Below are positions 1 to 64,000 of a stretch of DNA of 64,000 nucleotides, piece by piece; the first letter of the stretch is position 1; each line of letters opens with the position of its first letter. Source of the stretch: Azolla caroliniana (taxonomy: Eukaryota > Plantae > Polypodiophyta); contig JBHGNT010000007.1 in the NCBI GenBank assembly GCA_043228905.1, forward strand, positions 15,810,001 through 15,874,000, in the 5' to 3' direction. A model generated the notes under the pieces. The model was not told the DNA's origin. It worked only from the letters and a program-made list of their open reading frames with translations, and did no database searches. Both the position numbers and the translations under genes were made by a program.

Positions 1-265
1 CATCTATTTATAGGTTCTTATGGAGTATTTTAGAATGTTCTAAAATATTTTAGATATTTATGACATTTAATATGATCATGGAATATTCTAGAATATTCTA
101 GAATACTCTAGAATGTTCTAGAATACTCCAAATATCTTGTAATAACTAATAATATAATTATTATGCCTATATATTATATATGTTATTATAATGGTTAAAA
201 GTCTAACACATAGCCAAGACGTTGTGGGTTCAAATCCTTGTAAGCCAATATATTTCTTCATGACA
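1..265 (-). repeat. 3' LTR of the chromovirus (partial)
   Basis: Matches 10459-10697; ends ...catgaca next to the PPT. Confidence 0.9.
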
Positions 266-334
266 TTATCCCCCCTTTTCGACGACAAGTAAGGGTTCCT
301 CCGCAAGGTTCATCCACGGAGGGTGAGTCAGGGC

Positions 335-1030
335 CTAGCCACGAGTTGGAAGACAAGATGTCAGACTTGACTTATGGGGATATTTGTTGTGAAATGCAGC
401 AACCATGTCAGAGGCATTAGGAAGATTCTTGGGGGGCTTCCATGTTCGATCATTAAGTGTATAACCTAACCAATCCACCAAATAATACAATTTGTTGTGG
501 ATGAAAATGGACTCGAGAATATCCGCAACTTCATATTTAGAGGCATCAGAAACTTTGACTTGAGGTGGGGGAGATGTAAGACAACCCAGAATAGAGTTGG
601 TTATGTAGGGCTCCAAAAGTGAAACATGCAAGATCGGGTGAAGACGCATGTGAGGAGGAAGATCAAGGCAAAATGCCACATTATTGATCTTACTAGATAT
701 CACATATGGGCCAAAACGTTGATAATCCAATTTACAACAAGGTCTGATGGTTTTAATGCTACCTTGTAAGAGTTGTACTCGATGCTCACTTGAAACGTAG
801 TCAATGACGGTCAACAACCTTCTTTTGAGTGTGACTAAATGGTGCGAAGGGATATCCTGAATTTCTTGGAGTCGGGTGTGCCGATCTTCAACAACTAGGT
901 TTGTCGGGAGTTCGCAAGCTTTGTTCAATGAGGATGGTACCCAATGTTCGCAAAAAATGGCAAATATCCAGTAGAAGAATGTTCTGAATTGTTGTAAGCA
1001 AATTCTGCCAAATGTAATAGATCCACCCAA
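335..1030 (-). pseudogene. Integrase C-terminus (GPY/F) plus chromodomain remnant
   Basis: KLDYQRFGPY..LHPILHVSLLEPY and YEVADIL..YYLVDWLGY..RTWKP..L..ASDMVAAFH. Confidence 0.9.
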
Positions 1031-3526
1031 TCATCTTGTTGATAGTTGACAATGACGAAGATATTGTTCTACTCTTTGTTTGGTGCGCTCACTCTACCCG
1101 TTAGTTTTTGGATGGTAACCGGAAGAAATTTTGCAAGAAGTATGTAAGAGTTTGAACATGTGTCGCCAAAATTTTGAGATGAACTGGGGTCCAACCTCGA
1201 TCACTAATAATATCATCAGGAAGACCATGATGTCGAAACACCTCTCACATGAGTAACTGGACTATCTCTTGGCTAGTAATGGCCTTCGTGCATGGAATAA
1301 ACTGTGCCATCTTCGTAAAATGATCTACTACTACCGTGAGAATAGAATCAAACCCCTTAGAAGGTGGTAGATCCTTAATGAAGTCCAATGAAATAGATTT
1401 CCATGGACTCTCAGGAATAGGCATTGGCTGTAAGAAGCCATATGGATGATGTTGAGGTTTTTGGATCAACAACATGTATCACAACTACGAACATAATCCG
1501 TAACAAAATGGCAAAGTCGTGGCCACCAATATCTTCGAAAAATAATGTGAAAGTCTTGTGGATGCCGAAATGTTCAGCCATTGGTGTGTCATGACATTGT
1601 TGCAAGACTTAGAGTCGAGAATGACCCTCAGGCACATACAAGAGATTTTGTCGAAAAAGTAAACCATCATGCCAATTGAATTGGTTGTAGTCTTGATGAG
1701 GATTTGAGATTGGGAACAAGAAGCATGATCTAGGATAATATGGTTCAAAATGCCTTGGCCGAATTCATCAGTCTCAATATGCTCCTGAATGGAACCAAGA
1801 AGACTTGAATCTCTAGGTGTGTCTATAGCATGAAATGTCGTTATTCGTATATGTTTAGGAAATAAGAGGATTTACGTTTGACTTTTAAATGTGATGTCTC
1901 CTTGTTGAATTTCCATATACAAATGCTAAGATAAAGCATCTGCTTTTCCTTATTGCACCCCACGGTGATATAGAATTACGAAATCAAAACGAGTTAAGAA
2001 TTGTGACCAACGAGCTTGTTGACGACCCAAGACTCGAGCATGTTGGAAGTACGTGAGATTTTTGTGATCATTGTAGACAATGATCTCTTAAGAAGAAACC
2101 TCCAAAAAATGACGCCATTGTGGAAAAGAATCCACAATGGCAAGAAGCTCTTTGTCGTGAATCTCATAGTCGATTTTTGCAACTTCAAATTTTCGTGAGT
2201 GAAAAGCCACAAGGTGTAGTATGCCATCATCACCAATCTCAGATAGAACGCTTCCTAGTGCAAAGTCGGATGTATCGGCTTCGATTATAAGGCCCTTCAT
2301 TTTGATCAACATGCATTAAAATAGGTGCGGATGTAAATGCTTGCTTTAAACCTTCAAATGCAGAGTTTGCATTTCTACTCCACACAAATGGTGAATTCTT
2401 TTGTGTCAGTTGAGTGAGGGGCAATACGATCTTTGAATAATCTTTGATGAACTTGTGATAAACTATGATGATCAAGATATTATCGAAGTAAACTGTGATG
2501 AAAATATCGAGGAAAACTCAAAATGTCATTCGCCATATGTTGGAAAACTGTTGGTGCATTCGTGAGACCAAATGACATCACTGTATACTCAAAATGGTCA
2601 TAGGGAGTACGGAAAGTAGTCTTTCTTTCATCCCGAGGACGAATTCGAACAAGCTTGTAAGCACCTCAAAGATCTAGATTTGTGAAATATTTAGCTCCGC
2701 CGAGGCGTTCCAGAAGGCTTGAGATCAATGCTAGAGCATATCGGTTTCGAATAGTTACTTTATTCAATCCCTGATAATTCATGACCAGACGAAGCGAACC
2801 ATTTTTCTTCTTAACAAAAAATATGGGTGTGCCGACAAGAGATCTTGAATGCTAGTTAATCCCATTTGCCAAGTTCGCATCAATATATACCTAAAGAACC
2901 TCTAGCTTCGTGGGCGAAAGGTTATAAATTGGCCCCCATGGAGGCTCTTTTCTGAGTTGCAAATCAATCAAGCAATCATATGGTTGATGCTCTTGTAGTC
3001 TATTAGCTTTCACCTTATCGAACACATCGGAGAATTCTGTATATTTCTTTGGTAATTGGACCCCCCAATTCTTGTGAGATAGATGTGGCAATTGCTAAAA
3101 CTATGAACACAAACATGTCTTCCTTCTGTCCTTTCTCACATAACTGATGTGCAGAGATTGTTGAACTCTTTTGGAATATTATATCCCTTGTTGGAGTTTT
3201 AAGAGACTCATACTGTACCGTGACCTCCTCAATGGTTCTTTATCTCCAATCAATAGTTGGGTTATGTGTCTCAAACCATGGAAGACGAAGAACTAGGGAG
3301 TGCTCTGGACTACTAACGATGCTGAACAAGATGAATTTAGCGATATTGCCTAGGACTACATGAATTGGTTCAGACTCTTCAACTTTATCACCTGATGCTA
3401 TGGGGCGTCCAACAATGACTTCAACAGACACTGGGCTTGGAAGCTTATGCAACTGAATTTTATGCATTACAACAAACTCACGATCCATGAAACAAGAATT
3501 GACTTCAGAGTTTAAGAGGGTAGAAG
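1031..3526 (-). pseudogene. Chromovirus pol fragments (protease, RT, RNase H, integrase core) with stops, frameshifts and deletions
   Basis: ORF pieces 3240-3551, 2891-3091, 2239-2475, 2088-2312, 1411-1605 and 1245-1475 carry recognisable pol motifs. Confidence 0.88.
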
Positions 3527-4168
3527 TGTTAAACACAGTGCTCGGCCACAACCGAGGAATAGGATCAACTCACAGAAAACAGGAAATACAAAATGCACGA
3601 AGACAATAGAGAGAAGAGTACACAGGATGTTTTACGTGGAAAACCCTAAATGGGAAAAAACCACGGGAGTCCTCAAACTCCAACTATCACTATAAACAGA
3701 GATGTACAATGGTGAAGCTACAAGGCAACAACCTTGAGCTCACTGTCTTCGCCACAGGCGGCGGTAATACACAGAGGCAACGACCTCTTCGTCTCTCTCT
3801 CTCTCACTCTCTCTCTCGGCTGCTCTCACTTCGCTCCCTCTAAGTGAAAACAGAAAAATGAGCAACAGACAGTAAACTGTTTGCCCTAAGTCATATTTAT
3901 ACACATATGACTTTCGGGCTATTTACAAATATAGCCTCAAGGGCCCTTGGCAAACATATTCACAAATATGTCCCCGCATCCGGATCTCTCTCTGGGTATA
4001 TTCGTCATCCGGCTCCGTAGCCGGGGTCTTCATCATCCGGATCCGTAGCCGGGTACTCTTCATCCGGCTTCATGCCGGGTACTCTTCATCCTCCGGTTCC
4101 GTAACCGCAACCGGGCTTGCCGTCATTCATCTCCGGACATCCCATCCGGAGGGACCGAAATCCCAACA
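3527..4168 (-). repeat. Copia 3' LTR (642 bp)
   Basis: tgttaaacac...tcccaaca; followed on + by the PPT complement aactcccccttc (4169-4180). Confidence 0.97.
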
Positions 4169-4178
4169 AACTCCCCCT

Positions 4179-7100
4179 TCACTTCGGCATGGGATGTCTC
4201 TCCAATCCGATCCTCTTCCGGCATGCTTCCAGCTTGTCGGGTGTGAGCACCTTGGTCAGCATATCCGACCCGTTCTCGTCCGTGTGGATCTTCGTCAGCA
4301 CGAACTCCTTGTCTTCTATCCTTTCCCGGATCCAGTGGTATCTACGCTGGATGTGTTTCGTCCGGGAATGGTAGGCCGCGTTCTTCGCAAGGTGGATGGC
4401 ACTCTGACTATCGCAGTAGAGCCGGTACTCCTCCTGCCGGATACCGAGCTCTCTAATGAAGTCCTTCATCCATATTATTTCCTTGCCGGCTTCAACAGCC
4501 GCCATGTACTCCGCCTCCGTGGTTGACAACGCAACCGTCTTCTGCAACCTCGACTGCCACGAAACGGCTCCCCCTGCATATGTCATTACATACCCAGATG
4601 TAGACCGGCTGGTATCCGCATCAGCCGACATGTCCGAATCGGTAAATCCATCGAGTTCGGGCTTACCGGAGCCGAATCGGAGGCACATGTTCGAAGTGCC
4701 CTTTAAGTATCGGAGTATCCATTTGACCGCGTTCCAGTGCTCCTTGCCGGGATTACTCATATACCGGCTCACCACTCCGACTGCGTATCCAATGTCCGGT
4801 CGGGTACACACCATTGCGTACATCAAGCTCCCGACGGCAGAGGCATATGGTATCTTCATCATATCCTCCTTTTCAACTTTTGTCTTGGGACTTTGCTTGC
4901 CGGATAACTTGCAGGTTGCGGGGAGGGTCGACCCGACCGGTCTTGCTTCCGACATGTTGAACCGGTGAAGCACCTTTGTCACGTACTTCTCCTGTGACAG
5001 CCACAACTGCTTCTTCTTCCGGTCCCGGATGATGTGCATCCCTAGTATTTGCCTCGCCGGACCCAGGTCCTTCATTGAGAAAGTTCGGTGAAGCGCTTTC
5101 TTCAGCATCCGTATCTTGACCTGGTCCCGTCCAACGATCAACATGTCGTCCACGTACAGGAGGAGTATTAGAAAGTCTCCTCCTTCGAACTTCTTCACAA
5201 ACACGCAGTGATCGGACTGCGTTTTGTGGTACCCTTCGTCGGTCATGAAAGAGTCGAACTTCTGGTACCACTGCCGGGGAGCCTGCTTCAGTCCGTAAAG
5301 GCTCTTCTTCAACCGGCATACCAGGTGCTCCTTCCCTTTCTTCTCGAATCCTTCCGGTTGCTGCATGTAGATCTCTTCTTCGAGGTCACCGTGAAGGAAT
5401 GCCGTCTTCACGTCCATCTGTTCTACCTCAAGGTCCATGCTTGCCGCTATGCTCAGCACCGTCCGGATGGAGGTCATCTTCACTACCGGGGCAAATATCT
5501 CGTCGAAGTCGACGCCCTTCTTCTGCTGGAACCCCTTCACCACGATCCTGGCTTTGTATCTCGGGGGGTTTCCGGCATCTCCCGGTTTCAGCTTGAACAC
5601 CCACTTGTTTCGAAGTGCCCGCTTTCCTTTCGGCAACTCCACAAGTTCATATGTGTGGTTCTCATGCAGGGAATCCATCTCCTCCTGCATGTCACTTAAC
5701 CACCTGCGGCTATGGGTGTCAAGCTTTGCTTCTTCAAAACTCTCCGGCTCCCCCTCGTCGGTTAGCAGCACGTGCTCTGGTTCCGGAAATCTCCGGGGGG
5801 CCCTTCTCTCTCTTAGAGGATATCTCCGTTCCGGAGCTTCGGTAACCGGCTCCTCCGTTTCCTCTTCATCCGAATCCATTTCGGGATCGGGGCCGGTTCC
5901 GGTATCAGTTTCATCCTCCTCGGCCGGTTCTGTTTCTTCACCGTCTTCGGCCGGATCCTCGAGTGCTAACCGGTCCCTTGCCGGTCGGGACTGCTCCTCG
6001 TAGAGTTGATCCTCACCGGTCGACTTGGAGCTCTTCATCTTCTTCTCCGACTCCCAGTCGGCGAGTGTCTTGTCCTCCATGAAGATGATATCACGACTCC
6101 GGAATATCTTTTTGTCGACCGGGTCCCATACTCGGTAGCCGAACTCGTCATCGCCGTAACCGAGGAATATGCATGGCCGGGTCTTTGGATCTAGCTTTCC
6201 TCTCCGGTCCTTTGCCACATGCACATATGCGAGACACCCGAACACCTTCAGATGCCGGTAGGATACTTCCCTACCGGTCCACACTCTCTGCGGCGTGTCT
6301 CCGTCCAAAGGTACTGAGGGTGATCTGTTTATCACGTATGTCGCCGTCGACATTGCCTCAGCCCAAAACCCCTTTGGTAATTTCGCATGCGCCAGCATAC
6401 TCCGGACCCTCTCCATTATAGTCCGGTTCATCCTCTCGGCCAGCCCGTTCAGTTCCGGCATCTTCGGCACAGTAAACTCGAGCCGGATTCCCTTCGAGCG
6501 ACAGTACTCCTTGAACTGCCCCCGGTATTCCCCTCCGTTATCCGCTCGTATCGCTTTCAGCTTCTTGCCGGATTCTCTTTCCACTCTCGCGTGGAGTTCT
6601 TTGAAGACGCACAACACTTGGTCCTTTGTCTTCAACGGTGCCGTCCACAGCTTCCTACTGTGGTCATCAATGAATGTCACGAAGTACTGGGCTCCGCCAT
6701 GTGACTTCGTTTCTACTTGACACACGTCAGTGTGCACCAACTCCAATGGTGCGCTATGTCTCGTCGGTGGCCTTGAGTGGAAAGAGGTTCGGTTCTGCTT
6801 ATCGGCCAGGCAATCGGTGCACTTCTCCAGGTGCACATGCTTCACTGGAATAAGGTTGTCTTCTGCAAGCCTCTTCATCCCCTTCTCACTCATGTGGCAC
6901 AGTCTCTTGTGCCACAGCTCACCGGCAGTGTCGGCTGCCACGTTCAACTCCTCCGGACATAACCAGGCATTCATAAGGTACAGTGTGTTGACTTTCCGGG
7001 CCCGAGCCACTATCAGGCTCCCCTTGCTGAACTTCATTACGCAGTTCCGGATGCTACCTGTGTAGCCTTCATCGTCTAGCCTCCCGGCCGAAATCAGGTT

Positions 7101-8267
7101 CAATCGAACCTCCGGAACGTGTCGGACATCCTTCAGCGGCATCTTGCATCCGGTTGATGTCATCAGCCACACATCTCCTATGCCGGAAATCTGGCATGTA
7201 CCTTCATTTCCCATCCGGACACAGCCGTGCTCACCGGCTGTGTAGGATGAGAAGTATTTCTTCTCCGGGGTCAGGTGGAACGACGCTCCGGAATCGACCA
7301 CCCAGGTCATCTCTTCACCGGCAAGGTTCAATTCCCTCTCTTCGGTAATGAGCATTATCTCTTCTTCACTTGCCGCGAGTGCCGTCGTTCCTTTCCGGTC
7401 CTGCCCTCGCCGATCCGGACCTCTCCGGTCCGTGGCTCCCCGGTATGCACCGTTTCGCTCCGGTGACTTCTTCGAATCGGTACCGTCGGTTCCGTTGTCT
7501 TTCCGGAAATGCCGACAGTTCTTCTGGAAGTGCCCCGGCTTCCCACAGTAGAAGCATGTAGGTCTTCCCCTCGACTGCGACCGTGTCCCCGACTTCTCCC
7601 GTCTTTGCGGACTCCGGTTCCGTTGTCTTCCCCGTTCCGATTCGGTAAGCAGCGCCTTCGAGTCGGAGGCCGGTTCTTTATCTCTCCGACGCGCTTCTTC
7701 ATTTAGAATACTTGTCTTTACAGTTAGTAAAGACAAGTTCTCTTCCTTACAGGAGGTGCTGAGAGTAACTACCAAGTTCTCCCAGCTCTCCGGAAGGGTA
7801 CACATCAGCATGATGGCTTGCATTGCGTCATCCAACGGGAACTTGATCGCCGCAAGCTGGTTCACGAATCCCATGAACGTGCTGACGTGTTCGACCATGC
7901 TCTCACCGTCTCGGTACTTAAGATTCACTATCTTCCTCATCAGGGAGGTCCGGGTAAGAGCATTCTTCCTCTCATATAGTCCGGACAGCTTCTGCCACAT
8001 CTCATAGGCGTTCGTATCGTTCGCCACATGTTGCAGGACACTTACATCGACATATTGCCGGATCGTCGCTACGGCTTTCCGGTTCAGGAGCTTCCACTCC
8101 GACTCTATTACCCCCTTGGGTATCTCGGCATTGTCGATCGGTTCGTACAGGTCTCGGACGATGAGAAGGTCTTCCATCTTTATCTTCCAGTCGGCGTAGT
8201 TCTGTGAGTTCAACACCATCATGCCCGGAGGCCCACTACCGCCGCCTTCCATTTTCTGTGTTACCAT
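4179..8267 (-). CDS. Copia Gag-Pol polyprotein, 1362 aa (Gag, CCHC knuckle, protease, integrase, RT, RNase H)
   Basis: CFYCGKPGHFQKNC; WVVDSGASFH; LWHKRLCH..C..C; VHTDVC..DNGGEY..E; MDVKTAFLHG..LYGLKQAPRQW..YVDDML; FTDSD..EAEY..CDSQSA. Confidence 0.98.
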   Translation of the reverse strand: MVTQKMEGGGSGPPGMMVLNSQNYADWKIKMEDLLIVRDLYEPIDNAEIPKGVIESEWKLLNRKAVATIRQYVDVSVLQHVANDTNAYEMWQKLSGLYERKNALTRTSLMRKIVNLKYRDGESMVEHVSTFMGFVNQLAAIKFPLDDAMQAIMLMCTLPESWENLVVTLSTSCKEENLSLLTVKTSILNEEARRRDKEPASDSKALLTESERGRQRNRSPQRREKSGTRSQSRGRPTCFYCGKPGHFQKNCRHFRKDNGTDGTDSKKSPERNGAYRGATDRRGPDRRGQDRKGTTALAASEEEIMLITEERELNLAGEEMTWVVDSGASFHLTPEKKYFSSYTAGEHGCVRMGNEGTCQISGIGDVWLMTSTGCKMPLKDVRHVPEVRLNLISAGRLDDEGYTGSIRNCVMKFSKGSLIVARARKVNTLYLMNAWLCPEELNVAADTAGELWHKRLCHMSEKGMKRLAEDNLIPVKHVHLEKCTDCLADKQNRTSFHSRPPTRHSAPLELVHTDVCQVETKSHGGAQYFVTFIDDHSRKLWTAPLKTKDQVLCVFKELHARVERESGKKLKAIRADNGGEYRGQFKEYCRSKGIRLEFTVPKMPELNGLAERMNRTIMERVRSMLAHAKLPKGFWAEAMSTATYVINRSPSVPLDGDTPQRVWTGREVSYRHLKVFGCLAYVHVAKDRRGKLDPKTRPCIFLGYGDDEFGYRVWDPVDKKIFRSRDIIFMEDKTLADWESEKKMKSSKSTGEDQLYEEQSRPARDRLALEDPAEDGEETEPAEEDETDTGTGPDPEMDSDEEETEEPVTEAPERRYPLRERRAPRRFPEPEHVLLTDEGEPESFEEAKLDTHSRRWLSDMQEEMDSLHENHTYELVELPKGKRALRNKWVFKLKPGDAGNPPRYKARIVVKGFQQKKGVDFDEIFAPVVKMTSIRTVLSIAASMDLEVEQMDVKTAFLHGDLEEEIYMQQPEGFEKKGKEHLVCRLKKSLYGLKQAPRQWYQKFDSFMTDEGYHKTQSDHCVFVKKFEGGDFLILLLYVDDMLIVGRDQVKIRMLKKALHRTFSMKDLGPARQILGMHIIRDRKKKQLWLSQEKYVTKVLHRFNMSEARPVGSTLPATCKLSGKQSPKTKVEKEDMMKIPYASAVGSLMYAMVCTRPDIGYAVGVVSRYMSNPGKEHWNAVKWILRYLKGTSNMCLRFGSGKPELDGFTDSDMSADADTSRSTSGYVMTYAGGAVSWQSRLQKTVALSTTEAEYMAAVEAGKEIIWMKDFIRELGIRQEEYRLYCDSQSAIHLAKNAAYHSRTKHIQRRYHWIRERIEDKEFVLTKIHTDENGSDMLTKVLTPDKLEACRKRIGLERHPMPK

Positions 8268-8268
8268 C

Positions 8269-8280
8269 GCTCTGATACCA
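8269..8280 (-). promoter_or_regulatory. Primer-binding site, tRNA-iMet
   Basis: TGGTATCAGAGC on -, 3 nt from the 5' LTR; gag ATG follows 1 nt later. Confidence 0.95.
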
Positions 8281-8283
8281 CTT

Positions 8284-8953
8284 TGTTAAACACAGTGCTC
8301 GGCCACAACCGAGGAATAGGATCAACTCACAGAAAACAGGAAATACAAAATGCACGAAGACAATAGAGAGAAGAGTACACAGGATGTTTTACGTGGAAAA
8401 CCCTAAATGGGAAAAAACCACGGGAGTCCTCAAACTCCAACTATCACTATAAACAGAGATGTACAATGGTGAAGCTACAAGGCAACAACCTTGAGCTCAC
8501 TGTCTTCGCCACAGGCGGCGGTAATACACAGAGGCAACGACCTCTTCGTCTCTCTCTCTCTCACTCTCTCTCTCGGCTGCTCTCACTTCGCTCCCTCTAA
8601 GTGAAAACAGAAAAATGAGCAACAGACAGTAAACTGTTTGCCCTAAGTCATATTTATACACATATGACTTTCGGGCTATTTACAAATATAGCCTCAAGGG
8701 CCCTTGGCAAACATATTCACAAATATGTCCCCGCATCCGGATCTCTCTCCGGGTATATTCGTCATCCGGCTCCGTAGCCGGGGTCTTCATCATCCGGCTC
8801 CGTAGCCGGGGTCTTCATCATCCGGATCCGTAGCCGGGTACTCTTCATCCGGCTTCATGCCGGGTACTCTTCATCCTCCGGTTTCGTAACCGCAACCGGG
8901 CTTGCTGTCGTTCATCTCCGGACATCCCATCCGGAGGGACCGAAATCCCAACA
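8284..8953 (-). repeat. Copia 5' LTR (670 bp, carries a 28-bp tandem duplication)
   Basis: Matches the 3' LTR except ~4 substitutions and an extra ccggctccgtagccggggtcttcatcat. Confidence 0.97.
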
Positions 8954-8958
8954 AGAAG

Positions 8959-10218
8959 CTGGGACTCGATGGAACCTAGACGTATTAAGCTCAACTTGTG
9001 CAGAGAAAACTCGACTAACTTGACTGGATAAAATGCAACCACGACTAGAGGCAGGTGCTATATGCCTAGGGTTGTCCAACCAAATGGCTCCGATTTTGGT
9101 CGGACCAACTCGTTTAACACATCGTCTAATTGGCCCAAGACATCAAATGTATTTTCATGACAGAGGCTACTAGGCTTACTTGGATTACAAGAAGGCGGGG
9201 AAAAAATTGAAATGGGGTTGTCATGGGCACTTGATTAACTTGTCACCGTGGTTTATGTGCACAATTCACAACAATATGTCCTAGACCACCACAATAGAGG
9301 CATAGATGATTCACTTGACATTATTGCTTTTCAACATTCGATAATGGTCCTCAACGTCGTGTTTTCTCGATTTTCATTTGATTAGGGCCTTCCACCAAAC
9401 TTGGCTTTGACACTTCGGGTGGAGTTGTGACCACTAAAGCATATGTTTCAATTGGTCATAAGCGTAACATTTGTTGGCGTTCAGAACGAAACTCAAATAA
9501 GCAATTGTCACATTGCATGGCCCGACTTATTGCTTCCATAAGAGATTTTGTATCATCGTGGAAGGTAAGAAGTAAATCCTTCACATCTTTGTGCAAACCT
9601 TAATGAAATTGGTCCATTAACGCCGCCTCGTCCCATGGAATATCACATGCTAGGAGGTCAAAATCTACACCATAAGCGGAAGCAGGACGATCTCCTTGTC
9701 GTAATCATCGAATTTTTTTTATTGGTGTCTTCATACTATCGGTGTCTCCAAAGTTGGCGTAGAAATCTTTTATAAACCCTTCAAAATGGTCTAATAATGG
9801 CGAGTGCTTCTCTAGAAATGGTGTAAACCATGCTAACGCGGTCCGTTAACAAGGTACCAACTAGTCCCATGCGAGCAACATCTGTTGGGTAACTATTAGT
9901 ATACAATTTAAGCACGAGCCTTACTTGATTTAAAAATACAAGAAATTGAGACCTTGTACCATCAAACTTGGCCGGAAGACTAATATTTCGTTCTTTGGGC
10001 GAGGTTCGAACTTATGCCGCTTGTTGTTGCAATAGAATAGTCTCCAATTGATGCACCCGTTGAGATAATTCTACATATTATTCTACTTTCTTAGCACCTA
10101 CTTGTTGAAGGTCTACCAACAATCTTTGATTTTCTTGCTCCAATGTCATGAATTAGCTTGTTAGCATGTTGAACTCAAAGAGAACGCGTATATATTCGTG
10201 CTTGTTGACGGACTCCAT
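8959..10218 (-). pseudogene. Chromovirus gag remnant
   Basis: Minus-strand translation gives ISLPAKFDGTRSQF..LNQV and retrotrans_gag-like segments with stops. Confidence 0.75.
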
Positions 10219-10298
10219 AGTTACGAAAGAAAATTACTATATTTGCTTGAATAAGTTTAAGAGAAGAAGAAGAAGAAGAAAAGAGATTTGGTTCAAAC

Positions 10299-10697
10299 TG
10301 TCATGACTTGAGAGTAGGAGAGAGAAAGATAAAAGGATGATGATAGAAGGTATAGAGAGAGAGAAAGAGAGAGAGAGAGAACAATAGAAATTATGGAAAA
10401 GATTTTATATTATAAGAGAAAGGGGCTGAAGTTGAATGCGTTGTGATGAATCAATAGACACCTATTTATAGGTTCTTATGGAGTATTCTAGAATGTTCTA
10501 GAATATTTATGATATTTAATATAATTATAGAATATTTTAGAAATTTCTAGAATACTCTAAATATCTTGTAATAACTAATAATGTAATTATTATGACTATA
10601 CATCATATATGTTATTATAATGGTTAAAGGTCTAACACGTAGACCAAGAAGTTGTGGGTTTGAATCATTGTAAGCCAAAATATATGCCTTCATGAAA
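10299..10697 (-). repeat. 5' LTR of the chromovirus
   Basis: tgtcatgac...catgaaa (degenerate end); TATA CCTATAAATAGG on - at ~10461-10472; matches 1-265. Confidence 0.9.
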
Positions 10698-11735
10698 GGA
10701 GAAGGAGAAGCCGAATGCATCCTCTAAGCCAGTCGGAAGTTGAATGCCGACTAAAGAACATGGTGAGCCGACTGGATCCAGAGAGGGAGTCAGATTGGTC
10801 AAAGAACAGTCGGTATCCGGTTGTATTCAAAGAGGAAGAAGAAGTTGATTCCGACTGAAATTGAGAACCAATCGAAGATTAGGCAGGACCTAATGAGCCG
10901 CTGATGAGAACGGAGGAAAAGATACCCTCTGAGAGACAGAAGACTCCCCCAAAGATATCCGGATAAAGAGTACGTGCTACTAACCGACGAGTGGGAGTCG
11001 GAGAGCTTTGAGGAAGCGAAGAGGGATACCCACAATAGAGAGTGGCTAAGTGCCATGCAGGACGAAATGGATTCCTTGCATGAGAACCACACATATGAGT
11101 TGACGGAGTTGCCGAAAGGAAAGAGGGAAACCCCAGAACAAGTTGGTGTATAAAAACTAAAACCAACGGATGGCCGAAATCTACCAACATATAAGGCCTG
11201 CATTGTGGTGGTAGGGCTTTTAAGCTAAGAAAGGAGTGGATTTCAATGAGATTTTTGCCCCGGTGGTGAAGATGACATCCATCCGGACGATGCTGAGCAT
11301 AGCCACCAGCATGGACCTTGAAGTCGAGCAGTTGGATGTCAAGACAACCTTTCTGCATGGTGATCTTGAAGAGGATATATACAAGCAACAACCAGAGGGT
11401 TCCTTGAAAAAGGGAAGGAGAACCTGGTATGCCGGTTAAGGAGGAGTCTTTACAAACTGAAGCAAGCTCTTCAGCAGTGGTACCGAAAGTTCGAATCCTT
11501 CATGGTGGACCAAGGGTATCACGAAACATAGGCTGACCACTGCGTGTTTGTGAAGAAGTTCGACGAAGGAGACTTCCTTGTCCTCCTATTGTATGTGGAC
11601 AACATGCTGATTGTCGGACGAGATGATATCAAGAGTGGAATGCTGAAGAAGGCCTTGAGCAGGTCATTCTCAATGAAGGATATGGGTTTGGCAAGACAAA
11701 TCCAGGAATGCACATTGTCCAAAATCGGACAAACA
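10698..11735 (+). pseudogene. Truncated Copia pol fragment (INT-RT linker and RT), close relative of the intact element; host of the chromovirus insertion
   Basis: RYPLRDRR..YVLLTDE..FEEA; IFAPVVKMTSIRT..LDVKTTFLHG; LLYVDNML; homology stops ~11735. Confidence 0.9.
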
Positions 11736-12319
11736 TACATATTATGCACATATTATAAACAAACATCCAGACACATCGAATCATGTACATGGACATATGA
11801 ATATATGCATACAGATACATATATACACATTCCACATATCACCATGTATATGTGTCATATGGGGTCATACAAATTACAATACCTACAAATTAAATGTGGG
11901 TTGAAGCACGCTACGGTGTACGAGAAAGTATTGTTTTTGATACTGTTAGTAATAAATAATTGAAAAAAAAATCGTGTAAAAAAAAAAAGATTTTGGGGAG
12001 TGGGGTGGGAGTAGTACAAGTGAGATTTAAGGCAAGGAGTGGGGGGGACACGTGAGGAGATATTCTTTCCATTTTGGGGGCTATTTTCCCCTTATGTGGG
12101 TTTGAACACTTTTTGGTGGTTCCCCTCAAACCAACTCCTCTCCTTCTATCCCTCTGAGTTCCTTTGAGCTCTGCATCTCAGGCATCCATGTCAGGTTTAG
12201 GGTAGTCCTGTCATCTCAGAGTTTTTGTTACGCATGTATATCGTTAGAGTGCGTAAACCCTATATCTCAAATATTTGGGTCCTTCAACTCTAAAGATGTT
12301 TTAACACAAGAGTTGAGGC

Positions 12320-12600
12320 TTAGAGACCGATCTGAGGCCTCTTATAATAGCCATTAGTGGTTTCTTCGAGAATGATTTCAGGCCTCTTCCACCGATTTTA
12401 GTTTTCATCTCGCAGTGATTTGAGGCTTATTCCACCGAGTTGAGGATCCTTCCACCAATTCGAGGCAGAATATCACACAGATTTGAGGCTCCCTACGCCG
12501 ATTTGAGGCACATTATCACTGAGATATGAGGCATCCTCCATCGATTTGAGGGTTTGTCCACCGAGTTTGAAACTTTTTCCTCGTCATTTGAAACTTCCGC
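12320..12600 (+). repeat. Degenerate short tandem repeats (ccaccgatttgaggc core) upstream of the transposase remnant
   Basis: Recurring ccaccga(t/g)ttgagg motif. Confidence 0.6.
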
Positions 12601-12949
12601 CACTGTTTTTGGAAGTATTTCAATACTTGTTTTAGGCTTTAGAAGTAATTAATTTCATTGGTAAGCACCTCTTTCAAAAAACATTAATTTTTAGATTTTC
12701 CAAATTCTATAGTTTCATTTTTAGAAATCTATTTTTTTTCATATTCAGAAATCTGTGATATAAAGAAATGATTATTTGTCATTTTTGAAACATATTTCTA
12801 ATGTCCGAAAGTGTTGATTGCTCATGTTTGCAGGCCCCATTTAAAAACATTAGACTGACATTTCTTAGTGTAGTCTATATAACATTAACTACTCTCACAA
12901 GACACTTTTTTTTTTGCTAAATCTAGTGACAATGATAGTCCCCAACAAG

Positions 12950-14166
12950 GGTGAGTTGTCAAGTAACTCATGTATTCGAAAGGACCAAGAGACGAGTGGT
13001 TCTTCACATAGTCCGTTATTTGCCGGAAATAACGAAGAGATTTAGTGAGGAGGATCATAGGGATATTATATGTAGAGTGTTACACCATCAACGTTTGACT
13101 GAAAGACATGGTTAGAATTAAATTTAGGGACCAATGTGTTTCAAAAGAGATTGTAGAGTCTATGAAGTCATCCCTAGACTTAGTGAAAGGTGTAGAGAGG
13201 ATAAACAAACTTGCTACAAAGAGGGCAACCCTACACATGGTTGTGAACGGTGTCAGAAAAAATAATATAGTGATACGAAAGTTGCCTTAGCCCTTGGTAT
13301 TCAAAGAAGGAACTTGATGAAACATCGCACAAAATTTACACTCAAACCAATTCAAGTGAGTGGGTGGGGTTAGGACGTAGACGACGATGTGATGCCTTGT
13401 CTCAAGAGATTATTATGAAATCGGATTCTTTTTGGGCAAAAAACACACGTGTCTCACGAAATAAGAAGAACTCGTGTAGACAACAAATAAGTCAGGGTAA
13501 GTACTAGATTCACCCGAGACACTTCTTGGAGCTGACTGAGGTATTCCATTTTTTTATATTAATTCACATTCCACAATTTTTTGTTTTGACTAAGTGTATA
13601 TTAATGTTTGCTCTATACTGGCTGATGTAGGCTGAATTGTACATGAACTTCAAAAACCAACATCCAAGCATCACTCTTGGATTTCGCAAGTTCCAAGGTT
13701 TGAAACGATATTATGTTACAAAATTAAAGGAGAGGAATACATTCAAACAATATTGTATACTACAACCAACGTGAAGACTTGGCAATTTTATTGGAAGTTG
13801 GAGATCATTTTGCAATGCTCAAATCTTCTCAAAATGAAGATTTAGAAGACTACTACATTGTGGTGTGCAAGCAAGGGAACACATTACTGAAAGAATTGGT
13901 GAGGGATGGCTGGGGCAACATGTTCAACATTGGTGAGTCTGTCATGTATGTAAACTATTATGCAAAGTTATCGCAGCGCAAGAACACATGCATTATTAAA
14001 AGATGCACCCACCGCAATAATCTATGTTGATGCCATTATTGTGATCAAGTTCAATATGACTCAAGCAAATCACAAGGTTAAGGGATACAACATTGTCTAC
14101 AAGGTACCCGAAGAGGTTCATGAGCACATATTGGCGGAGGTCTCCCTGTTAATGCTTGAAAGTTAA
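12950..14166 (+). pseudogene. Sola2-like transposase remnant lacking the catalytic core; intron 13541-13630
   Basis: HPRHFLELTE|AELYMNFKNQHPSITLGFRKFQGLK aligns with HPIHLLDVPQ|VDLFIRFK*MHPTIKVQLRKFESLK. LEVGDHFAM..DYYIVVC..DGWGN..YYAKL aligns with LNVGDNFDV..DFYILKC..DTWGN..FYAKL. Confidence 0.85.
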
Positions 14167-14797
14167 ACTATTAACACATTGTAGTTGGTAATTGAAAGTT
14201 GTTACTTCTTTTGTTCTATTGGATTTGATAGATGAATGGAAAAACATCCTCTTGTGTTTTTATTTGTATCTAGTGAGGTTATTAATTTTGATGATTGCCA
14301 AGTGAATCGATATATTTCTTCTTTCTTCTAAAGTGTTTCTAGTAATTAGAGAGCTTCTTTTGTAAGTGTTTGTTATAATTATAGAGTTGCTTGTTTTTAA
14401 TCCCTATTGCCTGAAGTCTTTGTTCAAGAACAGACGTGCATTCAAGTATCAATACAGCTCAAACTTATTACAGTATACAGATTAACTTATTACAAGCACA
14501 CATACTTATCAGTGAACAAACGTGCATTCATGTATAAATACTAATAGTAACAAGTATCAAACTTAGTAGTAAGTATTTCTAGTAATTATAGCAGTAAGTG
14601 TTTCTAGTAATTATAGAGTTTATTATTTCTAAACCCTATTGTGTTAAGTCTCTATTCAAGAACAAATGTGTATTTACGTATAAATACTTAGTAGTATCAA
14701 TACGGCCCAAACTTATTATAGTATACATATTAGTTTATTACAAGCACACATATTTATCAGTATACATGCATAGTAGTCTCCCGACGTATCTCAATTA

Positions 14798-14801
<4 letters not shown>

Positions 14802-14832
<31 letters not shown>
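14802..14832. repeat. (AT)n microsatellite
   Basis: Directly visible. Confidence 0.95.
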
Positions 14833-14835
<3 letters not shown>

Positions 14836-15199
14836 AGTTTTGTACTAATATGAATGTCACATGTTTACTAATACGTATCTAAGATAGGGAATGTTTTGAA
14901 ATCGACACAATCATGGGTGCACGACAATTGTCAACATTCTCATCCTCTACAATTAGCAATATAGCATTTCACATTACACTAAAATGAGTGAACTGGAGTC
15001 CAATTATCAATACCAGTAGAAAAGGTTTGTTAAGCTGATTTTGGTATTACAAACACTATTCAAGTATAGAAAATATTTTGGTATTACAAACAATTCAAGT
15101 ACAGACATCACTAATAGTTCAATTGTAGTTCAAGTACAAACAATTTAATAGAAAGACAATCAGTCACCATTTCACTATTTCACCAATCTTGTAATGCGC

Positions 15200-16940
15200 C
15201 TGTTATTGGTGCCAATCTTCTATTATTTTACACTCTTCTTTATCTTAAAGCCTTTAGGTATCAACCTACTAAGTGCCACTTCATCAGCAGAAGCATCAAA
15301 GACAGGGGTAGATGTACAAGCTTCTTGGATCGGTGGCAAGCTTGAGAGAGCAACCATGTTTTTTGCAATTGCAATACTTGTACACACATCCACAAAGGTG
15401 TTGTTGATAGTTAAATTATCACTCATCTTGGTCTCTAGATGTTGCTACTCCTCTTTGTGGGTTGTTACAGTACTCATGGTCAACTCCTCCTGGATGGTGA
15501 TAATCACCTCATTCTTAAGACCACCCTACTCCCCTTCCTGGGTGGTCTTTATTGCCCGCTTCTCATGAGTGATGCTAGTATGCTCATTGTCAGTACAATC
15601 ATACTCCTCTTCAGTACTAGTGTTAGGCAAATTGTTGTTTGTACATGTTTGCTCCTCTTTGTGGGTTGTAACAGTACTCATGGTCAACTCCTCCTCGCTC
15701 GTGATAGTCACCTCATTCTTAAGACCACCGTGCTCCCCTTCCTGGTCCGTCTTTATTGTCCGATCCTCATGGGTGATGCTAGTATGCTCATTCTCAGTAC
15801 AATTAGGCTCCTCTTTAATACAAGCAATATTCTTTCCAGACTCCTCGTGGGCTTCTTTGGACAAATTGTTGGTTGTACATGCTTGCTCCTCTTCAAATAT
15901 AAATGCTTCCTTCTTTTCACAATCCGCATGTGTGGAAGAGGTGCTTCTGGAGTTTGCCTCTGTGCAAAGAATAGTCCTAGAATTTGACTCTTCAACAGTT
16001 GTCCATATAGTTTCCGAATCGTTTGATTGTAGTTGGGAATCTACCTGCTCTTGTAACCCTAAATAGTGGGATCCCAGAGAATATCAGTATCAACTCACAT
16101 ACTCACAAGTGTGCAAACATGCTAGTAACTATAAACATAGGAGGTTAATAGCCACACTTTTACCTATTGTTACATCATCATATTGTACAACCGTAGACAA
16201 CACATTGCAAGTGGTAAGGTCATTCATCTTCTCCACAACAAATTGTTGTTCATTAGATTTAGGGATGGTGCCAATCACATGTTGGGGCTCATCACCATTT
16301 GAATCTTTCGTAATAGTATATATAGAATGCACCAAAAGCACCACTATAATAGGGTTGTTATGATCTAAATAATAATTATTTCCTTAGAGGGCTTTTGACG
16401 TGTACTTGGGAGTGTGATAAATTCTTCTTCATGATCAGGCTCTGGACTCGTATCTCCATCTCCTAAGATCCTTTCTTCATCTTCTAGTAACCCAAGTACA
16501 TGGTATTAGCCAATGCATTAGGTTCACAACTCTCTAGATAGGTGAGAACATATATGACTCACTATTGCATTCAACTATGCCTTTCTTGCCTTTTCCATAC
16601 AACTTCCTTGCAACATTCCTCTTCTTAGTGAGCTCTTTTTTATAGACATCAGACATTCAACGTACACACACAAATGAGAAATAAGATGTGAAACCACAAT
16701 TTGTGTTACCTGGATTGTTGCGATGTTGACCAGAGCTTGGGGAATTTGTTTGCAGAAGCACATGTTCCACTGCTCCAATGGCCCTTCTCATACATTCATC
16801 TTCATCATAAAACTCATAGGTTACTGGTAATGAATGTCCCTGAACCTTGGAATGTGCCAGATACCGACGGTTTAGGCACAAGAGTTGGTTGTTTCATTAG
16901 CTTCAATGGTATGGAGTTGCTTGATACCTCTCCAGTTTGT
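15200..16940 (-). pseudogene. Decayed antisense cargo gene of the second Sola2-like element (acidic, Thr/Glu-rich, contains a 204-bp in-frame tandem repeat)
   Basis: ORF pieces 15223-15426, 15526-15864, 16129-16344, 16657-16881; repeat units start ~15448 and ~15652; GT donor ~16709. Confidence 0.45.
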
Positions 16941-16989
16941 TAGAGCCTAACACAACTAAACTACCAAGAGTTGTAGTACTCAATCATCC

Positions 16990-17960
16990 GTAAACATTTA
17001 GTTCCCATTGCACACAAGTAGTACTAATCGTGAAGAGATTTACTACACACCTAGTTCCCAAATTACACAACTAGTACTAATTGTGAACAATGTACTACAC
17101 ACCTAATTCCCAAATTACACAAATAGTACTAATCGTGGAAAATATACTTCCTTGTACCCATACTAATTATATATTAAGACATGTAGAGGATTCTTGATTG
17201 ACAACATAGTACAACACACCTAATTCCCAATTTATAGTGTGTACTACACTTGTACTAGGCAAGTTGTAATATAGATTGGACTAATAACTAATACAACTAA
17301 ACAACCTCATACTTTAGTACTAAAGTGCTATTTTGCACACAAGTAATACTAATTGTGAACAATGTACTACACACCTAGTTCCCATATTACACAAGTAGTA
17401 CTAATCGTTAACAATGTACTACACACCTAATTCCCAAATTACACAAATAGTACTAATCGTGGAAAATATAATTCCTTGTACCCATACTAATTATATATTA
17501 AGACATGTGGAGTATTCTTGATTGACAACATATTACTACACACCTAAATCCCAAATTATTGTGTGTACTACACTAGTACTTGGCAAGTTGTAATATATAT
17601 TGGACAAATAACTAATACAAGTAAACAACTTCCTACTTCAGTACTAAAGCATCAAGTTTGAAACAACTAAACAACAAGGAATACAATGTAATTAGTTGTC
17701 GTCAATACTAATAGTACGAATGACAAAGAGTGATTTGTAATGTAAAGATTCTGTAGTGCTAAAACTCTACAATGCATTGCACACCGGTTTCAAAATGAAG
17801 TGTGAACTATGCTAGACTTTAAGGGAAAATGATTCTAGTACTAAACGAATGACAGTCCAAATTGCAAATATGAAGTTTGCACTAAACCAGTACTAGCCCA
17901 TCACATAAATAGGGTTCCACATATTAGTTGTTGGAGAGACACTAGTACTAACCCATTGTT
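16990..17960. repeat. Tandem repeats rich in (T)AGTACT(A): ~51-bp units within a ~325-bp duplication
   Basis: tactacacacctaattcccaaattacacaaatagtactaatcgt recurs; blocks at ~17092 and ~17417 are duplicated. Confidence 0.8.
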
Positions 17961-18105
17961 TTCCTAATTTGAAGTATGAATTGTGGCCTACACCAGTTCT
18001 AAACCAAATGTAAATTGACATCACATATAATACAAACAACAGAATAGTAGAGTCACATACCATACGACTGTACTTTTAAACCCCAAGGTAAGTACCATTC
18101 AGTAG

Positions 18106-18850
18106 TGTGAAAGTGTTTTTAGAATTCAAGGTATTGAAGTCTACAAGAATATAAGGTATGGTGCGTTCACATCCGGAGGGCAAGATCACGAGCTAAGGTC
18201 TTGAGGATAAGTCAAACAAAAAGCAAGTCACGTGGAGAAAAGTAAAAGAAGAAAAAAGCGGGCACCAAAAAGCAGTCAGAAACAAACGCTCATAACTCTC
18301 TCGTTTGACACCCAAATATCACGTGTAAATATGGGTTAGAAAGGTTGTGAAGAGAGCTATCCGTAGCTTTTTAAAACTCTAAATTTGGAGCATGGATGAG
18401 GGAGATATGACGATTAGAAGATCGTTGTGTCATAACTAAGAATAGGAGATGGAAAAGCTCTAAAAAAAGCGTGGAAAAGAAAGCAAGCGAAACTTATCTA
18501 CTAGAGGAGAACTTCATATAAAGCAAGAAGAGTGAGGTGGTGAGAGGGAGCTTTTTTCTAGTGGTGTTTTTCTTGCCTATTCATGTAGTGTGTTTTTCTA
18601 GTGATCAATTCATCTTTGTAGGCTTGAGTTTATGTATCTTCTTTCTCTTGTTTCTATGATCATCACTCCTTATTAATATATCTTGGTAGATTTGGGTTTC
18701 TATATCTTCCTTCTCTCTCTTTTCTATCATCATATCTCTTTTCAAGTAGCAACTATACTTTTACAGTCCATATATGTATTTTCTTTCTCAAAATGGTACT
18801 TAGCACATAGCAAATGATATGTGTGCAAGCATGGTGTAATCATAACATCC
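18106..18850 (+). repeat. LTR (probable solo), same family as 28311-29060; right end uncertain
   Basis: tgtgaaagtgtttttagaattcaag... is the reverse complement of ~28760-29060. Confidence 0.75.
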
Positions 18851-19529
18851 ATAGCCTCAAGCTTGAATCCAAGGCCACAAATATACACCTGGAAGTTTGT
18901 AGACACCAGTAGCAATATATTAGCTAATATGATATTTTATACCATAGAAGTAAAAATAAATAACTTATAAAGCCAATACGGTGATATAGCTATACTTGTA
19001 ATGGTATTTTCCATACCAACTGGGTGCTCAACTATAGATGGACACAAAGTTTCAAAACCTTTCCATTGTAAATCTTTCATCAAGCACGCAAGGTTCTCAT
19101 AATGCAACTTTAAAGCTCACAACTTATTATCAAGTTCACAATGCGCATTTTTGGGAGTATCAAGGTCTATCATTTGTGATCCTAATTTAGTGCCCATATT
19201 GTTCAGCTCTTTCTTTAACTCCTCTTTCACCACATTAGTTTCTGAATTTAGGATTGTAGATGCAATCCATTTATATGTAGTCTTTATTGAAGGGATTTGC
19301 TTTTCTACCGCCATCTCAACTGATTTAACTGCTTCCAAATCAGCAAGCAATGCTTGTATTTTTTAGTTCATGGCATGTATGCAACCAACCATCATCTGTT
19401 CATGCTTTTCAGTCATTGTGACCCTTACTTTTGCAGATTCAACTTGGTGGATAGGTGTTGTAGATTCAATTGAGACATAGAGCGAATTTGATGATGGCAT
19501 CATGTCGGACAAGCACCTCCAACTTGGAA

Positions 19530-22500
19530 AATGTGTGGTTTGGCGACTCGGGTGCATCTAACCACATGACATCCCACGAGTATTAGTTCATAGAGCTACG
19601 AAAGCCCAATCGATCCGGCTATGTGGAAATTGGGGATGACACAATTCACCCCATTCAGCATGTCGACAATGTCTCATTTGGGGAAGAAGGCAATCAAACC
19701 TACCTCAAGAACGTTCTGCATGTTCCTACAATAACAAAGAACTTGGTCTCAATTGCCGAGATAGTCGCACAAGGCATGCAAGTCTGCTTCAACGATGAAG
19801 GATGTTTCATCAAAAAAGAAGATTGACTCATCGCTCGTTGTTAGAGAGAAGGTCGGATGTTCATCCTTGACTCTCACGAGATGAAATTGGCAATGTATAC
19901 CAAGGACCAGAGAGCCAACACTGACATAGAGTTATGGCACAAGAGGATAGGCCACATCAATCTCCATAAGCTCAAAGGAATGTAGTTGAAAAGAGTCGTC
20001 ACTAGACTCTCAACCTTCACCGAAAATGAAATTGCAAGCATGTGTGAAGCTTGCACCAACAACCGTTCCCAAAAGAGAGGAACATAAGCAAAGGGATCCT
20101 AGATGTAATACATTCAAATGTATGGGGACCAGCCCAAACATTACCATTTGGTGGTTGGTGATACTACATAACGTTCATCGACAACTTCTCCAGACATACC
20201 TGGATTTATCCCATGCGCTAGTAGAGTGAAGTGTTCTGGCACTTCTAGAAATTCAAGAACAAAGTCAAAAAGGCAAGCAATTGTCATGTACAATGCCTTC
20301 GATCGGACCACGTGAGTTTACTTGTAGACGCCTTTACAACATACCTTTGATAAGAAGGAATCCGGTGGGAGTTTACTTGCCGACACACACCTCTACAGAA
20401 CGGAGTAGCCAAATGCAAGAAACGACACATACTCGAGGTGGCAAGGGCAATGATGAACGAGAAACATCCGCCAAAGTCATATTGGGTTGAAGCGGTGAAT
20501 ATGATAATCTATCTAATGAATCACTGCACAACATCAGGAATGCACAATATTATCCCCCATGACAGGTTCTATGGGAAGAAACCGGATCTATCCCATGTTA
20601 AGATATTTGGTTCAATAGCATATGAACATACTCCCGATGAGATGCAACATAAGCTCAATCCCAAGTCAGAGAAATGTATACTCGTAGGGTACTCACTTGA
20701 GCAAAAAGGGAATAAGTGCTTCAACCTTTCCACAAAGAAGGTACGAGTGAGTAGGGATGTCGTATTTGATGAGTCAACATCCTCATATACAGTCGAATCA
20801 GCCCCATCCAACACCATCGAAACCGAGTTCGACACACATGCGGAAGAGGATGATCGACTGAGGCTCATATCAGAGCGATGTCCAATCTCAACCAGGTTGA
20901 GTGGACCACAAGAGCCTCCAAGTCACCAAAGCACATCCCGACTGAGTCCGAAATAGGACAAAGGAAAGACCAAAATGCATGAATACGAAGACTCAGATAG
21001 AAACGAATCGGACCATTCACCCGATAGTGAACATGGTGGACTAGATGTGCCCATCATGAAGACACTAGGAGAACCACATTGCTCCACCCAAGAGAAGAAC
21101 GTAGTCAGCCGATTTGGCTACATTGACTACATGGCATATCATTATGCATTCATGATGAAGGTGGTGACAATCCAAGAACCGGAAATGTTTTCCAAAGCTG
21201 CGAAGGACCCTAGATGGGTCGAAGCGATGAATGAGGAGATGCAAGAATGAGACATGGGATCTCGTCCCTTCGTTATCATGAATTTATTGCTTCACGATAT
21301 CAAAAATCTATAGAAAGAAATTTCCTATATGGAGTTTGTGACGAGGAGCATTTGCAAATTTTCAGTTCGTGAATTGGAAATTAGGAGCCCAAGATACAAG
21401 CTTCAGAAGGATTAATGTTACTTGGGACACAAATGTAATTATGTCAAAAGGGGGAGTCAAAATTATATGTGCTATTTCTATAATTTCTCAAATGTACAAC
21501 TACAAAATCGAATTTGTAGAATCAATAAACAAAATAATAGGAAATCAATATAAAAATAATAAAAATAAAAAATAAAAATAAAAATAATTTGTCAACCGCC
21601 TCAGGAGGGTGGTAGGACGGTTGACCACCCTATATAAGCCACGCCCATGGTGGCTAAAGAGGGAAGAAGGAGAAGAAAAGGAAGGAAAAGCGAGTGAAGA
21701 AGGTCGTGTGGGTATGGGATGCAGAGCTCGCCAAAGAAGATGGTGGCTTGCATAAATCAAGACAAGACTTAAAGAAAAGAGAAGAAAGGAAATACAAAAA
21801 AAGGAAGAAGTTGAAGTGGTGTATCTCAGATGCCTCCTTGTAAACAAAAGGTTGTGAGTTTGAGTCCTCTTAGAACAACTTCTTTTGGTAATCGAATTTT
21901 GTAATATAAATTTAGCATATATAAACTGAAAGAGAAAGACAAACAAATAGAAACCGAAGAGGTTGAAGTGGTCTATCTCAAACGCATACTTTTCTCAAAA
22001 TAGAGTTCGTGAGTTCAAGACTTGCCAAGTAGCTTTTGGCAAATAAATATTGTAAGTGGTTGGTTTACAAATAACATTCTTTTCGCAACAACGTCGCATC
22101 TATATTGCCTTCTCGACTTCTTGTCATCGCACCATTTGCGATTACGCCTTGTCACTCTAATCATCCCCAAGTCATAGAACCTCGGCAGTTGCGACACACA
22201 ACCACAATCTTCTCGACATCGTCACACCACGAAATGGCAATTGGATGGTCATGGATCTTCAAAGTGAAGTACAACTCCAACGGCACTATCAATCGGTACA
22301 AGGCTTGGCTTGTGGCAAAGGGTTATGTGCAAACGCACGATGTCGATTATGAAGAAACCTTTGCAGCAATGGCAAAGATGACAACCATTCGAACTGTGAT
22401 AGCACTCGCAACAGCCAAGGGATGGCACCTCCATCAAATGGACATCAAGAATGCCTTTCTCGAGGGCAAATTAGATAAGGAGGTGTACATGGTACAACCA

Positions 22501-24300
22501 CCAGGCTTCAAGTCGAGCACTCACCCACAAGCAGTATGTCGAGTCAAAAAGCCTCTCTACGGCCTCAAGTAGACACCTCGAGCCTTGCACTCGAAGATAA
22601 CCCATTATCTTCATCAAATAAGATTCAACGTGTCCAAATCTGACAACTGTCTGTTCATCCAGAGCGACTTCGGAGGATAGGTATTTATCATCATTTATGT
22701 GGATGACTTGGTCATAGGATGAGAGCACTTAGTAGATATTGAGCACATCAAGAAGCTCCTCTCCAACCGATTTGAAATGAAAGCCCTAAAGGAGCTTCAT
22801 TACTTTCTAGGAATAGAAGTAATTCGGACTCCTGATGGCATCATGCTTTCTCAAAGGCACGATATCCTCCATCTCCTTTACAAGTTTGGGATGACACAAT
22901 GTAAGCCTATCACTACCCCTCTCGATCGAAATCTAAAGCTAGATGTCGACTCAGGCACAAGTGAGTGTGAGCCGATTTTTTATCGTGAGCTAGTCAAAAG
23001 CCTAATCTACCTCACAATTACCTAACCCGACCTGAGTTACCCGGTCGGCCTCCTTAGTCATTTCATGCAAACTCCATGAGACATCCATCTCGACTATGTT
23101 AAGAAAGTGCTAAGGTATGTGAGTGGAACCACAGATTTCAACATCCTCTACATATCGGCGACACTGATACAACTCGAAGGGTACACAGATGCCGAACGGG
23201 CTGGCTACAAAGTCAACAAACAATGAACCTCAAGGTTCTTCTCCCTCGGCAGCTAAGCCATCCCCTAGAGAAACAAAAGGTAGCCGACAGTTGCACGGTC
23301 GAGCACAGAGGCTGAATACAGGGGTGCGACTGTTGCCGCCTGTGATGCCGTTTGGCTAAAACGGATATTGAAGGATCTTGGCATTCCCATATCATATCCG
23401 ATTCTCCTCTATTGCGACAACATGAGGAACATTCACGCTCGGACCAAGCACATCAAAGTGCAGTATCACTTCATCTGAGAGCGTGTTCTAGCCAGGGATG
23501 TCGACCTGCAATACATAAGAAGGAACCTACATACGGCTGACATCTTCACCAAGCCTTTGGGAGTTGACAAGTTGTGACATTTCATGATGAACCTGGGTTT
23601 TTTGAGCATTGACCAGCCAGGCTTGAGGGGGACTAAGGAGCATCAGGAGTAAACCGGAGTCAACTCAAACCCAACCTGAAGACTAGTCCAAACCAACCAT
23701 CCGACGACCGGAAGTTGTATTTGAAGGTGAGTGTTGAGAATCAAACTCAACGTTTCTATGTTTCTATTGTGGAGAGATTAATGGATATGGTTATGGAAGA
23801 GATGTTTAAAGGTTAGAAGTAATGTGTGTGGTCACATTGTAGGAAATTAGGGACTTAAATGTTGAAGTTTTCTTAGAGAAAAACTCGGTATGTGTTTGTT
23901 CTGGCATTGTAGCAACTTCATGCAGTGAAGTTCTGGCTCTTCAAAGTTGAATGTTGTGAATTATTCTTCCACATCACATGGTATATTCTTGTTATTATAT
24001 ATTGTTACCCGTAAGAATATATGGGGAGGCATAAGGGTATGTGTAATGATGTGCCTGTGTAAAGTAAATGAGTGTGTGAGGATGAGTATGTGTATGGACA
24101 CATGCACAACTATGTGCATATGTACAAGAATGCGTAATAGTCTTATTTATAACGGTCATGTAACTGTTACATTGGATGTATTATATAAACCCCCTATGGG
24201 GTATGTAAGGAATAAATTTTTCCCTCTCATTTTGGTGTGTTTCTTTGTTTCACTCTCCTTCTCTCTCTCTATCGTTCTTGGCTTCACCCCCCACTCAACA
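19530..24300 (+). mobile_element. Decayed, 5'-truncated Copia (protease-INT-RT-RNase H) with 3' LTR 23732-24300
   Basis: DSGASNHMT; LWHKRIGH; KLNPKSEKCILVGY; QMDIKNAFL..LYGLK; YVDDL; purine tracts ~23622 and ~23722; LTR tgttgagaatc...ctcaaca. Confidence 0.88.
21274..22218. repeat. Solo-LTR-like insertion in the Copia RT
   Basis: Splits WDLVP/S..HEMAIGW; termini tatcatga...tcgaca; TCGT duplicated on both sides. Confidence 0.7.
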
Positions 24301-24520
24301 ACACTTTTGGCATGCTTTACAGCCAATCTTCCCTTGAGAGGAAGTCTGTCTGTCTCTCTCCCCCTAACTATCTATTTGCTGGTGTCTTTTGTTATAGTGT
24401 GGTTGGTGTGTGTTTCTATGTGTGAGAGCTAGTGACGATGGCAATGGCGATCTATTGCTTGTGTTTCTAATGGATCCAAGGCTTTATGGACATGGCCTCG
24501 CAGATCTCCTCTGCTCTCTC

Positions 24521-25334
24521 ATGGCCTCCACTCCACCACGTGCGATTCGCCTTCGTCAACGCCGACTCCTTCGTCTCTTCGATCCGTCACAATCACTCCC
24601 TCCCTTCCCCTCCCCATGCGATGCTCCTCCTCATGACTACCTAGCCTGCAAACCCTAACCCTCATGCTTTCCCTTTCATGGGTGTCAAGATTGTCTCTGT
24701 CTTCCCGGGCAACTCCCAGGCTCCCTCCAATAATGCTTCCTATGGCGGCGTAGTTTCGGCCTCCTACCTGTTCTGCTCCGCCATCTTGGGCCGGCCTGTT
24801 GTGTTTCTTGATGGAGGAAGCCTCACTTTGTGGAGAACTGCCGATGTATGGAACCGCACCTACAACAGAGCTTCAGCCATGGCTGAAAACCTATAGGCCA
24901 GGATGAAAAACCGAGATGTTGCCATTTCAACATGCTCCACTCTAGAAGAAGCATCTTGATCCGCCAACCTCATCTATTGTGCTACCAGGTCTAAAGATGC
25001 GTTGATTCGTGGGGCATGGTTACATCCAGGTTCACACTTAGACCTAGTTGGATCATTTCGTCCTCACATGTGTGAAGTTGATAAGGATGACATCTGTGAC
25101 AATGTTGTATTTGTGGACACAGAGGCAGCTGCCATTGAAGTTGGAGAGGTGGTTGGTCTGAGTAGGTTTGTTCAAGGTAACCTCTCCCAGCTCCTCTCTG
25201 GAGAGAGGCCACGTAGAAGGAACTTGACTGATATCACAGTGTTTAAATCGATCGGGTGTGCCCTTGCCAATCTGGCCACAACTCCGCTTGTTTATGAAAA
25301 GTTCATAGGACAATCAAATCTGAAGAATGGCTAG
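24521..25334 (+). pseudogene. Ornithine cyclodeaminase/mu-crystallin family (SARD4-like) pseudogene
   Basis: LLLM..*..PFMGVKIVSVFPGN..ASY..LDGGSLTLWRTA; WNRT; G.WLHPGSHLDLVGSFRPHMCEVD; TVFKSIG. In-frame stops; the Rossmann GxG segment is deleted. Confidence 0.88.
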
Positions 25335-26315
25335 ATCTTGTTTATGGAAAGCTCATTGGACAATCAAATCTGAAGGACAGCTAAAGACAGCTTTTCATAT
25401 GACAAATCTCATCACTGCTCCAATACCTTGAAAACTTTGATGCCATCGAAAAGGCTTAGGTCAAGATGTTGAAATTTTGGTATATGGAACATCAGCAAGA
25501 AGAAACCATTGCTAACTGCTAGAGGCTTCAATCACTGTCTTCAACCTGATCTCCAACTTTTCAACATTAGCCAATTTGTTTATAGAAAAGTTTATCGGAT
25601 GAAGCTTGCCATGGTTTTGGAGATCTTGCATGAAGGTATAAGTGTTGAAGAAGAAAAAGAAGGTTACCCTGTTCAGAATGATAGAGATCACCATGTCTAT
25701 GTATATAGAGAACTTGATAAAATAAAGATTGATGAAGAATATTGTCTTAATAAAGGTACAAATCATGACATCAAATTTGGATTCCCAAGTACAAGAAGGT
25801 GATAATAGAGAGGAGAAAGCAGCGAAGCAGTCCCTTCCTTTTCGACTTCTTGCTCAAACAAGCTTGTGTTCTCTTCGTTAAATTTTCTGGTGGCTTTCTT
25901 TAGCTCCCTATAAGAGAATTTTCTAGGACCACTTGGCCATCACCGCCGCCACGGCCATATTGCTTCCAGTCGAAGAAGACGAAGAGGAGAACAAAGAAAG
26001 AACAAGAAAGCGAGAGAGAGAGAGAGAGAGAAAGGGGCAGAAAAAATAATTCAGAGACACGAGGGGACACAAACAAATTTCGGAAACAGAAGGGCAGGAC
26101 ACGAGATTTCTAAAACCGGAGGGTACTTAATATAATTTTAGAAAAAAACTTGCGGGGTAGGACATAAATTTTCGGAAACACAACTCATCACTACACATAC
26201 TAGTAAGGAAAAAGAACATATCTATATCTATATATACACACACCCACAATTATTAGTAAACCTAAATGACAGTACCACAGTGGATAATCATGCAATTATG
26301 CTGACCGAACGAGAA

Positions 26316-26834
26316 TGTTCGTGTCAAGCCAGCTCTGATCAAAGTTATCTATGGTTGAGCAGTAAGCCGGTCGAGGAATTTCCGTCCGTGAGAGAAGACT
26401 GATGGAGTTCCGGTCAACAAGAGATTTTTCGGCATGGGATTGTGGGTCCGACGTGCAATGCACTGTCCCACAAGTGTGTCAGGTGTTATCCATATAGGTG
26501 TACGGGATGGATAAGGTGTAATGTGTATGGTGTGTAAAGTCTAAGGTGTGTAATATGTAATATGTATACGAGTCTGTGAGGATGAATATGTGTGAGCACA
26601 TGCACAATTATGTGCATGTGACAAGAATGTAATAATCGTCTTTTTGTAACGATCATTATTTACCGTTACATAATGTACTATAGAACCCCCTTATGGTGCA
26701 TATAAGGAGAAGAATATTTTTTTCCCCTCTCACATTTGTGTCATTTTCTATTTGTCTTTCTCTCTCACTCTGTCTCTAACTTTACCCGTTGGGAGGGGGG
26801 TGAAGCCATTCTAGGCTTCACCCCCACCCCAACA
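26316..26834 (+). repeat. LTR-like sequence related to 23732-24300
   Basis: Shares gtgaggatga.tatgtg..cacatgcacaa.tatgtgcat and the ggcttcaccccc..caaca end; no clear TSD. Confidence 0.7.
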
Positions 26835-28028
26835 ACATATATGTTCTATTAGATATATCATTTTTTACTTCCATGAAACCATGATATATACAATGTTACA
26901 TAGGCATGTCAAAGAAGATGGCATTAACGATGATCCTATTCTTTGAATGAAGCTGGTGTGAAGACACACATACTCTCCATGCTAACATACATACAAACAA
27001 GTACACATACATCCATCCATACATACAAACACATTCTAAACAAAAGAAATGTTGAAAAGAAAAACAAAAAATAAATAGTATAGAACTAAATAAATAAATA
27101 ATAAATACATACTTGTTAAAAAAAGTAAAAACAAAAATTAAACATGTTGCAAATAGATGGTATGCAAGTGATGCCAATAGTGATGAGTTTTGGCATCACT
27201 ACTAACCTATTTTATTGTGACATGTATAGAATACACATCCACATAGGCCTAAGGTGTGCATATATATGGAACACACATATATACACTTCTACATATATAC
27301 ATACATACATAGACACACTCAATAGAGACACATAGACACATGACACAATACAATATGTACATACAACACTTGCAATACAGTACAACACATACATACATAA
27401 ACATGGAATACAACACCATCCACATAGGCCTAACGTGCAAAAATAGTGGAAAAACATATCTTGAACGCACGTGATACAACCTCTTTACTTATAGTGGAGC
27501 CCTCAAGGAAACTAGACCACTATTCAAGTAGGCCAGCCAGTTGTACTCTCTACTCATGATCGACATCGTATTCGACATCATTTGCGCTTAATCTGCGATT
27601 GACATTGAGATAAGCAATAATTATGCTTAATACAGCTAGGAAACGTTGGGGAAGACTAGTTGGCTCTGTCCCACTGCTCGTCGTACCCACTTCAAGCAAG
27701 CTTAGCAACCTAATTGCCATTTGAAATCAAATTGGCAAATCCATAGCCAATTTGATTAGGCAAAATTCGGATAGACTAGTCGACTCTACTCTGATTCGGT
27801 TGTAGTCGTCGTAGGTAGGACAAGCTGATTAGTTCGTATCCAATTTGGTCCAAATAAATTTTAGGTGGACTAGTCGGTTGCACCCTATCACCGATTGTTA
27901 GTTGTAGTCATTTTAGGTAGGGCAAGCCGATTAGCTGATTTAGTTTGTGTCTGATTTGGCTAAATCAATTTTGGGTGGACTAGTTAGTTGCCAACTACAG
28001 ACAGAACTCTCAGTCGACACAAACAAAA

Positions 28029-30055
28029 ATGGCTTCCACATCCGGCTCATCAGACATGCGTCTCTCAAAGTTCGACGAATCAAGCTTTAGCTTTTGGAAG
28101 GAGTAGATGCAAGACTCTCTAATCATGAAAGGTTAGCTTGATATGATTGAGTATGAACAAGCTCTAGAAGAATACAAGCCCAATGAGTGGACAAAATTAG
28201 ATGGAATCGTCCGGGCCACCATTCGGATGCACCTCTTCGAGTCAATGTACTACACAGTGTAATCTGGTTCAACAACATTCCAACTATGGAAGACATTATC
28301 GAACACATATTGATATGGTGTACAAGACAAATGATAATCATACACAATATGAGGGCTTGATCAAACCGATTAGATAGAGTTATGAATTATAATAGATTAT
28401 ATAGACCAAGATAACTATGAATTAGAGAGAGAGAGAGAGAGACTCAAGAGATAAAGAGAAAAGGTAGAGAAGATGAGAAAGGGGTAAGAATGTTATAATA
28501 TTCAAGTATCAATACCATACAAAGGAGATAAACTCCACATTGACCTAAAAAACCAAAGACCTTCTTACTTCCAATCACTCAAACCCACTATTAAGACCCT
28601 TCTTCTTCCACTAAAACACCTCTTCCCAAGACTCCTCATCCTCTATTAGCACCCCTCCTCCTCTATTAGGATCCTCTTTTATAATTTTCTTCTTCCTCCT
28701 CGTCACGCTATTTTTCGAAGCTTTCTATCTCCTATTTTTAGCTAAGACCCAACGACCTTCTTATCGTCATATCTCCTTCATCCAAGCTCCAAATTTAGAG
28801 ATTTAAAAAGATATAGATAGCTCTCTTTACAAGCTTTACCCACGTGATATTTGGATTAAAAATGAAAGAGTTATGACCATTCCTATTTTACTGTTTTTTA
28901 TGGCCCGCTTTTTCTCTTTTTACTTTTCTCTATGTATCTCATTTTTACTTTTAACTTCTTCTTAAGATATTGGTTTGTGTTCTTTGCCTCCAAATGTGAA
29001 TGCTCTATATCTTATATTCTTGTAACGTTCAATGTCTTGAATTCTAAAAACACTTTCACACATATGAGAAAAAGGTCGTCGTCACAAAGATATATCTGAT
29101 CTGGCATCTTTACAACCTTTGGATGAAGGAATCCGATTCGGTCGAGGCACATATAAATGAGTATGAAAGCATAAGTTCCCAACTTTCGGCTGAGGGGATG
29201 ACGATTGAAGATGACCGGAAAGCTCTTGTATTAATGAGTAATCTACCCCCTTCTAGGGAAACTTTCGTCACTACGGTGTGCAACACAGGAGCAACCATGC
29301 AATACCCTAAAGTCAAAAGCTCAATGTTGATAGAAGATGCTCAAAGAAAATTGTTTCTACACGATTTGGCCAGAGACATTTATGTAGTATAGAGGTCGGC
29401 TGAAAAACCGAATAACCGGGGAATAAGTTCTTCTCGGCAACCGATTAATCCTCGAAGCCAATGCAAGTCCAACAATAGCCAAATCTGCAATTATTACAAG
29501 AAAACCGAACATATTAAGGCTGATTGCCACACCCTCAAAGCCAAGAACAATAAGGCTCAAGAATCAGCGCGAAAGGGCTAGTCGGAAGAGGAAGTCAACT
29601 TTGTCGGCTCATCAAGCCAAGTTTTGACTGACGAACCAAATATATTATTTTTCGAGAATTCATTCATTGTACCTGCTTTATGTCACTCTCTGAGAGGGTG
29701 CCTTATTCCTCATAGACATTCTTGTGTCATCGTTATGGCACGGCCAACTCAGCCACCTTAGCGAAGCCGAGATCATGTATTTATCAGGGGCAGCTACATC
29801 CTCAAACTCTCCTTCTCCTATCACCAATTTTGTGAGAATTGCCAATACGGCAAGCAAGCCACGACGTCACACCCAATGACCGCATCTAGAGAATCGAGTT
29901 CGCTCGATTTGGTTCATTCGAACGTTTGTGGCCCAATGCTACATCAATCTCTCGGTGGCACCTCCTACTTCCTCACGTTCATTGACAACTCGACAATGAA
30001 ACTGTGGGTGTATCCTATCCAAACCACGGATCGCGGTTTCATGATCTTTTTTAAA
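28029..30055 (+). pseudogene. Decayed Copia gag and integrase fragment, split by a solo LTR
   Basis: MASTSGSSDMRLSKFD..FSFWKE*MQD; MKESDSVEAHINEY..LPPS; CNYYKKTEHIKADC knuckle; LDLVHSNVCGP..YFLTFID. Confidence 0.85.
28311..29060 (-). repeat. Solo LTR (750 bp) with 5-bp TSD CATAT
   Basis: tgatatgg...ctttcaca flanked by catat at 28306-28310 and 29061-29065; interrupts gag LSNTY/EKK. Confidence 0.92.
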
Positions 30056-31728
30056 TTAGGCTTCTAACTAGTTTACGATAGTGAGTCGGCTCACACTATT
30101 CTATGACGGAGTCAACATCTAGATTCAAGTTTCGATCGAGAGGGTTTGCCATATATTTGCACTTAGTCATCCCGAACTTGTATAACACATTGAGGATGTA
30201 GTGTCGTTGGGAAATCATAATGCAAATTGGAGTCTGAATTACTTCTATACATAGAAAGTAATGAGGCTCTTTCATGTCCATCATCTCAAATTTATCGGTG
30301 AGGAGAGACTTGACCTTGTTGATGTCGACTAGCTATTCACCGCCAATGACTAGATCATCGACGTAGAGAATGATGAAAATTGGTCTTTTGGAATCGCTTC
30401 TTAAATAGATTCTGGAATTTTTGCCTTTCCTTTGTCTGAATTTGGACTTGGTTGTGACATGTTTTTCTTTCTTGGAGGGTCTCGAGGTGCACTCAATCTG
30501 GTTGTGATCGAACTCTCCTTAGCCATTGCCCTTAGTTGTTTGTCATTGTCCAAGTTGTCTTCAAAATCGATCATGATTTGTTCGGGGGGAGTCGACTTCG
30601 GTTTGTACCATGATTCCGATTCATCAAAGACTATATTCCGACTTGCGCAAACCTTCTGAGTAGTGAGGTTGAAGCATTTCAACCCCTTTTGCTCCAATGA
30701 GTATCCTATGAGGATACACTTCTCCGATTTTGGGCCGAGCTTCTACCGCTTCTCATCAGGAATGTGCACGAATGCAATTGAGCCAAATATCCTTATATGG
30801 GATAGATCCGGCTTATTTCCATAGTACAAGGGATGACATCATGCACACCGGATGTCATACATCAGTTCATTATGTAGACGGTTGTATTTGCTACTTCTGC
30901 TCAATATGACTTCCGCATGTACTTCTCGTTCATCATGGCCCTTGCTACTTCGAGGATGTGCCAATTGTTGCGTTCGGCCACTCCGTTCGATTGTGGTGTG
31001 TGTCTGCACGTAAAATCTCGCCGAATTCCTTCTTTTTGGAGATAAGCCAAAAATTTGTCAGAGAAGTTCTCTTTTCCTTCGTCCTATCGAAGGCATCTAA
31101 CATGCCGACTTGTTTCCGTTTCGACTCCACTTTTGATTTTTTGTAAGTGTTTGGACACTTCACTCTTCTACCTCAATGGGCAAGATCCAGGTATGCCTAC
31201 AGATGTCTTTGATAAAGGTGACATAATATCAACATCCTCTGAATGTTGTCATCTGAATAGGTTCCACACATATGAGTGGATCACATCTAAGAGTCCTTTG
31301 TTCACGTTTTTCTCCTTTGGAAATAGATGCGATGTTGTTTGCCGAATTGGCATGCTTCACATACTCCATTGATTTCCTTTTCCTGAAATGTAGGGAGTCT
31401 GATGATGAATCCTTTTGATTGCATCCCCTTGAGCTTTTGGAGGTTGATATGGCTTATTCTTTTATGCCATAGCTCTATATCAGTGTCAGCTTTATGGCCC
31501 TTTGTGAACATGGCCGATTTTACCACGTTCAACTCAAGGATAAACATTCGGCCATGAGCAATGAGTAGCCTTCCTTCTCAATAAAGCAACCACCTTGGTT
31601 GAATCGGACTTGCATGTCTTGCTCCACAATTTGGCCGAGCCAGACCAAACTCTTTGTTATGGTCAGAACATGCAATACATTCTTGATACAAGGTTGTTTG
31701 TCCTCTTTCTCGAATTCGACATTGCCGA

Positions 31729-32636
31729 TGTCGTAGTGTAATTCACACACTACGTGAAAAGTTACATTTTTTGTCTCTCCAGATAGGGCATGGAGTACTC
31801 GGTGAGAACCGCAAGAAGGAACCGGTAAGGACTGAAACCGGTAAGGAGACCCGGCAAAGAGCCGGATGCAGAAGGCCGGTGAGAGTCAGTGAGAAACGGA
31901 CGAAGAGATCGGGAAGGAGGTTCCGGCAAGAACCGGACAAAGAAAACTAGCAAGCACCGGATGAAGCAGAACCGGAAAGAGCCGGATGAAGAAGGCCGGT
32001 GAGAGTCTCTCACCGGATGAAGAGACATATTTGTAAATAGAAGAAAGTATAAAAACATATATTACATGCATAGGGCAAGATTCAAACCGTGCACCTCCAT
32101 GTTAATAATATTAAGCCTTATCATTATACTAGCGTATTATGAGTTTTAAAGTTATACTAAACTTTATCCCATGTAAAATTTCTAGACATGCATGGTACAA
32201 AAAGTTATTCATGCATAGACACTCGAGTAAAAAGAAAAGATGAGATAGAAAGCTAATCATGCACATGTAGTGTGCATGAAAACTAAAAATAGGAAAAGCA
32301 TGATGCTTGCATGTAATAAACTTAGACTCTTCCAACACTATATAAGGAAGAGAGAAAGATGTATAGAGGTTGTTGATTATTTTACAAGGATTTTGATCAA
32401 TCTAATATATTCGTGGGATTCATGATTTTTTTCCATCTATTTCTCTCTTACATTCTAAGTATCAATTAATACACTATACTCATGGGATTCACGAGTTTCT
32501 TATCTTCTTTCAAATATTTCTCTTTCTTGCAATCGATTCATAAGGAGCCTTATCTCATATTCTTCTTTCTCCTAGTCCAAAACCTCAGCGGTTCCCACCC
32601 GATTCACACAACGATCCAGAGCCGAAAGGCACGACA
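31729..32636 (+). repeat. Gypsy 5' LTR
   Basis: Highly similar to 48651-49511; TATA-like ctatataag ~32338. Confidence 0.95.
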
Positions 32637-32640
32637 CAAG

Positions 32641-32657
32641 TGGTGAACCCGACGTGA
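32641..32657 (+). promoter_or_regulatory. Primer-binding site, tRNA-Trp
   Basis: TGGTGAACCCGACGTGA is complementary to the 3' end of eukaryotic tRNA-Trp (..UCACGUCGGGUUCACCA). Confidence 0.85.
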
Positions 32658-32658
32658 A

Positions 32659-35600
32659 AATGGGTGGCAAGGAGATGGAAAATCAACCAGAGGCTAACAA
32701 CATGATGATGATGTTCGAGCGGATGCTTCAAGAACAACGTGCGATGTCGGAGATAGCGGCGGCAGTAGAGCGGCTCGTGCAACGGATCGGGCAATTCAAC
32801 GGAAAGGACGTATCATGCTATCTTCGGGACTACAAGGTAGAAATGCTATGGTGCGGGATTTCGGAAGGACTGCAAGTGGCATCCTTCAACTAGGTGGCTA
32901 TTGACGGGCTTCAAGCAAGTATCCACGGGCTACGACAACAAAATCCGACATGGGAAGTGTTTGAAGAGGCGCTAAAGACCACGTTCGCTATCGAGGACTC
33001 CTCCAAGGCAACGCAGAGAGGATTTGAGGATTGGGTAGAAACGCCGGACAAGGGGATGAAGGTCTTCGATGTGTTTTCGGCATTCGAAAGTCGGTTCGGG
33101 AGGTTGTCTGCGAGAGATCAAGCTATCCTCGCACCGGACAAAGTTATCATGTTCTTACGAGCCGTAGACGTCCGGGACCGGAAGGATCTTGGAGTGCTTC
33201 TAGAGGACACGAATACCGATAGTGGTCTCACCGAAACATGGGAAAGCGTGCGGGATATCGTCGCGCGATACACATAGAGGGGGCAATGGCTTGCCAACGA
33301 AGAAAAGAGGGTTTCGGAACCGATTCCGAAACCGAGATCCGGATCGGAAGACCATCCGCCGCGGGCTCAGGAAGCTACGACTGAGAAGGGAATCGACGCA
33401 ACTACGGTGGAGCAGTTGCTGAAGGAGATGGAAAATCTAAAAATCGCGATGGTGAAGAAGTCGGATGACCGTCCCACAAGTTCCAAGTATATGGACCGTC
33501 GATGGATATGGTGCGATAGCACCGAACATGATCAGAGGGATTGCGACGAGCACAAGGAAGCGCTACGACAGGATCTTATCTACTACGAGGGAAATCAGAT
33601 TCATTCGATGGACTCTCGGAAGCCGCTCTGACCGAACTTCCGAAAAGGCGGCATGAAGAAGGTCCTAGAGGAGGAAATAGTGGCGAAGAACAATTACGCG
33701 ACAACTGCGGGAATACGTGTCGGGGAGTCATCGGGAGCAAAGGTGTCTTTTTTGCCGGAAGTGCTAGAAAACACAGAGAAAACCGACTCTAACGAGATCT
33801 GAAGCACTGCGGAAGGCATCAGGGAAGCTACGGGATGGGAGTGCCCCGTCGATAAGAATAGCGTGTTTGCTTTATGCCAATTGCATGAAGTGTATGTAGA
33901 TGAGAAGCGACGGCGCACGGATGAGGCGGCCGGTCCATCGAAGACACCGGAAAGCTAGAACTCCGGAGGTAAGGGAAAAGAAAAGATGATTCCGGCATTC
34001 GAGCTCGCCTTGGACATCAAACAACAAACGGACTTGAAAAAGGTGTTCGAGGAGAGAATCCTCGATAGCCGGGTAGATTTTTCGCTTCGAGAATTACTCG
34101 GAATAGCGAAGGAGTTCCACGATCTTCTTGTGGATCTCGTGAAGAGAAAAAGGCAAAGTACGGAGGAGAACGCCCCAAGGGTGAATGCAAATACTGTTCT
34201 AATGAATGACACCGAATTGGAGGACGAAATACCGAATTCTCACTACACAAAGCCACACTAGGCACGCGCAACTACGGAGACTCCGGTCCGAATCGGTAAC
34301 ATCAAAGAACACGTGCTAGCATTGATTGATCACGGATCGGAGATCAACTTAATGTCCAAGGAATTCTACCGGAAGGGTAAGTGGCCTATTAACACGAATC
34401 ATGGGTTGAAGATCCGGGCAGCCACTAAAGCAACAGAAGATCTATTTGCGGCTTGTCCGGATGTGACGGTGAAGATCGGGGATGTCGAGATCGACCAAAA
34501 TTTCTTTGTACAAGATGAGGTCTCACACTCCGTGATCCTTGGGCAACCCTTTATCACGGCATCACGGATGGAGACGAAGGTGCTCGATAGCGGTGCGGCT
34601 TTTGCATGAATTCGGAGCCAAAACGGAGGGAATTCCGTCCAATTCCTAACGGTGCCAGCAAATCATGAAAGGAACAAGAGAGAGCTCTTGTCCCAAACAA
34701 GAATGGATTTTTAGAGTGGACTGTTGCAGAGTGGGGAAGTGATAGTCCGAGAAGCCCTGATACCCCACACAGGAAGAAACCTCTCGGTGCAAAACAAGTA
34801 CGAATCGGTCCGGATGGGGCATCCACGTACACGTCCGTAACCAGAGGAATGAAGAAAGAATACCGAAAAGTGGAGGATAAGTTACGGTCGGCATCAATAA
34901 TAAAAGAAGACGAAGAAATCGTGGGAATAGTCGAAGAAGTGTTCTATGGGACCACACTACAACGGCTTGAAGAGCTCGCGGAAGATACAAGCCAGGGAAA
35001 TTGGGTAATTCCAGTGGAGTCGGTCGAGATGGACAAGATCATTGTGAAAATGGGGCCAGATGCGCTCCGCAAAGAAGAAGCAATAGTAAGTACGAAATAC
35101 AAGACCGTGGAGAAGAAAGTGAAATCGGCCGCGGGACCGTTACCCGCAAATAGTGAACAAAAGAGGAAAGAAGTCTCAGGGGATCCGACACTTCGGAAGT
35201 CCATGGATATCGGACATGCCTTCATGGATGAGACCCGGAAGAAACTTCGGATCGATGGAGGTGGATTCCTATTAAAGAATGAAGAAGAACGATTCCGTGG
35301 GACCAAAGATAGTGGAGCCGATGGTGATCTTCACGATTGACCATATGCCGTGGAACCTCAAGCTGATTCCGGTGCCACGGGCGCATATTCCGAAAATCAT
35401 CGACTTGCTCAAGGAGAAGGTGGCGATGGGGATTCTAGAGCCATCAAATGCTCCGTACTCAAATCGATGGTTTACGGTTCCGAAGAAGAATGGGTCACTC
35501 CGATTTATTCAAGATTTGCAACCGGTAAACAAGGTCACGATCCGGAACTCCGGAGTCGGTCCGATAGCGGACGAATTTGCGGAAGCATTTGCCAGTCGTG

Positions 35601-38066
35601 CGATATACTGCATCGGAGACCTATATTCCGGATATAACCAATTCCAACTAGCCGTGGAGAGCCGAGACATCACTACCATGCGAACACCGATAGGATTAGT
35701 CCGGATGTGTACGCTATCACAAGGCGCGACGAACTAAGTCGCACATATGATGAATGCGATGAACAAGGTGCTCCGGGATTGCATACCGGAGATAATGATG
35801 TTCTTCCTAGATGACATTCCGATGAAAGGGTGTGCGGTGGAAGAAAAAGATGAAGCTATTGATGAACGGGGATGCCGAAGGTTCGTAGTCAACCATATCC
35901 ATGATTGTGAGAAAGTGTTACGGAAGTTAGAAGATGTGCATCTAACACTTTCCGGAGAGAAATCGGCATTCGGACAAGAAGAAATATTGGTAGTCGGACA
36001 TCTATGTGGGCCCTACGGCCGAAGACCGTCACCAACCTAGATCGATGCGATTCAAGCTATGAAAGAGGTATGCGAGTCACAATCCGAAGTTCGAAGGTTT
36101 CTTGGAGCATGTACATTCTACCACATATGGATTCCGCACTATGCACATATAGCGGACCCACTCTATCACTTGTTGCAGAAGGGTAAGAATATTGAATGGA
36201 AACCGGAGAATACCAAAGCCGTGAAGAAGCTCAAGAAATCACTACGGAGGGCAAAAGCACTAAAGAAGCCGAACTATGACCAACCGATCATAATAAATGT
36301 TGGCACAAGTCCAACCGGAATCGGATGGGTCATCAATCAAGCCAATCCGGAAGGTTCGCGATATCCGATTTGATTCGGAGCAAAGGTTCTCAACGAAAGG
36401 CAACATGGATATGCACAAGTTAAAAGAGAATTATGGGGAGTCGTGTCGGAAATCAAATCGGATCGAGATTATTTGATCAGAGCCGAAGTAGTGATCGAAA
36501 CGGATTGTCTTCCGATACTCGGGATGATGCGGTGTTGCACAATACCGGATGTGGCTATGCTAAGATGGATTGCATATGTTAAGTCACTTAATCCAGAAAA
36601 GACAACGCTGTAGCGGATATGCTATCAAGGGCGCGGTTCGGAGATGACATAACCGAATCCGATAATGAAGAAGTTTTTGAAGACTACTTTGCTTCAGAGC
36701 ACATATGCCGGGTGGACGTAATCCAAGAATTCCGGGAAGAAGAATACGAGGGAGAAAGCTTGTTGATTGTGAAAATGCTACAAGAAATCGAGGAATCATC
36801 GGACAATAAAGAGAAGAGAGCCGAGATCCGAAGTAAGAAACGGCAAGTCCGAAAGTTCTTCTTGACAAATGGATTTTTATGGAGGGAGCCGAAAAGACCG
36901 GGTGGCATACCACTTCGAGTAGTCGAGACAAAAGAGCAACGAAACCAGGTAATGTCCGAATTTCACGAATCTGATTGGGCTGGACATCGGGGAACATGGG
37001 CAACATTTGGGAAGATCAAGCAAAGATATTGGTGGAAGAATATGTACAAAGATGTCGCGAAGTTCACGGAAAGCTGCGAGAAGTGTCAAATCTACTCCAG
37101 ATTTCGACACCGAGATGAGTTACATCCAACATTCTCACCGACAATCAACTTCAAATGGATGGTCGACATTGTAGCCATGCCAACCGGGATCGGATAAAAG
37201 AAGTACTTGGTGTTAGCTCGGGAATATCTCACAAATCAAGTAGAAGGTCGGGCGCTACGAAGAAAAACGTGTTCTGTGGTATGTCAATTTCTTTTGGAAG
37301 AAGTGTTTTGCAAGTACGGGTGCGTACTAGGACAAGTGATTGCGGATCGGGGATAACTTGACTCTGATAAAGCTAGGGGATTCTTTGCCAAACATGGAGT
37401 TCTGTTAACACTAACAATGGCATATAATCCGGAAGCCAACGGGAAGGTCGAGCGAGGACATAGTCCGATCGTCAAAGCACTTGCCAAAGCATGCGACGGA
37501 AGGGTGAAGGATTGGCCGCAGATGCTTCCGTATGCACTATGGGCGGATTGGACGACGCATAGCTCCGTAACCGGTTACATGCCGGCAGAACCCATGACAG
37601 GACAAGCACCGGTAATGCCGACGGAAACCACAATCGCGACATGGACAATGCTACCATGGAAGGAAGAGATGAGCTGGGAAGAACTACTAGCGGTCCGGAT
37701 ACGACAACTGGAGGGAAGACCAGAAGACATAGCGAAAGCAATACGCCGACAACAAGAAGCGCGATTCCGGAATAAAAGCCAGTTCGACACAAAGCACCGA
37801 CTATGACCACGGAAGATTGAAGAAGGACATTGGGTGATTGTCTACAACAGTAGTTTGGATCATCAACATACAATGATGCGGAAGTTCGCGAAAAGGTGGT
37901 TCATGCCATACGAGGTTCGGAAAGTTTTCGACAACGGAAGTTACCGACTATGCGAGTTGGATGGAACAATGCTACGAGTGCCTACAGCCGGGAAACGGGT
38001 GAAGATTTTCAAGAAGTGGACTGATGAAGAACCCTATGTGATCCTAGACAAGACCGACAAGAAGGA
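32659..38066 (+). pseudogene. Gypsy gag-pol with many premature stops
   Basis: FNGKDVSCYLRDY gag; ALIDHGSEINLM protease; RWFTVPKKNGSLRFIQDLQPVN..FLDDI RT; RNase H; GHRG..C..C and AYNPEANGKVER integrase. Confidence 0.93.
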
Positions 38067-38406
38067 GGGTGAAAGCATGCGAGTGGAAACAATTAGCTAT
38101 GTCCTTGACATAGCTAATTAGCTATGCAAAAAGCTACCATTGATAAATAGTCATTTTAGTAAAAAGCCATCATTAATAAATTAAGTATGCAAAAAACTAC
38201 CATTGAAAATACTAGAGTGTTTTAATTACATATGTAAATGAGTGCCATAAATGTGCAACATAAATTGATGTGTGCACCATAAATTATATATTGAATTCCT
38301 AGGTCCATTATGCATGATCCTTTGCCACATCACGTAGGCCATCTCTAGTTGAGTACTGTGGGTTAGTTGCTACCACTGTTGCTAAACCTTATCGAGTCAA
38401 CCTGCC

Positions 38407-39150
38407 GCCACTCTACACTGAGGGGCCGCTACTGTATGTTCCAAGCATCATCAAAGAGCTGCTCAATCTGACGAGGTTCTCTTCTCTGTGACACTCTACG
38501 CTCAGGGGCCACTACTGTGCATTCCAAGCATCATCAAAGAGTTGTTCAATCTGACGGGGTTCTCTTCTCTATGCCACTCTACACTCAGGGGCCGCTAGTG
38601 TGCGTTCCAAGCATCATCAAAGAGCTGTTCAATCTGATAGGGTTCTCTTCTCTGTGCCACTCTACACTCAAGGGCCGCTACCGTGTGTTCCAAGCATCAT
38701 CAAATAGTTGTTCAATCTGACGGGGTTCTCTTCTCTGGGCCACTCTACACTCAAGGGCCGCTACCATGCGTTCCAAGCACCATCAAAGAGTTGTTCAATC
38801 TGACGGGGTTCTCTTCTCTGTGCCGCTCTACACTCAAGGGCCGCTATCGTGCGTTCCAAGCATCATCAAAGAGTTGTTCAATCTGACGGGGTTCTCTTCT
38901 CTTTGCCACTCTACACTCAGGGGCCGCTACTGTGCGTTCCAAGCATCATTGGTAACTGTTTAATCTGACGGGGTTCTCTTCTCTGTGCCACTCTACACTC
39001 AGGGGCCGCTACTGTGCGTTCCAAGCATCATTGGTAACTGTTGAATCTGACGAGGTTCTCTTCTCTGTGCTACTCTACTCTCAGGTGCCTTCTATGTGCG
39101 TTCCAAGCATCATCGGTAACTGTTCAATCTGACGGGGTTCTCTCCTCCAT
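38407..39150 (+). repeat. 83-bp tandem repeat, ~9 copies, upstream of the transposase
   Basis: gccactctacactcaggggccgctactgtgcgttccaagcatcatcaaagagttgttcaatctgacggggttctcttctctgt with period 83. Confidence 0.95.
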
Positions 39151-39475
39151 TGCCATCATTCTATACTCAGTTGCCGCTACTGTCCAGTCTCGGATTGCTT
39201 CCACATTTCGATTTGACGGAGTTCACTCATCCAACGGCAACATTCTACACTCAATTGTCGCCATTGGTCGGTCTTGGATCGCCTCCTCAACTGTTCAATC
39301 CAACGGAGTGAACTCCTCTACTGTTCGGTCTTGGATTGCAATAACTTTTCTGTCTATTGATTATCTTGTGTATTGTTGTGTCTAATCTTGTGTATTGTGG
39401 AATATTTTTGTGTATTGTCGTTGTCCATAGCCATCTTAAATACTTGTTTTTTTTCTGGAAATTTAGGGTTTTAAC

Positions 39476-42400
39476 ATGTCCAGCCAAATGGAAGGGGAAG
39501 AAGGGTGTTTAGAATTACCCCTCAATGATCATAAGGATAGGGATGATGCTATCAGGACACAACAAGCCATACGAAACTATTGGGCAGAAAAAAAGAGGAA
39601 ACATCGTCAATTGTTGAAAGATACGAAAGCCACACTCAGTAAAGGTAAGGATAGTTTAGCTGAGAATGTAAGTAATGCGACTACCATCATAGAGAGAAAG
39701 GTTGTAGACTATTTCAATGTTCAAACCAAGCACATCAGCAATGAAGAAAAGAAGGTAGTACTTTATGGAATATGTAATGATCCATCGATAAAGGACTTAG
39801 TTGATTGTGATGGTCTTAATGCAAACATATCATCTATTTTAGTAAATAATCTTCGTAATAGTTTCGTATCCATGAGCAGGTCAGAAGATGATCTTGTCTT
39901 AAAAGGGTCTAGTCTAATGATGTTACTTAATAGTGACGTTGATGATATAAACATCAGTGAGCTATCTAAGGTAATTGGTGTTAGTAGAAAAACAGTGTAC
40001 AATACAATGAACCGTATAATTTCCTCGGGTGAAGGAACTAGTCTACTAAAGCTAACTACAAGATGTAAGCCAATGACACCCATAACATTTGAAATCAAGG
40101 ATGTAATCACAATGTTTTTGACCTAATGAGAGTAAGGTTTCACCCAATAAAAAGGATTTATGCAGGAACCGTGTTGGAAGAAATCAATACGAGGAGCATC
40201 CCATTCATCTTCTTGATGTACCTCAGGTATTTACATTTATCTCAACATTTGTTTTGACTCTACACGGAAAGTTAATTAGCTCAGTTAGCAGAAAAGCTAA
40301 TTAGCTTATCAGTTACATTTACCTCAATTAGCTACTAGGATAGCTACTACATAGGTAACTGGCTACTCTCAATAGCTACTACCATGATAGCTAATTAGCT
40401 ATTCTCAATAGTTAATTTAGGTACTACCAGATAATTAGCTGTACTGGTAGCTAGTTAGCTATCATGGTAGCTAGTTAGCTATTTCTTTATTACCAGCTAA
40501 TTAGCTACTAGGAAAGCTAATTAGCTACCATGATAGCTAATTAGTTACTAGGACAGCTAATTAGCCACCATGATAGCTAATTAGCTACTAGACCCGCTAA
40601 TTAGCTATTATGATAGCTAATTAGCTACTGGACCAACTAATTAGCTACTAGACCAGCTAATTAGCTACCATGATAGCTAATTAGTTACTAGGAAAGCTAA
40701 TTAGCTACTAGACCAGCTAATTAGCTACCATGATAGCTAATTACCTACTAGAATAGCTAATTAGCTACTAGGACAGCTAATTAGCTACCATGATAGCTAA
40801 TTACCTACTAGAATAGCTAATAAGCTACTAGGATAGCTAATTAGCTACTAGAATAGCTAATTAGCTACTAGGATAGTTAGCTAGTTACGAGAATAACTAA
40901 TTCCCCTTTATTACGCAGGTCGATTTATTTATTAGGTTCAAATGAATGCATCCAACTATCAAAGTTCAACTACGAAAATTCGAGTCTCTTAAGCCACACT
41001 TTGTGAGACACTTAAAGGATCGATACACATGTTGCATTTACCATGTACATATGGGTTTTTTGAAGGACTCTGTTAATCTACGTCACCATAGCGCATCCCT
41101 AACTAATACAGTTTGCACAAGTGGGTGCCCAATCTGTCGATCAAGCCCGCAAGAGGAGTGTAAATCATCTGAGCACGTTATCTCTTCCATGAGTTATTTA
41201 TTAGATTCAATATTGTGTCCGAGAGAAACTGACGCTATCTTCCATATTCATAAATGTGTCATGGGTTTATGTCAAGATTGTGGCCCTACTAGATTTAGTT
41301 GGTGTCCAAATGAATTGAGTAGTGAAATATTGATCTCTGTGAAGTTCTTTGAGTCAGTGAACACCAATTTCGAAGGAAAGGTGTGTAAAAGAAAGGATCT
41401 AGTTCGGAAGATGCTTAAACCAAGGGATTTGGTGTCTCTGTTTGTAGTATCTCTAGGAAAGTTCATTAAACACAACTTCATTTATTCATGGCAGGCCCAT
41501 CAGTTTAAGACTTGCATATCTGATTTCCCAAATGATGTAGTAGTCTCAGTAGTAGATTTCGCAGAGAATTATACTTTCAAGTAGCAGAATGAAATTCAAT
41601 CTATGCATTGGTGTTCAGTTCAGGTAACCATTTTTGTGCACATAACATATTTTCGAGTTTCAGGTGATGTTAAAAAAGTAATTCATTTCTTTATTTCCGA
41701 TGATAAGAAGCATGATACCTTGTTCGTCGAACACTGTTTTAAGTTACATTGGCAGTGGTTATTAGCTCAATGTTTGGAGCTTACTCAACATTGGGTCTGG
41801 TCTGACGGAGCTGCGTCACAATTCAAGGCTCGATGTCCATTTTATTTTGTGGGGAGGTATCCTACCATAACAGGTTTGGAGATGAGATGGAAATTTTTTG
41901 GGTCTGGCCATGGTAAAGGTGAACATGATGGTGCAGGGGCTGTTATAAAGCGGGCACTTACCCATGAACAACTAAAGACAGATGGTGTGCACATGAATTG
42001 TGCATCACATGTAGTTGAATTTTTAAGAACAAATATATCAACGAGTGCCACAGGTGTTTACTCCTCGCAAGTCCGAGATATCAAACGTGAATTTTGGGAA
42101 GTGAAGATAGATGAAGTAAATAGGGAGAAGACCTGGGAGTGCCAAGGAATTCCCGAATTGCGATCTCTGCATGCTATTCGCGGTTATTCCAGGTTGGATG
42201 GTCATTGTATTGCGGTTAGAGAATTGACTTGTTTTTGCTTCCATTGTGTGCAGGGAAATTGGAGATATTGTCTAAAAAAAGCATACATTCAGAATTGGGA
42301 GTATCACACTCTGAATGATAAGGAAGCAGTTGATAGAGAAACAGGGCAGAATGCTGACTTCACATATGAGGGACTTGGAGATACTTTGAGTGATGTCCTG

Positions 42401-42754
42401 AACGTTGGGGATAACTTCGATGTAAATGTTGAAGAAGGCAATTCAGAGGGTGTTGATTTCTATATATTAAAGTGCACGGTTAGTAAACAGTGTGCAAGGC
42501 AGAATATTGTAGATACATGGGGAAATTTTGTATCTGCCGGGACATTCTACATCGAAGGCATTTTTTATGCAAAACTAGATGACTACGAATATGTGTACAG
42601 GCTGTTAGAAGACAAACCAGCGGCGTACATGTACTCTCATTTGGTCAGGTGCATCAACGTCCCAATGTCAGAATACAATAGCTGCTCAGGTTTATACACT
42701 GTTGGTGCTAATGTGTATGAATGTATTTACAATAGTATGCCATGGAATTTGTAG
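39476..42754 (+). pseudogene. Sola2-like DDD transposase; exons 39476-40226 and 40919-42754; frameshift ~40120, stops at 40943 and 41582
   Basis: CAG|GT...GCAG|G intron; Cys-rich region; VDFAENYTFK*QNEIQSMHW..QVT; catalytic triad motifs; C-terminal CFCFHC. Confidence 0.9.
40270..40890. repeat. Intronic array of palindrome TAGCTAATTAGCTA (~20-bp period)
   Basis: Directly visible, lies within intron 40227-40918. Confidence 0.95.
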
Positions 42755-43102
42755 CTACAAGTAACACTTACCATGTTCTCTTGTAAAACAAACATGTATT
42801 TCGCGAAAACAGTTAAATAAATTCGTTTGAGAATCAATTTCTTGTATACAGTTTGCTTTCTGTGCTTCTTTCTCAATAAAATCATGTCTTTTTTGTTAAG
42901 TTTTAAGTTATAAGTTATAACGAAATAGTCATCAGTAGCTAATTAGTTGTACAAATGCAGCTAATTAGCTGTCAATAGCTAAATAGTCATCAATAGCATG
43001 AAATCAACAATCTGCAACATATTCCTCAAATTACACAGTAGATAAGTACAGTGGGAACAAGTAATTAAATTCTTCATTGAATAATGTCATCTCTTTACAT
43101 AT

Positions 43103-44146
43103 TTATAAATTACCATTGGAAATGTCTACAAATCTCCTATAAACAGCTAAGCTCTTGCTAGTTAGTGGAACGAGTCTACATATATTATCTGCATATCGAG
43201 CTTGGTATGGAGTCCACAACCATGCACCTAGTTGGCAGCTCACTGTTTGCACCAGGTACTGTTCAGGCATTTCCTCGGGTAGAATGAGACAGCATCTCCG
43301 AATATTGAAGTAGTGCCGGAAATGTTCTGTATCCAAAATCAATGTATTGTCGGCATTATATTCAGGCCAAGTAGCCCAAAAATCAGAAAGTCTCTTGAAT
43401 CCTGCAGCTTCCATTTGCTCACAATTTCCTCGTGCCCATTGACCTTTAAAACGACTTCGCCATTTTGGGAAGAGTCTTGCCAAACACTTCCACACATCTG
43501 ATTTTGGTTTTTCACTCCAAATAAACAAATCAAAGTATTGCACAGCCCACTCTAGAAACTGATTTGCGTCCCTCCTTGGTTGCATATATCTCACACTCAT
43601 CAAGACTTTATCAAGCTCCAAGATCAAGGCTCTTCTTTCGACTTCTAGTGGTTTAGGTTTCCATTCCTGAAACTGAGCCGCTATTACACCATTTTCTGGT
43701 AGGATACGATCAATCTTAATCAGCTCAGGTTCGGCCGACACAACTGGCATCCTTTTCCTCTTCAAACCCCTAGTCGACTGTGTTGGGCCTGGCTTCACAT
43801 TCTGGTGCTCTTGTTTTGTCGACTTAGTTATCAATCCTTGGATTACCTCGGTGCATGTAGCTACTGATCTGCTCGATATCAGTCCACTGGTATCACATGC
43901 TGCATCTACCTGCAACACCAAGTCACCCGTGCAACATGCTTGATCAACTTGTGTGACCAGATCACTTGTATCAGTTGCTACATCTACTTTCAAGATGGGG
44001 CCCTTTAAACATGCCGCAACATCAACAGTATCCACACTGCCATTGGCCTTACGAGCAATAGAATCAAACCCTTTAGACTCTACAACATCAGAAAACACCA
44101 ACATATTCACACTCACAAAGTAACTAACAGTCTCACAAACAACATC
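43103..44146 (-). CDS. FCP1/NIF-like (HAD superfamily) CTD-phosphatase-domain protein with degenerate catalytic motif; possible 27-nt first exon 44287-44261
   Basis: RALILELDKVL..PRRDANQFLEWAVQYFDLFIWS..W...C..FKRLSDFW..PEYNADNTLILD..N....ILP follows the NIF/FCP1 motif order; open frame; acceptor ttcag at 44147. Confidence 0.75.
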   Translation of the reverse strand, partial: DVVCETVSYFVSVNMLVFSDVVESKGFDSIARKANGSVDTVDVAACLKGPILKVDVATDTSDLVTQVDQACCTGDLVLQVDAACDTSGLISSRSVATCTEVIQGLITKSTKQEHQNVKPGPTQSTRGLKRKRMPVVSAEPELIKIDRILPENGVIAAQFQEWKPKPLEVERRALILELDKVLMSVRYMQPRRDANQFLEWAVQYFDLFIWSEKPKSDVWKCLARLFPKWRSRFKGQWARGNCEQMEAAGFKRLSDFWATWPEYNADNTLILDTEHFRHYFNIRRCCLILPEEMPEQYLVQTVSCQLGAWLWTPYQARYADNICRLVPLTSKSLAVYRRFVDISNGNL

Positions 44147-44327
44147 CTGAACATCAAAGAGTTTCAGTCATAGAACAACACTCTTCAAATTATCTTGGAA
44201 AAACATCATAGAGTTCCATTACATAATGTGGATCAAGCAACAACCAATCTGAGGTTTTACTTGTCCAACAGGATAGTAAAACTTCATAAAACCCTAGCAA
44301 AATCCCTAAGCTAACAATCATATCCAA

Positions 44328-47300
44328 CTAAATAGTATTTCGCTCCACTACGTCTGGGCCCCTTGACCGAGTAACTGCTCTTGTTCCCGATTGTGGCCCC
44401 TTCTTCAGCCTTTTTTTGGTCGGTTTCCCTTTTAGCCTTGCTTCTTTCACCCAATGCGCAAGTGTGTCCTCCTCCGACAACCTTCCCATCACCTCAGCAG
44501 CTAATTGCACATCAGCCGTTTCTTGAACTAGCTTTTCAAGTATAGAGGGATCTATTTGGACATTTTCAGTAGTTGGGCTCGGTGGGGTGGAATCAAGGTC
44601 TTGAGATTCGAAGAAATGTTGCATCAAGTGTTCATAAACACTGTTGTTGTGAACCTCAGTTTTACATGTTGTTTCCACTATTTCATGGCATTTCACATCG
44701 TTGCCTAATTCAGTACACTGTTCCAAAAGAATAGGGTGGAGCTGATCTGATGGAGATGTGATAGCAGGACTCTTACTTTCAACCACGTTGGCAGTAGTAT
44801 CCTCATCTGTTGCAGTGTCATCAGCACCAGACACATCATGTGCCGTCCTTAATCCACAAGATTCTACAATAACATGGCAGCTATTTAGGATAGCTAATTA
44901 GCTACTTTACTAAACTATGGTAGAAGCTAGGATAGCTAATTAGCTAGTACGATAGCTAATTAGCTAGTATGATAGCTAATTAGCTAGTACGATAGCTAAT
45001 TAGCTACTTTACTCAACTATGGTAGTAGCTATGGTAGCTAATTAGCTACTTTACTCAACTATGGTAGTAGCTAGGATAGCTAATTAATTAGCTACTTTAC
45101 TCAACTATGGTAGTAGCTAGGATAGCTAATTAATTAGCTACTTTACTCAACTATGGTAGTAGCTAGGATAGCTAATTAGCTACTTTACTCAACGATGGTA
45201 GTAGCTAGGATAGCTAATTAGCTACTTTACTCAACTATGGTAGTAGCTAGGATAGCTAATTAGCTACTTTACTCAACTATGGTAGTAGCTAGGATAGCTA
45301 ATTAGCTACTTTACTAACTCTGGTAGTAGCTAGGATAGCTAGTTAGCTACTTTACTAACTATGGTAGTAGCTAGGATAGCTAATTAGCTACTAGGATAGC
45401 TAATTAGCTACAATGATAGCTAATTAGCTACTTTCTCAACTATGTAGTAGCTAGGATAGCTTATTAGCTACTAGGATAGCTAATTAGCTGCCAGTAGCTA
45501 ATTAGCTACTAGGATAGCTTATTAGCTACTTACACAACTATGGCAGTAGCTAATTCGCTACTATGATAGCTAATTAGCTAGTAGGATAGCTAATTAGCTA
45601 CTAGGATAGCTAATTAGCTAGTAGGATAGATAATTAGTTGCCAGTAGCTAATTAGCTTTTTTACACAACTATTGTACTAGCTAATTAGCTAGTACCATAG
45701 CTAATTAGCTACTAGGATAGCTAATTAGTTGCTAGGAGCTAATTAGCTACTAGGATAGCTTATTAGCTACTTTACACAACTATGGCAGTAGCTAATTAGC
45801 TAGTAGGATAGCTAATTAGCTACTAGGATAGCTAATTAGTTGCCCGTAGCTAATTAGCTAGTAGCATAGCTAATTAGCTTTTTTACACAACTATGGTACT
45901 AGCTAATTAGCTAGTACCATAGCTAATTAGGTACTAAGATAGCTAATTAGCTGCCAGTAGCTAATTAGCTAGTAGGATAGCTAATTAGAAAAGACTAAGC
46001 TTATTAGCTACAGTATGGTATACCTGTTAGTTTTCTCCACTCATTTGGTAGAGCTGTACTGCAATCTCCCAAACAGAATGCAGCAATTCGACAGGCATGC
46101 TCAAAACAAAGCAGATGGTATGTGTGGTTGCATGGTTGTAGGTGAACCAACAAAGACGCAATTTTGTCCTCCACACCCAACCCGCAAGCGATGCAACGTG
46201 CTTGAACTGTCAATAAATCATTTTCTGGTTCTGCTTCATTTGGTAAGGGAGCAAGAATGTTCAGGTCCAAATCCTGTTTGGTCCTTACCATTTCCTCCAC
46301 AAAATGTAGCTGCTTCTTAAGGCAGCTAACTCCCTGTTCTTGATGAATGTATTGTTCCTTCAACGCAACAGAAAAATTTACCGATTAATTATTCCTGTTG
46401 TTGAAAGATACACCAACTTTGGTCAGGAATCGTTAACTTACTTGAAGCTTATCCAAATTGTAATTTGTAACAGTATTTACACCTAGAAGGTCCAGGTTCA
46501 TTGAAAGAACCTGGATCTCTATTTCCAGTTGTATTTTACGATGGGGATCCAGTGGCCCCTCTAATTCAAGCTCCTATTGTGGAACCTATTCCAGATAATG
46601 CTTGATTAGCACATTTTACCCTTAAAGTTAATCACATACCAGCAAAACAATAGTTACCTGAATCTTATTTCTAATCGTTGTAACAGCGGAAGCAACTTTG
46701 CTCTCCATTGTAGAAGCCATTGTGGCTTTCTCTAAATCAGTCTCAAAAAATGCCAATGTCTCACAGGCTTCATGGAAATTTTTTTGCATATAGCTAACCA
46801 ATGTCTCACCTGTATCATTGACATTGGCTTTCCTTGGGTGTCGGTGTGGTGTATGCCCCTGGTCTTGCTGGGAGTCGGCAGTTGCATCAACAACTGCCAT
46901 GCTCCAAAATCTGTCTATTTTTTGTGCCAAGGTCCCCATCTTTCGGCATCTTTTTACCGATGCCTCACCATAGACTGCCCAAGCTACCCTATACATTTCA
47001 GGGTCTCTAGATTCCTTCGTTGTTTTGCAATACTCATATGCAAATGCTCTAGAAAATGAAACTGACAACTCATTGTTGACTGGGATCTCCTGATGAACTT
47101 TCTGGTGCAGTCTCATGCAGTCATCGTACAAGTCGGCTCGTACATGCTTCAGCTTGACCTTGCCTTTGACTCTAGGCACTGTATATACTGTCATCCAGTC
47201 TACATCACTGATCAATTTATCACTTAGGACAGCAGGGTCAACACCCTCGAGTGACAGACCATTGGTGTTGTGGAAGTCCTCCTTTGTCTTGCAAAATTTT

Positions 47301-48005
47301 GCGAAGTTTAGCACTCTAGTATATGGAGGAACGAGCCATCTGAAATATCATTTCAGAAATCAGAAATAGTGCAAAATCAGAATATGTGAGAATCAGAAAC
47401 CCCAATCAACAACAACAAAAATGGTGCAAAATCTTTAACTTAGCAAATCATAAACCCTAATCATAATTGGTATTCAGAAATTTGAAATCAGAAACCCTAA
47501 TCAAAATCTGTAATCAGAAACCCTAATCAAAATTTGTAATCAGAAGTTTGTAACCAGAAACCTTATTCAGAAATTCTAATCAGAAATTTATAATCAAAAA
47601 CCCTAATCAGAAATTTCAATCAGAAACCCTAATCAGAAATTTCAATCACAAACCCTAATCAGAAATCCTAAACAGAAATTTATAAACAAAAACCCTATTC
47701 AGAAATTCTAATCTGTAATCAAAATTTGTAACCAGAAACCCTATTCAGAAATTCTAATCAGAAATTTATAATAAAAAACCCTAATCAGAAATTTCAATCA
47801 CAAACCCTAATCAGAAATTTCAATCACAAACCCTAATCAGAAATTTCAATCACAAACCCTAATTAGAAATTCTAATCAGAAATTTATAAACAAAAACCCT
47901 AATCAGAAATTTCAATCAGAAACCCCAATCATCACTAAAGACAGGATTAAACACAAAAAAAGTAATATAAACACACCTGTTGCTACTCCCCGATTTGCGA
48001 GACAT
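44328..48005 (-). CDS. Five-exon RING-finger protein, ~570 aa (exons 48005-47977, 47339-46658, 46573-46442, 46357-46024, 44863-44328)
   Basis: All introns GT-AG. Exon lengths 29+682+132+334+536=1713 nt join in frame with no internal stop. RING-like CIAC..PCNHTYHLLC..C..C; acidic tail and basic NLS-like KGKPTKKRLKK. Confidence 0.75.
44878..46010. repeat. Intronic array of TAGCTAATTAGCTA (20-bp units and a 42-bp higher-order unit)
   Basis: Fills predicted intron 44864-46023. Confidence 0.95.
47380..47930. repeat. Intronic tandem repeat (~13/26-bp units) containing telo-box AAACCCTAA
   Basis: cagaaaccctaatcagaaatttcaat repeated; within predicted intron 47340-47976. Confidence 0.9.
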
Positions 48006-48650
48006 CCTTGTATGGGACTCCAAGGACTTCGCCCTATTCGATTTTGGGGAAATATGAATCGACACCAAAGTTCAGACAGTAGTCAAAAAGAAAAAACAAA
48101 TGTTTGGGGTTTCTGTAACTGAAACATACCTGGACGATGATCGAGCGGGTTCTGTGTTGTAGCTCTCAATCTACAATGTCGATTTTTTGCTGTTGCGAGA
48201 GCTACGTCTGCGTTCGTGCTCTGAGTACTCCATCTGCGTTCAAAATCAGACTTAGGCTAAACAGGAAATTGATGACATTGAAGTCGACCTTAGATGATGG
48301 TGTTATTCCCCAAGTTCCACTACGTCTGAAACAGAAGTTCAAATATTTGAGTTTTTTCATAAATTAGTTTTTCAAATATTTGATTTTCCCACAAAAAAGA
48401 CTAGCTAAACAAATAGCTAATTAGCTATGGCCATTTTAGTAGCTAATTAGCTATAATAGTGTTTCCACTCGCATGCTTTTACCTAGGAGCAATCGAACGA
48501 AGATCGCGGTGATGCGGAAAGTGAAGAGAGTGGATTAGAACTCATAGTCGACTTAAGGGGAGAATCGGAGGAAGCTTCGGATGAAGGTGAATAGCAAGCA
48601 TCGGGGACATCGGCACATACCGGAGGATGTGCAGGTTAGGAGGGGGCGAG

Positions 48651-49511
48651 TGTCGTAGTGTAATTCACACACTACGTGAAAAATTACATTTTTTGTCTCT
48701 CCGGATAGGGCATGGAGTACCCGGTGAGAACCGGAAGAAGGAACCGGTAAGGAGACCCGTCAAAGAGCCGGATGAAGAAGTCCGGTGAGAGTCGGTGAGA
48801 AACGGACGAAGAGATCAGTAAGGAGTTCCCGGCAAGAACCGGACAAAGAAAACTAGCAAGCACCGGATGAAGCAGAACCGGAAAGATCCGGATGAAGAGA
48901 CATATTTGTAAATAGAAGAAAGTATAAAAATATATATTACATGCATAGGGCAAGATTCGAACCTTGCACCTCCATGTTAATAATTTTAAGCCTTATCATT
49001 ATACTAGCGTATTATGAATTTTAAAGTTATACTAAACTTTATCCCATGTAAAATTTCTAGACATGCATGGTACAAAAAGTTATTCATGCATAGACACTCG
49101 AATAAAAAGAAAAGATGAGATAGAAAGCTAATCATGCACATGTAGTGTGCATGAAAACTAAAAATAGGAAAAGCATGATGCTTGCATGTAATAAACTTAG
49201 ACTCTTCCAACACTATATAAGGAAGAGAGAAATATGTATAGAGGTTGTTGATTATTTTCCAAGGATTTTGATCAATCTAATATATTCGTGGGATTCACGA
49301 TTTTTTTCCATCTATTTCTCTCTTACATTCTAAGTATCAATTAATACACTATACTCGTGGGATTCACGAGTTTCTTTTCTTCTTTCAAATATTTCTCTTT
49401 CTTGCAATCAATTCATAAGGAGCCTTATCTCATATTCTTCTTTCTCCTAGTCCAAAACCTCAGCGGTTCCCACCCGACTCACACAACGATCCGGAGCCGA
49501 AAGGCACGACA
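48651..49511 (+). repeat. Gypsy 3' LTR
   Basis: Matches 31729-32636; preceded by PPT. Confidence 0.95.
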
Positions 49512-51500
49512 CCGACATGTCCAATGGGGTGAGTGATATCATCTCTGGTCTCGACATAGCCAGGTCGATCCGTCTCTCATAGGTCTCGGACCTATTCTTG
49601 ATGAAACTTCATATGGTTGGATGCATCGGAGTCAACAAACCATACATCTTCCGAATTAGAGATGTTGGTCGGGCCGAAGGCCGACATAGAGTTCGCTCTA
49701 TGTCTCATTGCAAACAATCCACCATAGTCGTTGTATTCGGAGTTGGTGGCATAATTGGTGAGTTGTCAGCTTCTAGAAACCGACTCACTCTTCTTCTTTC
49801 GACACTCCTCTTCATGGTCGCTGATTTTGCCACAATATCTATAGTTGATGAGGTTGTTTTGTCAGCTTGGTCCGGCATGGAAGTTCCCCCTTCTTTTGAA
49901 CATTCCTCTTGAGTTTCCACCGTCTTGCCGGTAATGGGATTTGTTTTCATAGGTCAAACCTACTCCACCTCATCCTTCCGAATCAGCTCCTTCTTGCACA
50001 ACCACATCCTCTTCTTATGTCTGAGTGTGTGTAGAGCATGTGGCCTTCTGAGGCATTGCTCTTCGTTCAAACATGATTTTCTTCAACCAATAACATTGAT
50101 TGAAGATCAAAGGAAGAGGGCAGATTCTCTCTTGCTAGAACGACGGTTCTCATTGCTCCGAATCGTGGTGCAAGGTTGCCTAGGCATATTTGCACCATTT
50201 CATCATCTTCCACATTGACGCTTATTGAGCCGAGTAGATCACAAAGCTTCTTCATCTTCACGGTGTAGCTTGTGATGGACATGCCCCTTTGTTGGACATT
50301 GTTCAACTACCAACGCCAACTACCAATGCCCTCTCATACCATGTAAATAATTAGCTAGAGTAATTATGTTAACCAGATAGGTTATGTGTGTGTGTGTGTG
50401 TGTGTGTGAAGATACACAAGATAGATAGAAGATTGATACAAGGTAAAAGACTCAAATGTATATTAACATGGAATAAGAGAATAAAATAGAGAAACAACGA
50501 AGTACCAGGTACTTTATATAAAGCCACCCTCTCTGTACATTCTCTCATTACAACACCCACACTCTCTCTAGAAATTATAGAAGCTCATGTTTCCTGGGGA
50601 ATGTGGAAACTCATTAGTTATGTGTCATAGAACACATAGTTAATGTTGGAGAGTAGTGGTAACCTTTGACCTTTAACTACTCATACATTCTCAAAAGGTG
50701 TTCACACATTAAACTGGGTTGAGTTGGATTCTCAACAAAGTTCTACTCATGAACTTATCTTCTCCATTTTTCCTTTTCTTTTTCTTCTTCGCCTGAAAAA
50801 CATGAGGTCTTAGGGTTTTATTTTCTTCTTCTTCATGAATTTTAGGGTTCTTCATTCTTGTTTTTCTTCTGAAAATTATCACCGTTGTAAACATTTACCC
50901 CAAAATCTTGTAAACCCTATTTTATAAGGGAATTTCTTTCTTAATCCAACGATTTGAGCCTACAAACTAGTGAATCTACACTTAATGGGTTAACAACATA
51001 TTTCAATCTTAACCTCTCATATATATATTTGTTCACCTTTTACTTCCCTTCAACTCTGCTTTACCTTCGACTGTACTTTGCCTTCGACTCTAGCAGTTCA
51101 AACATGCCTTACCTTCAACTCTACCTTAGCTTCGAATCTACCTAAAATTCTACTCTAACATACCTTCGACTCTGGAGAACGTTCCACTCTAACAAGCCTT
51201 TGGGTCTGAAGAGCCTTTGAGTTTGAAGATTTTTCAATTCTAGTGACCTTTCGACTCTTGAGAGCTTTCAACTTTGAAGAGCCTTCTATTCACCCATCAT
51301 CTTCAGTTCAAGTTCCCAGTGGTCCTGCTCAGATTTCAAATGCACACATGTAACTTTGCAACAATGTATCTGGAAATTTCCTTGTAGTTTGAAGCCTATG
51401 CCAAAAGGCAACAACCTTACTAGTTCTCGACAGACACAAATAATGTTCGTACTATCTGCCATGGGATAGATCTCAAATGAGACTCCCATCAGCCAATCGA

Positions 51501-52364
51501 TATGTTGTGGTATGCATGTGTGCCTTTGTGCCACTCTTTTCGCACACCCTTTTTAGGATGCTTTTCCTCTTCTTTTGAACTGATTTGATTTGAACTTGCT
51601 TCTTACATCTTACTCAATTTGTATGAACTATAAATTGAGTAAGAAGTAAGAAGCTAAGAAGGTTGGTTTTGATCTCTTATGTGCATGTCACATATTGGTG
51701 TAGATGACGGGCACCAGTTCCCCACGTCCAAGTATTCACCTCTTCCCCCTCACCTTAGGTTGCCCACTAACTTCTTGTCCCACGAGTTTCTCTGATCCCC
51801 TTCCTACACGATAGCCCTCTTGTACACCACCTCAACCAAGTCTAGGTGGGCCTCCGTCCACAAGAGAAATTGATCTTTATCCACCAAGTTGTAGCTCGTA
51901 CACGATAGCCGTCTTCTCCCCCACCTCAGCCAAGACCAAGTGGCCCTCAATCCAGAGGAGCGATTGATCTTTATCCACCGATTGCTAACTCGTTTTCCTT
52001 CACTAGCCTCGTCCAACTATCAGGGCCAACAGTTCCATGGGGATGTCCTCAACGTCGTTGTAGCTCAACTCGGTGCCCAACAGATGTTTCTGTCCCCATA
52101 CTATCCTCAGACAAAAGACCTCACCGAACGCCTCAACAAGACCCTCAAGCAAGACTATCAATATGTGAAATGCACATAAGATATCAAAACCAGCCTAGTT
52201 AGCTTCTTACATCTTACCCAATTTATAGTTTATACAAAGGTACACATTTCGGTTGGCTTAGCTAAAAAGGGTGTGCTAAAAGGGTGGGTCGGGTTAGGTA
52301 CATGCATCCTAACAAGGGTGTGCGAAAAGGGTGGCACAAAGGCACACATGCACACCACAATATG
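51501..52364. mobile_element. Fold-back/long-TIR non-autonomous element enclosing a Gypsy integrase fragment
   Basis: 51501-51560 is the reverse complement of 52304-52364, and 51620-51700 of 52155-52240; internal QGQQF..SPYYPQTKDLTERLNKTLKQ. Confidence 0.65.
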
Positions 52365-52384
52365 TACCATCATTGTCCTCAAGT

Positions 52385-52723
52385 CATTTAAGGGAACTGA
52401 TTTGATATGATTTGATATGATCTATTTGGCTCTATCTATAGGTTTCTATAGAATAGCCTAGAGATTTCCATAATGTTCTAGGCCTAGAATATTCTAGGAT
52501 TTTCTAGAATATTTCTAGAATTGTCTAGAATGTTCTAGGCCTAGAATATTCTAGGATGTTCTAGAAAGTTCCACAAGTTTCTTTAATACAATAATCACTA
52601 TGAAAAGTAGCCTTTATCATTTCACGTCCTCATAGGTTACCTTAATGGTTAGGCTTCGAGTTTTGTAATACGAAGTCTTGGGTTCAAGTCTAGGTGAAGC
52701 ATAATGTTCACGGATTTATGACA
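52385..52723 (-). repeat. Partial chromovirus-type LTR related to 1-265
   Basis: ttctagaatattctag repeats, tRNA-like cassette, ends ...ttatgaca. Confidence 0.7.
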
Positions 52724-53500
52724 ATTCCCCCACGCCTCTTTTGGCATTTTGGCCTCTCGAATGTAGCCGAGCACGTGATCATGGACGCATGATGCAAGGG
52801 AGTACAACACCCGACTCACTGCTTGCTCCCAAGCTAGATGTTCGACATGTGCCAGGTTGGGTAGATTTTCGTTTGCGCCTTCGACATAACTCCAATAGCC
52901 TTGTCCCACAAGGTATTGGTGCATCTTGTACTCCCAAGATGCGAATTGTTTCTGTCGAGTTTCTCTATAGGAAAATCATTCCTCATCTGAGTGTTTATGT
53001 CGATCTTCTTCTTCTGTTTATTTGAATTGTGAAGGTGGTTGCTACAACGATCAATCGGTTCTCTGTGAACACGGGATTAGACACAAAACACGCGAAGGCA
53101 ATGGGCTTGGATCAAGCTACCAATCGCTATGATACCATATAAAGAATCAGTGATAATTTTGTGCAACGGAAGAGATGTGTGTGTGTGTGTGTGTGTGTGA
53201 CATGGAGAGAGAGAGAGAGAGAGAGAGAGAACACAAGAAAATACAAAAAAATAGAAAATTGTATTAACACTAACAAGAATGAGCCAATAGTTACAAAGAG
53301 AGGGAGAAGGTGCTTCTGTAGTCACCTTCTCTGTAAGTTCTCTCACTGAAGCGGCCCCTTGAGAATGGGGTTGAGCCTTAACTACTTAAAGCCTATGTGT
53401 CCTAGGATATTAACTTCTATGACACACTAGTTACTATACAAGGAGGGGGGGTGTTCACACACTTGAGTGTCCTAGAGTGTGTTTAGTTTGATTCTCAACA
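52724..53500 (-). mobile_element. Copia 5' end: LTR 53138-53500, degenerate iMet PBS 53126-53137, gag N-terminus
   Basis: MHQYLVGQGYWSYVEG..KEAWGN; gctatgatacca; LTR end ttgattctcaaca. Confidence 0.8.
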
Positions 53501-53689
53501 ATTCTCTTCAAAACCCTTTGGTTATTTGATGTAGATCTCTTACAAGGAGGTGGGGTGTTCACACATTTGAGTGTCCCTAGAGTGTGTTCCCACACACACG
53601 AAGTTGAGTTTGATTCTCAATAATTCTCTTCAAAACCCTTTCGTTATTTAATGTAGATCTCTTTCATTAAGTCCTCATGCAATTAAGCG

Positions 53690-54940
53690 GTCTCCATATC
53701 AAGTTGCTAAAGTTTAAGATTTAAACTAGCTTTCAAACATAAAACTACTCGAGTGGAACTCAATTTCACTAGTGAGAAAATATCATCAAAATTAATATCT
53801 TTCTTTTGAATAAAAACCTTCACAGCCAACAACCCTTATATTTTACAAGCTTATCATCACCTATTTTCGCGTTAATTACCCACTTGTTTTTCAAGGTTTT
53901 TCTTCTTGTAGGAAGTTGAACTAAATCAAATGTATTATTTTTCTTTAAACAGTTCATTTCACCATTCATGACTTTTATCTAATTATCTTATTCTCATGGT
54001 TTTTCACATCATAAAAACTCTATGGCTCCTCCTCAACAAGGATCTAGATATAATATGAGCTATGATAACTTATAGATGCTTGTAGTTTTCTAGTTTGTTG
54101 ATTTTAGCCACCTCATATACGTAAGTTAGCTCCCCCTACAATGCTTATTTTGTTGAAATATTAGCATGATTCGTGCCAATCCTATCAACTACAGTACTTG
54201 GCTCATGAACATCCTCATGTTCTTCATCTTGTAGGGAAGCATCTCAATGTGTAGCTTTGTCAATCATGGGAATTGGCTCAAAATCAATTAGAACACCATC
54301 TAGTTGAATGTTTGGTGCTTTTACATTTTCAATATTGTCAATGGTTTGATCCTCAACAAATACTACATAATGACTTGGACTCATTTTTCGTTGCACTGAG
54401 TCATGGGATCTATAACCAAACTCATCTTGGCCGTCATAACCAATAAAAATACATTGTTTTAAATTAAATCTAACTTAGAACTTTTATTTTTAGAACATAC
54501 ACAAAACATTTACAATCAAAGTTACACATATCAATGCTTGTAAGAAACATCCTCATCATACCAAAATCTATTGGGAACATCGCTCTGCAATGAAACGGTA
54601 GGAGATAGGTTAATAACATATGAAATGATACTCAAGGCCTCGCCCCAAAACTGTTTTGACAACTTTGAATAAGAGAGGACATGCCTAACTTTATCCATTA
54701 GAGTTCTATTCATCCTTTCCACCAAGACATTTTTTTAGGGGGTGCATTTTGATGATTGATATGGTGCTCTCAACAATATGCATTGAAGGATCTATACTAT
54801 TTTCCACCATGTTTAGTGTGAATACATTCAACTTCTCCCTATCTCTTTCAATAGAAACATGTAATTCTTTAAGCACATGAAATACTTGAACCTTCATTTT
54901 CAACGTTCAAGCCCTAAGTTTTCAAGAATGGTCATTTGTA
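53690..54940 (-). pseudogene. Highly decayed Copia integrase-RT fragment
   Basis: ERMNRTLMDKVRHVLSYSKLSKQFWGEAL..YVINLSP. Confidence 0.8.
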
Positions 54941-55188
54941 TAAAAGTAAGGTTTCCTAACTATTTAAGTGGAAACAATGTCTTGTGCGAATGTATGTGAG
55001 AGGAGAGAAGTTGGGAAGAGAGTTAGGGATTTGTTAGTATAAACATTCACAAGAGGGGGGGATGAAGATATTACAAAAAGCTCATTCCTCATCACATTAC
55101 AATAAGCCACTATGGTTGTTGGGATACATCAACCACATTGAATGAGGTCGGTGTTGTCAATAATATGTTGAAGAAGATGACTGAGGAC

Positions 55189-58100
55189 TTGACGGGTTGG
55201 CCAATGAGGAGGTTGATGACTTCCTAGATGATCCTCCCACGATCATCCCTCTCTTCGAAATCAATGCCTTACCAACCATCGAGCCATCTAAAGACGAGGA
55301 AGTCACAGAGGAGTCACCACCCTAGGAGGAACCAGATGCAACCACAGTTGCCGAGCTACGTCATGCTCGGGAGGCTTTCGAACGCGAACTCGCCATTTCA
55401 CAACGAGTGAAAGCATCAACCCTGGAAACAATAAACCTCGGTTCGAACGAGAATCCCCGTACGTTACAAATTGCCAATAATCTACCAACCGGAGAACGGG
55501 CATGCCTCGTAAAATTACTCACCGACTACCAGGATGTTTTCGTTTGGTCTTACACCGATATGAAGGGGTTGGATCCTCAATACTACCAACATCAAATTCA
55601 CATCTTACCCGACACTCGGCCGGTTCAGCAGAGGTGCTATAGGATGAACCCCAACTACGCCGCTAAAGTCAAAGAGGAAATTGACAAACTACTCCGAGTG
55701 GGCTTCATTCGCCCTGTTAAACGGGCCACATGGTTGAGCCCGATCGTAGTGGTCCCAAAGAAGAACGGAAAAATCTGCGTCTGCGTCGACTATCGGAAGC
55801 TTAATGCGGCAACAGTCACCGACGGTTTCCCTCTCCCATTCACGGATAGCGTCCTCGACACGGTAGCCGGCCACGAATGCTACAGTTTCCTCGACGGGTT
55901 CAGCAGCTATAACCAGATAAGAATGCACCCGGAGGATCAGGAGAAAACCACTTTGGTCACGGAATGGGGTGTTTTTGTAGTAGAAGTTATGATGTTCGGT
56001 CTAGAAACGGCGCCGACTACGTTCCAGTGCATCATCACCGAAATCTTTCATGACTACATCCCGGCGTTCATGCAAGTCTTTCTCGACGATTTCGCCATGT
56101 ATGGCCATCGACGGGAACACATGACCTAGTTACGACTCTGCCTAGACCGATGTCGCCAAGCTCGATTGAGTTTAAACCCGGCGAAATGTGCGTTCTTAGT
56201 CACCAGCGGCAACCTTCTCGGCCACATTGTCAGTCAAGAAGGCATCGCTATGGACCCGGATAAAGTAAAGGCAATCCTGAATGCCACCGCACCCTCGAAC
56301 GCTAAGGCACCTGGCCGATTTCGCGACACCTTTACACGCGACAATCCATCGCCTTCCTTTCCAATGGACGTCAATCGAGGACACGGCCTATCAGACCCTG
56401 AAACGAATGTTGTCACATGCCCCGGTGGTCCAGTCCCCAGTTTGGTCCGAACCGTTTCATGTCTTCGTAGATGCTTCGGACATCGCCATCGGAAGTGCCC
56501 TGATGCAATGCACACCCCCGAATTGGTATAGGCCCGTGTACTACGCCAACCGACGGCTATCGACCGCGGAAAAGAATTACTCCACCACCGAGCGGGAGGC
56601 CCTCGGTATGATTTATAGCATCAATAAATTTCGGCATTACCTCTTGGGCCGAAAATTTACCTTTCACGTGGATCACTCGGCCCTTCTTTATTTGGTCAAT
56701 AAACAAGCCCTCACCGGATGGTTGGCTCGGTGGATGCTCCTACTACAAGAGTTTGATATCCAGATTCAGCATCGACCCGGGGTACAACATGCCGTCGCCG
56801 ACTACTTGAGCCGTCTTGAGTCAGGAGAACCGGCGAAAACAACGTACGACGAGCTACCGGACGCCAGCCTATTTAACCTAACCACGATACCAGACGATAA
56901 TGGAGATGAATGGATCACGGAGATGACCCATTTTCTCACTACCAGTGTACCTCCCGAGCACATGACCCTTGACACGAGAAAACGCCTAGCAGTGCGTAGC
57001 CGGAATTTTTGCCTCGTCTCGGACATTCTCTACCACAAAGGCTCAGACGGCATATAGCGCCGAGCGATTCAGCAATTCGAGAAGAACGCCGTTCTTCAGG
57101 AAGCCCACCAGGGAGTAGCTGGGGGGCACTACGCCGGGGATTCCACGGCAAGGAAAGTTTGGGAAAGTGGATTGTGGTGGCCGACAACGAAGAAAGATGC
57201 TCACGAGTTTTGCCGGCAGTGCGATTTGTGCCAACGACTAGGGCAACCAATGGAACAGTCACGGATGCCACACCAGCCGATTCTTCCGTTGGACCCATTT
57301 CAAAAATGGGGTTTGGATTTTGTAGGCCCTTTCAAACCACCCACGGCCCGAACAGGGAATAGGTATATTATCGTTGCCACGGATTACTGCACCAAATGGG
57401 TCGAGGCTAAGGCACTCCGAGATAACACGGCGGCATCCACGGCTAAATTCGTGTACGAGCACCTCTGGTGCCGTTACGGATGCCTAATCGAGCTCGTTAG
57501 TGATCAAGGTGGGCACTTCATCAATCATATAATACGTGATCTTACACACCACTACGCGGTGGGGCACAAGAAAAGCACACCATACTACCCGCAGGCGAAC
57601 GGCTTGGCGTAATCGACCAATAAAATCCTCCAAACCATACTGAAGAAGATCGTCAATGAAAACAGGACCGATTGGGATGACAAACTCCAGAGCGCGTTGT
57701 GGGCGTATCATACGACTTTCAAAACAAGAATCCAATCAACCCCCTTTCGAATGGAGTTCCAAGTCCTGAGCCTCCGAGTTCAAGTCAAAGCACGGCTCCC
57801 CGAGGCCCAATCCGAGCAATACCGGCTGGAACAACTCCTCGAACTCGGCGAAGATAGGATAGAGAGTATGGCCCAGCTGGAACAACGCCAACGACAACGC
57901 AAGGCTTTCGTGGATCGACATCGACACGGGCTGGAGAAGGAGCTCACCATCGGCAAACCAGTTCTTCTTTTTCAAACATGACTCGGGTCAATGCCAGGAA
58001 AATTAAGATTTCGGTGGACTGGTCCATTCTGGATTATCGACGAGTTCAACGGGACGTTCCAGCTCCGCACACTCGCCGGCGACACTGTCAAAAGCTGGGC

Positions 58101-58217
58101 CAATGGTTTCCGACTTTGACCATATCGAGGGACTACACCACCCAACCCGTTTACCGAGGCACACGGCACAAACGAGTTTCAGGAGACCACCACGGAGGAG
58201 GCCACGTGTCCCCCTGA
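55189..58217 (+). pseudogene. Ty3/Gypsy pol (RT, RNase H, integrase) with stops; no gag or LTR seen
   Basis: WLSPIVVVPKKNG..CVDYRKLN..FLDDF; VDASD..YSTTEREAL; GGHY..C..C; WGLDFVGP..SDQG..YYPQANG; TGPFWI. Confidence 0.93.
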
Positions 58218-58742
58218 ATAAGGACTCACCCACCTTCTTGAGATTAATAAAAATAGTAGTAGGTAGGATTAACCATAGTTTAGCCACCGATTAGCTACAC
58301 CTACACCACACACCTAGGCACCCACAATTTTAGGAGCACCCCTCGCCACCACTCATTTAGTCCCTATTTAAGCACATGCAAAGCACTAGAAGCACCCCAC
58401 TCACCTTCAGGACGCATGGTGCTAGTCACTTATTATGGCACCCACGACTCTGAATCTTCAGGATTCGCTTCAGGCACAAAACCCTAGGAGTAAGTTACTA
58501 AAACCGTTTCCAAAACACAGCACAGACACATAAGTTCATTATCGCTCCCCATCTCCATCGCTCTCAAGCTCAGAAACCCCGTCTCGCCCTCATCGTGCTA
58601 AACGCTCTTGCTCTCAAGCCCTCTTTCGCTCTCATAACCCCTCTGTTGGACTTCCCCTTCCTGTTGTTCCTCCTGTGTCTCACCCTCGCCTCATCACTCT
58701 TCATCACGCTTCCACACAGCCGAACCCCATCTCCATCTCCAC

Positions 58743-61570
58743 CATGCCTCTTACCGCTTCAACAGAAACCCGTGCCTGGCTCCAGGAACGAGGAATGGGC
58801 GGTTACCTAAAGATCATCGATGCCCCCGCGCACCCAGATGGCCAAGGTGTGGCTAAACGTATAACTCCCGGAGCCATCACCAACAACGTGCTTTGGGCTA
58901 TTTTGGACCTGCAACGGGGAGGGGACCATGAGGTCGACATACCCTTGGCATCAAAGATGAAGGCGTACTTCGGTGAGTACTCAGCCTCAGGGAAGGCATA
59001 TTGCACGTATGGCGGTCCCAACAGAGCTTTCGGGGAGATTGCTCGTATATTAATGGAGTATGCGTTTGTGCATACGAACCCAACGAGCATGCCGCAGAAC
59101 AAGGCAGCCATCATCATCAACGCGTATGAAGGAAATAGAATCGATTGGGGGATCATCACAGGCGAGGGACTCCGCGCCGCCTTAGCTTCATTTAAGTCCG
59201 GTAAGAAGATGTTGTCTGTTCTTACCCAATTTTTGATGGTTCTATACCCACCCTCTTCTCTTCCTTCCCCTCGCACACTCACGTCCCCACCACCACCACG
59301 AAGGCAAAGAGAGAAATTCGTTGCCATCATCCACGAAGCATGGGAGGAGCCCACATCGCCTTCACCTCTTGCGGCCGAGCAAAACCCCGCATCTGCACCA
59401 CCACCCACCCAACCCCAACAAAAAAGGGCAGTTTCCGAGACCTGCCAAGAATGGAAGGAGGAGGTAGCCACGGAAGACAACACAGCCGATGACGTCACTA
59501 TTCGACAGCCAACGTCTCGCCCCTCAGTAACGTCCCCAGGGCCTAGCCCACGCCCCAACACACAGCAAACTGCACCACCATGACCCCAGAAAAGGAAGCA
59601 GGCGGAGGAAACGACACTACCGGCCCCGAAACCCCAAACACAGCCGAGCAAGAGAAGACGGCTTAACCGTGAGTCCTCGAAAGAACAGAAAGAGCCACAA
59701 CAGGAGCAAGCCTTAGTTGTCAGACAAAGCAACCTAGCCATCATCCCTGAGGAGGCATCGCTGAACCAGGGAAAGATCGAGCATGGGTAGACAATGCAGA
59801 TCTCGGAGGATGAAGTCCCCGGGTATAAGGACCTCCCCGCGGAGGCTTACTAATTTAGTGCGCTCCTACGCCTCGGCACGACTTCGAGCTGGTCGACTTC
59901 CTCGCTAGAGCCCAAGTCGCGGCAGCCGCTCGAATGGCGGAGGAGCACGCCGAAACAACAATGATTCAACGCGCGCTAATAGGTGAAATTGAGCCCCAGG
60001 AGGACAGGGCTTTACAAAAAATCGGGAGAAAGAAGCACGCAAAACAGGCCGCTATCCTCATGGAGGTCCCCGAGTTGAACACGGCCCTTATCGAGGCATA
60101 TAGGGACATTGGATCGCACTACACGGGCAGCCAAAGACATGGCCCAAAAGATAAAAATAGCTCAAAAACACACTAAGATGGCTACAGAATTATGGCACGC
60201 TACGAACCAGAAGCTGGCAGCCTAGGAGCAAAACCGGCCGGAACAACAACTCTTGAGCCTTCTAGTCACGACCACCGAGGCCCTCCCAGCGCCTCCACGC
60301 ATAACAATGATGGATGAAAGCACCATCACCGACTCAATCCTAATGGTGCAGGCCAGTACACAAACGAACTCGTTACAAATGGTCGATGCCTGCACAACAA
60401 CCGAGGCAGCCCCGCCCATGGAAAAGACCGAGATACCACCCAACGAGGTGGCAACCCAGACAGAACCCCCGCTCCAGGATTACCGCGCGGAGCTTAAAGA
60501 AGAACAACGGCGAACCGAGAGACACGAACAACGGCATCAAGAGGCGATGGCTCGCCCAAAAGAAGAAGCTTCCAAGTAGATGGCCGAGATTAGAGCCCAG
60601 GCCGACCAAAGGATACACGAGCACAACGAAGCACTGGGCCGGGTACAAGCACAAGCCGCGGGCAAAGAAGCCGAACTCAAAAGCAAGCTAGAGGAATACA
60701 CAGCCACAGTGGTGAAGAAAGAGAAGGAGGTTCTAGACCTACAGGCCGCGCTCGACAATGCGAAAGACTGGAACCATTGGCAGGAGGAAAGAAATCACCT
60801 ACGGGAGGAGAGGATGATCGCGGAGAATGCCGAGCTGCAGAGTCAGCGTATGACCCTTAAAGAAATGGCTAACGAGTTTTTCATCAAATGCAAGCTACTT
60901 TCGGAGCAAAAAGACGAATTATCGGATTCCTACTTCGCCCTACAAGAAGAGAGAATCGTCGAACGGGAACAAATCCAGGCCACGTGTCGAAAAGAACGAG
61001 AGCAAGCCACCGAAGAACTCACCAAGCGTTACGAGCAGGCTCTCTAGCTCGTAACCGCGGATGCAAAGAACACTCAAGCCATCTATGAGCTAAGAGCACA
61101 GAAGATTCAGGCCGAGGTCGACAGCTTAAAATAGGAATTAGCAGCCATCCGAGCACAGCTCGGCATGGATGAGACACGCATCAGAATACTGATCGAGAAA
61201 CAACGCCAGCACCTTACCAAAAAGGTCGAGGAAACATTAAGTCGCGCAGGAGACGAATGGGCAGCCCAAGCTGCCGAATTGCATATTTTACGCGCTGACG
61301 CTGAGAACCGACGGAAGGAGGGCCGCGTCTTCTACAAAATGGACGAAGCCAGCATACAAAACCTCCGTGCAGATTTAACTGAGGATTACCAATCCTTGGC
61401 AAAATCTCACACCACGGCAATCGAGCAAATAATGGAGGACTTCAATGACGGTTAGATGTTGTTTCGCCTGGAAGCAGAAGCCTTCGAACGAGAACGACTC
61501 GCAGCCATCCCCACCAACCCTCGAACGGCCACAGAGCAGAAGGAAGAACCTTCCAGCAAGGAGATCACGA
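58743..61570 (+). pseudogene. Extra sense ORF downstream of Gypsy pol (globular N-terminal domain, Pro-rich linker, long coiled coil), broken by stops
   Basis: ATG 58743 MPLTASTETRAWLQERG..YFGEY..IDWG; consecutive ORF pieces 58675-59583, 59934-60176, 60253-60579, 60580-61047, 61165-61455. Confidence 0.7.
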
Positions 61571-61811
61571 ACTATTTGAACTCTGAAATCCGATATCATA
61601 TGAGGACAATATGAGCCTTTTGATTCATGTGGGTGCTCTTGTTTGCCCGTGCATGACTTCTACCACAACTTTACTTTTGCCTTCATGTCTCTTGTTGTGT
61701 ATTTCAAAACTTAGATTTTATTATGTCATATCATAGCCTACTTTGTTGGCTTCGATTCAACTATTTGAACTCTGAAATATGATAATATGTTGAAGAATAT
61801 GATTGAGGACC

Positions 61812-62073
61812 TGTCAATTAGTCTAGAAAACAACACAAGTAGTGAAGAAGATTTGCACTATGATGAGAATCAAGAAGTAGATAGTTGCACGAAGAGAGAG
61901 AGAGAGATGTGATCGAAGAGACTATCTTACATTAACCTTCGATCATACTTTACAACGCTTAGTTTCTCACTTATATAGTTAGGGTAACTTAGCCCTAATT
62001 GTGAGAATGTTTTCACACTAGGATACAAGTTGATAGAGTGGGACTTTTAGCCCAATAGTCGGCAAATCCAACA
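61812..62073 (-). repeat. Probable 3' LTR of the adjacent minus-strand Copia
   Basis: tgtcaatt...atccaaca termini next to the RNase H end. Confidence 0.6.
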
Positions 62074-64000
62074 CACGTTGTCCATAGCTCATTGAGAATT
62101 GTCCCAGCTTGTCAACTCTAAGTGTCTTTGGTGAATAATTTCAATGGTCTACACAACGGTGCTAACATGTTGGAGATCAATGTCTCATAATTCAATCAAC
62201 TCTTGGATCTAGTGGTAGTGCACCTCAATTGGCTTAGTTCGAGCATGAAACATGAGATTTCATGCAAGTTGGATGCTATTGAGGATGTCATAAGAAACAA
62301 GTATAGGTTCTTCAACCAATTCATTCAAATCCTTCAACATTATTTGGAGCCAGATGGCTTCACATGCATCTTTAGTTACATGCATATACTCTTCTCATGT
62401 GCTCTATAGTGCAACCGTGGGTTGCTTCTTACTACCCAAAGAATGCTCCACATTTAAGTGAGAACACAAATCTAGATGTCGATTTGTGATGTGTATTGTT
62501 TTCAACCCAATCCACATCTCTATATCTTTCTAGTTGAATCGGCATGTCATTCTTCTTATAGAAGAGTCCTTGATCGAGGGTGTCGTTGACGTATTGTAAT
62601 ACCCATTTCACACAATTCACGTGAAAGTTTCTTCGTCTTTACATGAATTGGATTAGAAGATTGATCGACAGTTCACGTTAGGTCTAGTGATAGTTAGATA
62701 GATGAGACTCCCAATTATTTTCGTAGACTATATAGCCTCACACGCGTTGCCAGATTCTTCGTGCAACTTTAAGCTGTGATCAAGAGGGGTTGAGATGGGC
62801 TTAGACTTAGACGTGTAGAATTTGAATAATAGGTTAAAAATGTAATGGCGTTTTGTGAGTAAGATCTCGATGGTTGTTCGGATGACTTCTATTACTAAGA
62901 AGTAATGGAGCTCGTTCAGAAGTAATGGAGCTCGTTCATATCCTTCATCTCGAACTTGCTAGAAAACCGTGTTTTCACTTGCTTGATCGCATCGAGGCTT
63001 TTTCCTTATATAACTAGGTCGTCCACATAGAAGATGATAAAGAGCGGGCCTCGTCAACTATTTTGAACATACAATGAGTTAACATACTTCAAAATTGATT
63101 AGATGAAGATATTGGATTACCTTGGAGTGCCACGTCCTTGGAGCTTGTTCCAAGTCATAGACAAACTTCTTTAGTTTGCATACTTCACGTGGGGATGCTT
63201 TAGACTTCAATGCAAGCGGATGTAGCATGTACATTTCTTCTTCCAGCTCACCCTAGAGGAAAGCATTCTTCACGTCCATTTGGTGAAGATGTCATCCTTT
63301 AGTTGTCTTAATCGCTGGAAAAGTGAATATTGTTAACATTTTTCCCATTGGGGCAAATGTCTCCTCGTCAATCCCATGTGTTTCAGCGTAGCCTTTTGCT
63401 ACGTGTCGGGCTTTGTATCGCTTGATGGTGCCATCGACATTGTACTTGATTTGGTAAACCCATTGGCAACTGATTACCTTCTTTTTCTTCAAAGGACGGG
63501 AAAAGGTCCCATGTGTGATTGTTGACCAATGCATGGATCCCCTCCATGGCTTCCATCTAATTGAGAATATCAACCTCCTTTGGCGAAGCTTTTTGGCTCC
63601 TGAACAATTGCCACATTCATCATGTAACCGAACCTCATGATCAGGTTCTTCTATCGAGTTGATTGGCAAAACTTCTCATTTCACAATTTAAACCCTTCCT
63701 TACTCTTGGTGTCTACACAATGGGTACACCAAACGCCTTGTCGATCGATCAGGGCAAGCTTTTGGAATCGCTATTGTTGAAGGCCATGTTACTGATTTTA
63801 TCTTCGAGTGTCTTCATAACTCCTGGTGTTCACGTGATGGAAACACCAAACACATTGTCGATCGATCAGGGCAAGCTTTTGGAATCGCTACTATTGAAGG
63901 CCATGTTATCCATTTCATATTTGGGCATTTTCGACTTGCCTTCAATTTGTCGATCTTGGGTTCGTGGTGCTACCATGTCCGTGTCATTGTGGTTCAAGCT
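62074..64000 (-). pseudogene. Decayed Copia RT-RNase H
   Basis: ISCQWVYQIKYNVDGTIKRYKARHVAKGY; QMDVKNAFL; YVDDL; KSTSRFVF. Confidence 0.88.

Follow-up and report, generated by a model that had tools for sequence, protein, structure and literature searches.

The window, a 64,000-nt stretch of the fern Azolla caroliniana, contains a transposon assigned to the Sola2 superfamily that carries an accessory gene on the strand opposite to its transposase. The predicted layout of this gene is an unclassified helical domain, a coil, a RING and an acidic tail, with an FCP1-like fold in some families only, and both its position and its domain order are fixed across distant relatives. Our preferred, though tentative, interpretation is that this Sola2 lineage keeps its copies transcribed and mobile through an accessory protein that may bind the arrayed motif of its own element. 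The competing assignments of the motif to the transposase, or of the gene to a task unrelated to the motif, are weighed below.

Boundaries and insertion site

The element is 10,418 bp long, has terminal repeats of 25 bp and a target-site duplication (TSD) of 4 bp, and belongs to a repeated family. Its boundary features and those of its host, a Gypsy retrotransposon, are as follows.

31729..32637, + strand: 5' LTR of the host Gypsy retrotransposon, paired by self-BLAST with 48651-49512 (835 of 862 ungapped columns identical)
38063..38066, unstranded: left 4-bp TSD, AGGA; the empty site reopens the integrase frame
38067..38091, + strand: left terminal inverted repeat, starting GGGTG; similar starts in L002, L003, L006, L016 and L041
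38095..38124, unstranded: subterminal hairpin with an ATGTC-nnn-GACAT core, merging into the first palindrome at 38111; similar hairpins in L003 and L002
48460..48484, - strand: right terminal inverted repeat; the matching place in L016 is an element end, GGGT
48485..48488, unstranded: right TSD, AGGA, the same letters as the left
48651..49512, + strand: 3' LTR of the host Gypsy element, self-BLAST partner of the LTR at 31729..32637

The two ends agree at 23 of 25 nt, and deletion of the element together with one AGGA opens the integrase frame of the host Gypsy element again. The element is inserted in this integrase with a 4-bp TSD, and the right end is fixed by L016; the bounded 10.4-kb unit and the 4-bp TSD reported by the first-pass annotation are confirmed. 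A 5-bp TSD (AGGAG) was rejected because related ends begin with GGGT where the TSD is 4 bp, which fixes the position. Sola2 termini follow the rule 5'-GRG. The left end conforms to it with GGG, as in L002, L003, L006 and L041, but the right end of this copy reads AGGTA where its L016 counterpart has GGG. Taken across these related copies, the GRG termini with short inverted repeats agree with Sola2. A search of prokaryote genomes for the terminal repeat gave no match.

Transposase and superfamily assignment

39476..40226, + strand: transposase exon 1, with a weak helix-turn-helix (Pfam HTH_11) and a frameshift at 40122, from comparison with L001
40227..40918, + strand: predicted GT-AG intron with 23 palindrome copies, placed by L001 splicing; the position is common to related loci
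40919..42754, + strand: transposase exon 2 with the DDD core and premature stops at 40943 and 41582, from motifs and comparison with the open P0133

The DFAENY, SDG and GHGKGEHD motifs named in the earlier reading are all present in the window transposase. Compared by eye, our transposase alignment (A1) and the published Sola2 alignment (PMC3627910 Additional file 10) have DFAENY, QxEIQSxHW, SDGAxxQFK and HGKGxxDG in common and in one order, the motif series of a Sola2-type DDD transposase. Together with the 4-bp TSD these motifs support a Sola2 assignment; the transposase tree was composed only of the relatives found in this analysis. A plus-strand DDD transposase had been annotated, and while its core motifs stand, its frame is broken by one extra base at 40122, the cause of the frameshift, and by the two stops. 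The present copy is dead. An intact relative, P0133, retains an open frame at 93-94% identity, and in L001 removal of the same intron yields an open 863-aa protein. A transposase search of viral contigs gave no match.

Architecture of the accessory gene

47977..48005, - strand: predicted first coding exon, with ATG, in frame with the next exon (prediction only)
47340..47976, - strand: predicted intron holding an AT-rich 13-bp array and no palindrome (repeat and motif scan)
46658..47339, - strand: exon with the ~140-aa helical domain (46898-47338) and the start of the coil; 131 relatives, pLDDT 91, dN/dS 0.29 against L016
46443..46612, - strand: probable coil exon, boundaries approximate, with two in-frame stops in this copy; from translation and conservation with L016
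46024..46357, - strand: exon with the coil end and a RING-H2-like finger; eight ligand positions by inspection
44864..46023, - strand: predicted GT-AG intron, phase-compatible, with 43 palindrome copies (motif scan)
44328..44863, - strand: acidic exon with a K/R-rich tail, then a stop; its reading frame continues that of the RING exon, and 44776 is a candidate phase-1 donor; similar exons in L002, L003 and L005
43103..44079, - strand: exon coding for the FCP1-like (NIF) domain, a linker and a K/R patch, with ELDKV as motif I; Pfam NIF, relatives at 72-96%

The core of the cargo, and its most widely conserved part, is the ~140-aa helical domain, behind which lie the coil and the RING; this N-terminal domain had been missed by the first-pass annotation, which described the cargo as a ubiquitin ligase and a phosphatase-fold protein. 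Both of those domains were recovered. The RING exon is below the Pfam cut-off (E 0.12-0.4) but its eight ligand positions are complete, spaced C-x2-C, C-x-H-x2-H-x2-C and C-x3-C, and a similar RING occurs in 10 of the 131 relatives of the N-terminal domain. The FCP1-like domain scores 30.6 bits against a NIF (PF03031) cut-off of 21.8, its atlas matches are all NIF, and NIF also passes in L005, L006, P0063 and P0116; none was found in L002 and L003. The acceptor of the NIF exon is TTGCAG in most copies. FCP1/SCP phosphatases of the HAD type share the NIF domain, and their catalytic motif is DxDx(T/V). This motif is missing in the window's family: none of the 35 records in which motif I could be located has it, 28 records of the family having an ELDKV-like sequence and seven relatives DLNG or DLNN. 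The fold is therefore likely inactive, and a working phosphatase is not supported.

The N-terminal domain matched no known DNA-binding fold. Its search against the PDB and viral models gave no match at E up to 0.001, the best Z among 48,161 chains was only 2.4, and its profile matched PDB sequences solely as coiled coil. No Pfam family matched either, although absence from that list does not exclude a family, VANC among them. Its net charge of +6 is the sole hint of DNA binding. Its atlas matches were fungal clusters without names, recognised at a low score, and so no more than a weak lead.

It is probable, though by no means certain, that the RING and FCP1-like parts form a single predicted transcription unit, possibly with two splice forms. 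This reading rests on four of the 131 relatives (P0063, P0095, P0116 and P0124), in which the N-terminal domain, RING and NIF lie in one predicted protein, and on L005, where a canonical, phase-compatible intron of 262 nt connects the acidic and NIF exons. The four are automatic gene models of Adiantum nelumboides, some obviously misjoined. In the window the end of the acidic exon has no phase-1 donor nearby (the only strong one is at 44776), and near 44107 there is an ATG that belongs to the NIF frame itself. A phase-0 join from 44351 to 44147 was rejected: one run lacks its acceptor, and the sequence directly after this acceptor often carries 1-nt insertions. The few contigs from runs presumed to be RNA contained no splice joint. 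The two convergent minus-strand genes annotated earlier are thus not established and are the less likely reading.

Conservation and selection

The cargo is not confined to this copy. Its profiles matched 16 of 80 related loci, always downstream of the transposase and on the opposite strand, and no reversed decoys. Where at least 4 kb of downstream sequence was available, 12 of 24 loci had a match (10 of 18 after near-identical loci were merged). L039 and L061/L064 show the same order as the window, with the RING near the transposase and the N-terminal domain far from it, and the N-terminal domain profiles of near and distant loci match each other (probability 96.6%, E 6.6e-10). In two DNA runs with thousands of contigs, all 30 transposase and cargo bins were covered at the same order of depth. 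No complete pair of ends with a TSD enclosing the cargo was found in the long distant loci; single end-like sequences lie past the cargo in L041 (13/13) and L055 (10/13).

For one pair of decayed copies, the window and L016, dN/dS is 0.29 in the N-terminal domain (95% interval 0.19-0.50) and 0.42 in the coil (0.22-0.73), and the transposase of the same pair, as a control, gives 0.29. On this comparison the N-terminal exon appears to be under purifying selection, in line with the dN/dS below 1 expected of genuine cargo. Two other comparisons were set aside, L001-L004 (0.35) for a likely frameshifted alignment and L001-L002 for saturation.

These observations make it very improbable that the cargo represents host RING and FCP1-like genes captured in the manner of Pack elements and drifting neutrally. 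Both domains are common among plant genes and one cargo exon of this copy contains stops, as such a capture could explain; yet strand, position and order are fixed beside transposases down to 31-40% identity, neutrality is contradicted for the N-terminal exon, and NIF frames remain open in four clusters, each with 4-25 members and identities of 72-96%. Furthermore, none of the 25 N-terminal-domain relatives looked up is a named single-copy host gene. The evidence supports a cargo that is element-encoded and family-wide rather than a one-off capture.

Palindromes and tandem arrays

38407..39183, + strand: tandem array of an 83-bp unit, 9.3 copies, 5' of the transposase and without the palindrome (repeat and motif scan)
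42936..42971, unstranded: two degenerate palindromes between the convergent genes, two mismatches each
48414..48453, unstranded: two exact palindromes in the right subterminus (motif scan)

The palindrome TAGCTAATTAGCTA has 57 matches with at most one mismatch, all of them within the element, against an expectation of 0.01. With up to two mismatches the left end has one copy, the transposase intron 23, the gap that separates transposase and cargo two, the cargo intron 44864..46023 43 and the right end two; exons have none, and one copy lies outside the element. Introns thus hold 66 of the 71 palindromes, and the motif also occurs 25-70 nt away from both element ends. The places listed for it earlier are accurate for both subtermini and the two introns, while the gap contains only the degenerate pair. 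Likewise, the long non-coding stretches do contain four arrays, but those of the 83-bp and 13-bp units (the latter at 47445-47931, in the predicted intron 47340..47976) lack the palindrome.

Family-specific motifs are arrayed in the non-coding parts of the window element and of nine close loci. In every close family the transposase intron carries an array of a motif specific to that family, and in most of them the motif is found directly behind the transposase as well; in L003 the left end and a cargo intron carry it too. Within the close clade the motif arrays vary from family to family and occupy the same non-coding places. No clustered motif was present in 11 of the 24 sequences examined; among these are seven with the accessory domain or the RING (L020, L030, L031, L039, L041, L054 and L055), and L070.

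An accessory domain without a clear array in many distant loci, and two arrays of the element without the motif, would suit a gene selected for an array-independent task, for example the tethering of insertion to chromatin marks via protein contacts, with arrays that are functionless products of slippage from a subterminal seed. We regard this as rather improbable: in the window and L003 one motif occupies four or five places that all switch together between families, and slippage alone would be insufficient for such a coordinated change.

Candidate binders of the motif

If the accessory protein is the binder, as we tentatively prefer, its N-terminal domain would read the family motif and its coil would form oligomers suited to sites ~20 bp apart. 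The RING would bring ubiquitin transfer to chromatin or silencing factors at the arrayed sites, and the FCP1-like fold, which has no catalytic motif, would bind phosphoproteins and have no enzymatic role.

It is also quite possible, though we give it somewhat less weight, that the motif is bound by a helix-turn-helix in the variable N-terminus of the transposase, which would use the subterminal copies to pair the ends and the intronic arrays to activate itself. On this view the accessory protein would be a transposition cofactor, as MURB is for MURA, whose RING could time, stabilise, degrade or target the transposase. The motif near both ends, the weak helix-turn-helix and the arrayed octamer of L006, identical to seven of the first eight bases of its own terminal repeat, fit the transposase as binder. 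Its N-terminal region is only 25-41% identical between close families, compared with 45-60% for the catalytic part, and helices are predicted at 160-167 and 171-184. The fold search with this region (model pLDDT 64) found nothing significant, its weak matches being mostly helix-turn-helix regulators. Precedents are the AtMu1 transposase, reported to activate cognate copies alone (bioRxiv 10.64898/2026.08.24.746577), and the binding of MURA to MURB (PMC12973397). On the other hand HTH_11 scores 23.1 bits, below the Pfam cut-off of 25, and the intronic majority of palindromes, including 43 in the accessory gene at 2.5-3.6 kb from the nearest end, exceeds what end recognition needs. From sequence, anti-silencing by the accessory protein seems only slightly ahead of array binding by the transposase.

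Relation to known systems

The lineage had been proposed as undescribed, which is not supported for the elements themselves. Four plant Sola clusters, 9.9-11.2 kb in size, are catalogued in Table S2 of PMC12973397; all have 4-bp TSDs and three of them GGGTG ends. The short GGGTG terminal repeats and the TSD are shared with our element, whose 10-11 kb resembles the moss and fern rows. Compared by table rows, these clusters have no accessory gene described, and Sola is absent from the domain table of that file. A conifer genome preprint reports Sola2 as the most abundant DNA transposon superfamily. No description of the accessory gene was found in the literature.

A parallel is seen in the VANDAL elements of Arabidopsis, which likewise encode an accessory protein, VANC, with short family-specific motifs in tandem in introns and other non-coding parts (PMC5735166). 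Binding and demethylation are demonstrated there for VANC, whereas the present gene is known from its sequence, and the window motif is also subterminal, unlike the VANC sites of that study. VANDAL elements have a Mutator transposase and the window element a Sola2-type one, and no similarity to VANC was found for the accessory protein. To our knowledge, VANC contains no RING or FCP1-like domain.

In Spm/CACTA and MuDR, too, the transposase is accompanied by a second element-encoded protein, TnpA and MURB respectively. TnpA regulates in a sequence-specific manner and has tandem helix-turn-helix motifs of transposase origin (bioRxiv 10.64898/2026.08.24.746577), and MURB is a transposase partner (PMC12973397); unlike TnpA, the accessory N-terminal domain had no counterpart among solved folds in our searches. 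Other Sola elements similarly have a conserved second gene, Fanzor1 in an amoebozoan Sola2 (PMC3627910) and, in Ectocarpus Sola1-1_Ec32, an opposite-strand ParB-methyltransferase proposed to modify the element's own DNA (PMC12477816). These are unrelated to the cargo described here, which has no nuclease or methyltransferase domain.

Implications

On the broadest and more doubtful view, land-plant Sola2 elements might constitute an ancient self-activating system of independent origin, in which a DNA-binding domain of new fold co-evolves with the family-specific arrays and recruits to the chromatin of its own element a ubiquitin ligase and, in ferns, a pseudophosphatase that binds the polymerase tail. 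We know of only few families in which sequence-specific anti-silencing by a transposon protein has been shown, all in flowering plants. The accessory domain, the RING and a ready candidate site offer a testable system in seed-free plants and in an unrelated superfamily, and if self-activation is true, anti-silencing via ubiquitin would be a first for a transposon protein. Even with the transposase as binder, the gene would define a standard component of plant Sola2 elements that had not been described before, and many 'hypothetical proteins' of fern annotations would be explained as transposon cargo.

Boundaries and identity of the element

The terminal repeats of the unit at 38067–48484 match at 23 of 25 nt, and AGGA is present on both flanks. 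The unit is inserted near the end of a Gypsy integrase gene, whose frame is restored in a sequence reconstruction that excises the unit and one AGGA. The TIR/TSD-bounded unit of the first-pass annotation thus stands, and its boundary and 4-bp duplication are fixed because ends starting with GGGT..AGCATG sit at the expected places in five metagenome loci (L002, L003, L006, L041 and the decayed close relative L016).

Features of the window (cargo exons and splice sites are all predictions)
31729–32637 and 48651–49512: LTRs of the host Gypsy element, 835/862 ungapped columns identical
39476–40226 and 40919–42754, +: transposase exons, separated by a palindrome-filled intron
47977–48005, −: short first cargo exon with ATG, in-frame splice to the next exon
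46658–47339, −: exon with the ~140-aa N-terminal domain and coil
between 46658–47339 and the RING exon, −: probable coil exon with two stops
46024–46357, −: RING exon
between the RING and acidic exons, −: palindrome intron
44328–44863, −: acidic exon with K/R tail and stop
43103–44079, −: NIF (FCP1-like) exon
4182–8285, −: open frame of 1,368 aa in a Copia-like element

Three lesions disrupt the transposase: a one-base insertion at 40122 and premature stops at 40943 and 41582. Splicing at the equivalent predicted position in L001, a metagenome contig belonging to this family, yields an open 863-aa protein, and the exon 1 boundary falls on the same residue in most of 14 aligned loci. The motif series agrees with the Sola2 alignment published in PMC3627910 (Additional file 10), supporting the proposed Sola2 assignment; the element is a real but dead copy of a known superfamily. 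The idea of an undescribed plant lineage is not supported, since the available text of three sources already reports Sola2 as four clusters from mosses and a fern (PMC12973397), in Cupressus (bioRxiv 10.64898/2026.07.23.736688) and in Physcomitrella (PMC10741241).

Named transposase relatives come from Klebsormidium, Riccia, Adiantum, Cryptomeria and Taxus. P0001, a Klebsormidium nitens record with a Sola2-type transposase and leucine-rich repeats in one predicted chain, may be a misjoined gene model. The transposase frame runs continuously across the shared-intron position in the clade L045–L050, L057–L060, L063, L065, L066, L069 and L076–L079, which is apparently intronless; no cargo match was found in its short contigs. 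The transposase of L026 and L027 is interrupted by a further element end carrying a TTAGTACT array, apparently a case of one Sola element inserted into another. Elsewhere in the window, a Copia-like element at 3527–8954, whose LTRs (3527–4169 and 8284–8954) are 95% identical, is apparently young.

Conservation of the accessory gene

A scan of metagenome contigs gave 434 stretches with a transposase relative, the best 80 of which were retained. Of the 80, 16 match profiles of the N-terminal, RING and NIF domains, in every case downstream of the transposase and on the strand opposite to it; reversed decoys gave zero cargo matches. L018 and L020 served as seeds for one of the two N-terminal profiles, which was then iterated over the same loci; its E-values are therefore not independent, and its link to the window domain rests on a profile–profile comparison (96.6%). 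Coordinates were entered for 40 loci, and 4 kb or more of downstream sequence is available in 24; 12 of the latter carry a cargo match (10 of 18 after merging near-identical loci). On a 72-row quick tree, the loci with NIF all belong to a single clade of 10 rows (support 98), where they occupy three branches; matches to the N-terminal domain or to RING are scattered through the distant half.

Between the window and L016, dN/dS is 0.29 (0.19–0.50) for the N-terminal domain over 141 codons and 0.42 (0.22–0.73) for the coil over 79 codons; the transposase gives 0.29 against L001. The expectation of conserved cargo with dN/dS below 1 is borne out for the domain and coil of this pair, and the fixed position of the matches together with these ratios identifies the cargo, at the sequence level, as an accessory gene kept under selection across the lineage, in which NIF is an optional module added later. 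L016 (1–3160) is itself an internally deleted relative, in which the transposase core runs straight into the accessory N-terminal exons and the right end; its accessory exon is ~72% identical to that of the window.

Many diverged copies exist, with transposase and cargo at the same order of abundance: in two DNA runs, 4,173 and 3,297 contigs map to 40930–44870 and cover all 30 bins. Summed depth there is ~10,000–32,000 (run 1) and 19,000–94,000 (run 2), which does not equal copy number and is used solely as a sign of many diverged copies; the longest single contigs have depths of 4–28 and 38–75. In each run position 42972 is joined back to 42720 (depth 1,694 and 4,813), which suggests that in one subfamily the stretch between the convergent genes, its two palindromes included, has been duplicated in tandem.

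Domains of the accessory protein

At an E-value limit of 0.001 the N-terminal domain has 131 relatives; in the window it has no Pfam match. Its predicted structure is mainly helical and confident (pLDDT 91, pTM 0.85), with no fold match in three libraries. Of the 131 relatives, 31 have at least 400 aa; across all 131, RING occurs in 10, NIF in 6 and both in 4. Among 25 that were looked up, all 12 with a species name are Adiantum, in line with a fern as the likely host. Although the acidic exons cannot otherwise be aligned, a short D-x-[PT]-L-x-x-[WF] stretch recurs in them immediately ahead of the K/R tail (window 44440–44490; L002 7110–7601; L003 4283–4588; L005 4148–4729) and may be a protein-binding motif.

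All eight RING ligand positions are present, with a score below Pfam's cut-offs. In NIF, motif I has the sequence ELDKV, or one close to it, in 28 records of the window element's family and DLNG/DLNN in 7 relatives; none of these 35 has DxDx(T/V), the motif of active FCP1/SCP enzymes. A working phosphatase is not supported, and the NIF fold is likely a pseudophosphatase.

RING and NIF had been annotated as two separate genes, for which the open NIF frame with an ATG near 44107 and the acidic exon's own stop still speak. Against this, four Adiantum models hold all three domains together, although these models are automatic, and in L005 a canonical 262-nt phase-1 intron links the acidic exon to the NIF exon in one open frame. 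The window acceptor at 44080 is phase 1, with TTGCAG in most copies, and the only strong phase-1 donor in the window, 44776, would give an open RING–NIF frame. No RNA joint linking the two parts was seen; in L002 and L003 the gene terminates after the acidic exon and NIF is absent. On balance, one transcription unit is modestly favoured.

Motif arrays and their possible role

With up to one mismatch the 14-bp palindrome has 57 matches in the window, all within the element; with up to two there are 71 within it, none in exons, and 38 of their 70 gaps are 20 bp. No motif of a close family exceeds 5 copies in any of the other families tested, and several are not palindromic.

Motifs of related loci
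L002: GGTAATTA, 25 copies
L003: ACCATTAA, 31 copies
L006: AGGTGAAA, 20 copies
L007 and L008: AGTACCAA, 18 and 19 copies
L026: TTAGTACT, 24 copies

The L003 motif occupies the same sites as in the window: the left end, the transposase intron, the stretch following the transposase, and a place upstream of the acidic exon. Among 24 sequences examined, a clustered motif is clear in 10, moderate in 3 (L014, L018, L061) and absent in 11. Outside the element, the window holds tandem arrays at 17008–17649 (52-bp units, 324-bp higher order) and 15448–15815 (204-bp).

The transposase may itself bind the motif, with the accessory protein as its cofactor. In favour of this are the subterminal location of the motif and the variable helix-turn-helix region in the transposase; in addition, according to the available part of bioRxiv 10.64898/2026.08.24.746577, copies of an element can be activated by their transposase alone. 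This ranks close behind the reading in which the accessory protein itself acts at the arrays.

Sola elements with other cargo are documented (PMC3627910, PMC12477816), and the available portions of PMC9387920, PMC11928520 and 10.1101/2021.09.26.461848 hold nothing further relevant. The literature searched contains no account of this accessory gene; Repbase, the 2009 Sola-defining paper and the supplementary sequences of PMC12973397 may contain one. The conserved accessory protein, co-located with family-specific motifs, is apparently undescribed. The layout is similar to that of Arabidopsis VANDAL elements, whose VANC protein binds family-specific motifs amplified in introns, as far as the accessible text of PMC5735166 goes. 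The tentatively preferred reading is that the accessory protein acts at the arrays, where it would keep copies of the element active.
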